Shown: positions 1-44,888 of the stretch, one piece after another
Position numbering within the stretch: position 1 is the first letter of the stretch
How the letters are laid out: every line of letters begins with the position of its first letter
IMG/VR virus record: IMGVR_UViG_3300035156_000094
Location: 1-44,888 of that record
Strand: one strand, 5' to 3'
From: a virus
Length of the DNA stretch: 44,888 bases
Notes under the pieces: model-generated
Told to the model about the DNA's origin: nothing
Seen by the model: only the letters and a program-made list of their open reading frames with translations
Database searches by the model: none
Position numbers and translations under genes: made by a program

Positions 1-127
1 CGCCGTCGCGGCATTGTAGCGCGCGTCGGTTTCGGCATTGGTCAGCCGCACGCGAGCGTCGCGCTGGTCGTTCAGCGCAGCGGTGGCGCGCTTGACGGCT
101 TCTTCCATCTCGGCCTGTCGACCGACC
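1..127. repeat. Terminal overlap copy A, identical to 44762..44888
   Basis: Base-by-base comparison by eye: cgccgtcgcggcattgtagc...cggcctgtcgaccgacc occurs at both ends. It lies inside the tape measure coding frame. Confidence 0.95.
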
Positions 128-2469
128 TCGCCCGCCTTGCTCGCGGCGTCCGCGCGTTCTTGCGCGGCCTGCACGGCGTCGAGCAGCGCGAGGTCGGCGA
201 TATGGTTCTTGACGAGGTCAGCTGCCTGCTCGGCGGGCACGAGCCCTGCCTTCACCATGGCGTTGACGCGCTCCTGAGCGCCGGCCTGTTCGTTCATGGC
301 GGCGGTCGCCTTCGACCCGTCGGACACGCGCTGCGCGATGGCGAGGCGGATCTCGCGGTCGACCGCGGCCTCGATGTCGGCGCGTTGCTTGATCGCCTTG
401 CTCTCGGCCTTCACGCGCGCCTCGGCGATCAGCGCCGCAGCGCCCGAGATGCCGTAGGCATCCGCCAGCGCGTAGAGGTTACGGATCTGCGCCTCGATCG
501 CCTCGGCCTCACGCGCGAGGGCCTCGGCGTGCTTGTCGGTCTTCGCCGCCTCGGGATCGAGATAGCCCTTCTCGGTCGCCTGATCCTTGATCCGCTTCAT
601 GGCGTTCTTCCGCGCCTGGGCGGTGATCGCGTCGCCGATCTGCCCGACATAGTCGACCTTCGTCGCCTTGGTCATCTCGTCGGTCATCGTCTTGCCGAAC
701 TTGGCGCCAGCGCCCGCGAATTGGTTGTCGACCTTGGCGATCTGCCCCGCCTCGATCGAGGGAAGGTGCAGCCCGGCCTTGTCGAGCACCGTGTTCGCGC
801 CAGCGATAAGGGTGTTGATGCCGTCGACCGCCTTGCGCACCATGGCGTTAATCGCTTCGATGCTGACATTGACCGTGCTGTAGAAGGCGTCGCCCATCAC
901 TGCGGGCAGCTGCCCCCAGGTCTTGCTGATGCCGTTATAGCCGCCGACGAAGGCGCCGATCATGAAGTTAACCGCCGTCTTCGCGCCCGATGCGATCCAG
1001 TCGAGCCATTCCTTCATCTCGGACTTTACGCCCTTCACGGCCGGGCCGATCTTCTCCCAGATCGCGGCGCCCGCGACCTGAAACACCGCCTTGGCGGTGT
1101 CGCCGTAGGTCACGGTCACGTTGTCGAGGTTGCGGATCTCTTTCGCCGACAGCCCGAGCGAGGCTGCATAGGCTTTCATGCTGCCGTCTTCGTTCGCCGA
1201 CTTCTGAAGCATCTTCACCGCGACCGCTGCTGCGGTGGCGGCTGCGGCAAAGGCGAGCAGGTACGGGTTCGAGACGGTCGCGAGCAGGATAGACTTGCTC
1301 ATCTGCCCGAACGCGGCGCCGACGCCACGGATGCCGATGCCGGCTTGGCTCATGATGCCCTGGATCTGGGTGCCCTGTTGAAACAGCGCCATCATCGCCA
1401 TCTTGAATGGCGCGGAGCTGCCCGCCGCCGCCGCCATCTGGATACCGAGATCCTGAAACTGGAACGCGAGGTTCTGCATATGGTGACCGGCGAGCTTGCC
1501 CGTTTCGCCTGCCTGCCCGATCCCCCGGCCAACCGTGCCGGTCTGCTGCCCGACATCGCGCAGCCGGCCGGTGAGAACCTCTTGCTGGCGAGCATATTCG
1601 GCCGGCGCGGTGGCGCCCGAATGATAGAGCCGGGTGCTTTCCTCGATCTCGGCGTTCAGCCGCTTGGTCGCGACGTAGAGCGGATCGGTCGCGGCGCGCA
1701 TGCGCTCGGCCGCAGCGGCGTCCGCCTCCATCGCCGCCTGCGATCCACGCACCTTATCGACGAGCTGCGCGTGTTCACGCGCGAGCTGGGCAGCGCTGGC
1801 GGCAGCCATCGAGGTCGCGCGCGCTTCCTCTTCGGCCGCGCGAGCCGCCAGCGCGCTGAAGGTGGCGCCGTTGTCTTTCGCAGGACCGCGGCTGGTGCCC
1901 ATGGTGCGATCGAGCGCCATCTCTAGGCGCGCGCGCTCCATCAGCTTCGCATTGACCGCGGCCTCGGCGACGACGCGCTCCTGGGCGGCGCGGGTCAGCT
2001 CGTCGGCGACCGCCTTGTCACGGGCCTGCGCCGCCGCCTCTGCGGCTTGATCGCGCTTGCGCGACGACGACAGCAGGCGGTCGGCGAGGTCGGTGTTGCC
2101 CGCCTGCGCTGCCGCCAGTGCCGCCGCCTCGACCTTCGCCGCGCGCATCTCTTCTTTCGTGCGGCCGATCGCCGCGGCTTCCTTGTCGAGCTGGCGGACA
2201 AGCGCCTCGCCCGATCGCTCGATCAGGTTACGGTCGCGCGCCATCGAGATCGCCGAGCGCGCGCTTTCGTCCGCCAGCTTCACCAGCTGCGCGGTCGGAG
2301 CGTCGAGCCCGCCGACGTTCTTCATGGCGGCGTCGATCTGATCGAGATCGCGGATCGCCTGGGCGGATACCTTGTCGACGACTCCGCCGAAACGGTTCAC
2401 GTCGGCGACGGCGCCGCCGGTAGCCATGGCCAGCTCGATTTCGAGGCTGGCGACGCGTTGTCCTGGCAT
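1..2469 (-). CDS. Tail tape measure protein, 5' part (codons 1-823); continues across the circular junction into 42104..44761
   Basis: It is absent from the ORF track because no stop lies inside the window. I translated every 60-nt block from 2469 to 1 on the minus strand and found no stop. ATG at 2469 is preceded by gagggggacgg (SD-like), 12 nt after the upstream stop at 2482. It contains the TMP-typical motif HHMQNLAFQFQDLGIQ (about 1441-1500). Frame 0 mod 3 matches the M at 108 = 44869. Confidence 0.9.
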   Translation of the reverse strand, partial: MPGQRVASLEIELAMATGGAVADVNRFGGVVDKVSAQAIRDLDQIDAAMKNVGGLDAPTAQLVKLADESARSAISMARDRNLIERSGEALVRQLDKEAAAIGRTKEEMRAAKVEAAALAAAQAGNTDLADRLLSSSRKRDQAAEAAAQARDKAVADELTRAAQERVVAEAAVNAKLMERARLEMALDRTMGTSRGPAKDNGATFSALAARAAEEEARATSMAAASAAQLAREHAQLVDKVRGSQAAMEADAAAAERMRAATDPLYVATKRLNAEIEESTRLYHSGATAPAEYARQQEVLTGRLRDVGQQTGTVGRGIGQAGETGKLAGHHMQNLAFQFQDLGIQMAAAAGSSAPFKMAMMALFQQGTQIQGIMSQAGIGIRGVGAAFGQMSKSILLATVSNPYLLAFAAAATAAAVAVKMLQKSANEDGSMKAYAASLGLSAKEIRNLDNVTVTYGDTAKAVFQVAGAAIWEKIGPAVKGVKSEMKEWLDWIASGAKTAVNFMIGAFVGGYNGISKTWGQLPAVMGDAFYSTVNVSIEAINAMVRKAVDGINTLIAGANTVLDKAGLHLPSIEAGQIAKVDNQFAGAGAKFGKTMTDEMTKATKVDYVGQIGDAITAQARKNAMKRIKDQATEKGYLDPEAAKTDKHAEALAREAEAIEAQIRNLYALADAYGISGAAALIAEARVKAESKAIKQRADIEAAVDREIRLAIAQRVSDGSKATAAMNEQAGAQERVNAMVKAGLVPAEQAADLVKNHIADLALLDAVQAAQERADAASKAGEVGRQAEMEEAVKRATAALNDQRDARVRLTNAETDARYNAATA

Positions 2470-2481
2470 AGCCGTCCCCCT

Positions 2482-2817
2482 CTATTGTCCGGTCAGGACT
2501 GCGCGCAGCTGGGCATCAGCATCCACGCGACCGGCTTGCGACAGCGCGTCGGACCATGGCGGCGGACGCATTGGGTCCTCGGCGGCATGCAGCTCGGCGA
2601 GATATTCGGCCGACAGCCGGCGGAGAGTGCGACACTCCCAAGCCGACGGCCGGACGAAGGCTCGAGCCGCCCAGGCGTCGAGGGTGCGCCAGCTGATCGG
2701 GATCTGCCCCATGCCGGTGTTCTCGACCGGCCCCACGTCCATCAGCATGTCGATGACGTGAGGCGCGGTCAGATCCGGGAGGGGCGCGTCCTGCTCAGCG
2801 GCCACGAACGACGCCAT
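2482..2817 (-). CDS. gpT-like extension of the tail assembly chaperone (probable -1 frameshift product with 2904..3341), or an independent 111-aa protein
   Basis: It lies between the chaperone and the tape measure gene. Its frame is -1 relative to the upstream ORF and is open from 2940, overlapping the end of that ORF. Confidence 0.6.
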   Translation of the reverse strand: MASFVAAEQDAPLPDLTAPHVIDMLMDVGPVENTGMGQIPISWRTLDAWAARAFVRPSAWECRTLRRLSAEYLAELHAAEDPMRPPPWSDALSQAGRVDADAQLRAVLTGQ

Positions 2818-2903
2818 CCGGGTTTCGAGCTTGACCTCTTTGCCCGCGTGATCCGTCGTTTTCGGGACGGCGAGCAGGTACGCGAGCTGTTTGGCGTATA
2901 GGC

Positions 2904-3341
2904 TCAGCTCGTCGCGGAGCCCTTCGTAAAACTCGACCAGTCAGCCAAGAAGGCGTTGGCCTGCTCGACGACCCAGCCGAACTTGCGGTCGGCGTAGAGC
3001 GCCTTGAACAGATCGTCGCCGGTGGCTTCGCCGGCCGGCGGATATGCGAGCCCGTCGAACGACACGGTAACATCAGTGAGGAAGTCGACGTTGTCGGCGC
3101 GCAGGAGATCGGCGTTCAGGTCGATCTTGCGCTTGTTGCGGCTAAGCGAGCGATTGGTGCGGCGCGCATTGGCCTTCTCGAAGGCGGCGCTGCCGGGCGA
3201 GTGGAAGGTGATGCCGACAGGCGTCTTCGCCTCGCCCTTGCCCTTCATGATCGGCTCTTCGTCGACCGGGCTCTTGAGGTGCATGAACGAGGTTTCGGCG
3301 CTCTCGAATACGGTGATGTCGAAGTCTTCGGTGTTGCTCAT
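2904..3341 (-). CDS. Tail assembly chaperone (gpG-like)
   Basis: 145 aa starting MSNTEDFDITVFES at ATG 3341, after gaaggacag. It is acidic and sits directly between the tail tube and tape measure genes. The upstream part of the 169-aa ORF lacks an RBS. Confidence 0.65.
   Translation of the reverse strand: MSNTEDFDITVFESAETSFMHLKSPVDEEPIMKGKGEAKTPVGITFHSPGSAAFEKANARRTNRSLSRNKRKIDLNADLLRADNVDFLTDVTVSFDGLAYPPAGEATGDDLFKALYADRKFGWVVEQANAFLADWSSFTKGSATS
2928..2931 (-). other. Candidate -1 slippery site (U UUU) for the G/GT-type chaperone frameshift
   Basis: The minus strand reads TCG AGT TTT ACG. tRNA-Phe on UUU (2930-2928) can re-pair on UUU (2931-2929). The -1 frame then reads TAC GAA GGG and stays open to 2482. 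Confidence 0.4.
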
Positions 3342-3452
3342 GTTCTGTCCTTCGCGGGAGGATGGTGCGCCGACCCGCCCGGAGCCCGCGACAAGCGGGA
3401 CGGGCCGACGCATAGAGTTGCCGGCGTCGCGGGCGCCGATCAGGAGGGCCGA

Positions 3453-3902
3453 TTAGGGCTGGATGTCCTCGACAACGGTCGTGGTGATCTCGACCGTCGC
3501 GGTCGCCATCAGCACGTTGGTCGCGCTGCCGACCGTCACCGGGGCACCGAACACGCGACCGCCGAAGTAGAACTTGTCGCCGTTCGGGAAGGTCACGATG
3601 AACGCATAAAGCGCGTTGTTCGTCGGCGCCGCGGCGGTCTTGAGCAGCGTCTGCCCGGCGTCCGCCTTGTCGATCGAATAGGGCAGCGCCAGCGAGCCAT
3701 AATTGACCGGCCCCTTGTGCTTGTCCTGGACGCCGTTGAGCGGCTGGAACGTGTTGACGCCCACCTGGGCGCCGAACGCGGGGATGCTCTCGATGCCACC
3801 GATGGTGGTGTAGCTCAGCGCGGCATAGCCGGCCTTGTCGCGGGTTGCGGGAACGCCGGCAGAAATGCCGATCGTGGTGCCCGCCGAAGTCGAGGAAACC
3901 AT
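3453..3902 (-). CDS. Major tail (tube) protein
   Basis: 149 aa with a strong SD (aggagaaag) before ATG 3902. It has TP901-1/GTA-like tail tube features (GISAG...YTTIGGIESIP...FGAP) and sits upstream of the chaperones. Confidence 0.75.
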   Translation of the reverse strand: MVSSTSAGTTIGISAGVPATRDKAGYAALSYTTIGGIESIPAFGAQVGVNTFQPLNGVQDKHKGPVNYGSLALPYSIDKADAGQTLLKTAAAPTNNALYAFIVTFPNGDKFYFGGRVFGAPVTVGSATNVLMATATVEITTTVVEDIQP

Positions 3903-3964
3903 GCTCTTTCTCCTGGGTGTTGACCCGCATCAGCGGGGGTTTTCTGCCCGGCGGGCGGAAGCTG

Positions 3965-4252
3965 TTATTCGGTGACAGGCGGCTCGGAAGCGGCGGCGGG
4001 CACGACCGGCTTGCTGCCGGTCTGCTCGGCCGGCGCGGCGCCCTTGCGCTTGCGCGGCGCGTTCTTCCGCTTGGTCGGGACCGGCTTCTCGCCCTTTGCC
4101 TTGGCGATCTCGGCGTCGGTCGCGGCGCGAACCATGTCGGCGCCTTCCCAATCGTCGAACTGGCCAGAGGCCATGCCGAGGATCACGTCGCCCTTGGCGA
4201 AGCTGTCGTCTGCATGCGTGATAGCGCGGAGCGCCGTAGCGTCACGTTTCAT
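3965..4252 (-). CDS. Hypothetical protein with a Lys/Arg/Pro-rich C-terminal tail
   Basis: 95-aa ORF with an SD-like ggag upstream, in the tail gene block. No motif recognised. Confidence 0.5.
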   Translation of the reverse strand: MKRDATALRAITHADDSFAKGDVILGMASGQFDDWEGADMVRAATDAEIAKAKGEKPVPTKRKNAPRKRKGAAPAEQTGSKPVVPAAASEPPVTE

Positions 4253-4277
4253 GGGTCAATCTCCGTCGGGTGGTAGG

Positions 4278-4682
4278 TCAGGCGGGCTCGTTGAAGCTGA
4301 CGAGGAAGTCATGGCTGCCCATGAAGATCGACGCCGCGTCATCGTTGAAGTCGGGACCGCCGCCGCCCGACAGCACGGCGACATTGGCGAAGCCGGCGAT
4401 CGTGCCGATCTTGTCGGACCCGGCGCGCTCGATCAGGCCGAGCAGCAGCTCGCGCTGCTCGCCGTCGCGCGCGCGCACCGTCGCCTGAACGCGCTCGGTG
4501 ACCAGCCACACGGCCTGCGCGGCGAGGAACTGCTTCTTCGCGCGGCTGATGCGGGTCAGCAGGATCGAGGGCACCGTCGCGGCGCTTGGTAGCTTCCACG
4601 CCTTAATGAGCGCGAGGGGCACGATCTCGACGATCGGCGTCGATGCCCGGACAAGCTCGCCCATGATCCGCACGCCGCTCAT
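4278..4682 (-). CDS. Tail completion / terminator-like protein (DUF3168-like by position)
   Basis: 134 aa with an ATGA overlap onto the upstream gene at 4679-4682. It sits between the HK97 gp10-like gene and the tail tube gene. Confidence 0.55.
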   Translation of the reverse strand: MSGVRIMGELVRASTPIVEIVPLALIKAWKLPSAATVPSILLTRISRAKKQFLAAQAVWLVTERVQATVRARDGEQRELLLGLIERAGSDKIGTIAGFANVAVLSGGGGPDFNDDAASIFMGSHDFLVSFNEPA

Positions 4683-5227
4683 TCGGTGTCACCTTCAGGC
4701 TCTGGCGTCTGGATGCCCGTCGCGGTGGTCTTCTTCGCGATATGCGCGCCGATCGCGCCGATCGCTGCGTCGGTGCGGGTGTCCACAGAGGGGCGCATGA
4801 ACGGATAGGGCTTGGCGCCGGGGTGGAACACGGTGCCACCGACGAACTTGCCGTTGATCTTCAGCGACGGGCCGGGGCCATCCCGCCCCTCTTTCCGCGC
4901 CTTGCGGTCGAGGTCGTTGATCCGGGTGACCGTTCGCCCCTCGCTTTGGCTGTCGTCGACCGTGATGAAGTGGGCGTCGGTGCCGTTTTCGAGCCATGGC
5001 GCCTTATGGGCGCCCGGCCCTTTGGTCTGCACCTTGGCGGTGACGATCCCAGGCGCGGAGCGGCTGGTCGTTCCGATCGTGGCCACCACCTCGGGATCGC
5101 GGCAAAGCTCGCGCGCGCCCTCGGCATATACCTCGGCGCCCGCTTTCAGCGCGGGGCGCAGGACGTTGCGCTCTAGGTTTTCCGGCAGGCTGGCGAAGAA
5201 CGCGGCCAACGCGTCCGCGCCTTTCAT
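4679..5227 (-). CDS. HK97 gp10-family head-tail joining protein
   Basis: The internal start MKGADALAAFFASLPENLERNVLRPALKAGAEV is typical of the gp10 family. The longer 264-aa ORF overlaps the previous gene out of frame. Confidence 0.7.
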   Translation of the reverse strand: MKGADALAAFFASLPENLERNVLRPALKAGAEVYAEGARELCRDPEVVATIGTTSRSAPGIVTAKVQTKGPGAHKAPWLENGTDAHFITVDDSQSEGRTVTRINDLDRKARKEGRDGPGPSLKINGKFVGGTVFHPGAKPYPFMRPSVDTRTDAAIGAIGAHIAKKTTATGIQTPEPEGDTE

Positions 5228-5235
5228 CGTCGCAC

Positions 5236-5619
5236 TCACGCCGCACCGCCGCGGGACGAATAATCCTCGACCATGAACTCTATCGCCTCGCGGAAGCCCA
5301 GCTCGGCGGGAACGGTGGTGATCTGCATCACGCGGTCGCCCATGACGAGCCGCATGGCGCTGGTGATGTCGGTGCGGAAACGCATGCGGACGCGCGCGGG
5401 GCGCGTTGCCATGTTCAGGCCGTCCGCCAGTCGCTCGCCGCGGCTGGGGAGCATGTCCTGCACGTTCGCCCATGCCTCGGCGACGGGCGCCCAGCTGTCA
5501 GCCTCCGATCCGGTCAGCGACTCGTCGGCGATCGGACGCTCGATCACGACGCGGCGGTTCAGCTTGCTCGCGAGGCCTTGCGTCGGCTTCACAAGCCGCC
5601 CCGCTTGGCAAAACGGCAT
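5236..5619 (-). CDS. Head-tail adaptor / head closure protein
   Basis: LNRRVVIERP...WANVQDMLPSRGERL...RVRMRFRTDIT fits the phage head-tail joining family. The likely true start is GTG 5592, giving a GTGA overlap with the connector stop. Confidence 0.7.
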   Translation of the reverse strand: MPFCQAGRLVKPTQGLASKLNRRVVIERPIADESLTGSEADSWAPVAEAWANVQDMLPSRGERLADGLNMATRPARVRMRFRTDITSAMRLVMGDRVMQITTVPAELGFREAIEFMVEDYSSRGGAA

Positions 5620-6116
5620 AGCTTCCTAGCCGCAGCCTCCGCCGCCTGGAACAGGGCGCCGCCTTCGCGGTCTTCGTCATAGGCGGTGATCAGGATCAGC
5701 ATGGCGCGGCGGAAGTTGCGCGGCACCTGATCGAGGTTCTGATAGCCGGCGCGCACGGTGACGGTGAACTGGCGTCCGACCGCCCAATATGGCCAGCCCG
5801 GCGCGCTCGGCAGCAGCTCCGCCGGGCGGCGGAAGTAGCTTAGACGGGCAGGGATCGGGATCTCGACGCCATCCGTGCCGGTCATCGTGACCGTCAGCGT
5901 GCTGTCATCGAAGATCGGCCATGCGAGAAGCCGCACCGGCCCGCGGCCGGTATGCTGCTCGACGATCTCGCCGTCGGAAAGAATATGCCCCGTGTAGCTC
6001 TGCACCCAGGCGGCAGCGTCCGCGATGAAGTCGCGAAGGTCTTCGTCGCGGCTGGTGTCGCTCGCTTCAAGGCGGAGCTGACGACGTGCTGCCTCGATGG
6101 TGACGATGTCGACCAT
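5589..6116 (-). CDS. gp6-like head-tail connector protein
   Basis: MVDIVTIEAARRQLRLEASDTSRDEDLRDFIADAAAWVQSYTG is the classic gp6-like N-terminus. SD gaggtg precedes ATG 6116. Confidence 0.8.
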   Translation of the reverse strand: MVDIVTIEAARRQLRLEASDTSRDEDLRDFIADAAAWVQSYTGHILSDGEIVEQHTGRGPVRLLAWPIFDDSTLTVTMTGTDGVEIPIPARLSYFRRPAELLPSAPGWPYWAVGRQFTVTVRAGYQNLDQVPRNFRRAMLILITAYDEDREGGALFQAAEAAARKLCRFAKRGGL

Positions 6117-6177
6117 GCTTCACCTCGCGGCAGGGGGTAACGGGGCCGGTAAGGGGGCAACCGGCCCCGACCGAGGC

Positions 6178-6630
6178 TCAGTCTTCCGACTGCGCCGCGA
6201 GCTGCTGTTCGACCACGTCCGAACCCTTGGCGTAGGGGTCGTTCATGTCGATGCGGTTCATGTTGACGGTGGTGCCGGCGCGCGGATCGTTATCGATCGC
6301 CGGATGGCTGGGGTCGACATCGGGAACAACCTGCACGGGCGCACCGCTGGTGCTGAACGCGGTTGCGGGCTCGATGCCGGCCGGGCCGGACGTGTCGAGC
6401 GCCGCCGCGATAGCGATGGTGCCGATCGAGGCGGTGTCCTGCACCCGTCCGCCGGTGCGCTTCTCGTCCGCTGCGGTCAGCGCGGTATCGAGCGCCGACA
6501 GCACGCTCTTGCGAGCCTGTCCGGCCTGCTCCGCGGTCTTCAGCTTCTGCAGATCATCGTGGCTCTTGCCGGCGATGCCGGCCTTCACGTCATCGGTGCT
6601 GCCTTCGAGCAGCTTATTCAGGTCGTCCAT
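6178..6630 (-). CDS. Hypothetical protein downstream of the capsid gene (possible HeH/Rho_N-like N-terminus)
   Basis: ATG 6630 is preceded by aaggag. 150 aa starting MDDLNKLLEGSTDDV. The annotated 331-aa ORF extends out of frame into the capsid gene. Confidence 0.6.
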   Translation of the reverse strand: MDDLNKLLEGSTDDVKAGIAGKSHDDLQKLKTAEQAGQARKSVLSALDTALTAADEKRTGGRVQDTASIGTIAIAAALDTSGPAGIEPATAFSTSGAPVQVVPDVDPSHPAIDNDPRAGTTVNMNRIDMNDPYAKGSDVVEQQLAAQSED

Positions 6631-6722
6631 TGTGCTTCTCCTTGGCTCATCGAAACGCCGACGACGTGCCGGCGCTTGGAAGAGCCGGGCCGGCGTGAGC
6701 CGGCCCAGCAGGTGGGGGAGGA

Positions 6723-8096
6723 TTAGACGGCTGCGGCGACCTTGATCACCTTCAGGGCGTCGGGGTTCTTGATCCCGCCGCCGACACGCTTCGTGCAGTA
6801 GAAGCTGATGTACGGCTTGTTGGTGTAGGGATCGCGCAGGATGCGGAAGCCGATCCGATCGATGATCAGATAAGCCTCGCGCATGTCGCCGAACGCCATC
6901 GCGAAGGCGTTCGCGGCAACGGTCGGCATGTCGGGCATGTCGACGACCGGGTAGCCGGCGAGCGTCGAGGGCTGCCCCGCGACGAAAGTCGGCTGCCAGA
7001 TGTAATTGCCCTGGCCGTCCTTCAGCTTGCGCACCGAGCCGAGCGAGGTGCGGTTCGTGTAGAACTTGGCGTTGGGCGTGTAGACCGCCGGCAGCTTGTA
7101 GACCGAGTCGATCACCCCATCGGTGGTGAACTTGTCGGCTGCGCCGCTGTTCACGACCTCGATTGCGCCCCAAGGGTGACGCGTCGCGGCTGCACCGCCG
7201 GTGGCATAGCCGAGGAAGCCGAACGGCTTGTTCACGCCGTCACCCGCAACGAAGGCGATGCCCTCCTGGCGGCTGAACTCGGTCTCGATCTCGCCGGTCA
7301 GCCAGTTTTCGAGGTCGATCTCGGCGTCGTCGAGCACGTCTTGCGACGCCGCAGCGTTGGCGTAGATCTGCCCCAGGCCGAACGGCAGCGCCTGGAATTG
7401 CGGGGTCGCAGTCGCAGGGCGCGAGGCCGTCTCGCCGACCCAGCCGCTACCGACAGCGCGATCGGTGAACAGCTTGGTAAAGCCCGCCTTGCTGATCGAG
7501 ATCACCGTCGCCTCCTGGCGCATCGGCGTGATCAGCTTCAGGCGACCCGAGATCGTGCGATCCCACTCGGTCGGGGTCAGCAGGCCACCGTCGGCGGGCA
7601 CGCCCTCCGACATCGCGGCGCGCGGGCCGACCTTCTGCGCGGCGAGCAGCTTGCGCTGATCGTCTGCGCTCTCGGTGCGCATGAACGACGCAAAGGCGTT
7701 CGTGTATTCCGGGTCCGCCGGGGCGGGCTTGTTGCCGTTCATGGCTGCGCCGGCAGCCTTCAGAGCCGCGTCGTTCAGCGCCAGCTCAAGCGTGTTCATC
7801 GTGGCGTTGATGGCTTCGAGCTTGCTGTTCACCTCGGCGCTGTCGGCCTTGGCGCCGACATTGGCCTCGACGGTGGCCTTGAACTCGTTGTGCGCGTTCT
7901 GAAGCGCAGCGATCATCGCCTTCGGATCGCCCGTCACGTCGGCGCGAATGAGCCCGCCCGCAATCGCACGCGGCATGGCCGGCACGACGGGAGGCTTGAA
8001 GGTCAGCGACGGGGCGGGAGGAGCGAGCAGCGCTCGGAACGGGTGCGCGAGCACGGTCGCCATGCTCGCAAGCATGGCGCGGTTCATCATCTTCAT
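6723..8096 (-). CDS. Major capsid protein, HK97 family
   Basis: 457 aa with a delta-domain-like coiled N-terminus and a conserved HK97-type core (LTPTEWDRTISGRL..., GFLGYATGG..., NRTSLGSVRKLKDGQGNYIW). It follows the protease. The start codon is uncertain. Confidence 0.9.
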   Translation of the reverse strand: MKMMNRAMLASMATVLAHPFRALLAPPAPSLTFKPPVVPAMPRAIAGGLIRADVTGDPKAMIAALQNAHNEFKATVEANVGAKADSAEVNSKLEAINATMNTLELALNDAALKAAGAAMNGNKPAPADPEYTNAFASFMRTESADDQRKLLAAQKVGPRAAMSEGVPADGGLLTPTEWDRTISGRLKLITPMRQEATVISISKAGFTKLFTDRAVGSGWVGETASRPATATPQFQALPFGLGQIYANAAASQDVLDDAEIDLENWLTGEIETEFSRQEGIAFVAGDGVNKPFGFLGYATGGAAATRHPWGAIEVVNSGAADKFTTDGVIDSVYKLPAVYTPNAKFYTNRTSLGSVRKLKDGQGNYIWQPTFVAGQPSTLAGYPVVDMPDMPTVAANAFAMAFGDMREAYLIIDRIGFRILRDPYTNKPYISFYCTKRVGGGIKNPDALKVIKVAAAV

Positions 8097-8108
8097 TGTG
8101 GTGCCTTT

Positions 8109-9098
8109 CTACTTGCGGAAGTCGTCGAGCAGCGCCTGCATGGCGCTCATCAGCTCGGGGTCGTTGCCACCAGCGTCCGGCTTGGAGGCGTCATCTTGGG
8201 CAGCGTCCGGCTTGCCCTTGATCTTGGAAATATGTTCGCGCGCCTGGGCGCGGGTGTCGCCACCGGCGAGCAGCTTCAGCTCAAGCGCCGTCACTGCACC
8301 GCGTTCGCGATCGGAGGCCTTAGTGCTGCTGTCGCGGGTGGTCTGATCAGCGGGCAGCAGAGCGTCGGCGAAGCCGCGCTCAATCGCGTCCGCGCCGGAC
8401 ATGTACGTCTCAGCCTTCATCCAGGCGAGGCACTCGGCCGCGGTCTTGCCGCTGCGCTGGGCGTAGACCTCTGACATGGCGCGATCGAACGGCGCGAGGA
8501 AGTCGGCGACCTCCCGCATGTCATCCTCGTTGCCCTGGGCGGTGACCCAGCACTTGTGGATCATGAGAAACGAAGCGGCGCCAATTTCGAGCGTGTCGCC
8601 GGCCATGGCGATGATCGAGGCGGCGGAGGCTGCCATGCCCATCACCTTCACGGTGACCGGCTGGGGATGCTCGCGCAGCACGTTATAGATCGCGAGCCCC
8701 TCGAACATGTCGCCGCCGGGGCTGTTGATCTGGACTTCGACGGGACGCGAGCCGATCGCGCGCAGCTGCGCGGCGACCTTCTTCGCGGTGACGCCGCCGC
8801 CGGTCCACCAGTCCTCGCCGATCACGTCGAACATGGTCACGACATTGTCGCCGGGTTCGAGCGCGCGGATGCCTGCTGCATCGTCCGACCACTTGTCGAG
8901 CACGGACGGCTTCACCAGCGCCGAGACGGAGCGATCGGCCGGCACGGGCAGCGCGGCCGGGCGCTCGCGCGACTGCACCTTCCCGACGACGCCCTTGGGC
9001 GCGGCGGGCGAGGTACGGGGCGGCGTAGCGCCGGGGGCGGGACGCCCACCGATCGACTGCACGGCAGCGGGCTTTCCGCCAGAGGGCTGATCACTCAT
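8109..9098 (-). CDS. Prohead protease, ClpP/S14-like, with a C-terminal scaffold-like extension
   Basis: INSPGGDMFEGLAIYNVL...MGMAASAASIIAMAGD is a ClpP-type fold motif. ATG 9098 follows aaggaa. It overlaps the portal stop by 8 nt. Confidence 0.85.
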   Translation of the reverse strand: MSDQPSGGKPAAVQSIGGRPAPGATPPRTSPAAPKGVVGKVQSRERPAALPVPADRSVSALVKPSVLDKWSDDAAGIRALEPGDNVVTMFDVIGEDWWTGGGVTAKKVAAQLRAIGSRPVEVQINSPGGDMFEGLAIYNVLREHPQPVTVKVMGMAASAASIIAMAGDTLEIGAASFLMIHKCWVTAQGNEDDMREVADFLAPFDRAMSEVYAQRSGKTAAECLAWMKAETYMSGADAIERGFADALLPADQTTRDSSTKASDRERGAVTALELKLLAGGDTRAQAREHISKIKGKPDAAQDDASKPDAGGNDPELMSAMQALLDDFRK

Positions 9099-10398
9099 CG
9101 ACAGGTTCCTTGGCTGGTGGTGCCGGCTTCGTGGCGGCGGGCTTGGGGAGCACCTCCCCATCCGGGTCGGGGTTCAGCTCGAAGTTTGCGCGGACCTCGT
9201 TCGGCCGCATCCAGGCGCCATTGTTGCCGAGCGCCTTCGAGAAGAAGTCGGCTTGATCCTTCAGCGAGCCGCGCAGCAGCGCGCCCTCGTTGAACTTGAC
9301 GTAAAGCTCGTCGGCGTCGTTCTCCGCCTCGGTAAGGCAGGACCGCTCGACGGCCTGTTCCCAGGCGACGAACCAGCCGAGCAGGCAGTAGGTGACGAAG
9401 AAGATCCCGAGCGTCTCGATGCCCGTGCCCCAGGCCGTCTCGTCCATCATCAGCAGCGGGCGAGGTACGTCGGTGAAGCGGGCAGTCTCTTCGATCTGGC
9501 GCTTGCGCGTCTCGTCGGTCTGACTGTCCTTCGCACTCGCGAACGGGTTGGCCGTCGCGCCATCTTCGAGCAGGAACCAGTCGCCCGCGTTCTCGGCGCC
9601 GGAATAATCCTCGTTCATGCTTGCCTTGAGGCGATCGTAAGCCTCGGGGCTCAGCTCGGTGCCGGCCGGCAGCTGGATGGCGCCGCCGGCCATGATGCCC
9701 TTGGCGAGCATCTTGCCGAGCGCCCGTTCGGCGGCGGATGCCAGCCCGAGGGTTTCGACTGCGACATCGAGCAGCGAGACGCCCTTGAGCCCGTCGACAC
9801 TGACCGGGTGGCGGAAGTGGAACACGTCCTTCGCGCGAAGCCACTGGTGATCACCGGACGGCGGCTGATATTTGAACGTGAGGTCGCCGGCCTCGGTGAT
9901 CTCCGGCGTGATGGTGCGGCGCTTGAACGGCAGCAGGGCAAGCACGGCCGGCTTGCCCTTCTTCACGCCCCAAACGACGCGCGCATAGGCGTTGCCGTCG
10001 AGCAGCGCGCAGAGCTGCATATGCGCCTTGAACTCAAGCGCGGTCTGATAGCCGTTCGGACGCTTATGAAGGACCCGGTAGAGCGGGTGATCCTTCGCTT
10101 TCTCCGTCGTGCCGTCCGACTTGCGCCGATGCAGGTGCATTGGCAGCATACCGACCGAAGTCGAGATCAGCTTCACGGCACGGAAGAAGCCGCTGTTGCG
10201 CAGCGCCAGCTTCTCGGTGACGGTGACGCCGGCCGCGGACGTGCGACCCGCGCCCAGAAACTCGCGCAGCACGGGGCTGTCGATGTCCATCGCGGTGAAG
10301 GCCTGAAGCGGCGCGGACGAACCGAGCCGTTGAGCCCCTGCTGCTGACGAGCGCCGGTATCCGGCAGCGCGCCGATAATCGTCGGGCGAGAGTGCCAT
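9091..10398 (-). CDS. Portal protein, HK97 family
   Basis: Large ORF directly after terL. Strong SD aggaggg lies 4 nt before ATG 10398, whereas the track start at 10413 is a TTG. It contains portal-like motifs (NSGFFRAVKLISTSVGMLP). Confidence 0.9.
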   Translation of the reverse strand: MALSPDDYRRAAGYRRSSAAGAQRLGSSAPLQAFTAMDIDSPVLREFLGAGRTSAAGVTVTEKLALRNSGFFRAVKLISTSVGMLPMHLHRRKSDGTTEKAKDHPLYRVLHKRPNGYQTALEFKAHMQLCALLDGNAYARVVWGVKKGKPAVLALLPFKRRTITPEITEAGDLTFKYQPPSGDHQWLRAKDVFHFRHPVSVDGLKGVSLLDVAVETLGLASAAERALGKMLAKGIMAGGAIQLPAGTELSPEAYDRLKASMNEDYSGAENAGDWFLLEDGATANPFASAKDSQTDETRKRQIEETARFTDVPRPLLMMDETAWGTGIETLGIFFVTYCLLGWFVAWEQAVERSCLTEAENDADELYVKFNEGALLRGSLKDQADFFSKALGNNGAWMRPNEVRANFELNPDPDGEVLPKPAATKPAPPAKEPVDE

Positions 10399-10409
10399 TC
10401 GCCCTCCTG

Positions 10410-12224
10410 TCAAAGCCTGCGGACGCCGCGAGCGGCATAGATCGACTGTTTCTTCGGCTTATCGTTCGCCGTGGCGGCGCCGATCGCCATGGTGACCGTC
10501 ACCATCCCGTCGATCCGGCCGCGCGAGCGCTTCTTGTCGAAGGCGCGGTTGCCTTGGCCGTCGAAGTCGAGCGCCGCATTTGCGGCGCAGCTGTACGTCA
10601 CCGGCGAAGCGTCGATAACGACGCGGCCTTCGAGGATACGGTCCTCGGTGCGCGTGATTGAGTGCGGCATGCAGAGCTGGCGGTCCTCGAAGACGATCCG
10701 CTTGCCCTGCGCGTGAGAGATGATCTTGAGCCCGCGGCCTTCCGGCTTGCCCGGCCCCTCGTACTGCCACACCGCCAGCCCGATCTGTTCGCAGGCCGCG
10801 ATGAAGTCGGCGATGAACGCCGGATCGACGACCAGCTCTTGCACGTCCTGCTCGGCCGACAGCTCGGCGACGCGCTGGGCGACGAAGGTTAGGTCGATCG
10901 TCGCGCCCGGCGTGGCGACGAGATACTTGTCCTCGACCCATTCGACATAGGGCGCGTGATCGGCCTCGGCGCGATCCTTCAGCCCGTCCTGCGTCGTCCA
11001 GTACCAGGTCTTAACCGCTAGTGGTTCCTCGCCCAGCTCTTCCCAAGCGGCGGACAGGGCGGTCAGATCGTTCTTCCGGCTAAGATCGAGGCTCAGCCAA
11101 CACCGGCGAACCCGCATCCGCTTCTCGTCAACGGCGCCCTGCACCGCCGCCCACTTGTCCTCGGGCAGCCAGAAGTCCGCCGCCGCGGTGTCGACGCCGA
11201 AGTATAGGCGCAGCACGCTCGACTTGGTCGACGGGCTCAGCAGCGCCGAGGCCACCGTTTCCCGGATATTCTCGATCGGGAAGGTCTCGCCCAGCGCGGG
11301 CAGCGACTTCTGCCAACACTTTTCGTTCTCGAAGACCGTCTCGCGATCGGCCTTGTCGATCCGCGCGATGAAGGCGAACGCGGTGTCATCCCGCGCCTCG
11401 CCCTTTGCGATCTGCTGATACATTGCCGAGTAGGCGGTGCCGACGTGCTGCGAAGTCGCCGGGGTATTCGTCCCCATGAGCATCAGCGCGTTGCCGGCCA
11501 CCTTGTCGATCCCGCGCTTCCACGTCTGAAGCACGTTCTCGTCGGTCAGCTCGTGGATCTCGTCGCCGGCCACGTAGTTTGGCCGCGGACCCGACAGGCT
11601 CTCGCCGCTCGCGATCGGTTGGAAGAACGACCCGCTATCCGGGTGCTCGATCTTCCATGCGTTTTCCAGCTCGCCTCGGATCACGACCTCGCCGCGAGCC
11701 TCTAGGCTGTCGCCGTCTTCGTGATCGGGGATCGTCGCCCGGCACATAGCCGCCGCATCGCGGAACAGGACGTTGGCGGTCTTCTTATCCTCGCCGATCG
11801 CGTAGCACTGCGCGCGCGCGATGTCGCACCAGCCCATGATGTAGACGCCGATCGCGCCCATGAGCGGCGACTTCGCCTGCCCCTTGCCGGTTTCGAGCCA
11901 GCCCGTGCGATAGCGCCAGCGGTTCGTCGCGGTGCGCCAGCCGAAGAGGCTGCCCATCGTGAACGTATGCCATTCGAGCGGGTAGAACGGGTCGCCGGCC
12001 GCGGGGCCGTCGGTGATCTGGAACACGGCCGGCAGGAACCCGAGCGCGTGCGCGGCTTCCTCGGGTCGCCAGAAGATCCCGCGCTTCTCGCCGTCGCGTA
12101 TATCGCGGAGGTGGCGCTCGGCGGCGTGCCGAACCAACTCGCCCGCGGTGAAGAGCTTGCCCTCGACTGCCGCCTGCGCCCAGGCGGTCGTCGGGTCGGG
12201 GGCTGCTAGGAACCTATTGGCCAA
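10410..12224 (-). CDS. terL: Terminase large subunit (Terminase_1-like)
   Basis: 604 aa with the typical N-terminus (AGELVRHAAERHLRDL-type), ATPase and nuclease regions. It sits between terS and portal. The start is a TTG overlapping terS. Confidence 0.9.
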   Translation of the reverse strand: MANRFLAAPDPTTAWAQAAVEGKLFTAGELVRHAAERHLRDIRDGEKRGIFWRPEEAAHALGFLPAVFQITDGPAAGDPFYPLEWHTFTMGSLFGWRTATNRWRYRTGWLETGKGQAKSPLMGAIGVYIMGWCDIARAQCYAIGEDKKTANVLFRDAAAMCRATIPDHEDGDSLEARGEVVIRGELENAWKIEHPDSGSFFQPIASGESLSGPRPNYVAGDEIHELTDENVLQTWKRGIDKVAGNALMLMGTNTPATSQHVGTAYSAMYQQIAKGEARDDTAFAFIARIDKADRETVFENEKCWQKSLPALGETFPIENIRETVASALLSPSTKSSVLRLYFGVDTAAADFWLPEDKWAAVQGAVDEKRMRVRRCWLSLDLSRKNDLTALSAAWEELGEEPLAVKTWYWTTQDGLKDRAEADHAPYVEWVEDKYLVATPGATIDLTFVAQRVAELSAEQDVQELVVDPAFIADFIAACEQIGLAVWQYEGPGKPEGRGLKIISHAQGKRIVFEDRQLCMPHSITRTEDRILEGRVVIDASPVTYSCAANAALDFDGQGNRAFDKKRSRGRIDGMVTVTMAIGAATANDKPKKQSIYAARGVRRL

Positions 12225-12645
12225 CGGGCTTCAGGTATGCGTCGGCACCAGTGCGCCGGGTGACCTTCTTCGCGATCTTGCCGCCACTGTTCCGCTCGCG
12301 CGGCGAGAGGCAAAGCTCTTTCTCGATTGAAGCCGCCGTTGCGGCGGCGTTCTGCATGGTGGTCCACCATGGGTTATAGGTCAGCACCTTCGTCCGAGGT
12401 GCCGGCACCACCGGCCCCAGCTTCAGCACGGCCTTCGCCGAGATGTCGAAGGTGACATAGGCGACGACAAGCCGCGCGATCGCGTGAGTGTTCACGACCG
12501 CCAGCTTCTCGGCGCCGCGCATCTCGCTGACGATCCGCTGCCAGTGCTCGGACGCGGCCTCGCGGTCAGCCTTGCGGCCGAAGTAGCGGGTCCAGGCGGG
12601 CTCCGGCGGGACGCCGTCACCGCCATCGATGACGTTGAGCGCCAT
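12214..12645 (-). CDS. terS: Terminase small subunit, P27 family
   Basis: 143 aa with strong SD gaggagg before ATG 12645. The P27-family pattern is present (EHWQRIVSEMRGAEKLAVVNTHAIARLVVAYV). Confidence 0.85.
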   Translation of the reverse strand: MALNVIDGGDGVPPEPAWTRYFGRKADREAASEHWQRIVSEMRGAEKLAVVNTHAIARLVVAYVTFDISAKAVLKLGPVVPAPRTKVLTYNPWWTTMQNAAATAASIEKELCLSPRERNSGGKIAKKVTRRTGADAYLKPVGQ

Positions 12646-12765
12646 GGCGCCTCCTCGGCGGGAAACCCTCCCCCCTCAAAAATTGATCTCGGTGCGCACG
12701 GATGACGGTGTCGGTCCTACTTGGCAGGCCCCTCAGACTTTGACCGGGGGGGGTGGGTCCGGTCA
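12646..12765 (-). other. Candidate cos / packaging initiation region
   Basis: This is the only sizeable non-coding gap in the packaging module, lying between an HNH-linked gene and terS. It contains an inverted repeat TGACCGG-N11-CCGGTCA (12741-12765), a G8 run (12746-12753) and a C-rich tract near 12665-12680. Confidence 0.3.
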
Positions 12766-13227
12766 GGTCGGCTTGCGCTCGACCGTCACGACGCCCTTGT
12801 GATGCTCGATTGGGTAGCTGCCCTGCCCCTCGCCCATGCGCAGGTAGGCCACGGCACCCGCATCGGTGCGGGCATAGGTCGACACGCGACCGGCATCGAT
12901 GTCGTAGGAGATGACATCGGCCACCTCGACGCCATCACGTTTGATGATCAGGCCATAGGCGAGCTGGACAGCGTCGCGGTGGTAGCCCTTGTGCAGCGAG
13001 GTGATCGATAGCGCCCGCGGGATGCCATCGGCTCCATATCGCAGCTCATGGTTCCCGTCGGTGTCGATCTCGACAGCGCAGCCGGCGACGAAGGCGGCGA
13101 AGCGCATGATGCGCGTTGCGAGCCAGAGGCGCGTGCCAGCGAGCTTGGCGAAGCGCACCCGCAGCGTGAACCCCCGCATGATGCGGGGCATGCTCACGTC
13201 GATCGTCCCTGCGTCGCGTGCCATCAT
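12763..13227 (-). CDS. Hypothetical protein (154 aa)
   Basis: ATG 13227 forms an ATGA overlap with the HNH stop. The upstream part of the 228-aa ORF lies out of frame inside the HNH gene. No motif recognised. Confidence 0.6.
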   Translation of the reverse strand: MMARDAGTIDVSMPRIMRGFTLRVRFAKLAGTRLWLATRIMRFAAFVAGCAVEIDTDGNHELRYGADGIPRALSITSLHKGYHRDAVQLAYGLIIKRDGVEVADVISYDIDAGRVSTYARTDAGAVAYLRMGEGQGSYPIEHHKGVVTVERKPT

Positions 13228-13547
13228 TGTCCCCTGTTCCATGGATGCGCTGGGCTGGTCGGGCGCCCCTTGGCGTCCACCCCTCGACCCTCGGCCCGCG
13301 CTTGGTGGCCCTTGTCCGCCAGCGTCTTCGCGTCGGAACAGTCTTGGCAGAGCAGCTGATAGTTGGACCGCTTGCCCGTGCCGCCCTGCGCCAGCGGCTT
13401 GATATGGTCGGCGATGGTGCCGAGCGTGGTGCGCCCATGTCGGTCGCACTCTTCGCAGGTGACCACGTTGCGGATCAGGTCGGCTCGGATCTTGTCGTGC
13501 TCTGCCCCATAGCCGCGCGATTGCCGGCTCGTCTTCGCCCAGGCCAT
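13224..13547 (-). CDS. HNH endonuclease (terminase-associated, HK97 gp74-like role)
   Basis: CEECDRHG...ADHIKPLAQGG...NYQLLCQDCSDAKT is an HNH motif with Cys pairs. It sits just upstream of the terminase genes. Confidence 0.85.
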   Translation of the reverse strand: MAWAKTSRQSRGYGAEHDKIRADLIRNVVTCEECDRHGRTTLGTIADHIKPLAQGGTGKRSNYQLLCQDCSDAKTLADKGHQARAEGRGVDAKGRPTSPAHPWNRGQ

Positions 13548-13723
13548 CAGCCCCGGCCGCGCACCACGATGCGCAGATCCATGGCCGTGCCCTCTACCTC
13601 ACCTATCAGCTGCTCGGTGGAGGCGATCGTGCGCGACTGCGTTCGGCCATACCGATCGGCTATGTCGTACAGGCGATCAGCGATACGCCGGATCTGATCG
13701 GCGGTGCTGGGCTGGTGGCGCAT
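13547..13723 (-). CDS. Small hypothetical protein (58 aa)
   Basis: ATG 13723 is preceded by gaggtg. Its stop shares 1 nt with the HNH start. The longer 101-aa version lacks an RBS. Confidence 0.4.
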   Translation of the reverse strand: MRHQPSTADQIRRIADRLYDIADRYGRTQSRTIASTEQLIGEVEGTAMDLRIVVRGRG

Positions 13724-13848
13724 CAGCACCTCGGCAGGATGACAGGGTTCTGACCATGCCGCAGGACAACGCCGGAAGCGGGTGCTTCCTGCGTGTGTGG
13801 GCGGAGCGCATGGCACGTAGGTCCAAGAACTGCTCGGCCACGGTCCGA

Positions 13849-14535
13849 TCATTCGGCTGGTGACACAGAGTCATCTATACTAACCGCGTCCAGCTGCCAA
13901 GCCTCGATCTTGATCTCTAGGGCGCCCCCGAACCGGATCATGAACGACTTGCCGTCACCGCTCCGCACCACCCCGGTCATTCCCGCGAACCCCGACGCCT
14001 TCGACACGGTGACGCTATCGCCCGGCTCGAACTCCCGCCGGACCTCGCGCAGCGCCTTCCGGCGTGCCTGCTCATTGCGCAGCAGCGCGACCCGAGCACG
14101 CTTTGCTTCCTCCGCGGTCTTCGCCTCGGCCTCCGCCTGGATCAGGGCGGCGTAGCGTGCCGCCGCGCCATCCTCTTCGTCTCGAAGGGCGCGCAGGCCC
14201 CGATCCCGCACGAACGCCGTGCGCTCGCCGATCCGCAGCACGCTGAAGGGCGGCAGCCCGTTGATCGGCTCGCCCCGGATCGCGAGCAGCTCGTTCAGCG
14301 CCGAGGCCGGCGCGAAGGCGAATGTCGGGACGATCGGCGCCGATAGCTCGATCGACTTCGGCAACGGCAGGATCTTGTGTCGATTGCCCGGCCGCTTCCG
14401 TCGCACGGTGGCAGTGGGCGTCCAGGCCGGGATGCCGCGGCTGTTCAACGCCGCCACCAGCTTCAGCGTCTGCGGTCCACCAGTGCGCAGGATGCACCAG
14501 CGCGACCCGGTTCGGATAGTCTCGTTGTCGTTCAT
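13849..14535 (-). CDS. NusG/RfaH-like transcription antitermination factor (NGN + KOW domains)
   Basis: The N-terminus WCILRTGGPQTLKLVAALNSRGIPAWTP...APIVPTFAFAP matches the NGN pattern. The C-terminus FEPGDSVTVSKASGFAGMTGVV is a KOW motif. Confidence 0.75.
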   Translation of the reverse strand: MNDNETIRTGSRWCILRTGGPQTLKLVAALNSRGIPAWTPTATVRRKRPGNRHKILPLPKSIELSAPIVPTFAFAPASALNELLAIRGEPINGLPPFSVLRIGERTAFVRDRGLRALRDEEDGAAARYAALIQAEAEAKTAEEAKRARVALLRNEQARRKALREVRREFEPGDSVTVSKASGFAGMTGVVRSGDGKSFMIRFGGALEIKIEAWQLDAVSIDDSVSPAE

Positions 14536-14840
14536 TGCTTATCCCCACCCGGATAGATGACTTGGATCGTGACCTGCTCGCCTCGCCTGCCCGATACCGG
14601 CCGCGGCACTCCCGGCGTCCGGCAGGGCGGGCAGCGGCGGCGCGGCGTGTTCCCGCCCGTTCCGGTCGTCTGATCGAACGGGGCTGCGCAGTCGGCGCAT
14701 GGCCCTCGCCACGTGATCAGGCTCGACAGCCCGCCGTCCCGGCGCTGGTAGGGCTGGACCGCTACCAGCTCGAAGACTTGGCCATCGACAGACATGCGCG
14801 TTCCCGGCAGCGGCGTGCCGAAGATCTGAAAACTGCTCAT
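14532..14840 (-). CDS. Zinc-ribbon hypothetical protein (102 aa)
   Basis: ATG 14840 follows gggaaagggaag. It has paired Cys motifs (CADC ... CPPC) and an ATGA overlap with the next gene. Confidence 0.55.
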   Translation of the reverse strand: MSSFQIFGTPLPGTRMSVDGQVFELVAVQPYQRRDGGLSSLITWRGPCADCAAPFDQTTGTGGNTPRRRCPPCRTPGVPRPVSGRRGEQVTIQVIYPGGDKQ

Positions 14841-14929
14841 TGCTTCCCTTTCCCCAAGGTCGCTTGACGGGGGCGGGGGTGAGGGGGTACGGCGCAAAGC
14901 GCCTTCCCCCCTACCCCTCCCGTCCGACC

Positions 14930-14961
14930 CCCCGCGCAGCAGTGCTGTTGGCGGGGTTTTT
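14930..14961 (+). terminator. Intrinsic-terminator-like hairpin plus T5 on the plus strand
   Basis: ccccgc(g)cagcag-tg-ctgttggcgggg is followed by ttttt (14957-14961). No credible plus-strand gene lies upstream. Confidence 0.35.
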
Positions 14962-15008
14962 GTGTCTGATTTCGGAACAGGATGCGAACACCTGAACGGA
15001 TCGGCCAA

Positions 15009-15202
15009 GTGTCGCAGGAAGTGTCGCAACACTGTCGCAGATCGATGCGACACTTTGCTCGACGCCCCCCAAAAAACGGCTGATTTCTGCGGGCTGGCGG
15101 GGTGTAGCGCGCGAGGTGCGACAGTTTGCGACACCGTGCGACACCGTGCGACACTGACCGTTCCTGAACGGAATTTGCGACACTATGCGACACTTGCGAC
15201 AG
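15009..15202 (+). repeat. Iteron array: 8 direct copies of TGCGACA(C/G) plus 3 inverted copies
   Basis: Direct copies start at 15046, 15117, 15127, 15137, 15147, 15176, 15186 and 15195, with 10-bp spacing inside clusters. Inverted GTGTCGCA/CTGTCGCA copies start at 15009, 15021 and 15032. CCTGAACGGA is repeated at 14991 and 15163. Confidence 0.85.
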
Positions 15203-15204
15203 CA

Positions 15205-15618
15205 TCAGCGCACCGCCCTGATCTGCCATAGCGGCTCGACCGACTCGGCCGGGCGGCGGTAGTGCGCGCGCCGCCGGTCACCGTCCGCGATGATCGCATA
15301 AGCCTCCGTCATTGAGACGACGCGCCCGCCGCGGATCGCCACCGCGACGCCGAAGGCGAACTCGCCGAACCCGAACACGTCCGCCAGCGTCCACCCGAGG
15401 CGCAGGGCCTCGTCGTGCCACGCCTGGGCAAAGGCCTCGGCATCGTCGATGATCTGCTGCCACCGGGCCGGGTCCGCGCCCCTGGGCGGGTTGGCGTCCG
15501 CCAGCCGTGCAAGCCCGATCGACCAGTCGCGCGGCAGCTCCGCCGTGACGATCGGCGCGGGCGGCTCGGCGACTGGTGAGAGGAAGCGGTCGGGGTCGAA
15601 GTCAGCGAGGCCGCTCAC
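15205..15618 (-). CDS. Hypothetical protein (137 aa)
   Basis: The GTG start forms a GTGA overlap with the DUF3987 gene stop. Composition looks coding. No motif recognised. Confidence 0.55.
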   Translation of the reverse strand: MSGLADFDPDRFLSPVAEPPAPIVTAELPRDWSIGLARLADANPPRGADPARWQQIIDDAEAFAQAWHDEALRLGWTLADVFGFGEFAFGVAVAIRGGRVVSMTEAYAIIADGDRRRAHYRRPAESVEPLWQIRAVR

Positions 15619-17129
15619 TCGGCATCCTCCGCGACTACCGTGTAGGCATCGCGCGAGTAAACGTCCTTACCGCCGATCGTCATCATGCCGCCGCCCGAGA
15701 TCGGGACTAGGTGGCCATGCTCGATCAGCACGTCGATCGCGCGCTTCAGCGTCGCCGCCGGCCGCAGGCTCGTCGGCACGACATTGAGGCTCAGCCACCG
15801 CTTGCCGACGACGGGAAGGCCCTTCTTCCGTATCCAGCCGATCAGCGCCTGGGCGTTGTCGTTATCGACATCGGTCGACCCCATGCCAATCATGCGCAGA
15901 GCCTCGGCGACGTAGAACTTCGCCAGCTTGATCCCGGCCGACAGCGCGCGGGCGCTGATCTCGGTGATCTTGGGGTCCTCGAAATAGGCCATCACCGCGG
16001 CAAGGCGGGCGGCGTGCTCCGGTAGCTTCGCAGCAAAGCCTGCGATGTTGTCGAAAGCTCCGTCCGGCTTCAGCTCGATCTCGACCGCGTCGTGCCACTG
16101 TATCCACAAGGCGCGGGCTTCGTCCGAGAACTTGACGACACGCGGCGAAAGCTCGCGCGTTTCCGGGTCCATCGGCATCGGATCGCAGAGCAGCTTGTAA
16201 ACTCGCCCCTGAAACTTCGTTAATTCGACATCGGAATTGACATCGGGATCATGCCACGGCCGGTCACCCTTGAGGGTGATCGGCTGACAAGGCAGCACGC
16301 GGGACAGCAGCCCCTGATCCTTCAGGTCAGGATCGCCGAACAGCTTCGCCGCGATCCGGTGCTGCACCATCAGGTGAAGCGACAGCCGCCGCCCGCGCAG
16401 AATTGTGATCACGTCACCGGCACGCACCCGCTTGATCGGCGCACCATCCCATAGCTTCGACAAGGCGGCGCCGGTCTGTCCGGCGTTCTCGGCGCTCATG
16501 GCGTGACCGCCCAGCCATTGCCCGCCCTCGTCCGAGAACAGCCCCAGCGACGGCATCGCATCGGCGAATAGCTTCTGAAGGCCGGCGAGCGTGCCCTCGT
16601 CGCTGATCAGCATCGGAAGCGGCGGCGGCAGCGGTTCCCGGCCGCAGGCTTCGATCTCGCGCTTGATCGCGAACCGATCCTTATTGCCGGTCGACGCCTT
16701 CTTCCGTGCCGCCGTGTACGCGGCGGAGTCGGCGGCATAGTCCGCGCTCTCCCGCTGCCATGCCTCATGCAGGTCGCGCTCGCGCTGCCGCACGGGATAA
16801 TTGGCGAGCTTGTCGGTCGAGGACTTGCGGTCACCCGACGCCGCCACCGTCACCACGAACAGCGAGGTCGGCACAACCTCCCGCGTCGGTAGCTCGATGT
16901 CGATGTACGGCTGCACCGCCAGCGCCGCGGTCGCGAGGACCGAGTTAGCCGCGATTGACGAGGGCAGCTGCACCTTGTCGACGATCGCGCGCGCCGCCGC
17001 CTGGATGCGCGGGCTTAGCGCTTCGAGCGGATAGACGCCGGGCTCGGCAACGGCCGGCTTGATCGGGATCGGCTGACCGGGGATGCGCTCGGCGTGGTCA
17101 TACTGATCGCTGAAACTGCCGCCGTTCAC
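15615..17129 (-). CDS. DUF3987-type (P4 alpha / YfjI-like) replicative helicase-like protein
   Basis: GTG 17129 overlaps the primase stop (GTGA). Sequence includes ...VTVAASGDRKSSTDKL...LISDEGTLAGLQKLF...LFSDEGGQWLGGHAM.... The N-terminal third of the 850-aa track ORF is out-of-frame overlap with the primase. Confidence 0.7.
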   Translation of the reverse strand: MNGGSFSDQYDHAERIPGQPIPIKPAVAEPGVYPLEALSPRIQAAARAIVDKVQLPSSIAANSVLATAALAVQPYIDIELPTREVVPTSLFVVTVAASGDRKSSTDKLANYPVRQRERDLHEAWQRESADYAADSAAYTAARKKASTGNKDRFAIKREIEACGREPLPPPLPMLISDEGTLAGLQKLFADAMPSLGLFSDEGGQWLGGHAMSAENAGQTGAALSKLWDGAPIKRVRAGDVITILRGRRLSLHLMVQHRIAAKLFGDPDLKDQGLLSRVLPCQPITLKGDRPWHDPDVNSDVELTKFQGRVYKLLCDPMPMDPETRELSPRVVKFSDEARALWIQWHDAVEIELKPDGAFDNIAGFAAKLPEHAARLAAVMAYFEDPKITEISARALSAGIKLAKFYVAEALRMIGMGSTDVDNDNAQALIGWIRKKGLPVVGKRWLSLNVVPTSLRPAATLKRAIDVLIEHGHLVPISGGGMMTIGGKDVYSRDAYTVVAEDAE

Positions 17130-18124
17130 AGCCGAATATCCCGCAGCTGGTCGTTCCAGTCTTTGTAGATCTCGGCGGGATACATGGTCCGCACCACCTT
17201 GCCGCGATCGGTCAGCGCCAGCGCCGCCGCTTGGACGGCGGCACGGCCCGCGGTGTCGTTCTGCCCCGCGATGACGATCGAGGTGACGTGCGGCGGATAC
17301 TGCACCTCGGGCATCATGGCGGTGCCGAGGGTGACCCATACCGCCGCGCCGGGCATCTCCTGGGCGAGGCTCAGCCCGTCCTCGGGTCCTTCGGTCACGA
17401 TGATCTCGACCACGTCGCGATCGACGGCACGACCAAGGCGCAGCGCGCCGCCCTTCACGCGCCCGAGGCTGCGCTTCGGCTTGGCCATGCCAGCCTTGCG
17501 CCGCCCGCCATCGGCGAGGAATATTCGCTGCAACCCGATCAGGCCGGTGGCGTCTGTCACCGCGCCGACCAGCGCCGGCAGATCCGGGCCGCACTCGCCA
17601 GTCTCGTCGTCGTACCAGCTCGGCGTCATCACGAACCGGATGGAGTCGGGCAGCGGTGCCGTGATCCCGCGCGATCGGGCATAGATCTCGGCAGGCGTGC
17701 CCGCCGCCGGGACAGCCTTCGCCCACACCCCAGCGGCGCGATCGATCGCAGCCTGCCGCTCGGCGGCGTCCTCTTCGGCAGCCTTCGCGCGCTCGGCCGG
17801 GTCCACCATCGGCAGGTCGGCGGCACCGAGCCACCGTAGCGCGTCGACAAAGCGCAGCCCCTGCGTCTCCATGACATAGGACACGATGTCGCCGGACTTG
17901 CCGCAGCCGAAACAGTGGAACGTGCCCTTGGCGTCGTTCATCTGCATGCTGGGGCTGCGCTCGGTATGGAACGCGCAGAGCGCCCGCTTCTCGCGCCCGG
18001 CCCGCGTCACCTTCCGGTCGCGCCCGATCACGTCGCTGATGTTGTGGCGATCCTTGGCCTCGTCGACCGCGCGACGGAACTGCGCGTCGCGTTCGGCCCG
18101 GCCTGCCCCCCCGGCCCGGCTCAT
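17126..18124 (-). CDS. DNA primase (CHC2 zinc finger + Toprim)
   Basis: CAFHTERSPSMQMNDAKGTFHCFGCGKSGD is a CHC2 finger. VTEGPEDGLSLAQ and IAGQNDTAG are Toprim acidic motifs. Confidence 0.85.
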   Translation of the reverse strand: MSRAGGAGRAERDAQFRRAVDEAKDRHNISDVIGRDRKVTRAGREKRALCAFHTERSPSMQMNDAKGTFHCFGCGKSGDIVSYVMETQGLRFVDALRWLGAADLPMVDPAERAKAAEEDAAERQAAIDRAAGVWAKAVPAAGTPAEIYARSRGITAPLPDSIRFVMTPSWYDDETGECGPDLPALVGAVTDATGLIGLQRIFLADGGRRKAGMAKPKRSLGRVKGGALRLGRAVDRDVVEIIVTEGPEDGLSLAQEMPGAAVWVTLGTAMMPEVQYPPHVTSIVIAGQNDTAGRAAVQAAALALTDRGKVVRTMYPAEIYKDWNDQLRDIRL

Positions 18125-18327
18125 TCGCCGCTCGCCAGATAGGCGAGCACGTCGGCGGGCAATTCATATTTCAGCCGCCGCACCGCCTCCAATACCGCCG
18201 GCCGGCGCCATGGCGGGATCGACCCGCTCTTCTTCCATGAGAAGACGGTGCCCACGGGGCAGCGCATCTCTTCGGCGATCCGCGACAGGCGCGATCGCTC
18301 GGCGAATAGGTCGGCAACTGGTGACAT
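18121..18327 (-). CDS. Cro-like small HTH protein, first gene of the leftward array
   Basis: 68 aa with an HTH-like segment LSRIAEEMRCPVGTVFSWKKSG. It is divergent from the repressor gene and has an ATGA overlap with the primase. Confidence 0.6.
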   Translation of the reverse strand: MSPVADLFAERSRLSRIAEEMRCPVGTVFSWKKSGSIPPWRRPAVLEAVRRLKYELPADVLAYLASGE

Positions 18328-18368
18328 GCCCCATTTTCGGACATGCCGTCTCGTTCTGCAACATGTAT

Positions 18369-18383
18369 TTCGGATAATCCGAA
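18369..18383. promoter_or_regulatory. Operator-like palindrome TTCGGAT-A-ATCCGAA in the cro/cI divergent region
   Basis: A perfect 7+7 inverted repeat, with an additional TTCGGA half site at 18336-18341. TTGCAG-N17-GAAAAT reads toward the cro-like gene on the minus strand. Confidence 0.6.
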
Positions 18384-18409
18384 TATCGCAGCCGGAACGG
18401 GTCTGTTAA

Positions 18410-18982
18410 TTGCAGAGGATGAGCACGATCCGATCAGCAGAAGACATCCTACAGGCGCTCGCCGACGCGAAGGTGCCGAAAGGCGTCATTGCGAAGAAGC
18501 TGGTGATCGCGCCGTCAGCGGTGACCGACCTTTATGCGGGGCGCCGCCAGCTGAAGCACGACGAGGCGCTGCGGTTGCTTGACCTGGTGCCCGATCGGAC
18601 CGCGGGCGCCGAGATCCCGCTGATCGGCCTTGCTGGTGCGGGCAACTGGATCGAGGCGATCGAAGAAACGAAAGAGCGCATTTGGGTCCCGCGCGAGGCG
18701 CATGCAGTCGGGCGTTTCGCAGTCGAGGTCGTCGGGCAGAGCATGAACCTTGTTCTCCCGGAAGGCACCCTCGCGGTGATCAACCCGGAAGACCGCGATC
18801 TGTTCGTCGGCAAGATGTACCTGCTGCGCAACTCCGAGGGCGAGGCGACGATCAAGCGCTACCGCGCCGACCCGGCACGCTTCGAGCCAGTATCGGACGA
18901 CCCGACCTTCGAGGCTTTTTCCGTAGGCTCGTCAGACTTCCGGGTCATCGGAAGGGTCACGTATGCGATGCAGCGTTTCTAA
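18410..18982 (+). CDS. CI/LexA-like repressor (HTH + S24 autopeptidase domain)
   Basis: The C-terminal domain has VVGQSMN (Ser nucleophile) and ATIKRY (Lys). The N-terminal region is HTH-like. The track start is TTG 18410; ATG 18419 is the alternative. Confidence 0.85.
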   Translation: MQRMSTIRSAEDILQALADAKVPKGVIAKKLVIAPSAVTDLYAGRRQLKHDEALRLLDLVPDRTAGAEIPLIGLAGAGNWIEAIEETKERIWVPREAHAVGRFAVEVVGQSMNLVLPEGTLAVINPEDRDLFVGKMYLLRNSEGEATIKRYRADPARFEPVSDDPTFEAFSVGSSDFRVIGRVTYAMQRF

Positions 18983-18999
18983 TCCCCGAAATTCTCTAT

Positions 19000-19028
19000 T
19001 TGACACACTTCGGATTTTCCGAAATAAG
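19000..19028 (+). promoter_or_regulatory. Putative early rightward promoter (TTGACA-N17-AATAAG) with an embedded operator TTCGGA-TTT-TCCGAA (19009-19023)
   Basis: The -35 is a perfect TTGACA at 19000-19005. The palindrome, related to the 18369 site, fills the spacer. It lies 110 nt upstream of the first gene of the 15-gene array. Confidence 0.5.
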
Positions 19029-19136
19029 TAAGCGCATCAGCTGACCTGAAGCGCACGTGACTCGGCGCACTCGGCAAGGCTGATGCGCAGGGCGGTCACC
19101 AGCCACCTGCATCACTCATAGCAGGGAGGTTGGCTT

Positions 19137-19370
19137 ATGGCCGCCGATGCAAGCCGCGCACCCTTGGTGCGCGAGACGAAGACTGTTGCCGATCGTCTGC
19201 GGGCCACTTGGGCTCGGATCGAGCCCGGCATCCGCATCCACCGCGACAATTTCATCGAGCGCTGGGACGGCGAAGGGGAAGGCCGCGCAAGCTCGATCGA
19301 CTTTGAGGGCTTTGGCCTCTCGTTCATCCTCTTCATCGGCCGGACGCCGAAGAAGCACGGCGGCGAGTGA
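19137..19370 (+). CDS. Hypothetical protein (77 aa)
   Basis: Strong SD gggagg lies 7 nt before the ATG. It is the first gene of the overlap-coupled array. Confidence 0.65.
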   Translation: MAADASRAPLVRETKTVADRLRATWARIEPGIRIHRDNFIERWDGEGEGRASSIDFEGFGLSFILFIGRTPKKHGGE

Positions 19371-19651
19371 TGGCGAACGTCACCACCACGCACGCCATCG
19401 CCGATCCCTTCGACGCGATCGAGGAAACCGGCTTCGTCTTGGAGCGCATCCGGGCTGTTCTTGACGCGGCTCACGAAGCGCTCGTCGCCGACGTGGTCGA
19501 AGATCCTACGGTCCAGGGCAACGCCAAGGCTCGCGCCTATGACGTTTGGCTGATGGTGAAGCTCGCGACCGACAGCCTGGACCAGGCTCGGACGGTCTTT
19601 GCCCAGGCCTTCGAGGATCTGCCGCGCCCCTTCCCGGTGAAGGCGGCATGA
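19367..19651 (+). CDS. Hypothetical protein (94 aa)
   Basis: GTGATG start region overlaps the upstream stop. Acidic helical composition. Confidence 0.6.
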   Translation: MMANVTTTHAIADPFDAIEETGFVLERIRAVLDAAHEALVADVVEDPTVQGNAKARAYDVWLMVKLATDSLDQARTVFAQAFEDLPRPFPVKAA

Positions 19652-20178
19652 GCGCCGCCGCTCCCCGCATCGCCCGGCCGGTGAACGCGATCACCCTCCC
19701 CCCTGCCCCCATGGCGCTCGCGCGCAGCCACCGCGACGACCTGCGCATCTTCGACGCCGTCCCCGACCACCATGCCGTGATCGCCATGACTGGCGACGGG
19801 TCGGCGCTGCTGCGGCGCGGCGAGGTCGCGGTGTATGACACCGACGCGCACGCGGCCGTCCTGCAGGACGGCGGCTTGTACGTCGTCGAGAGTCAGACGC
19901 CCGCTCATGGCATGCCGGTCGATATGTTCGCGCGCATGCTGCTCGATCGGCGAGCGCCTCGCATGCGGGTGGACCGCTGCGTCCGCCGGCTGGTGCGCTC
20001 CGAGCGGAACCCGGAACACTGGTGGTTCCGGCCGCTGAAGGTGGACGGCGGCGCGATCGGCGGCATCCGGGTCTTCGTCGCCTCCGACGGCCCCTATTGC
20101 GAGATCGATGTCTACGCGAAGGTGATCGGCCGCGTGGTCGGGATCTATAACCCGGCCGCGATCGGCGGTGACGCATGA
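19648..20178 (+). CDS. Hypothetical protein (176 aa)
   Basis: ATGA overlap at 19648-19651. The earlier part of the 210-aa ORF is out of frame with the preceding gene. A resemblance to an S24-like beta-barrel is weak and not asserted. Confidence 0.55.
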   Translation: MSAAAPRIARPVNAITLPPAPMALARSHRDDLRIFDAVPDHHAVIAMTGDGSALLRRGEVAVYDTDAHAAVLQDGGLYVVESQTPAHGMPVDMFARMLLDRRAPRMRVDRCVRRLVRSERNPEHWWFRPLKVDGGAIGGIRVFVASDGPYCEIDVYAKVIGRVVGIYNPAAIGGDA

Positions 20179-20540
20179 GCGCCGATCTGATCGGTCCCGA
20201 CCTGGGGGACGCGCCGCCGCTCGCGCAGCAGCTGGATTGGCTCGATCTCGTCGCGACCACCGGCGAAGACTACGCGGTCATCTTTTTGTCGGTGATGGAT
20301 GATGTCGGGACCGCCCGGCTCTTCATCGATCGCGATGGCGGGGAGCAGATCCTGCTCGGCGTCGCGTGCGACGACCATGCCGAAGAGCGCTCTGCCCGGC
20401 TCGATGCCTTCATGGGGCACCTGCGCAACGCGGGCCACCGCCAGCACGTGATCGACCTGCTGAAGCGCAAGCGTCGTGTCGACGACCAGCGCCCGGCGAT
20501 GCCGATCTTGACCACCGAACACGAAGGGGATCACGCATGA
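20175..20540 (+). CDS. Hypothetical protein (121 aa)
   Basis: ATGA overlaps at both ends. Confidence 0.55.
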   Translation: MSADLIGPDLGDAPPLAQQLDWLDLVATTGEDYAVIFLSVMDDVGTARLFIDRDGGEQILLGVACDDHAEERSARLDAFMGHLRNAGHRQHVIDLLKRKRRVDDQRPAMPILTTEHEGDHA

Positions 20541-21268
20541 TCACCGCCGCCGCCGGACTGCCGCGCGCAGCCTACAATCCCGACAGCCCCGATGCCGCAA
20601 TCCTCGCCGCTTGGGAGATGATCCGCGCTAATCGAGCCATGGTTTACAGCCACGACGGCGAGGAATGGTCGGACGAGCGCGAGGCGATCACCAGCGCTTA
20701 CGACGACGAGCAATATGCCAACGAGGCTTTGATCGAGAAGTCGCAGCCGCGCACGCCGAGCGGCGTAGCGCTGAAGCTGAAGCTCCAAATCACCGGCGAT
20801 TGCGAACGCTGGATCGACTCGACCCTCTGCACGAACGGCGTCGCGGCGCTGCACGCCCGCCGCAGCGAGATGGAGGGGAACGGCGCGATGGTGCTCGATT
20901 GCATCGTCGACCTGATCCGCATCGAGTGGCAGCAGGCGCTTGCCGCATACGACGAGATCGAGGCGCAGCTGACCGCGTTTAACGATCTGTACGCGCTCGT
21001 AGAAGAAAATGAGCACGGCGCCGTTGGCCCCGACGATCTAGCTACCCGGATTGGCACCGCAGCCGAGGCATTTCAGCACCGGATCTGCTCGGCGAGCGCT
21101 GCGGCCATGCGCAGGCTGGTTCGCACCCTCACGCCGGATCGCGACGCGCTGATGCGCAAGCTCGGCCTCCTGCTCGGCGAAGGCTGCGGTGATGACGCCC
21201 CGCTCTGGCTTGCGCGTGACATCAGCTATCTGACCGGGCAGCTCGAAGCGCCGAAGGCGGCGGCGTGA
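20537..21268 (+). CDS. Hypothetical protein (243 aa)
   Basis: ATGA overlap at 20537-20540. Helical, acidic. No motif recognised. Confidence 0.55.
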   Translation: MITAAAGLPRAAYNPDSPDAAILAAWEMIRANRAMVYSHDGEEWSDEREAITSAYDDEQYANEALIEKSQPRTPSGVALKLKLQITGDCERWIDSTLCTNGVAALHARRSEMEGNGAMVLDCIVDLIRIEWQQALAAYDEIEAQLTAFNDLYALVEENEHGAVGPDDLATRIGTAAEAFQHRICSASAAAMRRLVRTLTPDRDALMRKLGLLLGEGCGDDAPLWLARDISYLTGQLEAPKAAA

Positions 21269-22230
21269 CCCAGCCCCTCCACTACACGCCAAAGGCGATG
21301 GCGGACTTGCTCGCGCTCGCCGAGGCATCGCCGCCGGGCATGACGGCAGGGTTCCGCTATCTCGCCGACAAGCTCCGCCAAGCGCAGGTCTTCGTCCTCT
21401 CGGATCATGGGCAGCTGCTCGATCGGGCGAAGCCTCGGCCGCAGGTGCCGGGCGACGTGTTCCGCCCGCCGTTCCCGGTGGTCGCCTTGGAATACACCGC
21501 CTCGACTCGAGAGTGGGCGGACCCCTTCTATAACGGGTCGAAGTGCTCGCGCCGGATCGCCCTCGCTTGGGAGTGGTCAGACGATCTGCCGCCGATCCTG
21601 CGCGCGTTCCCCTGCGCCGACCTGGGCGCTGGGGTCGTGGTCGCAGCGCTCGCGTTCTATGACGAGCAGGACCATTGGCTGCCGGTTGCCGCCGCCATGC
21701 ACCTCGACTTTGAGGAAACTTGGAACGACGCGCCAGCGCCCTCGCCTTTCCGCGAGGCGATGATCAAGGCGGGCCGGATCTCCAAGGCGGTCGAGAAGGA
21801 ACCCGGCCTCGCCAGCTCGCCCATCGCGCTGATGCCGGAAGCGATCGAGGCGATAGCCGCGCGCATGGGCGCCGCCGCCACGATCGACGCGATCTGCGCC
21901 GACATGATGGACGAGGTAAACGCCTATACCGACCTCTGCTACGCGCTCGCGTGCGGCAACGTCGGCACCAGCCGCGTGACCGCGCCGCCGGCTCTGAACA
22001 AGAAGCGGATCAAGGCGGGCAAGCTGCCCCTTCGTGACTTCCACGTCCTCGAACTCGCGGGCGGAGGCGTCCTGCCCGGCGCCAGCGACCACGGGGGCGG
22101 CGATCGGGCTGCGCCTCGATCCCACCTGCGCCGCGGCCATATCCGCCGCCTGGGGCCGGAACGCATCACCTGGGTCAATTCGGCGATCGTCCGCGGTCGC
22201 GGCTTCATCGACAAGGTCTACGCCGCATGA
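21265..22230 (+). CDS. Hypothetical protein (321 aa)
   Basis: GTGA overlap at 21265-21268. It is the largest ORF of the early array. No motif recognised. Confidence 0.6.
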   Translation: MTQPLHYTPKAMADLLALAEASPPGMTAGFRYLADKLRQAQVFVLSDHGQLLDRAKPRPQVPGDVFRPPFPVVALEYTASTREWADPFYNGSKCSRRIALAWEWSDDLPPILRAFPCADLGAGVVVAALAFYDEQDHWLPVAAAMHLDFEETWNDAPAPSPFREAMIKAGRISKAVEKEPGLASSPIALMPEAIEAIAARMGAAATIDAICADMMDEVNAYTDLCYALACGNVGTSRVTAPPALNKKRIKAGKLPLRDFHVLELAGGGVLPGASDHGGGDRAAPRSHLRRGHIRRLGPERITWVNSAIVRGRGFIDKVYAA

Positions 22231-22520
22231 CGCCGCCGGATTATCTCGGCACCTGCGAGACGTGCGCATGGTGGACCCGCGAGCCCGAGCTGGCGAACGC
22301 ACTTCGCCGGCCGGACGGCTCCGCCAGCGATCTCGGCGTTTGTCAGGTCAATGCCCCTGTCGTGGTCGGCACCGGCGGCTTCCGCATGTCAGTGTTCCCC
22401 GAGGTTCGCGCCCACCGCTTTTGCAGCCGGTGGGAGCCCGAGGACGAGGGCGGCGATGGTGGTGACGGGGGCGGCGGCGAGGAAGTCACGAACGTCGTGC
22501 CGCTTCGAGGTGCAGCGTGA
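22227..22520 (+). CDS. Small Cys-containing protein (97 aa) with a Gly/Asp-rich tail
   Basis: ATGA overlap. Sequence CETCAWW...GVCQ...FCSRW. Confidence 0.5.
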   Translation: MTPPDYLGTCETCAWWTREPELANALRRPDGSASDLGVCQVNAPVVVGTGGFRMSVFPEVRAHRFCSRWEPEDEGGDGGDGGGGEEVTNVVPLRGAA

Positions 22521-22903
22521 GGATCGGGCCGGGACACCCCCCTGCGGTGCGGGATGCGCTTGCCGCCGCCGCTGCCAACCTCGACGCCGTCGAGGCGGAG
22601 TGGAAAGGCTCGGCAGGCCCATGCCATAATTGCGAGTTTGGATCTCGGAAGGGCATAAACGCCACCTATTGCAAGCATCCGGCGGCACGGCGGGCGCTGT
22701 TCGACCCGGTCAAAGATCAGCTAGTCTGGATCGAGAAAGAGCAGCGGGTCCTGCGCCGCGACGGCGAACTATGCGGGCCGAGTGGATCACTGTTCCGCCC
22801 GCTGCCGTTGCTGGTCGCTGTCCGCCGTTGGATCGCTGCGAACTGGTGGTGGATGATCTGGGTCGCTGTCTTGGCGCAAGCCGTTTGGTCGGCAGGGTCA
22901 TGA
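22517..22903 (+). CDS. Hypothetical protein with a C-terminal transmembrane segment (128 aa)
   Basis: GTGA overlap. The C-terminus LPLLVAVRRWIAANWWWMIWVAVLAQAVW is hydrophobic. Confidence 0.5.
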   Translation: MRIGPGHPPAVRDALAAAAANLDAVEAEWKGSAGPCHNCEFGSRKGINATYCKHPAARRALFDPVKDQLVWIEKEQRVLRRDGELCGPSGSLFRPLPLLVAVRRWIAANWWWMIWVAVLAQAVWSAGS

Positions 22904-23223
22904 TCGACCTGTTCCGCTATCCCGGAACACCGGGATCAAAGGACCGCGACACGTCGCACGCCGCCGCCGATCAGATCGCCGAAGCGGCACCGCAGCTGCG
23001 CGCCCGTGCGCTGGCGGTGGTCGAGCGATCGAACGGCATGACCGCCGACGAGGTCGCCGGCCGGCTGGGGATCTCGATCTTGAGCATCCGTCCGCGACTG
23101 ACCGAACTCGCCCGCCTGGGGAAGGTTCGCGACAGCGGCGTGCGGCGGAAGAACGTGAGCGGTCGCCGGGCGATCGTTTGGTCGCCGGTCTACCCGGCCA
23201 AGCTGAAGGGACAACGAACATGA
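22900..23223 (+). CDS. Winged-helix (MarR-like) DNA-binding protein (107 aa)
   Basis: ATGA overlap at 22900-22903. MTADEVAGRLGISILSIRPRLTELARLGKVRDSG is wHTH-like. Confidence 0.6.
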   Translation: MIDLFRYPGTPGSKDRDTSHAAADQIAEAAPQLRARALAVVERSNGMTADEVAGRLGISILSIRPRLTELARLGKVRDSGVRRKNVSGRRAIVWSPVYPAKLKGQRT

Positions 23224-23558
23224 CGCGCCGACTAATGATGCTCGCCGCCAGCTACGTGACGGTCGTGCTTCTAGCCGCGTTTGGCGTCTGCCTCGCCGAA
23301 GGTCGCTCGATCGGCGACGCTGTATGGTGGGCGGTCGTTACCGCGACGACCGTCGGATATGGCGACGTTTACCCGACGACCGCCGCCGGTCGGATCATCG
23401 CGGCGACGCTGATGCACGCCACGACCCTGATGCTCCTGCCGATCTTGACCGCCGAGATCGCCGCCAAGCTGATCGTGAACAGCGACGCCTTCACGCACGG
23501 CGAGCAGGAAGAAATCAAACAGCTGCTGCGCGACTTGGCCGCGAAGGTGAAGGCATGA
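23220..23558 (+). CDS. Minimal 2-TM KcsA-like potassium channel (112 aa)
   Basis: It carries the canonical K+ selectivity filter TATTVGYGD. The pore region [25 protein letters not shown] closely parallels KcsA [25 protein letters not shown]. Hydrophobic TM1 and TM2 flank it, and a short helical C-terminal tail follows. Confidence 0.85.
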   Translation: [112 protein letters not shown]

Positions 23559-23752
23559 GCACGCTATCGCCCTGGACGATCGCGGGGTGGCTGATCGTCG
23601 CGATCCTCGCGACGATGATGCTGGTGACGCCGATCATCGCGATCTTGATCATCCGGCAGCGTCGCAAGATGCTCGCCGACTTCGAGCGCCGTCGCGCGCA
23701 GATCCGGGACGAGATCGCACCCCTCAATCGCCGGTGGAGGTTCCGCCCATGA
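23555..23752 (+). CDS. Single-pass membrane protein (65 aa)
   Basis: ATGA overlap with the channel gene. TIAGWLIVAILATMMLVTPIIAILII is followed by a basic stretch. Confidence 0.55.
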   Translation: MSTLSPWTIAGWLIVAILATMMLVTPIIAILIIRQRRKMLADFERRRAQIRDEIAPLNRRWRFRP

Positions 23753-23949
23753 GCGCGATCGACCCGCTGCGCGAGCCGCAGCCGCCGCGCGAGGATCTGC
23801 CCGCATCCGTCCGAGCTATGGTGGAGGTATGGCAGGCGGCGGCGCTGGTCGCGGGCGACATCGCCCACGCCAAGCGCTCGATGTACCTCGCCTATGTCGC
23901 CGAGGGCTTCACCGAGGCGCAGGCGCTCGAACTGGCGAGGCACCTATGA
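23749..23949 (+). CDS. Hypothetical protein (66 aa)
   Basis: ATGA overlaps at both ends. Confidence 0.5.
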   Translation: MSAIDPLREPQPPREDLPASVRAMVEVWQAAALVAGDIAHAKRSMYLAYVAEGFTEAQALELARHL

Positions 23950-24146
23950 CGGCGGCGATCGACATGAAGGCGTTTCGCGGCGCCTTCCTGATCCACCAAT
24001 CGACCGCGCCGCGGGCTCGTCACCAGTCGTTCAGCGCCGCCGAGGCGGAAGCCGCCCGGCTGCTCGAAGCGAACCCCGACGCCAGTTTCATCATCAGCCA
24101 GGAGGTCGCGCGCGTGAAGCGTGGCCCGCAGGGAGCCCGATCGTGA
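23946..24146 (+). CDS. Hypothetical protein (66 aa)
   Basis: ATGA overlap upstream and GTGA overlap downstream. Confidence 0.5.
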   Translation: MTAAIDMKAFRGAFLIHQSTAPRARHQSFSAAEAEAARLLEANPDASFIISQEVARVKRGPQGARS

Positions 24147-24328
24147 CCTTTGTTCAAATGATCATAGCCGCATGGTTCACCAGCGAGATTGTCGCGCACG
24201 AAGACTGGGCGCATCGCGGCCTCGCCTTCGCAATCGCCGCCGTATGGTGGTGGATCACCTCCCGCGACGCCATCCCCGACGCGATCGAGCGCGGCCTCGA
24301 AAACTTCGCCCGGAAGCACCGCCGATGA
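24143..24328 (+). CDS. Small membrane protein (61 aa, two hydrophobic segments)
   Basis: GTGA overlap. Hydrophobic segments FVQMIIAAWFTSEIV and GLAFAIAAVWWWI. Confidence 0.5.
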   Translation: MTFVQMIIAAWFTSEIVAHEDWAHRGLAFAIAAVWWWITSRDAIPDAIERGLENFARKHRR

Positions 24329-24582
24329 CCAAGAAGACCGCCAAGCCGTCCGCCGCCGCCGCGCCGGTCGAGAAGCGAGCTCCATCTGTCGAGGCGGAGG
24401 ATCGGCTGCTGAAGATCGGCGAGGTCAAGGATCTCGTCGGCCTGGGCAAGACCATGATCTACCGCAAGGTGAAGGACGGCACCTTCCCCCAGCCGTGCAA
24501 GCCGGGTGGTGCCGCTACCCGGTGGAGCGAGCGCGAGGTCCGCGCTTGGCGCGATGAGGTGCTGGCGGCTCGCGCCGCCTAG
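24325..24582 (+). CDS. AlpA-family DNA-binding protein (excisionase / regulator-like)
   Basis: LLKIGEVKDLVGLGKTMIYRKVKDGTFPQP...RWSEREVRAW is the AlpA/Xis-type HTH pattern. It lies immediately next to the integrase gene. Confidence 0.8.
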   Translation: MTKKTAKPSAAAAPVEKRAPSVEAEDRLLKIGEVKDLVGLGKTMIYRKVKDGTFPQPCKPGGAATRWSEREVRAWRDEVLAARAA

Positions 24583-24584
24583 CC

Positions 24585-25934
24585 TCACGCGGCGAGCTGC
24601 TTTCGCGGAGCCTTCGGCGACGTGTCCGCCCAGCGGATCGGCTGCCCGATGTGGCTTTCGAGGGTCGGCAGATCGACGACGAGCAGGTCACCCCATGCCT
24701 GGGCGATCTCCCGCCGCCGGGGCATGTACGCCGCCCGGTTGTACGCGCCCTCGACCTTGTCCTTCGGCATATGCGCCAGCATCAGATCGATCACGGCCCG
24801 GTCGCCCTCTTGGCGGTCGGGCCGTTCGTTCATGATCGTCGAAAAGGCGGCGCGGAAGCCGTGCGGGACGTGCCGCTGATAGTAGCCGGCGCGGATCAGC
24901 AGCGCGCGCAGCGTGTTCTCGGAGATCGGCCGGTGGACGTGGCGCTCGCTCGGGAACATCAGGCGGTAGCCGCCGGTCAGCGGCTTCAGCGCGCGGATCA
25001 CGTCGACCGCATGGCTCGACAGCGGCACGACATGGTCGCCCTGTTCCTCGGCCTTGCGGTCCTGATCGCCCTTCATGCGCGCCGCCGGGATGCGCCAGAG
25101 CGGCGCGGGACCGTCGAGCCCCTCGATCTCGCTCCACTCGGCGTTCTGGATCTCGTTCGGCCGCACCGCCGTCAGCGCGAGCAGCCGCAGCGCGAACTTC
25201 GTCGCCGCCCGGCAGCGCTCGGCCTCGCAATCGCCGAGCATGGTACGCACCGCCGCCAGCTGGCGGTCGTGATCGTCGATCCGATCGATGATCGAGGGCT
25301 GTTTCTTCGACCGCGGCTTCTTCGGGAGCGCCTTGCCGAGGCTCGCCGCCGGGTCCGCCTTCGCGATACCAGTCGCGATACCATAGACGAATATGTCCGA
25401 GATCCGCTGGCGGATGCGGTGGGCCGTCTCGATCGCCCCGCGCTGCACGACCGCGTTGAGCAGCTCTAGCACCTTGGGCGACTCGATCGCGGTCATCGGC
25501 AGATCCCCGATCGACGGGAACACCGAGTTTTCCAGGCTGATCAGCACGTCGGCGCCGTGAACCGTCGACCACGTCGGCAAGCGCAGGGTATGCCACCGCC
25601 GCGCCACGATCTCGAAGGTGTTGTCGCTGGCGGTCGCGTTCGCCTTCAGGGCGACGCGTCGCTCGATCGCCGGGTCGCGACCGTCGCGCAGCAGATCCTT
25701 CGCCTCGTCGCGCCGCCGCCGAGCATCGAGCAGCGACAGCGATGGATAGGGGCCGAAGGTTAGGGTCTTCTGCGCTGGCTTGCCCGCCGCGTTCTTCCCG
25801 TAGGCGTAATTCATTCGCCAGATGCGGCCACCGGCCGGGGTGACGTGAAGGTAGAGCTGCCCTGCATCGACCAGCTTGTAGGCGGCGTCGCGGGGCTTTG
25901 CGGCTTTGATCTTGGCGTCTGTCAGCACGTCCAT
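24585..25934 (-). CDS. int: Tyrosine integrase, P4-type (DUF4102 N-terminal arm-binding domain)
   Basis: MDVLTDAKIKAAKPRDAAYKLVDAGQLYLHVTPAGGRIWRMNY is the typical P4-like N-terminus. The C-terminal catalytic region has HGFRAAFST and LAHMPKDKVEGAYNR (His/Arg/Tyr). An alternative ATG lies at 25946. The track ORF extends to 26036. Confidence 0.9.
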   Translation of the reverse strand: MDVLTDAKIKAAKPRDAAYKLVDAGQLYLHVTPAGGRIWRMNYAYGKNAAGKPAQKTLTFGPYPSLSLLDARRRRDEAKDLLRDGRDPAIERRVALKANATASDNTFEIVARRWHTLRLPTWSTVHGADVLISLENSVFPSIGDLPMTAIESPKVLELLNAVVQRGAIETAHRIRQRISDIFVYGIATGIAKADPAASLGKALPKKPRSKKQPSIIDRIDDHDRQLAAVRTMLGDCEAERCRAATKFALRLLALTAVRPNEIQNAEWSEIEGLDGPAPLWRIPAARMKGDQDRKAEEQGDHVVPLSSHAVDVIRALKPLTGGYRLMFPSERHVHRPISENTLRALLIRAGYYQRHVPHGFRAAFSTIMNERPDRQEGDRAVIDLMLAHMPKDKVEGAYNRAAYMPRRREIAQAWGDLLVVDLPTLESHIGQPIRWADTSPKAPRKQLAA

Positions 25935-25938
25935 CTCC

Positions 25939-26190
25939 GATACCATGCGGCGCCGGGCTCGATACCATGCGCCATACCATGTCATTCGGTGAACGCCTGC
26001 GAACATGTGCGGAACACCGTCCGCCGCATCAAGCACGAAAAGTGCCTGTTTACTAGGGGGAGTGAACCGTTACGGCCTTCTGCGTATGGTATGTTGGCGG
26101 AGCGGGAGCCCGTCCAATCAACCGGTTTCTGCGTTGAGATTGCCGGGTTTTTTCCGCGCCGCCGCCGATCATACCACGCAATATACCATG
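25939..26190. promoter_or_regulatory. Putative attP region with repeated ATACCA(T/C)G motifs (candidate arm-type sites)
   Basis: GATACCATGCG occurs at 25939 and 25961, and CATACCATG at 25973. An inverted copy (cataccatacgc) lies at 26082-26093, with ATACCACGCA at 26171 and ATACCATGCG at 26183. TTCTGCGT is repeated at 26078 and 26127, and a T6 run lies at 26148-26153. The roughly 300-bp gap next to int is non-coding and AT-richer. Confidence 0.5.
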
Positions 26191-26236
26191 CGCTTGATTT
26201 TTACCCCTGTTCGGGTCCCGATCCGGGATACGAACA

Positions 26237-26608
26237 CTACTCGGCGGCGGCAAGGTCGGAGCCTGCGCAGTCCAGGCTGATGCGCATGACGAGCCCAAGC
26301 GTGGCCCCCTCCATGTGGAGCCCCTTCACCCGCTCGACGATCACCTGGGCGGAATAGCCGCGGTCGAGCTTCGACGCGATCCAGCCGGATCGCTCCCGGC
26401 CAAGGTAGCCGACCTTCACCCCCCGGCTCGTCACGATCGCGACCGCGAGGTGATCGTGCGGGTTGTCCGGCTCGCGGACGAACTCAAGCCCGTCGCCCGG
26501 CATGCACTGGCGCAGCTCGTCCTGCCGGCTGCTGCCATCATCGTTCTCGTACCAACACCCGACAGCTGCGAGGCTGAAGTCATTCCATCCCAAGCGACTC
26601 GACCCCAT
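26237..26608 (-). CDS. Standalone HIRAN-domain protein (about 123 aa)
   Basis: GDGLEFVREPDNPHDHLAVAIVTSRGVKVGYLGRERSGWIASKLDRG matches the HIRAN pattern (REPxNPxDxxAI...G.lGYl). The start is uncertain: ATG 26608 has no clear SD, and the track start at 26722 would overlap the divergent gene. Confidence 0.65.
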   Translation of the reverse strand: MGSSRLGWNDFSLAAVGCWYENDDGSSRQDELRQCMPGDGLEFVREPDNPHDHLAVAIVTSRGVKVGYLGRERSGWIASKLDRGYSAQVIVERVKGLHMEGATLGLVMRISLDCAGSDLAAAE

Positions 26609-26670
26609 GTAGAACAAACGCGGAACATGGCGTACGGATGAGTCGACCGAGTCGGCAAGAGGGATTGAGA

Positions 26671-26907
26671 ATGACAGGTGATCAGGAACGGTACGTCGCC
26701 ACGCGGCCGGCGTTCGGCGCATGGCTGCTACAGCAGAGCACCGGCGGGTTCGTCGGCGAGCTGATCGCCGCCGGCCGCGCCGACCGCGCCTTCCCTAAGA
26801 GCGGGGATGCCGAGGCGGTGCGGAAGCGGCTTCGCGAGATGCAGGCGCCGGGCGAGTATTTTGACGCGGTGGACGAGGCGGAGGCCGACTGGCGTGCGGC
26901 TGAATAG
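26671..26907 (+). CDS. YozE/SAM-like-fold small protein (78 aa)
   Basis: SD agaggga lies 6 nt before ATG 26671. FGAWLLQQSTGGFVGELIAAGRADRAFPKSGD resembles the YozE-type pattern. Confidence 0.5.
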   Translation: MTGDQERYVATRPAFGAWLLQQSTGGFVGELIAAGRADRAFPKSGDAEAVRKRLREMQAPGEYFDAVDEAEADWRAAE

Positions 26908-27247
26908 GCGCGACCCGGTCGACCTGGGCAGCGGGCTCGTCCGTGAATACTTCCCGGAGCGCACCAGCCATCGTGCGCCACGACAGGAGCCAAAGCCGGC
27001 GGAGCATCGCGGCGCGATCGACAAGCGCGAGGCGGACCCCCGCAAGGCGCTGGCGTCGCACGTCGAGCCCGGCCGGGTTGGCTATGCAGCGCTGTCCCGC
27101 ATGCTCGGGCGTGCCGACCACTACCTCTGGCGCTTCGTGCGTCACGGCTCGCCGCGGGCGCTACAGCCCGACGATCACCGCCGCTTGGCCGACTTCTTCG
27201 GTGTCGACGAGCGCGCGCTAGGCGTGCGCGATCTGTGGCATGGCTGA
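26894..27247 (+). CDS. XRE-type HTH regulator (about 117 aa)
   Basis: GYAALSRMLGRADHYLWRFVRHGSPRALQPDDHRRLADFFGV is Cro/C1-type HTH-like. The start is uncertain: GTG 26894 is in frame. Confidence 0.5.
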   Translation: MRLNRRDPVDLGSGLVREYFPERTSHRAPRQEPKPAEHRGAIDKREADPRKALASHVEPGRVGYAALSRMLGRADHYLWRFVRHGSPRALQPDDHRRLADFFGVDERALGVRDLWHG

Positions 27248-27443
27248 GCGCTGCCGCCTATGCACCGCGAACGATCGCGACGGCGTGATCGAGCAGCTGG
27301 CGGCGGACCTATGGAATAGCCGCCGACATGGCACTCTGGACGACCACCCATGGGAGCAGGCTGGCGACTATTGGCAGCGCATGTTCCGCGAGCTGGCAGT
27401 GACCGCGGTCGGCTCTCTCGCGCACGATGAGCATCCGCGATGA
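27240..27443 (+). CDS. Hypothetical protein (67 aa)
   Basis: ORF in a co-directional array. It overlaps its neighbours by a few nt. Confidence 0.45.
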   Translation: MAERCRLCTANDRDGVIEQLAADLWNSRRHGTLDDHPWEQAGDYWQRMFRELAVTAVGSLAHDEHPR

Positions 27444-27694
27444 GGCGCGTCACCCGAGCCGAGATGCGAACGAAGCTGGCTGTCGCTCTAACAGTCCGCA
27501 AGCAACACACCCGCCGCGGGCTGGCGCTGATCACCGAGCACGAGATCAACGACGTGGTCGACGATCTGCTGAACCGCATCAAGGGGCGTCCCGAAAGCGA
27601 GGCGGTGATCCTAGAGCCGGATCTGGCTGGTCCTGCGCACGCGCCTTGGCGGGGAAGATGGGATATAGACGAACCCCACCCTTTCCCTAAGTAG
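27440..27694 (+). CDS. Hypothetical protein (84 aa)
   Basis: ATGA overlap with the preceding ORF. Confidence 0.45.
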   Translation: MRRVTRAEMRTKLAVALTVRKQHTRRGLALITEHEINDVVDDLLNRIKGRPESEAVILEPDLAGPAHAPWRGRWDIDEPHPFPK

Positions 27695-27699
27695 CGCGC

Positions 27700-27954
27700 A
27701 TGTCCGACGACGATGAACTCCCCGGAGACAGTCCGTGGCGCCTTGGCAAGGTCGTGCTCGACGACATGCAGGTATCGCAGGATGCAGCGGACTTCCTCGC
27801 AATCCACGGCACCGACAGCGTCGAACTGTGGACGGAGCTAAAGTCGATATTCACGAACATGCCGCCGGGCCGGATCGACCTGATGCTTCATTGGGAGGCC
27901 GTTGCCGATCGCATCCAAGAGATGGCGGCGGCGCAGCAGAAGCCGAGGAACTGA
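27700..27954 (+). CDS. Hypothetical acidic protein (84 aa)
   Basis: ATG 27700. Its stop is 1 nt from the convergent stop at 27956. Confidence 0.5.
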   Translation: MSDDDELPGDSPWRLGKVVLDDMQVSQDAADFLAIHGTDSVELWTELKSIFTNMPPGRIDLMLHWEAVADRIQEMAAAQQKPRN

Positions 27955-27955
27955 C

Positions 27956-28819
27956 CTAGTCGGGTAGGTCGATCACGTCGTGGAAAGCCATGATCCGGTA
28001 AGCGACCGGGCGGTCGGATAGCATCTCGACGTTCACGTCAACGTCGAACGCCTTCTTGTAGACGTTGTCGTCGGCCTCGGCGATCTCATGGCGGATGCGT
28101 TCTTCTGCCAGGGTCGAAGCGTAGACGATCGGCAGGGACCGAGGGTGGATAGCTTCAATCTTGACCTGCTCGCCTGACCTCTTGCCCGCCTTGGCATGCG
28201 CGACGTTCGTGCGGGTGAAGACCATGAGCACCCGCGGGTGGTCCGCGTCGGTAGTCTTTTCAAGCGCGAGCTTATGGTCGAGGATGCGTGCCTCGGCCTG
28301 CCGCGCCTCCGTTGTGTCAAACGCAAACGCGACCTTTAGATCCTTGTCCTCAAACACCGACATCGAGAGCCGCGCATCGTTGTCGGTCGCGACCGCTGTC
28401 AGGGTCTTAAGGTAGTCGTTTAGATCGCTCTTCTTCGCAGTTTCGTCTCGCTGCCCTCGCTTGAAATACTTCTTCAGACCGAGGTTCTCGACGAACTTGG
28501 CCAGATCATTTGCGTGCTTCACGCCCGCCATTGCCGCGCCGAGAAGTGGCGGTCCTGCGACCATGAAATAAGGCACCAGCGTCGCGATGATTGAGCCGGC
28601 CCGAACCTCTTGCACATAGAAGCGAGCGTCGCCCCGGTCGTCGGGATGCTCGCCGTTGGCGAACCGCTCGAACTGGTTGCCGATCCCGACGAACAGGGCG
28701 ATGAAGCTGCTCAACTCGACCGGAGTTTCCGTCTCCAATTTGAGGACGATGTGCTGACCTGCCGGGTGATCCATAGGCGCGGCATATGGATAGAAGGCGG
28801 AACTGAAAGCAAGCCGCAT
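27956..28819 (-). CDS. Unknown 287-aa protein paired with the methyltransferase (candidate restriction / defence effector)
   Basis: SD gaagg precedes ATG 28819, 16 nt after the MTase stop on the same strand. G+C is lower (hand-sampled lines about 52-58%). No family recognised. A possible D-X9-E-D-K segment lies in NDARLSMSVFEDKDLK. Confidence 0.6.
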   Translation of the reverse strand: MRLAFSSAFYPYAAPMDHPAGQHIVLKLETETPVELSSFIALFVGIGNQFERFANGEHPDDRGDARFYVQEVRAGSIIATLVPYFMVAGPPLLGAAMAGVKHANDLAKFVENLGLKKYFKRGQRDETAKKSDLNDYLKTLTAVATDNDARLSMSVFEDKDLKVAFAFDTTEARQAEARILDHKLALEKTTDADHPRVLMVFTRTNVAHAKAGKRSGEQVKIEAIHPRSLPIVYASTLAEERIRHEIAEADDNVYKKAFDVDVNVEMLSDRPVAYRIMAFHDVIDLPD

Positions 28820-28834
28820 GTTCCGCCTTCCCTA

Positions 28835-29638
28835 TCAGTTGCGGACGATCAGCTCGCCCGCGCGCAGCCCGCCGCCGCTCGGCGTGCCGATCGTATAGGT
28901 CGTTTCCACCTCGTCGAGCTGGAACCGGCCGAACACCTCGCGGGCGCCGGGCGTGTCATTGATCGACAGGATGAAGCATCCGGTGATCCCGCCCAGCTGG
29001 TCGGCAAGCTGCGCGAAGTCGGCACGCGAGAACGTCCCGGCGCCGTAGTCCTCCTCGCAGCCCCAATAGGGCGGATCGAGGTAGAACAGCGTCGTCGGGC
29101 TGTCATAGCGCCGGATCAGATCGGCGTAGGGCAAACGCTCGATCTTCACGCCCGCAAGGCGGTCGTGAATTTCCTCGAGCATCGGCGCCAGCTTGGTCAC
29201 GTCGAACCGTGCAGGCGAACGCCAGTCAACGCCAAAGGTGCGCCCGTCGACCTTGCCCCCGAATGTCAGGCGCTGAAGGTAGAGGAACCGGGCGGCGCGT
29301 TCGAGGTCGGTCAGCGTGTCGGGATCGACCGCCACCAGGCGCTCGAACTCGGCCCGGCTGGTCAGCTGCCACTTCAGCATATCCATGAACGCCTGATAGT
29401 GGCGCTGAAGGATGCGGAAGAGGGTCGTCACGTCTCGGGAAAGATCGTTGATCACCTCGGCACGTGGCCGGCGGGATCGGCGCAGGAACACCCCTCCCAT
29501 GCCGACGAAGGGCTCGACATAGTTGTCGTGCGGGGTGGCCTCGATCAGGGCGCAGAGGCGGCGCGCGAGATTGCGCTTGCCGCCGATGTAGGGCGCAGCC
29601 GGGGATACCGGCCGAACCTCAGTTTGAGTCGACTCCAT
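28835..29638 (-). CDS. N6-adenine DNA methyltransferase, D12 (Dam-like) class
   Basis: APYIGGKRNLA..., EPFVGMGGVF (AdoMet motif I) and FYLDPPYW (catalytic DPPY) are present. Confidence 0.9.
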   Translation of the reverse strand: MESTQTEVRPVSPAAPYIGGKRNLARRLCALIEATPHDNYVEPFVGMGGVFLRRSRRPRAEVINDLSRDVTTLFRILQRHYQAFMDMLKWQLTSRAEFERLVAVDPDTLTDLERAARFLYLQRLTFGGKVDGRTFGVDWRSPARFDVTKLAPMLEEIHDRLAGVKIERLPYADLIRRYDSPTTLFYLDPPYWGCEEDYGAGTFSRADFAQLADQLGGITGCFILSINDTPGAREVFGRFQLDEVETTYTIGTPSGGGLRAGELIVRN

Positions 29639-29872
29639 AGCTTTCAGGTCTCAATAGGACCCCGCCTGTTGCGCAGGTGCGGGGCGTTAGCGGCTGGCCA
29701 GCCGCGCGTAACGGGGTCCTCCCCCGTTGGTTGCTGGGTAGCCGCCCAGCACCCCCGCTCGGCCTATCGGCCGGCGGACGTGTTCGAGATGAGGATTAAA
29801 CGATCAGAGCCGGGCGGACCATCATCGCGCTAGGCAAGGCTTCGGCGACCACCGCGGAAGCTATCGTGTCGC

Positions 29873-30961
29873 CTAGGTGATGTTCGCGCTGGCGCCGATC
29901 GCGGAGGTCCGTCGCTTTCGGATGAGCTTGGACAGGTAATCGCGAACCGGTTCGTCAATCATCAGCGCCAGCCATGCCAAGGCCGAGACTGCCGTCAGCA
30001 CGACAAGAGCAATCAAAGCCGCAAGTACGGGCTCGGAGGCGCGCCATTGATGTGCCGCCGCCGCGACTATCGGAAGGTGCAAGACGTAGACCGGATAGGA
30101 AAGCCGCCCAGAGAGATCACAGGCCAGCGACAGCTTCGGGCCGGTAGCGATTTGCGACCCTGCCAGAACAAGTGCGGGGAAGGCGACGAAGGCCGCTGCA
30201 AGGTGCAGCATTCCGTTTAGCCCCGGCAGCGACGGAAGCATGAAGAAGCCGAACAGCGCGATTGCAAGGCCGACTGCAAGCCCGTTCGATGTCAGCAGCG
30301 GCAGCTTAGCCACACGATGGAAACGCCATGTCAGCACGCCGGCGCCGAACAGCGCGGCTGTTCGCAGGACACCCAGCAGCCAAGTGCCATTCGCAAAGCC
30401 GAGATGAAGATCGTGACGCTGCACTCCGATCAGCACGTACAGCCCAACCATAATCAGCACCGCCGGAAGCAGGACTTTAGTCTTCAGGCTCGGCGAGATT
30501 AAGCCGTAAATCACGTTGATCAGCATCTCGCTCGACAGCGACCATAGTGGAGGGTTGACCGGGAACAGCAGCGTCGACTGGTCGCCTTCGTAGGGGATGA
30601 GCAGGAGCGCCATAAGCAGGAGCATGGCGACGTTCGCCACGGGGCTCGTAAGCGTCCGGTCGAGTCCGGCCAGCCAGATCGCGAGCCAGACCATAAGGCC
30701 GATGACGATCATGGGGTAGAGGCGGATCACACGCTGGACCACGAAATCAGGGACGCTCAGCGTGCTTGCAAGGCGCTTCTCATAAGCGGACGCAATGACG
30801 AAGCCGCTAAGAACAAAGAAGAAATCAACGGCGAGATAGCCGTGCGCGGCAATGCCAGAGGCGTTCTCACTGCCGAAGTGATAGAGAACGACCGCTGCGG
30901 CGGCAACGCCGCGAAGCCCGTCGAGCACGACGTATCTATTCGCCATTCCGTTCATTCGCAT
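29873..30961 (-). CDS. Acyltransferase family 3 integral membrane protein (OafA/Oac-like O-acetyltransferase)
   Basis: NRYVVLDGLRGVAAAAVVLYHF...GYLAVDFFFVLSGFVI is the acyltransferase_3 signature. Multiple TM segments. G+C is lower than in neighbouring genes. Confidence 0.85.
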   Translation of the reverse strand: MRMNGMANRYVVLDGLRGVAAAAVVLYHFGSENASGIAAHGYLAVDFFFVLSGFVIASAYEKRLASTLSVPDFVVQRVIRLYPMIVIGLMVWLAIWLAGLDRTLTSPVANVAMLLLMALLLIPYEGDQSTLLFPVNPPLWSLSSEMLINVIYGLISPSLKTKVLLPAVLIMVGLYVLIGVQRHDLHLGFANGTWLLGVLRTAALFGAGVLTWRFHRVAKLPLLTSNGLAVGLAIALFGFFMLPSLPGLNGMLHLAAAFVAFPALVLAGSQIATGPKLSLACDLSGRLSYPVYVLHLPIVAAAAHQWRASEPVLAALIALVVLTAVSALAWLALMIDEPVRDYLSKLIRKRRTSAIGASANIT

Positions 30962-31119
30962 GCCCCCACGCTCAACTCATGGTGTAGCCCGCGAAACCTC
31001 CGGTGCGCAATGCCGAAGCCCGCGCGATTTCTAGCGCCGCCAGACACGCCGAAGCCGGAACAAGGTTTCCCCCGCCCCGGCTTAGATTTCGTTCAAGTAG
31101 GTACGGCTTTTCGCGAGGT

Positions 31120-33138
31120 TCATTCCTTCTTCATCGCGTCGAGCACGGCGCGACGCTTCGGCGTCTCGCCGATCGGCTGCCCCGCATACTCACGGATGCC
31201 CCAGGCGCCATACTGACTGATCCCGCCGGTGGCCGAGTAGACGGTGAACAGTTCAGGGCTGATCGCCTTCCAGTCAGCGAGGTAGCGGTCGTAGATCTCG
31301 CCCATGCGCTTGTCGCGCTGCATGGCCGTGTAGACCTCATTCTGCGCTGCCATGTTGTTCGGAATAATGTGCTGCCCGCCTTCATAGGCGATCAGCCGCT
31401 TGCCGTACTTATCCGCCGCCGCCTTGTTCTCGCGGACCTTCGCGATGCTGTTCACGCGGTTGGCTTCGAGCTTGACGAACAGGCGGTCGAGATCCGCCAA
31501 GGTGGGCTTGTCGTCCGGCGCGTTGAAGAAGCTGTGCCCGAAGTATGGCGCGATCGCGAGCGCGTCGACATAATCGGCCAGGCCCGGGAACGCCAAGATT
31601 GTGCGGGCCGACCAGCTGTTGTCGCTCTGGCTGGCGACGACGCGGACCAGGCGCGACGGGTCGGCCTTGAACACGTCGGTAAGGATCTTGTGGAACCAAA
31701 GCGACTTCTGCGCCGCGCGCAGCGGGTTGTTCGAGTAATAGTCGGTCGACAGCGGAGGCGTCTGCTTCGACCCCTCATCCGAGGCCTGTCGCGCTACTGG
31801 AAAAGCGTAATTCCAGATCTCGTTTGACAGCTCGAAATAGGCGCGGTGCCCCTTCGCCAGCCGGTCGCGGACCAGCTCGCCCATCGCGCGAACGTAAGCC
31901 TCGTCGGCATTGTAGGCGAGGGTAAACCAGGCATCCGTGCCGGCCGCGTTGGCGAGGTCGACCTGCGTCTCGATCGGGATCCCATCGGCCCCGCCGCGGG
32001 CCGGCGTCGATCGGTTATCGAGCGTCACGCTGGCAGGGTTGCCGTTCGTGTTCGACCAGTCGAGGAAGCGCAGCAGCTTGTACGCCGAAAGCTCGTCGAC
32101 CAGCGTCTTCTCGAACTGGCCGACCGCCTGTGACCCGGCCTCGCGGCAATCGAGATCGCCGAACGGCTTGGCGGCGTTCAGGCCCGAGAGGTAGAACAGG
32201 ATCTGAGGATAGCCGCCCTTGGTGATATCGAAGCCGGCCGGGACGGTGAACGACCCGCCACTTGCGGAGATCGAGCCTCGCGCCAACCCGTCGACACGGA
32301 TCGACCCGCTACCCGACCAGGTGCAGGAGATCGTCACCGATTGACCGCCCCAGACCTGACGCGGCGCGTTGAGCGTGAGCGCTTGGCCATCGACGATCGG
32401 AAAGCCGGTGGTGCCGAGCTTCGCCGCCGCGGTCGAGCCCCAGCCGGCAGAGGGGTCCTTCCACCCGCCCGACTGCTGCGCGAGGTTGGCGAAGGTCCGC
32501 TCGGAATTGTAATAGGTGCTGCCGGTCACGTTGATGCCGATCGTCATCGACTTGACCGCGGCGACTGGTGTCGGCGTTGCCGTCGGTACCGGCGTCGGCG
32601 TCGGCGTCGGGGTGGGTGAAACCACGACAGCAGGCGCCGCCGCAGTGCCCGCCGGGATCGACGCATTCAGCGAGTAGGAGCACGTCTTGGCGGTACCGGT
32701 GATCGGATCGGTGAAAACCTTGTTGGCGCACAGCACCGCGGTCGACGTGGTCAGATAGCGGAACTTGTCGGCAGCGCCGTACCGCACCAGGGCCAGACCC
32801 GGGACAGTGCAGACTGCATCCTCTTTCGAGCAGGCGACCCAGCTGATGGCCGCTGGCGTGGGCGTCGGCGCCGGAACGGGCGTCGGGGCTGGCGTAAGGG
32901 CCTTTACCCGCGCCTGCCGATCCGCAACTGCCTTCGACGCCGCGGCGCCCGCCTTGGTGAAGCACGCGATCTGCGTGGTGAGCTTGGCGATGCTGTTCGT
33001 GTCGGCCTTGGCGATCGTCGCTGTGCCGCAGCCGGAAACGGTTTGGCCGATCGACGGCCCGCTTGAAAGCAGTGCGGGCGCGAGCGCAGCCGCGGCGAAC
33101 AGAGCGGGCGGAGCGAACCTGAGCAAGAGCCGCCTCAC
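31120..33138 (-). CDS. Secreted clan GH-A-like glycoside hydrolase with Pro/Thr linkers (672 aa)
   Basis: The N-terminal signal peptide is MRRLLLRFAPPALFAAAALAPALL. There are two PT-rich linkers and a Cys-containing small domain. The catalytic-type motifs are YFELSNEIWN and LIAYEGGQH. The GTG start forms a GTGA overlap with the upstream gene. Confidence 0.7.
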   Translation of the reverse strand: MRRLLLRFAPPALFAAAALAPALLSSGPSIGQTVSGCGTATIAKADTNSIAKLTTQIACFTKAGAAASKAVADRQARVKALTPAPTPVPAPTPTPAAISWVACSKEDAVCTVPGLALVRYGAADKFRYLTTSTAVLCANKVFTDPITGTAKTCSYSLNASIPAGTAAAPAVVVSPTPTPTPTPVPTATPTPVAAVKSMTIGINVTGSTYYNSERTFANLAQQSGGWKDPSAGWGSTAAAKLGTTGFPIVDGQALTLNAPRQVWGGQSVTISCTWSGSGSIRVDGLARGSISASGGSFTVPAGFDITKGGYPQILFYLSGLNAAKPFGDLDCREAGSQAVGQFEKTLVDELSAYKLLRFLDWSNTNGNPASVTLDNRSTPARGGADGIPIETQVDLANAAGTDAWFTLAYNADEAYVRAMGELVRDRLAKGHRAYFELSNEIWNYAFPVARQASDEGSKQTPPLSTDYYSNNPLRAAQKSLWFHKILTDVFKADPSRLVRVVASQSDNSWSARTILAFPGLADYVDALAIAPYFGHSFFNAPDDKPTLADLDRLFVKLEANRVNSIAKVRENKAAADKYGKRLIAYEGGQHIIPNNMAAQNEVYTAMQRDKRMGEIYDRYLADWKAISPELFTVYSATGGISQYGAWGIREYAGQPIGETPKRRAVLDAMKKE

Positions 33139-33356
33139 TTCACCTTCTCCGCAGCGGCGAGCTTGGCATCGAGGCGATCGGCCGCAGCCAGGGCGCCGGC
33201 GTGCGCGGCTTCGAGGTCGGCGCGGTTGCCTTCGCTCAGGACGTGCTTGGCGCTATCGGCGGCGCGCTTCACCTCGGCGATCATCTCGACGCCTTGGACG
33301 ACGATGCCCGGCAGGCCGAGCTTCGCCGCCATTTCGATTAGCTTCAGGATTTCCAT
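33135..33356 (-). CDS. Small helical hypothetical protein (73 aa)
   Basis: ATG 33356 lies 1 nt after the lipoprotein stop. No motif recognised. Confidence 0.5.
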   Translation of the reverse strand: MEILKLIEMAAKLGLPGIVVQGVEMIAEVKRAADSAKHVLSEGNRADLEAAHAGALAAADRLDAKLAAAEKVK

Positions 33357-33357
33357 G

Positions 33358-33717
33358 TCAGTTGCTCCCCTTGAGTGCGTTGAGGCTGTCGGCGAAGCCG
33401 AACAGCGCGGCAGCGGCGCGTGCCTTCTCCGCCAAGTCGGCGGTCGCCTTTCCCTTCACTATCGCCTTCCGTGCCTCGGCGTTCCAGCCGCGCACCTTGG
33501 TCGCGGTGGCGCCGTGGATCATGCCGGCATCGACCGCCCGGCCGACGTTGTTCGCTGCCGCCGTATAGACGATCTCGGCAGCGGCGAAGCCGCGCTCGCC
33601 CGACAGGATGACTGAGCCGGCCTTGGCGATCGGCGCCGAGGATGGCGGACCGGCGACCGGGGTGGTGGTGCAGGACGCCAAGGCGAGCGCCGCCGTGGCG
33701 AGGATCATTCGCATCAT
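33358..33717 (-). CDS. Lipoprotein (119 aa)
   Basis: MMRMILATAALALASC has a signal peptide plus lipobox L-A-S-C. SD ggaga precedes ATG 33717. The upstream part of the track ORF is discounted. Confidence 0.7.
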   Translation of the reverse strand: MMRMILATAALALASCTTTPVAGPPSSAPIAKAGSVILSGERGFAAAEIVYTAAANNVGRAVDAGMIHGATATKVRGWNAEARKAIVKGKATADLAEKARAAAALFGFADSLNALKGSN

Positions 33718-33782
33718 CAGGTATCTCCGAAAGTTCAGTGAGTGAGGTAGATCGCGAGAGCGGCCAGCCGGGCCGCGGCGCA

Positions 33783-35738
33783 TCAAGCGGCTTCGAGTGC
33801 CTGCTTCAGCGCGACGTTGGCATTGTAGAGGGCGGTGCGCTGGGCAGCGCTGAGCCCGGCGCCGATGAAGACGAACCCGACCTCCCATGCGCCATAGAAG
33901 CCGTTGCCGTAGCCGAAGAGTGTCAGGGGCGTCGTACCGGGGGCAACGCCGGAGCTCTGCGTATTGGTCGCAACCTGGACACCATTGCGGTCGATCTGGA
34001 CGCCTGTTGCCGAGGAGGTGCGGATTGCGAGCAGAAATCCGACGGCGCTGGCGACCGTCGCCGTCGCATTCGCATAGTCGTTCAAGCCAGCGTTGACCAA
34101 CCCGCCGTTGCGGGGGTTTACGCCGGCATTGCCACCGATGCTGATTGCCGCCGGACCCTGCTGCGTCTCGGCGAAGTTCCAGACACCGATGCTTGCCGAG
34201 TTGCGGACGAACTTGTTGCCCGTTCGACTGCCCGCCATGCCGGTCAGGTATCCCGGCGTTCCGCCCGGCGCGGCATACCGGAAGCCCGCCGAGGTGAAGT
34301 CCGGCGCACCTTGCTCGACCAGATCACCGTAGGCGCCGAGAATGTTGAGCTTGGCATCGGCTCGGTTCGTCTCCCGGTACATCGGGATGATCACGTCGGC
34401 GAGCGCGTAGACCCCCGACGACTTCAGCGACCCGACGTAGGTATCGAACGCCTGCTTGTAGGCGTAGGGCGTGCTGCTCCGCCGGGCGACGTAGGTTGCG
34501 GCCTCCGAGTTGGTGAAGGCGTAGGCCGCGACGACCGTGATCGTGAACGTCTTGCTTGCGGTGAGACCGCGCGCATCGACTGAGTTCACCACCGCCGAGA
34601 GCGTGCTGGGCGAGCCTTGTGCAGGGATCGAGAGATTGCTTCCGACCAGAGCGATCCCGGCCGAGGCGGTGCCAAGCGCCAAGGTAGCAGGATGTGCCGT
34701 CTTCATTACCAGGGTCAGCGCGGTGCCGACCTCGACGGTCTGGGCGGCTGTTGTCGTGATCGTCGGCAGCCCGAAGGCGGCTGTGAAGGCCGCGGCCGCA
34801 GTCGGCTTGCTACCGTCCGAGAGCCGGCAGCTGATACCCGCGGTCGAGTCCCAGTAGCCGTGGTAGACGGCGCCGCTGCTGATGAGAAAGTCGCGCATCA
34901 GCGTGATGATCGGGGCATAGGCATCCGAGGTGATGCCCCATTCGGAGATCGCGAACGGCTTGCTATGCGTCGTCGCGAAGTTCGCGGCGTACTGCATCCC
35001 ATAGGCAAAACCGTTGTAGCGGTAGCCCCATGCAATAGTCGGGTCGGCGCTGTCGTAGGTATTGTTGAAATAGACATCCATGCCGACGACATCGACATAC
35101 GTATCGCCGGGATAAGCTGTGGCGGGGTCGAACTCCGCGCCTGAATTGTTGATGCACCACTCAAATTTGAAGCGGCTGCTTATCCCGCGCATGAGGGTGA
35201 CGACGCGCTGGAATGCCGCGATATAGCTCGCCGCGTTGCCGACAGCGCCCCACGGGAAGAAGTTGGCGCCGCCGGCGCCGTTGAACTCCCAGCCCAAGCG
35301 AATGTGGATTATGCCGCTCGGTTGCAGCGTCATCAGCCTGTTCGCTACATAGGTGAAATCGGCGTCGTTCGATCCGCCGGCAACGTCGGCGAGCGGCGTC
35401 GTCGGATTACCGCCCGGTCCGACCGTCAGCGGTAGCGCGTACATTGCACGGACACCGAAGGCAGTGACCTGACTGTCGGCGCTAGACCTCAGATCGGCCC
35501 AGGACCCATAGCTGAGAAATGAGATCCACCGGTCCGCCGGTGCGCCAAGCATCGTCTCGAACGCCGCGATGTGGCCGGTGCCGCTTTCCCCGTTTTCATA
35601 GGGATAGACGCCCATCATCTGCGTTTGGCCAGAGCGAAGATTATCTGTAGCTGGCGTCGGGGCCGGGGTAGGGATTCCCCCTGCGCCTACCCGCCCACGA
35701 ACAGCGGACTCGGTGATCGAAAGGCCGAGACCGATCAT
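33783..35738 (-). CDS. Fibre / spike protein with a GH26-like glycanase domain and a LamG-like C-terminus (651 aa)
   Basis: IRLGWEFNGAGGANFFPWG resembles GH26 R..HE.NG.WFWWG, and KPFAISEWG resembles the nucleophile motif. The C-terminal third is beta-rich. The start overlaps the stop of the spike base gene. Confidence 0.65.
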   Translation of the reverse strand: MIGLGLSITESAVRGRVGAGGIPTPAPTPATDNLRSGQTQMMGVYPYENGESGTGHIAAFETMLGAPADRWISFLSYGSWADLRSSADSQVTAFGVRAMYALPLTVGPGGNPTTPLADVAGGSNDADFTYVANRLMTLQPSGIIHIRLGWEFNGAGGANFFPWGAVGNAASYIAAFQRVVTLMRGISSRFKFEWCINNSGAEFDPATAYPGDTYVDVVGMDVYFNNTYDSADPTIAWGYRYNGFAYGMQYAANFATTHSKPFAISEWGITSDAYAPIITLMRDFLISSGAVYHGYWDSTAGISCRLSDGSKPTAAAAFTAAFGLPTITTTAAQTVEVGTALTLVMKTAHPATLALGTASAGIALVGSNLSIPAQGSPSTLSAVVNSVDARGLTASKTFTITVVAAYAFTNSEAATYVARRSSTPYAYKQAFDTYVGSLKSSGVYALADVIIPMYRETNRADAKLNILGAYGDLVEQGAPDFTSAGFRYAAPGGTPGYLTGMAGSRTGNKFVRNSASIGVWNFAETQQGPAAISIGGNAGVNPRNGGLVNAGLNDYANATATVASAVGFLLAIRTSSATGVQIDRNGVQVATNTQSSGVAPGTTPLTLFGYGNGFYGAWEVGFVFIGAGLSAAQRTALYNANVALKQALEAA

Positions 35739-36000
35739 CAGTAGAGCGCCACGATGCTGGTTGCGGTGGTCGCCGAACGAACGTGCGACACGCGGATTGG
35801 CAGGATCTGCCCCGCCTGAACACCGGTAAACGTTACATCAGCGGTGTCTCCGACAAGGCGGCAGACGAGGTTGCCCGCACCTCCGATAAAGAGGGCTTTG
35901 CTGATGTCCGCCAGCGGGTTCGTGGCGTGCGGTACTACCGCGACGGCGTTCGAAGCTGGCGCCGAAGCGGAGTCGGACAGGTTCGCAAATTCATCGGCCA
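35738..36000 (-). CDS. Spike base protein, RCAP_rcc01079-like (87 aa)
   Basis: MADEFANLSDSASAPA...ISKALFIGGAGNLVCRLVGDTADVTFTGVQAGQILPIRVSHVRSATTATSIVALY matches my recollection of the RcGTA head-spike base family pattern. SD ggagga precedes ATG 36000. Confidence 0.6.
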
Positions 36001-36060
36001 TAGATAAAGTCCTCCGTGGCGAGGCTCGCTCGCTTGTGGTCAGTGTCGGGAAGGGTGCTG

Positions 36061-36249
36061 CTAGTGCGCCGCGGCGATGTGGATGACCGCGCGGGGGATC
36101 TCGGCCTGGATCTTCTCGACGATGTCGAGGCAGTCCTGCTTGTTGCGGTAGCCCTCTCCGCTCGTGGCGATGATCCGGCCGTTGGCGGCGCGCAGGCGCC
36201 ACCGCCACTCGCGCTTTAGCAGCCCGGATCGATATACGGTGATGCGCAT
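36061..36249 (-). CDS. YegP/DUF1508-family small protein (62 aa)
   Basis: WRWRLRAANGRIIATSGEGYRNKQDCLDIVEKIQ is the YegP repeat pattern. Confidence 0.7.
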   Translation of the reverse strand: MRITVYRSGLLKREWRWRLRAANGRIIATSGEGYRNKQDCLDIVEKIQAEIPRAVIHIAAAH

Positions 36250-36545
36250 CAGCTGGCGCCTTCTTCGGTCGGCGGGTTCGGCTTTCCGGTCGGCACGCTG
36301 TTGGACAACCCCTCGGCGAGCGCGGTGCGCTCCTGGCTTTCCCAAATTGAGCGGATCGCGCCCACCGTTTGCTGAAACGACAACAGAAAGGCGGTGAACA
36401 GCCCCGCGTCGGCGAGCGGCACCTTGCCGTCCGGCGTCGCCTTGCCGATCGCGTTGGTGAAGGTGAAGCCGATCAGTAGTAGGAGGCCCGCCGCCAGCAC
36501 GGACAATGCGATCAGCCCGGCGAATTGGATATGCGCCTTGTTCAT
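36249..36545 (-). CDS. Small membrane protein in the lysis cassette (98 aa, two TM)
   Basis: ATGA overlap with the endolysin stop. Hydrophobic segments FAGLIALSVLAAGLLLLIGF and AGLFTAFLLSF. Confidence 0.55.
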   Translation of the reverse strand: MNKAHIQFAGLIALSVLAAGLLLLIGFTFTNAIGKATPDGKVPLADAGLFTAFLLSFQQTVGAIRSIWESQERTALAEGLSNSVPTGKPNPPTEEGAS

Positions 36546-37147
36546 CGCGCCCAATCTCCTGTCTTCTTGTTCAGCCACGTCAGGAACTGCGCGACCGTCT
36601 TGCCGCGCAGGATTGACTCGTTCGCCTTCGTCGCCTGCTCGCCCGCGATCAGATCCGCGCGCGCCTTGGGGTCGGCGCTGACCAGCTTCGCCGCCATGCC
36701 GGCGCCGAGGAAGTGCGCGGCGTAGAGCGAGGCCTTGTTGATCGGGATGCCGCCCTTGCGCAGGACCGCGGCGTTCTTCGCCGTGAGGGTCTTCACGCGC
36801 TGGGTCTGCTCGTCGCGCGACGGTGCGAGCCCGCCGAACGGCTTCGCCATGTCGCCGCCCCACTTGCCGCCCTCGCCCAGCCATGTTCCTTTGAGGAACT
36901 GGTACAGGCCGGACCCGCTCGACGTGCGCGCCTTGGCTGTCGGATTGTCGTTGCTCTCGATCTTGCGGAGCAGCGGCCAATAATCATCCGGCAGGTCCGT
37001 TGATGCTGGGGCCGGTGCCGTCGCCTGGGTGGGCGGCAGCCCGAGGTGTTCGGCAAGCGCATTGACGGCGGCGATGTTCGCCGGGTCGCCATAGCCGGGC
37101 GACGGGACGAACGGCTCCACGGCCTCGAATAGCTCGGCTCGGTTCAT
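36542..37147 (-). CDS. Endolysin, SLT-type lytic transglycosylase-like (201 aa)
   Basis: IESNDNPTAKARTSSGSGLYQFLKGTW fits the E-S...S.A.GL.QF...TW transglycosylase motif. ATGA overlap at 37144-37147. Confidence 0.7.
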   Translation of the reverse strand: MNRAELFEAVEPFVPSPGYGDPANIAAVNALAEHLGLPPTQATAPAPASTDLPDDYWPLLRKIESNDNPTAKARTSSGSGLYQFLKGTWLGEGGKWGGDMAKPFGGLAPSRDEQTQRVKTLTAKNAAVLRKGGIPINKASLYAAHFLGAGMAAKLVSADPKARADLIAGEQATKANESILRGKTVAQFLTWLNKKTGDWAR

Positions 37148-37602
37148 TCGCTTGCTCCCCGGCGTGTTGCCGCCATCGCCGCCGCGTGGATGGCGCTGGC
37201 TTCCTGTTTTTCGCGCTCGATCTGCCCGCCGCGCATATCTTCGATCATTGCGGCCGCGGTCGCGGCGTCGCTGGGGCTCTTCTTCACCATCATCAGAAAG
37301 GCCGTCAGGCACTGGTCGAGATTGTTGATCCGGTGTCGGTCAACTGCGCGCTCCGCCTGATGAAGCGCGTCCTTATATTCCAGTTTCTCTTCCAGCTTCG
37401 CGATCCGCTGCCGCATGGCTTCCATCTCTTCGGCTCGCTCATTCAGAAGGTTGGCCTCGCGCTCGTTGGCGATCTTCTTCAAGGTCGGGCGCGTGCGGAC
37501 GATCTGCACCAGCAAGCCGCCAATGAGCAGATTGGCGACAGCCATGAGGGCGGCGGTCCACGTGAAGCCTTGGACGGCTACTGGGACGACGTTACCCGGC
37601 AT
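37144..37602 (-). CDS. N-terminally anchored coiled-coil protein (i-spanin- or holin-regulator-like, 152 aa)
   Basis: One TM segment (WTAALMAVANLLIGGLLVQIV) is followed by a heptad-rich helical region. It lies directly upstream of the endolysin. Confidence 0.5.
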   Translation of the reverse strand: MPGNVVPVAVQGFTWTAALMAVANLLIGGLLVQIVRTRPTLKKIANEREANLLNERAEEMEAMRQRIAKLEEKLEYKDALHQAERAVDRHRINNLDQCLTAFLMMVKKSPSDAATAAAMIEDMRGGQIEREKQEASAIHAAAMAATRRGASE

Positions 37603-37897
37603 CGGGATCGCTCTCGCGCTTCAGTAGCGCGCCGCGCCCATAGGTGCGGCCGAGCTGCAGGATAAAAAGTGCCAGCGCCGCGCTAAGAACTAGCAGCGCT
37701 TTCCAGATCATCTCGTCATGCGGGATCAGAAGTGCCCGAAGGTTGAACCCGATCATCACGATCGCAGTCAGGGCGCAGGCGAGGCGCATCGGATCGCCGT
37801 AGCGCGCCCTCCCAGTTGTAGCACTCCATGCGCCGGGCAGCATGTAAAGCAGCATGGCGCCCCACACGATGAGGTTAATGATCCGCAACGCGATCAT
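37592..37897 (-). CDS. Holin-like membrane protein (101 aa, three TM)
   Basis: ATG 37897 follows ggtggag. MIALRIINLIVWGAMLLYMLPGAW plus two further hydrophobic helices. It is the first gene of the lysis block. Confidence 0.55.
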   Translation of the reverse strand: MIALRIINLIVWGAMLLYMLPGAWSATTGRARYGDPMRLACALTAIVMIGFNLRALLIPHDEMIWKALLVLSAALALFILQLGRTYGRGALLKRESDPDAG

Positions 37898-37962
37898 TGG
37901 CAGTCTCCACCGATGGTAAAGGTCAGGCGGTCGGGGTGTTTCCCCGGAGTGCAGCGTCGCCG

Positions 37963-39852
37963 TTACGGGTAGGCGTGCACGAGCCAGGAGGTGCCGGTCC
38001 AATTCAGCACCACGATATGCGCCTGTGACGCTCCGCCGGCGAAGCTGTGGATCAGCTGGGGTTCGGCCGGATAGAGCGCGTCGGTCACGATATCGATCTT
38101 GCCGGGGCCGTCATCTTGCCGGCTGATCGTAACGACGCTGCCGATCTGCCGAGGCACGGCATTGATGTAGTTCTGGATGTCCTTCATCTGGATGACCGCG
38201 TCGTTCAGGACCGGCCCCTGGATATGGATGCGGGCATTGCCGTAGAAGCCCCAGATCTGCGGCGTGCCAACGGCCTTGTAGTTGATCGTGCAAGCCTTCA
38301 GCGGCATCGGCCAAACCGGTCGGCCATCGACGCCCTCCCAGCTCAGTATGTAACCCTCTTCCGTTGGATGAGGCGGCCTGCCGAGGCCGAATAGTGCGCC
38401 GACGGTGCTGAAGTTGTCCCAGATATAGCAGTCTGGTGCCAGCCCAGCCATGCTGTCGGAATAGGCCATTTCGATGTAGATCCGGCCGTTCCAGCTGGCT
38501 TTCGGCGCATCTGCCGGAGGCGCGGTTCCGAAGAACTCTTTCACCAGGATGATCGGCATATAGCAGGAGCCGTTCGTCGGCTCCTGTCCGGACAGCACCA
38601 TTTCCAGCGTGTTAACATAGATCGAGGCGGTCGGCTCGGCATAGACGCTGAACATTGAGTACCGAGAGCCCTGATTGGGCAGGATGTAATTATCGACCCA
38701 TTGCATGGTACCGATCTGTAGCTGACCCGAGCACCCGATGCAGACCGGATCGAAGCCCTGCTGCTTGTTGCCCTCGATATGGATCGTGTGGATCACGACA
38801 CCCGAGGCGTTCACGCTGAGCGGGCCACCGAACTGAATGTCGAACCACTCGATGTTCAGCTGGGTGATCGTGCCCCAGGCCTGCGTCGTGACCAGATCGA
38901 TGTTGACCGGCGACACCTGACAGACGGTGCGATTATGCGGGCTGCCGCCTCCGCAATAGATATGCTCGAAGCTGTTGCCGGTGCCCGGCGCCGAATGGCT
39001 GAAGCTGCAATACTGACCGCCACCGAACTTGCAGAAGCCGGTGACCGACATCGAAAAGAATGGTCCGGTACTGCGATCCGGCAACCCGAAGCTGGCGCTG
39101 ATCCAGGGATCGAAATAGCCGAAATTGTTGTGATCAGCCGCGGTCATGCGATACATGTTGCCGAAGCAGGCCATGCCGACGAGCAACGCGATCGCCTGCT
39201 GCTGTCCGGCCTGCGAGGCCCCGAAGCCGCACATGAAATCGCCGACGCGCCAGGAATAGGCGTAGTTGTTGGGATCGTTGACAATTGACCCCAGCGTCAG
39301 CGCGGGATGATTAACGGCGAACTGCCGGAACTGTGTGCCGTCGTCGCTACCGGAGACGGTGCCTTCAAACATCCGCAGCGCGAAAGGCACCTGCAACCCG
39401 GTGTTGCGCCCGCCCTCGGTCTGCTCCGAGATATACTCGTAGAGATAGGGGCCGAACTTGGCGCCGGCATTGTTCGCCACGCACCAAGCCAGGAAGGCTT
39501 GAATGGCTGCGCCGTTCGCAATGCGCGCTTCATAGTTTGCGAGCGGGCCGTGAACGACGCCGGGGAAGCTGTCCGCGTAGGCGATGCCGTTGAGGACGAC
39601 AGGTGACGTGTCGGTCGCAGGCCGCAGCACCTCCAAAGCGATGGCAGGTGCGGTCGTGAAATCCTCGATGATCTTGGACGGCGCAGGCAGCGAGCGGACG
39701 TAGCCGCTACCGTCAGTGACGGGGAACATCCCATTGCCTTCCGGCCCGCCGTCAGCTGCGCCAGCCCACCATGCCCGGATCTCTTCCTGCGTAAGCGTGC
39801 GCCGACCGAGCAAGTCCGTTATCTGAGCTAGGATATCTGTCTCAATGGTCAT
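37963..39852 (-). CDS. Tail spike / receptor-binding protein candidate (629 aa)
   Basis: It follows the hub/fibre gene, and its ATG 39852 shares 1 nt with the upstream TAA. Large, Gly/Asn/Cys-rich and beta-type in composition. The function is positional only. Confidence 0.45.
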   Translation of the reverse strand: MTIETDILAQITDLLGRRTLTQEEIRAWWAGAADGGPEGNGMFPVTDGSGYVRSLPAPSKIIEDFTTAPAIALEVLRPATDTSPVVLNGIAYADSFPGVVHGPLANYEARIANGAAIQAFLAWCVANNAGAKFGPYLYEYISEQTEGGRNTGLQVPFALRMFEGTVSGSDDGTQFRQFAVNHPALTLGSIVNDPNNYAYSWRVGDFMCGFGASQAGQQQAIALLVGMACFGNMYRMTAADHNNFGYFDPWISASFGLPDRSTGPFFSMSVTGFCKFGGGQYCSFSHSAPGTGNSFEHIYCGGGSPHNRTVCQVSPVNIDLVTTQAWGTITQLNIEWFDIQFGGPLSVNASGVVIHTIHIEGNKQQGFDPVCIGCSGQLQIGTMQWVDNYILPNQGSRYSMFSVYAEPTASIYVNTLEMVLSGQEPTNGSCYMPIILVKEFFGTAPPADAPKASWNGRIYIEMAYSDSMAGLAPDCYIWDNFSTVGALFGLGRPPHPTEEGYILSWEGVDGRPVWPMPLKACTINYKAVGTPQIWGFYGNARIHIQGPVLNDAVIQMKDIQNYINAVPRQIGSVVTISRQDDGPGKIDIVTDALYPAEPQLIHSFAGGASQAHIVVLNWTGTSWLVHAYP

Positions 39853-42107
39853 TAGCGCCCCCAGGCCCACCAGTCGTAGCCGTCGAGCCGCTGATCGTCG
39901 TTTGTTGCCGCTTGTGTGGCGAAAACTGCCCCTGTCGTCGTCGGCTCGCCGATGTTCTGCATCCAGAGATCGCGCCTGTCGGAGAAGGCTAGAAGGAATG
40001 GCATCGCGCCGACCGCAAGCACTTGGTTTGGGAATGGCTTCGGAAAGGTCACGCCGATCGTGACTTCGTTGTTGATGAAGCCGCGGTAGCGACCGCCCTG
40101 CATGATCAGCCCGCCGGGCAACTCCTGATACCAGCCGTTCGGATCGAGGTTCTGGCGACCGACATCGGTGAAACGCTGCACCAGGGCACCATAGGTGATC
40201 GTGTCGGCGGTGAAGTTGGTCGCATAAACGGAATTGCCGATGATGCTGAACGGGTTGACCGTGCTTGCCCTGTTCGTGCTCAGGAAGCGGATCTCACTGG
40301 CGACCATTGCGATAGTCGATCGACGGGTGATCCCGTCTGCCATGACCGAGAAGGCACCAAACACGCCATCAGCTTCGGCTCGCAGGACCGCCTTGGCATA
40401 GCTCTGGCCGTCACCGATGAAGGCCTCCTGGAGGGAGGTCACCGCGGCGGTGACGCCGTCGCCAACCGCGCCGACCTCTGTCAGCTTCTGACCCAGCGTT
40501 TGCGTAGGGCTGACGCGAACCGCATTGAGGTCGAGGATGAACGCCGTGCCGTTCGCGTTCTTCGCCCCGAGCAGAGCCAGCGTGCTTGCTCCCGCGGTTT
40601 GTCCTTCCTCGATGCTATCGCGGAAGGAAAGGAACACGGTGCCGACCGGCTGGCCATCAACCAGGGTGCGGGCGTCGAAAACCTGTAGCAGCTGATCCTG
40701 CCGCAGCGCCTCCGCAAGGATGCTGTCGGTGTTGATGTCGAGCACATCAAGCGCACTACCAACGGTTCCGTTGGGTCCAAGCGGTGAGGCAGGATCTGCA
40801 CCGTTGGTTGCATTGTCGTCCGGCTTCGTGCCGTCTGGATCACCAATGTCGGGCCAGTCAGTCGAAGTCTTCAGCGGCGCGACCTTCGCTGCCGTGCTTA
40901 GCCCCTCAATCGACAGCGAGAGCTTGCTCACGTTCTCCCCGACCTCAATCGAGAAGTCCTTGAAGAACCCGTAGACGGTGAGGCTGTCCAGGCCGGCCTG
41001 CCCAATCCAGAGCGAGGGGCGGGCGCGCACAGCTGCGATGCGGTTGGCCACCACGTCTACGGCATCGGTGCGGATCAGCGCAGCTGCGGTCATGCGCTTT
41101 GCCCAGGCTCGCTGCACGACAGTGACCGCGCCGAAGTCGTCCACCACCTTGCGGCTATAGTCGGTGATGCCGGCTGTAGGCGACGCCTCGGTAATCCCTA
41201 GCGGCACCAGCTTGCCGATCAGCAGCGTGCCGACCGACAGCTGACCCGACCCGGCGATCGTTACAGTGACCGGGGCCGCGGCGCCCGGCAGATCAAGGAA
41301 CGTGATCGCGCCGCCCGTTGCGGCGATCGTGCGGTCATAGCCCGTAGTCTGCACCCGCACCGTGGCCGCGGTGAGGTCGAGAAGCGCGACGGCATCCACG
41401 GCCCCTGCGTTCAGCGTCACGCTGATCGGGCTGGCCGCAGCAGTCCCGGTGCCGAGCGCCTGATCGAACATTGCCCAGCGGTTCGTCGGCCCGGCGTCCA
41501 CCCACTTGCCGGTAGCGCCTGCGGGATCGTCGCCGAGGTTGCCCGCTATAACGCTCTCGTAGATCCGGTGAGCAGAAGCCTTCATCACCTGCGCGCCGCT
41601 CGGGTAGATGACCGTAGCCGACCATTCCGGCGCATCGTCCTCGGCGACGTTGCTCGCGGTAAGGACGGCGCCCGCTACGTCGACGGGTTGGAGAAGCTGC
41701 AACGTCGAGGGCTGACCGTCCGGTGCGGGGTCGCCACCGGGGTCCGCCAGCACCTCAGTTTCGGCCAGGCCTTCGATCGTCAGCGTGCAGTAGCTGATCG
41801 GCGCCGTGGCGAGATCGATCGAGAAATCCTTGTAGAACCCGCGCGACGACAGCCACGCGAAGCGGGCATCGGCAACCCAGCGGGCAGGCGTCGCGCGCAG
41901 GCCGGCAAGCCGGCGCTGCAACTGGTCCACGTCTTCGAAAGGCAGGGCGACGCGCAGCGACATGCGGCGCGAGAAGCCGCGCTCGACCACCGTAGTGACG
42001 CCGAAGTCGTCGGTGACGCGCCGTGAATAATCCGTGATGCCGATCGTTGGTCGCGTTTCCGTGACGCCGATCTCGAAAGAGCCGTCAGCGCCGGTTTCGA
42101 CGATCAT
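39852..42107 (-). CDS. Distal tail / hub-fibre fusion protein with a duplicated N-terminal domain and a gp53-like C-terminal fibre domain (751 aa)
   Basis: ATGA overlap with the tape measure stop. Residues 14-114 and 304-404 are clear paralogous repeats. The C-terminus VTFPKPFPNQVLAV...GAVFATQ...LDGYDWWAWGR resembles the tail fibre gp53-like C-terminal domain. Confidence 0.7.
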   Translation of the reverse strand: MIVETGADGSFEIGVTETRPTIGITDYSRRVTDDFGVTTVVERGFSRRMSLRVALPFEDVDQLQRRLAGLRATPARWVADARFAWLSSRGFYKDFSIDLATAPISYCTLTIEGLAETEVLADPGGDPAPDGQPSTLQLLQPVDVAGAVLTASNVAEDDAPEWSATVIYPSGAQVMKASAHRIYESVIAGNLGDDPAGATGKWVDAGPTNRWAMFDQALGTGTAAASPISVTLNAGAVDAVALLDLTAATVRVQTTGYDRTIAATGGAITFLDLPGAAAPVTVTIAGSGQLSVGTLLIGKLVPLGITEASPTAGITDYSRKVVDDFGAVTVVQRAWAKRMTAAALIRTDAVDVVANRIAAVRARPSLWIGQAGLDSLTVYGFFKDFSIEVGENVSKLSLSIEGLSTAAKVAPLKTSTDWPDIGDPDGTKPDDNATNGADPASPLGPNGTVGSALDVLDINTDSILAEALRQDQLLQVFDARTLVDGQPVGTVFLSFRDSIEEGQTAGASTLALLGAKNANGTAFILDLNAVRVSPTQTLGQKLTEVGAVGDGVTAAVTSLQEAFIGDGQSYAKAVLRAEADGVFGAFSVMADGITRRSTIAMVASEIRFLSTNRASTVNPFSIIGNSVYATNFTADTITYGALVQRFTDVGRQNLDPNGWYQELPGGLIMQGGRYRGFINNEVTIGVTFPKPFPNQVLAVGAMPFLLAFSDRRDLWMQNIGEPTTTGAVFATQAATNDDQRLDGYDWWAWGR

Positions 42108-44888
42108 GCGGCATTTCCGATGCTGATCGCCTGACCTGCATGGTCGGCCGTGATGTCGTCCAGGCGCTTATCGATGGACTCGGTGTTCTTCGCGATGTCG
42201 GCGTTGCCCTGATTATTGTCCTTTCGCAGCCCAGCAACCTCTTCGCGCAACGCCCGGATCTCAGCTTTCAGGTCGTCATTCGCAGCGGCTGGTGCCGATC
42301 CGGTCTGAGACGCGGCAGCCGCCGCAATCAGCGCTGCTGTCGGCGTGGGAGCCGCAGCCACTTGAGCAAGGGCGCTGATCGCGTTGAACGTGGTTTCGAG
42401 GCTGGCGGCGGTCTGCGCCTGGACGCGGTCAAGCTCCTGCCGGCTGGTCGCCTGAAGCGCAGCCGCATCGAGCAGCGCCTTCGACAGCTGCGGGAGGTTC
42501 TTTGCCGCGTCCTGATCGCCTGCGCGCGCCGCAGCGGTGGAGGCGTTGAACTGCCCCATCAGGGACGCGAAGCCCGCGCCGCCCGCTGTGTCGCTCAGCC
42601 CGCGGATGCGCTTGACCTCGTTCATGATCGTATCGCCGACCGACTTCCACGCATCGCGCAGCTGCTCGGCAGCCTTCGCCGCGGCCTGGGCATCCTCGAC
42701 CGCCCAGATCTGCTGCTGAAGCCCGCGGTTGCTGGCGTCGAGCTTGGCGAGATCGAGCGCGCGGATCGCCGCGGTGTCGCCGCGCAGCTCAAGCATCTTG
42801 CGCTCAAGATCCTGCCGCTCGGCCGCGACATCGGCCGCGCTGCGCGCGCCGTCCATCGCAGTCTGAAGATCGGCAAAGGCGGGCGCCAGCTTCAGCAGCG
42901 TCGCATAGGTCGACTGTCCGGCCGCGGAGGTCAGATCCTGCGCCTCAACGAGCTGGCGGAAGCCGGCGATCGAGGCGGGCATCGCAAGCCCCATGCTGCC
43001 GAGCGCCTTGCCCAGCTGCGCGGTCTTCGCTGCGGCCTGCTCTTCCTTGGAATAGTACGCCTGAAAATAGGCCTCGGCCGCGCTGGTCAGATCCGAGATG
43101 CTGTCGAACTGGTCGGCGAGGCCGAGCTTGGCCGCGATCCCCATGCCAGTCGCGCTTTGGCTCAGCATGTCGAGCGAGGTGCCAACCGCTTCGACAGTCG
43201 ACGCCACGCGGATCAGCGTCTCGAAGGTGCCCTCGCCGACCTTCTGGAACTGCTGAAGGCCGGGGAAGGCGGCGTTGGCCATGCCGTCCGCGGCGGCGCC
43301 GAACACGGCGCTCAACTTTTCCTCGATCTGCTCGCCGGTCAGGCCCTTCAAGTCGATCTTGCCGATGTTGACGACGAAGCCGTTAAGCCGGTTCTGCACC
43401 TCGGCAGTCGCGAGCCCCAGCGGCACCGCCGATGCGGCGATGGCGCTGCTGAACGACTTCAGGATCAGCGTGAACTGGTTTTCTAGTCCGGCGTCCGCGC
43501 CCGCGTACTGCGTCGAGGTCTTCGTGCTCGTCGTGATGCCGAACAGCTTCTTCTTCTTCTCTACGTCGGAATAGTAGGATGCGTCGAAGCCGTTCGCATT
43601 GATGCTGCCGACCGTCTGCGCGCCACCGTACAGGCCGTTGCCGATCACCGTCGTCTTCGAGCCGAACAGGCTGCCGAGGATGCCACCGATCACTGGGATC
43701 TTGCTCAGCACCGAGCCGATCGCGTCGGTCTTGAAGCCTTCCTTCACGTTGCCGGACGCATCGACGTTGCCGGCGCGCACGACGAGCGACGCGACGCCGC
43801 CGATCTGACTCTCGATCGACTTGAGCGAAGCCGCCATCTGCCGCGAGTAGGTGTTGGTCAGCAGATCGACCTCGCGCAGCGCGTCGATCGAGCGGCTGAT
43901 GCTCTCGGACTGCGCGCTCTTAGCGCCGAGCACGGTCCCGGTGCCGGTGTTGGTCACCGGCGCAGCCGCGGCGCCGCCACGCCCGCCGCCCATCACCGCA
44001 ATGCCGGCCGCGACCAGCGCGGCGCCGGTAGCAGCCATCGCGGCGATGTTGAACGGGAAGGGCAGCTTCGACTGGTTCGCGATGCCCTCGGTGCCGGCCG
44101 CGACCGACTTGGCGGCGCTGTTCGTCAGGAAGCCGAACGTCTCGGCGGCGTTCTGCACCATCGCCTGGATCGACATGGCCATCTGCGCGACGCGGTAGAC
44201 CTTCTCGACCGCCGCGAGCGTGCGATAGCCGGTCGAGCCTTCCTTGAAGAAGCCCTTCGCCGCCGATGCCATGTCGCCAAAGGCCTGCACCTGGGCGCCG
44301 GACGTGCGGAGCGCATAGCGCGCCTGCTCTGCCGCCATCGCCTTTTGATCGCCGTTGATCTTGGCCATCTTCGCGTTGTGGTCGGCGTCGAGGCGGGCGC
44401 GGTTGGCGCTGAAGCCGGCATAGATCGAGGCGAGGTCGCCGATCGCAGCGCCGGCCGGGCCGAAGGCGTCGGCCATGCCCTGCCCGGCCGACTGCACCTT
44501 GCCCGCGATGATGTCCCACTTGTCGGCGGTCGCGGTCAGGCTGTCGTTATATGCGTCCTGCGCCTGGGCGAGGGTCACTCCCTGCGCGGCGATGTCGCCC
44601 TGCTGCTTAACGTAGCTTTCCAGCTTGTCGGGATCGAGCCCCTTCCACGTCGAGGCTTCCTGCCGCGCCTTCAGCTCAGCCATGGAACGCGCACGCGCGA
44701 TGTCGGTCGCCCCGATCAGGCGGATCTCTTCGCGCATCTCGGCAAGCCGGTCGCTGCCCGCCGCCGTCGCGGCATTGTAGCGCGCGTCGGTTTCGGCATT
44801 GGTCAGCCGCACGCGAGCGTCGCGCTGGTCGTTCAGCGCAGCGGTGGCGCGCTTGACGGCTTCTTCCATCTCGGCCTGTCGACCGACC
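42104..44888 (-). CDS. Tail tape measure protein, 3' part (continues from 1..2469; 44762..44888 duplicates 1..127)
   Basis: The 921-aa track ORF starts at an internal Met (44869 = position 108). The frame is open to the window end and continuous with the minus-strand frame at 1..2469. Ala/Gln-rich helical composition typical of TMPs. Confidence 0.9.
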   Translation of the reverse strand, partial: VGRQAEMEEAVKRATAALNDQRDARVRLTNAETDARYNAATAAGSDRLAEMREEIRLIGATDIARARSMAELKARQEASTWKGLDPDKLESYVKQQGDIAAQGVTLAQAQDAYNDSLTATADKWDIIAGKVQSAGQGMADAFGPAGAAIGDLASIYAGFSANRARLDADHNAKMAKINGDQKAMAAEQARYALRTSGAQVQAFGDMASAAKGFFKEGSTGYRTLAAVEKVYRVAQMAMSIQAMVQNAAETFGFLTNSAAKSVAAGTEGIANQSKLPFPFNIAAMAATGAALVAAGIAVMGGGRGGAAAAPVTNTGTGTVLGAKSAQSESISRSIDALREVDLLTNTYSRQMAASLKSIESQIGGVASLVVRAGNVDASGNVKEGFKTDAIGSVLSKIPVIGGILGSLFGSKTTVIGNGLYGGAQTVGSINANGFDASYYSDVEKKKKLFGITTSTKTSTQYAGADAGLENQFTLILKSFSSAIAASAVPLGLATAEVQNRLNGFVVNIGKIDLKGLTGEQIEEKLSAVFGAAADGMANAAFPGLQQFQKVGEGTFETLIRVASTVEAVGTSLDMLSQSATGMGIAAKLGLADQFDSISDLTSAAEAYFQAYYSKEEQAAAKTAQLGKALGSMGLAMPASIAGFRQLVEAQDLTSAAGQSTYATLLKLAPAFADLQTAMDGARSAADVAAERQDLERKMLELRGDTAAIRALDLAKLDASNRGLQQQIWAVEDAQAAAKAAEQLRDAWKSVGDTIMNEVKRIRGLSDTAGGAGFASLMGQFNASTAAARAGDQDAAKNLPQLSKALLDAAALQATSRQELDRVQAQTAASLETTFNAISALAQVAAAPTPTAALIAAAAASQTGSAPAAANDDLKAEIRALREEVAGLRKDNNQGNADIAKNTESIDKRLDDITADHAGQAISIGNAA
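44762..44888. repeat. Terminal overlap copy B, identical to 1..127
   Basis: Same 127-nt string as positions 1..127. This is typical of a circular contig reported with a k-mer overlap. Confidence 0.95.

Follow-up and report, generated by a model that had tools for sequence, protein, structure and literature searches.

The gene at positions 23220..23558 of the plus strand encodes, as judged from its sequence and from a structural model, a pore-only K+ channel of the KcsA fold that is carried by a bacteriophage. The window, that is the whole stretch of 44,888 nucleotides analysed here, is a complete circular temperate phage of Sphingomonas of 44,761 bp. The identity of the channel, its fold, family membership, genomic position and accessory status are established. 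It is rather probable that the gene provides a functional tetrameric channel, captured from a host and expressed early, that alters the K+ conductance or the membrane potential of the host cell to the benefit of the phage. Genes for bacteriophage K+ channels have been known since 2018 and are found on hundreds of viral contigs, but for none of them has a function been demonstrated. The present one offers a clean experimental case with a canonical filter, a product of only 112 amino acids, a small temperate phage, a culturable Sphingomonas and an interpretable regulation, and relatives that share the same operon scaffold represent natural 'knock-outs'.

The reading frame starts with the ATG at 23220 and ends with the TGA at 23556-23558, and its translation gives both the 112-amino-acid product and the filter TATTVGYGD reported in the initial annotation. 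The JGI gene call is a 107-amino-acid version, annotated as potassium channel; in favour of the longer version, most of the closest homologs start with MTRRL at the equivalent position of the alignment. The Pfam family Ion_trans_2 (PF07885), proposed earlier as a check, matches residues 13-83 with 54 bits (E=1.6e-14) against a curated cut-off of 22.5 bits. In the same way, a sequence search of the PDB retrieved the KvLm pore, KvAP and KcsA with E-values of 1e-11 to 1e-9, and BLASTP aligned the channel with KcsA at 48% identity over 61 residues (E=3e-14). Hydropathy (KD) places transmembrane (TM) segments at residues 4-31 and 59-86, and the AF2 monomer model (pLDDT 91) contains helices at 3-27, 31-42, 55-85 and 93-111, in agreement with the two flanking TM helices and the short helical tail that had been described. 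The protein is laid out as TM1 (about 4-27), pore helix (31-42), filter T43-T-V-G-Y-G-D49, TM2 (55-85), a tail motif (84-100) and a C-terminal helix (93-111). Comparison of the model with KcsA and the KvLm pore by Foldseek gave target-normalised TM-scores of 0.70-0.80 and an rmsd of 2.2-2.8 A. The pore-helix aromatics and the filter (residues 36-49) are invariant across 32 homologs, and the phage copy is not degenerate, because it keeps every invariant column of the family, including W36, W37, T44, G46, Y47, G48 and D49. Such a protein would be expected to form tetramers and to conduct K+.

With the pore modules of KcsA, KvAP and KvLm, the channel shares the fold, the filter TTVGYGD, the WW aromatic cuff and the GR that follows the filter. 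The earlier description of the pore helix and filter as nearly superimposable on KcsA holds in part: the fold superposes and the core identity is that given above, but for these two elements KvAP and KvLm are closer than KcsA. The position of KcsA E71 is occupied by Val, as in KvAP, so that E71-D80 inactivation as in KcsA is not to be expected. The hinge glycine G99 of KcsA is missing, and the conserved P74 of the phage channel coincides with the kink of the Kv PVP motif. Compared with those of the three channels, the turret is very short, and the pH-sensor residue H25 of KcsA has no counterpart because the N-terminus comprises only four residues. The tail motif differs as well from KcsA, KvAP and KvLm, and the C-terminal helix could form a bundle like that of full-length KcsA (3eff, aligned over 116 columns).

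The channel belongs to a family that is already on record. Along its entire length it matches PHROG 14690 (E=2.9e-33; residues 5-111 aligned with positions 11-117 of the 122-position profile), and relatives of it are present on at least 273 IMG/VR stretches; one well-sampled clade (P0103) occurs on 27 contigs. Bacteriophage K+ channel genes were catalogued in 2018 by Greiner et al. (PMC6163359) and are mentioned again in a later paper (PMC7650704). Given this catalogue, the existing PHROG, the IMG/VR relatives and the JGI annotation, the novelty put forward in the initial annotation does not hold, and on present evidence the Sphingomonas phage channel is a further example of a catalogued class and not new biology. 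The accompanying statement that no role is established for a phage K+ channel stands, since a literature search for a functional test of any bacteriophage K+ channel found no paper.

The other members of PHROG 14690, from Myrna (gp260), Phabba and the phiK7A1 (gp155) or ventosus type, have the same size of 112-120 amino acids and the same two TM helices with a pore loop. They also have in common with the present channel a tail after TM2, (N/D)xDA(F/W)T(H/D)xEQE(E/S)(I/L)K. All are encoded by tailed phages, Myrna being a Mycobacterium phage and phiK7A1 a Pseudomonas phage. Their genomes are much larger, about 164 kb for Myrna and Phabba and 99 kb for phiK7A1, against 44.8 kb for the present temperate phage, the channel of which, unlike theirs, lies inside an apparently repressor-controlled early operon. 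Moreover, its filter TATTVGYGD is fully canonical, as opposed to SSTGYGD in Myrna and SLTIGYGD in phiK7A1. Its identity to Myrna- and phiK7A1-type proteins is 36-47%, lower than the 58-65% found with cellular genes. In phage-like unclassified metagenomic contigs, the channel gene is again located within long runs of small early-type genes. It lies next to a PRPP synthetase gene in Myrna and Phabba; at two further loci it adjoins NMNAT-Nudix and NAMPT (L171) or PnuC and a NadR-like kinase (L172). A link to NAD salvage as a general feature of the channel was rejected because a tblastn search for those genes in 160 further loci gave 0 matches.

An exact terminal repeat of 127 nt (1..127, identical to 44762-44888) marks the circularly closed assembly of the phage, and a minus-strand gene of 1,708 amino acids runs unbroken across the junction of the circle. 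Opposite this gene, two long plus-strand frames (160-1926 and 2047-2901) were discarded as antisense shadows, their GC content being highest at codon position 1. The large terminase protein TerL is 78-83% identical to those of Sphingomonas prophages, and a capsid, portal and tape-measure module is present; a lysis cassette was not found in the phage. About 15 plus-strand genes, most of them overlapping, make up the early ('PL-like') operon (19137..24582) that contains the channel gene; the scaffold of this operon is kept in seven related phages. Its last gene is AlpA/excisionase-like (24325-24582, plus strand; AlpA Pfam E=5.6e-11), and a tyrosine integrase gene with a P4-type arm-binding domain (24585..26036, minus strand) converges on the end of the operon.

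Upstream of the operon, an S24 (LexA/cI-type) autocleavable repressor of 190 amino acids is encoded on the plus strand (18410..18982; Peptidase_S24 E=7.5e-17, with a weak lexA match). Divergent from it lies the gene of a Cro-like small HTH protein of 68 amino acids (18124..18327, minus strand), which is assigned from a weak HTH_23 match and its position. A promoter-like site, TTGACA-17 nt-AATAAG (19000..19028, plus strand), stands between the repressor gene and the early operon; it was read by eye and was not reported by a consensus promoter scan. Its spacer contains the palindrome TTCGGATTTTCCGAA (19009-19023), and a second copy of this putative operator, TTCGGATAATCCGAA (18369..18383), abuts a minus-strand promoter-like site (18409-18382) that would drive the cro-like/primase/structural operon. 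The palindrome pattern occurs 2 times in the window, against 0.08 expected, and the two occurrences are those at the cro/repressor switch and at the early-operon promoter-like site. It is absent from the related phages, as expected because the repressors have diverged, and in one relative (L182) a different, mirrored operator-like element flanks the repressor gene on either side. The claimed location in an early operon of a temperate phage is borne out by these elements, and the operon looks repressor-controlled. Because the promoter-like site of the operon overlaps the same palindrome as the cro/repressor switch, early lytic expression of the channel appears more likely than lysogenic expression. 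An unbroken chain of ATGA/GTGA overlaps extends from at least 21265 to 24582; it couples the channel gene to conserved genes of the operon, with no space left for a separate terminator of the channel gene.

The closest homologs with checked context (about 58-65% identity) are alphaproteobacterial chromosomal genes situated among housekeeping genes, three such contexts having been checked. Chromosomal two-TM K+ channels of Alphaproteobacteria and Micromonosporaceae, which are uncharacterised and named 'potassium channel family protein', are 46-65% identical to the phage channel over its whole length. They share with it the MTRRL start (in most of the closest homologs), the filter, the inner-helix proline and the tail motif. 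The cellular copies are usually 10-50 residues longer at the C-terminus, and the phage copy stops soon after the amphipathic helix. These small chromosomal channels are the probable source of the phage gene, which the temperate Sphingomonas phage is likely to have acquired from the chromosome of an alphaproteobacterium. When base composition was examined for signs of recent transfer, no GC anomaly appeared at the gene, the codon GC3 of which matches that of the phage.

Megablast of 25 kb of the window against GenBank gave no close phage relatives, and single-protein scans of IMG/VR and metagenome contigs with o21265 gave nothing. A subsequent alignment-based query found the seven related phages (L182-L188). 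The channel gene is present in 0/7 of these syntenic relatives in spite of the common operon scaffold, and it is for this reason lineage-specific cargo and dispensable for this type of phage. Together with the downstream gene of a 65-amino-acid membrane protein, which is also absent from the relatives, it forms a segment missing there; from this comparison, the two genes appear as a joint insertion into a variable slot of the operon.

In the preferred reading, the product would be a homotetrameric, K+-selective pore of the KcsA/KvAP-pore type, from a compact two-TM subfamily with an acidic tail. Its gene would have been taken from an alphaproteobacterial chromosome into a hypervariable slot of the repressor-controlled early operon, along with that of the orphan single-pass protein. 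Shortly after infection or induction, the channel would be synthesised and placed in the host inner membrane, where an increased K+ conductance would draw the membrane potential to the K+ equilibrium potential. The phage could benefit in either or both of two ways: K+ content and turgor would be restored or controlled during lytic growth, or an altered membrane potential would impede DNA entry of later phages. With respect to the latter, depolarisation is known to reduce the efficiency of lambda DNA entry (PMC10274716). Time of expression and physiological effect are inferred in this scheme; the effect is not predictable from sequence because the direction of K+ flow depends on external K+. 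The system is a possible model for why phages alter host K+, be it for K+ and turgor homeostasis after DNA injection, for superinfection exclusion or for decision-making.

The idea that a virus alters the K+ conductance of its host is common to the phage channel and to Kcv of chloroviruses and its counterparts in other algal viruses, and both are viral, miniature, pore-only channels with a canonical filter. Specific kinship was not found in BFVD: matches to algal and giant-virus proteins had E>=0.025 and 13-24% identity and reflect the generic pore only. The only strong viral structural match there is a protein of an uncultured tailed phage. Kcv is thought to act at entry from the internal membrane of the virion. 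Tailed phages lack such a membrane, and the phage channel must therefore act after its synthesis in the infected cell.

The immediate neighbours of the channel gene were also considered. Direct reading of the sequence confirms the ATGA overlaps, and with them the claimed translational coupling, both with the upstream gene (22900-23223) and with the downstream gene (23555-23752). The upstream plus-strand gene (22900..23223) encodes a wHTH-like protein of 107 amino acids that had been called winged-helix; it is a solid member of PHROG 1123, but all its Pfam wHTH matches are weak and below cut-off. It is not channel-specific, since homologs with 77-78% identity occur in two relatives (L183 and L184), where the o23946 homolog comes directly after them and the channel is absent. 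The downstream plus-strand gene (23555..23752) encodes the orphan of 65 amino acids, the single TM pass of which is borne out by a KD19 maximum of 2.79 (residues 4-35). No homolog but itself was found among 5.8 billion proteins, so that it is not callable an auxiliary subunit on comparative grounds. Further upstream, the protein of 128 amino acids with a Trp-rich hydrophobic C-terminus (22517..22903, plus strand) is part of the variable slot and had no tblastn match in any of the seven relatives. This protein and that encoded at 24143-24328 had been taken for membrane proteins, which is not confirmed: their hydrophobic Trp-rich segments are sub-threshold (KD19 maximum 1.31 and 1.23). Finally, a conserved cassette of winged-helix, channel and TM genes was rejected, as tblastn of all window neighbours in 164 channel-homolog loci gave none. 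The suggestion that the wHTH and small membrane neighbours belong with the channel thus fails, the former occurring without it, 0/164 loci sharing neighbours and the 65-amino-acid protein being an ORFan.

It is unlikely that the channel is a defence expressed in the lysogen, acting alone or with the 65-amino-acid or the wHTH protein, either through a Rex-like collapse of the membrane potential on attack or through a constitutive block of DNA entry. As in the cI-rexA-rexB region of lambda, a membrane ion-conducting protein is encoded near the repressor gene and in the same orientation, and the repressor gene lies between two operator regions. As the stretch from the repressor gene to the operon downstream of it yielded no predicted terminator, the channel could be expressed by read-through in lysogens. 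At 22601-22630, inside the gene at 22517-22903 and just upstream of the cassette, a promoter-like site could give independent expression of the channel, but internal sites of this kind (2 found) are within chance (0.8 +/- 0.7). The cassette is variable cargo, as is usual for prophage defence genes; an Mrr_N domain, of the sort usual in restriction-type proteins, is fused to one distant member of the family (P0258), and the wHTH neighbour weakly matches a Ren-like exclusion PHROG and CARF-associated wHTH models. On the contrary, the Rex-like role raised in the initial annotation is disfavoured by the promoter-like site with its operator, which stands between the repressor gene and the operon. 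The channel gene lies about 4 kb downstream, past this site, which corresponds to a PL operon rather than to a cI-rex transcript. In addition, the cassette is tied by translational coupling to conserved early genes, and its operon includes the excisionase-like AlpA gene, which is expected to be silent in the lysogen. The channel has neither a sequence relation to RexB nor a RexA-like partner, nor does it have a PADLOC match. No sensor partner co-occurs with it, given the neighbours absent near its homologs and the wHTH gene found without it.

We give little credence to a more elaborate version of the early-expression reading, in which channel and 65-amino-acid protein would form a two-component early switch that resets K+ or membrane potential and thereby excludes superinfecting phages or tunes the lysis-lysogeny decision, the tail being an undescribed gate that senses pH, divalent cations or a partner. 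If true, this would be the first case in which a K+ channel of a bacteriophage is shown to have a physiological role, and it would define a new gating module for minimal K+ channels.

Also of low plausibility is a passenger gene with little or no role for the phage, either a host channel that was captured recently and is tolerated in a hypervariable slot or a protein that has ceased to conduct. The absence from all seven relatives would fit, and the gene might be cargo that is close to neutral. Among the 5.8 billion proteins, no copy from a phage exceeded 65% identity, and the sporadic occurrence of such genes was taken by Greiner et al. as a sign that they are non-essential (PMC6163359). Nevertheless, all invariant and nearly invariant residues are intact, tail motif included, the coupling of the reading frame to the genes on either side is precise and the codon GC3 agrees with the phage. 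The family also recurs in many unrelated phages, which argues for selection, and the preferred reading of a functional, early-expressed channel accounts for the gene with greater probability.

A lysis-timing device that would alter the proton-motive force and so trigger or delay holin firing is very improbable: holins fire upon depolarisation and the 65-amino-acid single-pass neighbour is superficially holin- or antiholin-like in size and topology, but it has no holin family match, and the structural similarity of the channel model to phage holins carries no meaning (E>1, TM-score about 0.3). The neighbourhood gives no support to this earlier suggestion either, the gene being in an early operon by the excisionase and integrase genes, with wHTH, small ORFans, AlpA and integrase as neighbours, no muralytic or late gene beside it, and no endolysin or spanin adjacency or holin family match found for the locus.

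The channel had been described as having no gating domain, which is too strong because the subfamily keeps a conserved acidic tail and an amphipathic helix after TM2. This cytoplasmic tail, LIV(N/D)xDAFTH(D/E)EQEEIK (residues 84-100 here), is a subfamily feature as defined from the alignment made in this analysis. It is common to phiK7A1 and, in diverged form (NNDAWTDSEQESLK), to Myrna, and a profile of the tail only collected 204 cluster representatives, nearly all of them small two-TM proteins. It may serve in gating, in sensing or in assembly, and as an uncharacterised conserved element it is open to channel biophysics. In some members of the subfamily, the tail motif is duplicated.

Every conserved residue of the K+ channel pore family is retained in the protein encoded at 23220-23558, which, judged from its sequence, is an intact member of that family. 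The plus-strand ORF (ATG at 23220, stop codon at 23556-23558) specifies 112 residues, and its length, its filter TATTVGYGD and its terminal ATGA overlaps could all be read as the initial annotation had claimed. The 112-aa start was favoured over a 126-aa TTG start and the 107-aa JGI call because most of its nearest homologs also open with MTRRL at that point of the alignment. An Ion_trans_2 HMM search, proposed in that annotation, placed the channel well above the curated Pfam cut-off (54 bits vs 22.5, E=1.6e-14). Sequence matches to the KvLm pore (4h33), KvAP and KcsA were found at E 1e-11 to 1e-9, with 48% identity to KcsA over 61 residues in BLASTP (E=3e-14). The protein contains two hydrophobic segments, residues 4-31 and 59-86. 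An AlphaFold2 model with 32 homologs as input (mean pLDDT 91; helices 3-27, 31-42, 55-85 and 93-111) was aligned by Foldseek to KcsA and the KvLm pore with target-normalised TM-scores of 0.70-0.80 and an rmsd of 2.2-2.8 A over about 93 columns. The description of the pore as KcsA-like is partly apt: the match and fold agree with it, but the pore helix is nearer to those of KvAP and KvLm, and the position of E71 in KcsA is occupied by Val. In the 32-homolog alignment the expected pore residues are invariant, and the inner-helix proline P74 is present in all but six rows.

The same alignment revealed a strikingly conserved motif after TM2, in which ten residues precede (N/D)xDAFTH(D/E)EQEEIK and an amphipathic helix follows. 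The motif was also found in phiK7A1 and, in a divergent form, in Myrna. A tail-only profile run against 1.84 billion representatives matched 204 clusters; nearly all of these proteins measure 110-215 aa and carry the motif immediately behind a two-TM pore. In two of these subfamily proteins, P0121 and P0181, the motif, as (N/D)xFTHxEQEE(I/V)K, and its helix are duplicated in tandem, which suggests a discrete structural or functional unit. A distant member of 404 aa, P0258, is fused at its N-terminus to an Mrr_N domain, typical of restriction-type proteins, and has a further stretch of about 200 residues whose fold is unknown, a hint that this pore can also be used as the effector in a defence-like protein that senses DNA. 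The view that the channel has no gating domain holds for known sensor domains but is too strong, because of the conserved cytoplasmic motif. This tail element might gate the pore, sense pH or cations, or form a bundle for tetramerisation, the last on the model of the KcsA C-terminus.

The channel is encoded in a temperate Sphingomonas phage, within an operon that looks repressor-controlled. Its gene begins in an ATGA (23220-23223) that also holds the stop codon of the winged-helix-like gene upstream (22900-23223), and ends in another (23555-23558) that also holds the start codon of the next gene downstream (23555-23752). The same ATGA/GTGA coupling was read at 21265, 22227, 22517, 22900, 23749, 23946, 24143 and 24325, and the channel gene is one link of a long translationally coupled chain. 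The downstream 65-aa product is, as proposed, a strong single-pass TM protein by hydropathy; the further small membrane proteins claimed at 22517-22903 and 24143-24328 showed hydrophobic stretches of sub-threshold strength only and were not upheld.

About 15 small plus-strand genes, the last of them AlpA/excisionase-like, follow the gene of an S24 LexA/cI-type repressor (plus strand, 18410-18982). A 15-nt palindrome, TTCGGAnnnTCCGAA, occurs twice in 44.9 kb against 0.08 expected, and two or more matches were seen in 0 of 100 shuffles. The copy at 18369-18383 abuts a minus-strand promoter-like site (18409-18382) that would drive the cro-like/primase operon. The other, at 19009-19023, falls in the 155 bp between the repressor gene and the operon, within the 17-nt spacer of a plus-strand promoter-like site (a perfect TTGACA at 19000-19005, AATAAG at 19023-28); a weaker copy is found at 18335-18348. 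This plus-strand promoter was read by eye and was missing from the consensus scan because the last base of its -10 hexamer is not T. The layout is similar to OR/OL of lambda, where operator-controlled lytic promoters lie on both flanks of the repressor, and the downstream promoter would drive a "PL-type" operon ending in the excision gene. In the related phage L182, whose repressor is 58% identical, a different operator-like element is likewise mirrored on both sides of the repressor gene (L182 3086-3133 and 3704-3751). Expression of the channel early in the lytic phase is the best reading of this arrangement. Downstream of the promoter-like site and ahead of the first gene, the early-operon leader also holds a perfect inverted repeat with 10-bp arms and a 37-nt loop (GCGCATCAGC at 19032-19041, GCTGATGCGC at 19079-19088); it was rejected as an intrinsic terminator for want of a T-run.

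Seven phages share this scaffold, in which the repressor is followed by homologs of the genes starting at 21265 and 22227, a variable slot, AlpA and an integrase gene convergent with them. Integrase identity to the window reaches 80% among the seven, and in one (L176) TerL and capsid are 76% and 72% identical. The channel is absent from all seven. In L183 and L184 the winged-helix homolog (77-78% identical) is directly followed by a homolog of the gene at 23946, and other relatives carry a homolog of the gene at 23749. Since the flanking homologs are kept, the channel and the 65-aa protein (23220-23752) form a segment unique to the window; no homolog of the 65-aa protein was found anywhere in the search. 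Across these related Sphingomonas phages, the slot is hypervariable and holds different small genes in each (window 22520-23749; L176 2266-3536; L177 2266-2667; L183 5966-6731; L184 6229-6549). It acts as a cargo site within a conserved early operon, and the channel is lineage-specific cargo.

Among 5.8 billion proteins, the sole 100% match was the window's own contig, and the next was 65% identical. The three homologs inspected on long contigs (58-64% identity) all have housekeeping neighbours (LepA and an amino-acid permease; ThiG, DHquinase and glutamine synthetase; DXP synthase, PnuC and the puh photosynthesis cluster) and are alphaproteobacterial chromosomal genes. Capture from a host-like chromosome is the simplest account; no GC or codon anomaly was detected at the channel gene.

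The family is widespread. PHROG 14690, the family of Mycobacterium phage Myrna gp260, matched the full-length channel (E=2.9e-33), and tblastn retrieved 5 of 50,697 GenBank phage records (phiK7A1, two of Myrna, two of Phabba). Relatives are encoded in at least 273 IMG/VR stretches and at least 545 stretches of species-representative genomes, including Micromonosporaceae, Caulobacter and Sphingomonas. The best viral structural match was a 114-aa "potassium channel domain containing protein" of an uncultured tailed phage, whereas algal-virus channels matched weakly. In four other phage-like metagenomic contigs the channel lies in a long row of small genes that all point one way and match no family, regions that look early or accessory, as in the window. 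In the first of these (L173) the channel adjoins RecT and a DUF3799 exonuclease, the second (L179/L180) recurs on 27 contigs from many samples, and the third (L181) places it beside a LemA protein. In the fourth, L178, a short-tailed channel, 61% identical, has Tad2-like and GSP synthetase genes nearby; the Tad2-like (anti-Thoeris) protein (L178 1717-2184) belongs to the channel's own array of small genes, as would fit an early region for counter-defence or host takeover. Homologs directly adjoin PRPP synthetase in Myrna (locus L174, Myrna 158404-159653) and Phabba, NMNAT-Nudix and NAMPT in an uncultured phage (L171 8919-12080), and PnuC with a NadR-like kinase on an alphaproteobacterial chromosome (L172 9310-11025). 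This NAD-salvage adjacency is anecdotal; as a general link it was rejected, tblastn finding those neighbours at 0 of 160 further loci. None of the window's channel neighbours was found by tblastn at 164 other loci with channel homologs.

That the protein works as a K+ channel is highly probable; that it does so, is expressed early and manipulates host K+ or membrane potential, taken jointly, is favoured with some reserve. Once infection or induction is under way, the channel would form tetramers in the host inner membrane and conduct K+, drawing the membrane potential closer to the equilibrium value for K+, with net uptake or loss set by external K+. It may restore K+ and turgor after the K+ efflux of phage DNA entry and sustain macromolecular synthesis, or disturb the membrane potential and thereby hinder entry by later phages; lambda enters depolarised cells less efficiently (PMC10274716). 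A defence of Rex or Sie type expressed in the lysogen is unlikely; some read-through of the channel gene there is possible, and no terminator was predicted after the repressor gene. A near-neutral passenger gene is quite improbable. Absence from the relatives shows that the gene is dispensable for this phage type, from which non-functionality does not follow. The initial annotation had counted a filter not conserved in related phages against a role, and this holds only trivially, the relatives lacking the gene. A function in lysis timing is hardly to be expected.

Phage K+ channel genes are already known as a kind. They were listed in Mycobacterium, Vibrio, Acinetobacter, Pseudomonas, Streptomyces and Lactobacillus phages by Greiner et al. 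2018 (PMC6163359), who called their function explicitly speculative, and were mentioned again in 2020 (PMC7650704). JGI already annotates the window gene as a potassium channel, and this example will not surprise a specialist. No functional study of a phage K+ channel was found in the literature. The analysis adds a regulatory and evolutionary setting (an early operon that looks repressor-controlled, a cargo slot, a probable host origin) and a conserved tail motif defined for the subfamily. A small clean example with natural channel-less relatives would make a reasonable system for learning what phage K+ channels do.

The window is a complete temperate phage genome. Its first and last 127 nt (1-127, 44762-44888) are identical and a 1,708-aa minus-strand gene, presumably the tape measure, runs unbroken across the junction (2469 to 42104), so the assembly is circularly closed at 44,761 bp. 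Plus-strand ORFs 160-1926 and 2047-2901, with GC highest at codon position 1, are antisense shadows of that gene. Prophage terminases of Sphingomonas faeni and of several further strains of the genus share 78-83% identity with TerL, so the host is almost certainly Sphingomonas; no GenBank phage matched at the DNA level. The minus strand encodes replication and regulation genes (cro-like HTH, primase, DUF3987 helicase, HNH), packaging and head genes (small and large terminase, portal, ClpP-like protease, major capsid, head-completion, connector), tail-fibre proteins and a tyrosine integrase. Beside the integrase (26237-30961, minus) lie a HIRAN-domain protein, two proteins of unknown function, a D12 adenine methyltransferase and an O-antigen-acetylase-type O-acetyltransferase, which look like lysogenic-conversion or anti-restriction genes; the O-acetyltransferase would exclude superinfection by receptor modification, a more conventional route than the channel. 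Finally, minus-strand ORFs 15615-18167 (850 aa, containing DUF3987) and 17126-18124 (Zn-ribbon/Toprim primase) overlap by about 1 kb in different frames; the N-terminal third of the 850-aa ORF is probably spurious, and the helicase gene probably starts near 17129.

Follow-up and report, generated by a model that had tools for sequence, protein, structure and literature searches.

A methylase and a 287-aa gene beside the prophage integrase

The window, by which we mean the complete stretch of 44,888 nucleotides that was analysed, covers a prophage with its structural and regulatory genes at 6.7-19 kb and has a mean G+C content of 65.9%. The tyrosine integrase gene (24585..26036, minus strand; Arm-DNA-bind_3, Phage_int_M and Phage_integrase domains) lies near an accessory block, in which a 161-aa HIRAN-domain protein (26237..26722, minus strand; PF08797, E 4.3e-12) also partly matches the PADLOC candidate PDC-M03B (E 8.8e-9) and has a 67% identical homolog in the related prophage L086, where the methylase and the 287-aa gene described below are retained as well. 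Four small overlapping plus-strand ORFs fill positions 26807-27954 and were not assigned to any family in Pfam and PHROG searches, and within the same interval orf67 (27240-27443) has a 66% homolog in L086. The last of the four, a convergent 84-aa ORF (27700..27954, plus strand), ends one base from the stop codon of the 287-aa gene (27956..28819, minus strand), which confirms the one-base separation described in the earlier sequence-only reading of this DNA. Upstream of the 287-aa gene follow a spacer (28820..28834, minus strand), the methylase gene (28835..29638, minus strand) and an accessory gene for an Acyltransferase_3 membrane protein (29873..30961, minus strand; PF01757, E 3.7e-26) with a low G+C content of 60.5%.

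The methylase stop codon and Met1 of the 287-aa ORF are separated by about 16 nt with a Shine-Dalgarno-like GGAAGG, Met1 being preceded by GGAAGGCGGAAC and then ATG, and both ORFs, their coordinates, shared orientation, short gap and the separate Shine-Dalgarno sequence were verified as first described. The near-invariant start of the family is Met16 (28774), which is also the JGI gene call and gives a protein of 272 aa. The block of Shine-Dalgarno sequence and Met1 codon is kept in three members of the sub-lineage (the window, L086 and L003) with two different upstream genes, and the Met1 start is thus plausible in the window. When positions 27300-30100 were scanned for promoters and terminators, no promoter-like site was found, and the single terminator-like site (27509-27521, minus strand) lies outside both genes and does not exceed the shuffled controls, while none was found near the methylase or the 287-aa gene. 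With a gap of 16 nt, a Shine-Dalgarno sequence of its own and no intervening terminator, the 287-aa gene is probably co-transcribed with the methylase gene. A patch of lower G+C content had been described here, and it is confined to the 287-aa gene with the small ORFs next to it: at 59.5%, the 287-aa gene has the lowest value of all called genes in the window, but the original hand estimate of 52-58% was slightly too low, and the methylase gene, at 65.8%, lies outside the patch. The difference from both the methylase gene and the window mean bears out the earlier suggestion that the 287-aa gene was acquired separately.

The methylase is a D12-class (alpha-type, Dam-like) N6-adenine DNA methyltransferase of 267 aa and of the solitary phage type, which matches PF02086 (MethyltransfD12) over profile positions 1-253 of 253 (E 8.5e-21, 75.3 bits against a cut-off of 22). 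The SAM-binding motif I, FVGMGG (residues 44-49; 29492..29509, minus strand), stands N-terminal to the catalytic motif IV, DPPY (residues 188-191; 29066..29077, minus strand), and this order of FxGxG and DPPY, together with the Pfam score, places the enzyme in the D12 class, to which the sequence-only reading had assigned it from the same two motifs. It also matches phrog_56 (E 4.9e-75) and the PADLOC model MTase_II (E 1.1e-54), while the scores against the equivalog models for GATC-specific Dam stayed below their thresholds (TIGR00571, 65.5 against 114.85 bits; NF008152, 27.2 against 441). Homologs were found in 216 phage records; the neighbour differs in each of the closest four (60-66% identity), and is never an annotated restriction enzyme or a member of the 287-aa family. 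The enzyme is an ordinary solitary methylase of a kind common in temperate phages, which had been raised earlier as the alternative reading, and which the phrog_56 match, the many phage homologs and their variable neighbours now support.

The PHROG 9226 family

The 287-aa protein had been called unrecognisable, a fair description in that it matched no family in Pfam, NCBIfam or PADLOC; it does belong to PHROG 9226, a family of unknown function. The match is full-length (E 8.6e-25, residues 25-285 on profile positions 15-260 of 261), and clustering at 50% identity leaves at least 1,212 representatives of the family, those listed being single-domain proteins. The defence models of PADLOC-DB v2 gave 0 families at E <= 0.1 for the 287-aa protein, and 81 diverse members scanned against Pfam at permissive settings shared no recurrent family. 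The PDB contains 0 sequence relatives, also when searched with a profile, and related predicted structures in BFVD (best E 1.1e-20) are likewise uncharacterised, as is a GenBank member with 26.6% identity, the hypothetical protein QEA10882.1 of Bordetella phage PHB09. These results, together with the low G+C content, agree with the fallback of the sequence-only reading and support the view of the 287-aa protein as a genuine unknown that was acquired separately and lies in the accessory region by the prophage integrase.

The predicted structures point to a soluble alpha+beta protein. Two AlphaFold (AF2) models for the family (pLDDT 81.8 and 87.4) were compared with the PDB using Foldseek, a check named when the endonuclease was first proposed, and gave no match at E <= 1e-3, and there was no restriction endonuclease structure among the 50 matches listed for each search. 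The top PDB match of both models is a phage SAM lyase (E 1.7e-3 and 2e-2), which we did not accept as the fold of the 287-aa protein, as the TM score of about 0.2-0.41 and rmsd of 7.5-9 A fall below the significance threshold. Conservation across the 81 diverse members is good only at D261, H280, N252, S235 and position 217 (an acidic residue), all within the C-terminal domain as judged from the sequence. The PD-(D/E)XK-like spacing noticed earlier (D-X9-E-D-K) is present as a string but is not conserved: the lysine is a glycine in 25 of 31 relatives and, among these, is peculiar to the 287-aa protein, while the first aspartate is kept in 13/31, and the motif was therefore rejected. A possible transmembrane segment at residues 77-95 (Kyte-Doolittle 1.65) was also dismissed as a family feature, since distant members have charged residues there.

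Transposons and other settings of the family

Full-length relatives of the 287-aa protein were collected from 86 loci, and in about a quarter of these the family gene comes first among the passengers of an IS1595-family transposon. The ends of these elements were recognised by comparing the upstream regions across loci, and were not detected in a repeat search. Inverted repeats of ~25 nt, starting with GGC(A/C)TTATGTA, bracket the family gene in 15 loci, and clean 8-bp target duplications can be read in 10/13 elements examined (L018, L037, L038, L041, L045, L049, L059, L063, L065 and L068), for example GAAATAGT in L049, GAAAACTC in L059, GATATTTA in L045 and AGACTTTT in L041. These elements are probably of the ISNwi1 type within IS1595, with ends of the form GGnnATTAT, a consensus that was reportedly given by Siguier, Gagnevin and Chandler in 2009 (cited in PMC8101967). 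[quoted passage not shown] Within the transposons the family gene always adjoins the left inverted repeat, with conserved upstream motifs, and is accompanied by a 145-aa protein and by a small helix-turn-helix-like DUF6471 protein, the latter within 300 nt of the family gene in 24 of the 86 loci. A gene of ~320 aa two positions downstream of relatives had appeared as a family 'paralog', but this was an artefact of single-linkage clustering, and Pfam and inspection identified it as the IS1595 transposase. Three mini-elements (L020, 1050 bp; L041, 1118 bp; L045, 1207 bp) contain an intact family gene without the transposase, and at 1.05-1.2 kb they have essentially no cargo beyond it. Literature searches gave no paper mentioning DUF6471 and nothing useful on passenger genes of ISNwi1.

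The copy in the window lies outside any element of this type: positions 21000-36000 contain no motif resembling the inverted repeat at up to 5 mismatches, and there is no match to the transposase or to DUF6471 anywhere in the window. The small convergent ORFs were also considered as divergent DUF6471 proteins and rejected (hhalign probability 0.05-2.5%). Other relatives are found in a range of phage settings, i.e. beside baseplate genes (L085), between the head protease and the repressor (L089), after an antiterminator (L096) and before BrnT/BrnA in Bordetella phage PHB09, as well as amid unrelated genes in the chromosome of Sphingomonas sp. KC8.

The relation between the two genes

A methylase homolog is located within 6 kb of the family member in only three of the 86 loci, namely the window, the syntenic prophage L086 and L035, and within 100 nt only in the window and L086. 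L086 keeps the gene order of methylase, 287-aa gene, orf67 and HIRAN protein at 61-67% identity, and the tight layout of methylase and 287-aa gene is retained with a gap of 16-17 nt at only 61-66% protein identity, while the two 84-aa ORFs of the window are absent. In the third locus, L035, the methylase homolog (61%) is encoded about 1 kb from the family member and on the opposite strand. With the L086 layout kept at this level of divergence and a methylase about 1 kb away in L035, some lineage-specific coupling of the two genes may exist. Among the 150 immediate neighbours of family members DUF6471 (18) is the only clearly recurrent Pfam family, and neither a methylase nor a nuclease family is found among the 25 most frequent. 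There was also no clear enrichment of defence genes at these positions, with scattered matches of at most 2/150 for any one model.

We consider it likely, with a probability of roughly three in four, that the methylase and the 287-aa gene are independent accessory genes, which have become chance neighbours in the integrase-proximal cargo of a sphingomonad-type prophage. The methylase would then modify the DNA of the phage and the lysogen, and by inference shield the phage from restriction, whereas the 287-aa family would be self-contained mobile cargo, travelling as first passenger of IS1595 elements, with next to nothing else in mini-transposons, and in phages as a moron whose position varies. 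Since the family moves as autonomous cargo, its protein would act without a dedicated partner and would not be lethal alone, and the 16-nt packing in the window would be a local arrangement common to one related prophage and not a conserved functional coupling. A stand-alone function benefiting the host or lysogen, for instance phage exclusion, is possible but tentative, with the defence-type role being a guess from context. More speculatively, PHROG 9226 might be a new effector that works on its own and has an alpha+beta fold not seen before, most plausibly acting in single-gene anti-phage defence or exclusion, and spread through the Alphaproteobacteria by prophages and by IS1595-type transposons, including the gene-only mini-transposons.

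The main proposal of the sequence-only reading was a cryptic type II restriction-modification or methylation-guarded toxin pair, in which the 287-aa protein attacks DNA that lacks methylation, as an endonuclease or a toxin, and the methylase protects the lysogen while addicting it to the prophage. The co-oriented genes with their 16-nt gap, separate Shine-Dalgarno sequence and lack of a terminator would suit such a pair, as would a length of 287 aa, which is typical of type II endonucleases, the recurrence of the arrangement in L086 and the notorious sequence diversity of restriction endonucleases. The proposal nevertheless did not survive the comparison, and we regard it as extremely improbable: the linkage is confined to 2-3 of the 86 loci, the nearest relatives of the methylase occur as solitary enzymes among variable neighbours, the two genes are unlike in G+C content (59.5% vs 65.8%), and the 287-aa protein has no nuclease family, conserved nuclease motif or nuclease fold. 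The family gene is moreover solitary in chromosomes and transposes essentially alone in the mini-elements, which would hardly be expected of an endonuclease or toxin dependent on the adjacent methylase. We conclude that the 287-aa protein is not a restriction endonuclease, and the pair should no longer be treated as a candidate for a restriction-modification or addiction module. On the structural models a new nuclease or toxin fold stays conceivable, since the predicted fold has no known analogue, and in a bolder variant the protein could in principle be a solitary endonuclease, with protection coming from a ubiquitous host methylase encoded elsewhere, such as CcrM.

Three further explanations concern the company in which the gene is found. 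The 287-aa protein may serve its carrier element instead of the host, for example by binding DNA, by controlling transposition or lysogeny, or by keeping out competing elements, and its constant position by the left inverted repeat with conserved upstream motifs, the helix-turn-helix-like DUF6471 and 145-aa companions, and the small number of strictly conserved polar residues, as in a binding protein, are in line with this; we nevertheless think it unlikely, as mini-elements retain the gene and lose the transposase, a sign that the gene itself is under selection, the family also occurs in phages (including the window) and chromosomes without IS1595 components, and no DNA-binding fold was recognised in the two models. 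More doubtful is a counter-defence module in which an anti-restriction or anti-defence factor acts alongside the methylase and helps the phage evade host immunity. The gene does adjoin a protective methylase, the family is phage-associated, and SAM lyase, the top fold match of both models, is an anti-restriction enzyme; but that match is weak, a SAM lyase would deprive the neighbouring methylase of its cofactor, about a quarter of the members are cargo of chromosomal IS1595 transposons, where anti-defence gains little, and there is no conserved tie to methylases. The odds are poorer still for a single defence or DNA-transaction module running from the HIRAN protein through the small ORFs and the 287-aa protein to the methylase, despite the shared gene order in L086 and the partial PDC-M03B match of the HIRAN protein, as the latter is limited to the generic HIRAN domain, the two 84-aa ORFs are missing from L086, and the family has neither a HIRAN homolog nor, L035 apart, a methylase homolog beside it in the other loci. 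With only two instances, both in related prophages, the synteny is explained by common descent.

This leaves a family of more than 1,000 sequence clusters without a domain entry, structure or function, which is yet maintained intact on phages, on IS1595 transposons and, as sole cargo, on mini-transposons. Genes maintained in this manner are usually under direct selection for a benefit to the host or the element, and PHROG 9226 is therefore a reasonable and inexpensive choice for screening in Alphaproteobacteria for defence or exclusion, while its elements provide a clear example of a cargo-carrying insertion sequence.

Compared with known systems, the window resembles a type II restriction-modification locus in having an adenine methylase and a co-oriented, near-contiguous ORF of endonuclease-like size on a mobile element, but differs from it in that the methylase linkage is missing in 83 of the 86 loci, and that the second gene moves and persists alone without a nuclease family, motif or fold. 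The methylase itself is like the orphan phage D12 enzymes of phrog_56, such as p66 of Sinorhizobium phage phi2LM21 and PhiKM1_320 of Komagataeibacter phage phiKM1, with which it shares the domain, the FxGxG and DPPY motifs at 60-66% identity, and a location in an accessory region with variable neighbours and without a cognate endonuclease; in E. coli, Phi2LM21_p66, which is 64% identical to it, did not protect against any restriction enzyme tested (PMC5537653). Nothing sets the 287-aa protein apart from PHROG 9226, and as that family has no function, Pfam entry or solved structure, membership is mechanistically uninformative. Its transposon-borne relatives correspond to passenger-carrying insertion sequences of the IS1595 family in transposase, ~25-nt inverted repeats and 8-bp duplications, whereas the copy in the window shares none of inverted repeat, transposase and DUF6471. 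It also differs from known single-gene defence cargo in having no PADLOC model match and no clear enrichment of neighbouring defence genes. In general character the gene resembles prophage morons and other single-gene accessory or defence cargo, given a G+C content low for the carrier element, varied insertion positions among phages, an often lone orientation and a location near the integrase.

The accessory block and its methylase

The window is a prophage-bearing contig of 44.9 kb with a high G+C content (65.9%), in which PHROGs searches identified the major head protein (6723-8096), portal (9091-10413), large terminase (10410-12224), an antiterminator-like gene (13849-14535), a helicase (15615-18167) and a repressor (18410-18982), and a tyrosine integrase is located at 24585-26036. 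Just past the integrase is an accessory block comprising a HIRAN-domain gene (26237-26722, minus strand; PF08797, E 4.3e-12), four small ORFs, the 287-aa ORF (27956-28819, minus strand), the methylase gene (28835-29638, minus strand) and a membrane acyltransferase gene of the Acyl_transf_3 type (29873-30961, minus strand), the latter with a G+C content of 60.5%, low like that of the 287-aa gene. Such surface-polysaccharide-modifying genes are frequent prophage morons, and a second Acyl_transf_3 gene (L002, 2990-3994) was seen near the homolog of the 287-aa gene in Sphingomonas sp. KC8. The HIRAN protein also partially matched the PADLOC candidate PDC-M03B (E 8.8e-9), in its HIRAN part only. 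The four small ORFs (26807-27954, plus strand; 146, 67, 84 and 84 aa) overlap in an operon-like manner, converge on the 287-aa gene and have GC3 of the coding type; no Pfam or PHROG family and no DUF6471 kinship were detected for them, and orf67 is the only one with a counterpart in L086, a related syntenic prophage. Further along, a large Thr/Pro/Ala-rich protein of 672 aa without a Pfam match (31120-33138, minus strand) adjoins a GH26-domain protein (33783-35738, minus strand; PF02156, E 8.7e-10), and both are probably host genes connected with polysaccharides, which would mark where the chromosome adjoins the prophage end.

The methylase has the D12-class N6-adenine methyltransferase features ascribed to it in the sequence-only reading (PF02086, E 8.5e-21; FVGMGG at residues 44-49, DPPY at 188-191), and matches phrog_56 (E 4.9e-75) as well as PADLOC type II methylase models, while scoring under the Dam equivalog cut-offs. 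Homologs were found by tblastn in 216 phage records, the closest (60-66% identity) being in phiKM1, POA1180, phi2LM21 and Mwe-Yong1; the neighbours differ in each of these four phages and include neither an annotated restriction enzyme nor any relative of the 287-aa protein. When Decewicz et al. cloned the phi2LM21 enzyme (Phi2LM21_p66, 64% identity to the window methylase), it protected against no enzyme of their panel (PMC5537653). The methylase is thus of the solitary type that is typical of phages.

The 287-aa gene and its protein family

The layout proposed from sequence alone was confirmed: the 287-aa ORF starts 16 nt past the methylase stop and is preceded by GGAAGG, its stop is one base from that of the convergent 84-aa ORF, and its G+C content (59.5%) is the lowest among the window genes, making it compositionally distinct from the neighbouring methylase (65.8%). 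Given the 16-nt gap, and as a scan around both genes gave no promoter-like and no nearby terminator-like sites, they are probably co-transcribed in the window, which looks like local packing. Nearly all family members start at the equivalent of Met16 (position 28774), which is also the JGI gene call; Met1 is plausible as the start in the window, since the SD-ATG(Met1) block is kept in three sub-lineage members with two different upstream genes. Across the relatives at loci L005-L084, the 90 nt preceding the ATG equivalent to Met16 (-90 to -1) contain a conserved TA(T/C) exactly 12 nt before the start and GTGACAA(ATG) about 30 nt before it; this pattern could reflect a promoter serving a leaderless mRNA, or else a short extension of the N-terminus in which a Tyr is conserved.

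The 287-aa protein had no match in Pfam, NCBIfam or PADLOC, and no PDB sequence relative by single-sequence or profile search, and it matched PHROG 9226 (annotated function: unknown) from end to end. It is a large family: a word-indexed search gave 253 clusters, and an exhaustive profile search (E <= 1e-3) gave 1,212 representatives clustered at 50% identity, of which none of the best 150 listed exceeds about 340 aa or carries a fused domain. Relatives are overwhelmingly alphaproteobacterial (Sphingomonadales, Rhizobiales, Rhodobacterales and Caulobacterales), with a few members from Bordetella and phages. Two AlphaFold models, the second from a deeper alignment (pLDDT 81.8 and 87.4, pTM 0.62 and 0.71), concur in showing an alpha+beta protein that is soluble throughout and built from beta-hairpin and helix modules. 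With neither model did Foldseek find a PDB structure at E <= 1e-3; the matches listed (50 per search) included phage SAM lyase (TM 0.2-0.4) and generic alpha+beta (ferredoxin-like) domains and no restriction endonuclease, and matches in a viral structure library were uncharacterised phage proteins only (best E 1.1e-20). The D-X9-E-D-K spacing, noted in the sequence-only reading as a weak PD-(D/E)XK-like possibility, is not a family feature, its Lys being Gly in 25/31 relatives. The well-kept polar positions among 81 diverse members (D261 98%, H280 86%, N252 84%, S235 78%, and an acidic residue at position 217 in 94%) are all within the C-terminal domain.

Linkage and mobility of the family gene

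Loci with relatives were fetched from one-genome-per-species contigs (80), viral contigs (13) and a few other sources, with some redundancy, and linkage was counted over 86 loci in which the family member is full-length, the window being one of them. A homolog of the window methylase was present within 6 kb in 3/86 loci and within 100 nt in 2/86. The second adjacent case is L086, which has the whole block in common with the window (identities of 66% for the methylase, 61% for the 287-aa gene, 66% for orf67 and 67% for the HIRAN protein), and its adjacency is synteny by descent; in the third (L035) the methylase homolog is about 1 kb downstream of the family gene on the opposite strand. Among 150 immediate neighbours, DUF6471 (18 members) was the only clearly recurrent Pfam family, no methylase or nuclease family was among the 25 most frequent, the remainder were unrelated housekeeping genes, and a PADLOC scan gave scattered hits only. 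The methylase and the 287-aa gene are therefore not a conserved pair.

Upstream regions from many genera share a motif, TATGTA(T/G)CAA(A/G)CGCACCAAG, 50-100 nt 5' of the family gene, with its reverse complement downstream. Extended, these motifs form inverted repeats, each about 25 nt long with GGC(A/C)TTATGTA as first bases, bordered by 8-bp direct target duplications (read for ten elements); in these loci, relatives of the 287-aa gene are the first passenger in IS1595-family transposons. Full elements (3-6 kb) have the order left repeat, family gene (+), DUF6471 (-), IS1595-type transposase (+; PF12762 and PF12760), variable genes, a 145-aa protein (-) and right repeat; examples, with approximate ends, are L013 (5896-9499), L018 (2282-6225), L049 (5934-9204), L059 (1793-5332) and L065 (5887-10340). 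DUF6471 is within 300 nt of the family gene in 24/86 loci; 23/86 have the transposase within 1.5 kb, and 15/86 have both inverted repeats. The protein of about 145 aa at the right end (L012 9967-10401 and L013 8998-9432, both minus strand, and 11 further loci) has no Pfam match; its N-terminal part is coiled-coil-like and its C-terminal part, by eye, winged-helix-like. Three independent mini-elements (1.05-1.2 kb, approximate ends) lack the transposase and carry the intact family gene and essentially no other gene: L020 (1050 bp, 3302-4361), L041/L042 (1118 bp, L041 5896-7023) and L045 (1207 bp, 5891-7107, with an additional 70-aa ORF), with perfect 8-bp duplications in L041 and L045.

The window copy lies outside any such transposon, and among phages the family gene occupies at least four different places. 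In Bordetella phage PHB09, the only GenBank phage member, it is located (7977-8774, 26.6% identity) upstream of the terminase gene, with replication genes on one side and a BrnT/BrnA toxin-antitoxin pair on the other, a classic moron position. The copy in Sphingomonas sp. KC8 stands alone amid chromosomal genes. The family is autonomous, widely mobile and single-domain, without nuclease features.

Possible roles

Because the family gene is transposed with essentially no other gene and also persists on its own, we infer that it is not lethal in itself and does not depend on a dedicated protector, which speaks against its encoding a restriction endonuclease or a toxin guarded by methylation. The restriction-modification or defence pair suggested in the sequence-only reading is hence unsupported, with neither conserved linkage nor nuclease features and a gene that is mobile alone, and despite the adjacency in the window we consider it the least likely of the explanations weighed here. 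The fallback of that reading, an orphan methylase beside a true unknown, is supported: the methylase is an ordinary solitary phage enzyme, and the 287-aa gene a neighbour from a catalogued but uncharacterised family. For the latter we tentatively favour a stand-alone role benefiting the lysogen or host, for instance phage exclusion (probability about 0.3), because cargo of chromosomal transposons and prophage morons is usually host-beneficial. Maintenance of the carrying element, suggested by the first-passenger position, is doubtful; an anti-defence role is less likely still, followed by membership of a larger module with the HIRAN protein, improbable even with the block shared by L086.

With an ordinary methylase and a member of a catalogued, uncharacterised family, the finding is of modest weight, and the most noteworthy by-product is the behaviour of the family as an IS1595 passenger. 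The element ends presumably resemble those of the ISNwi1 subgroup. In their 8-bp duplication and Zn-finger plus DDE transposase, the elements carrying the family gene are like the IS1595 family as described (PMC8101967).
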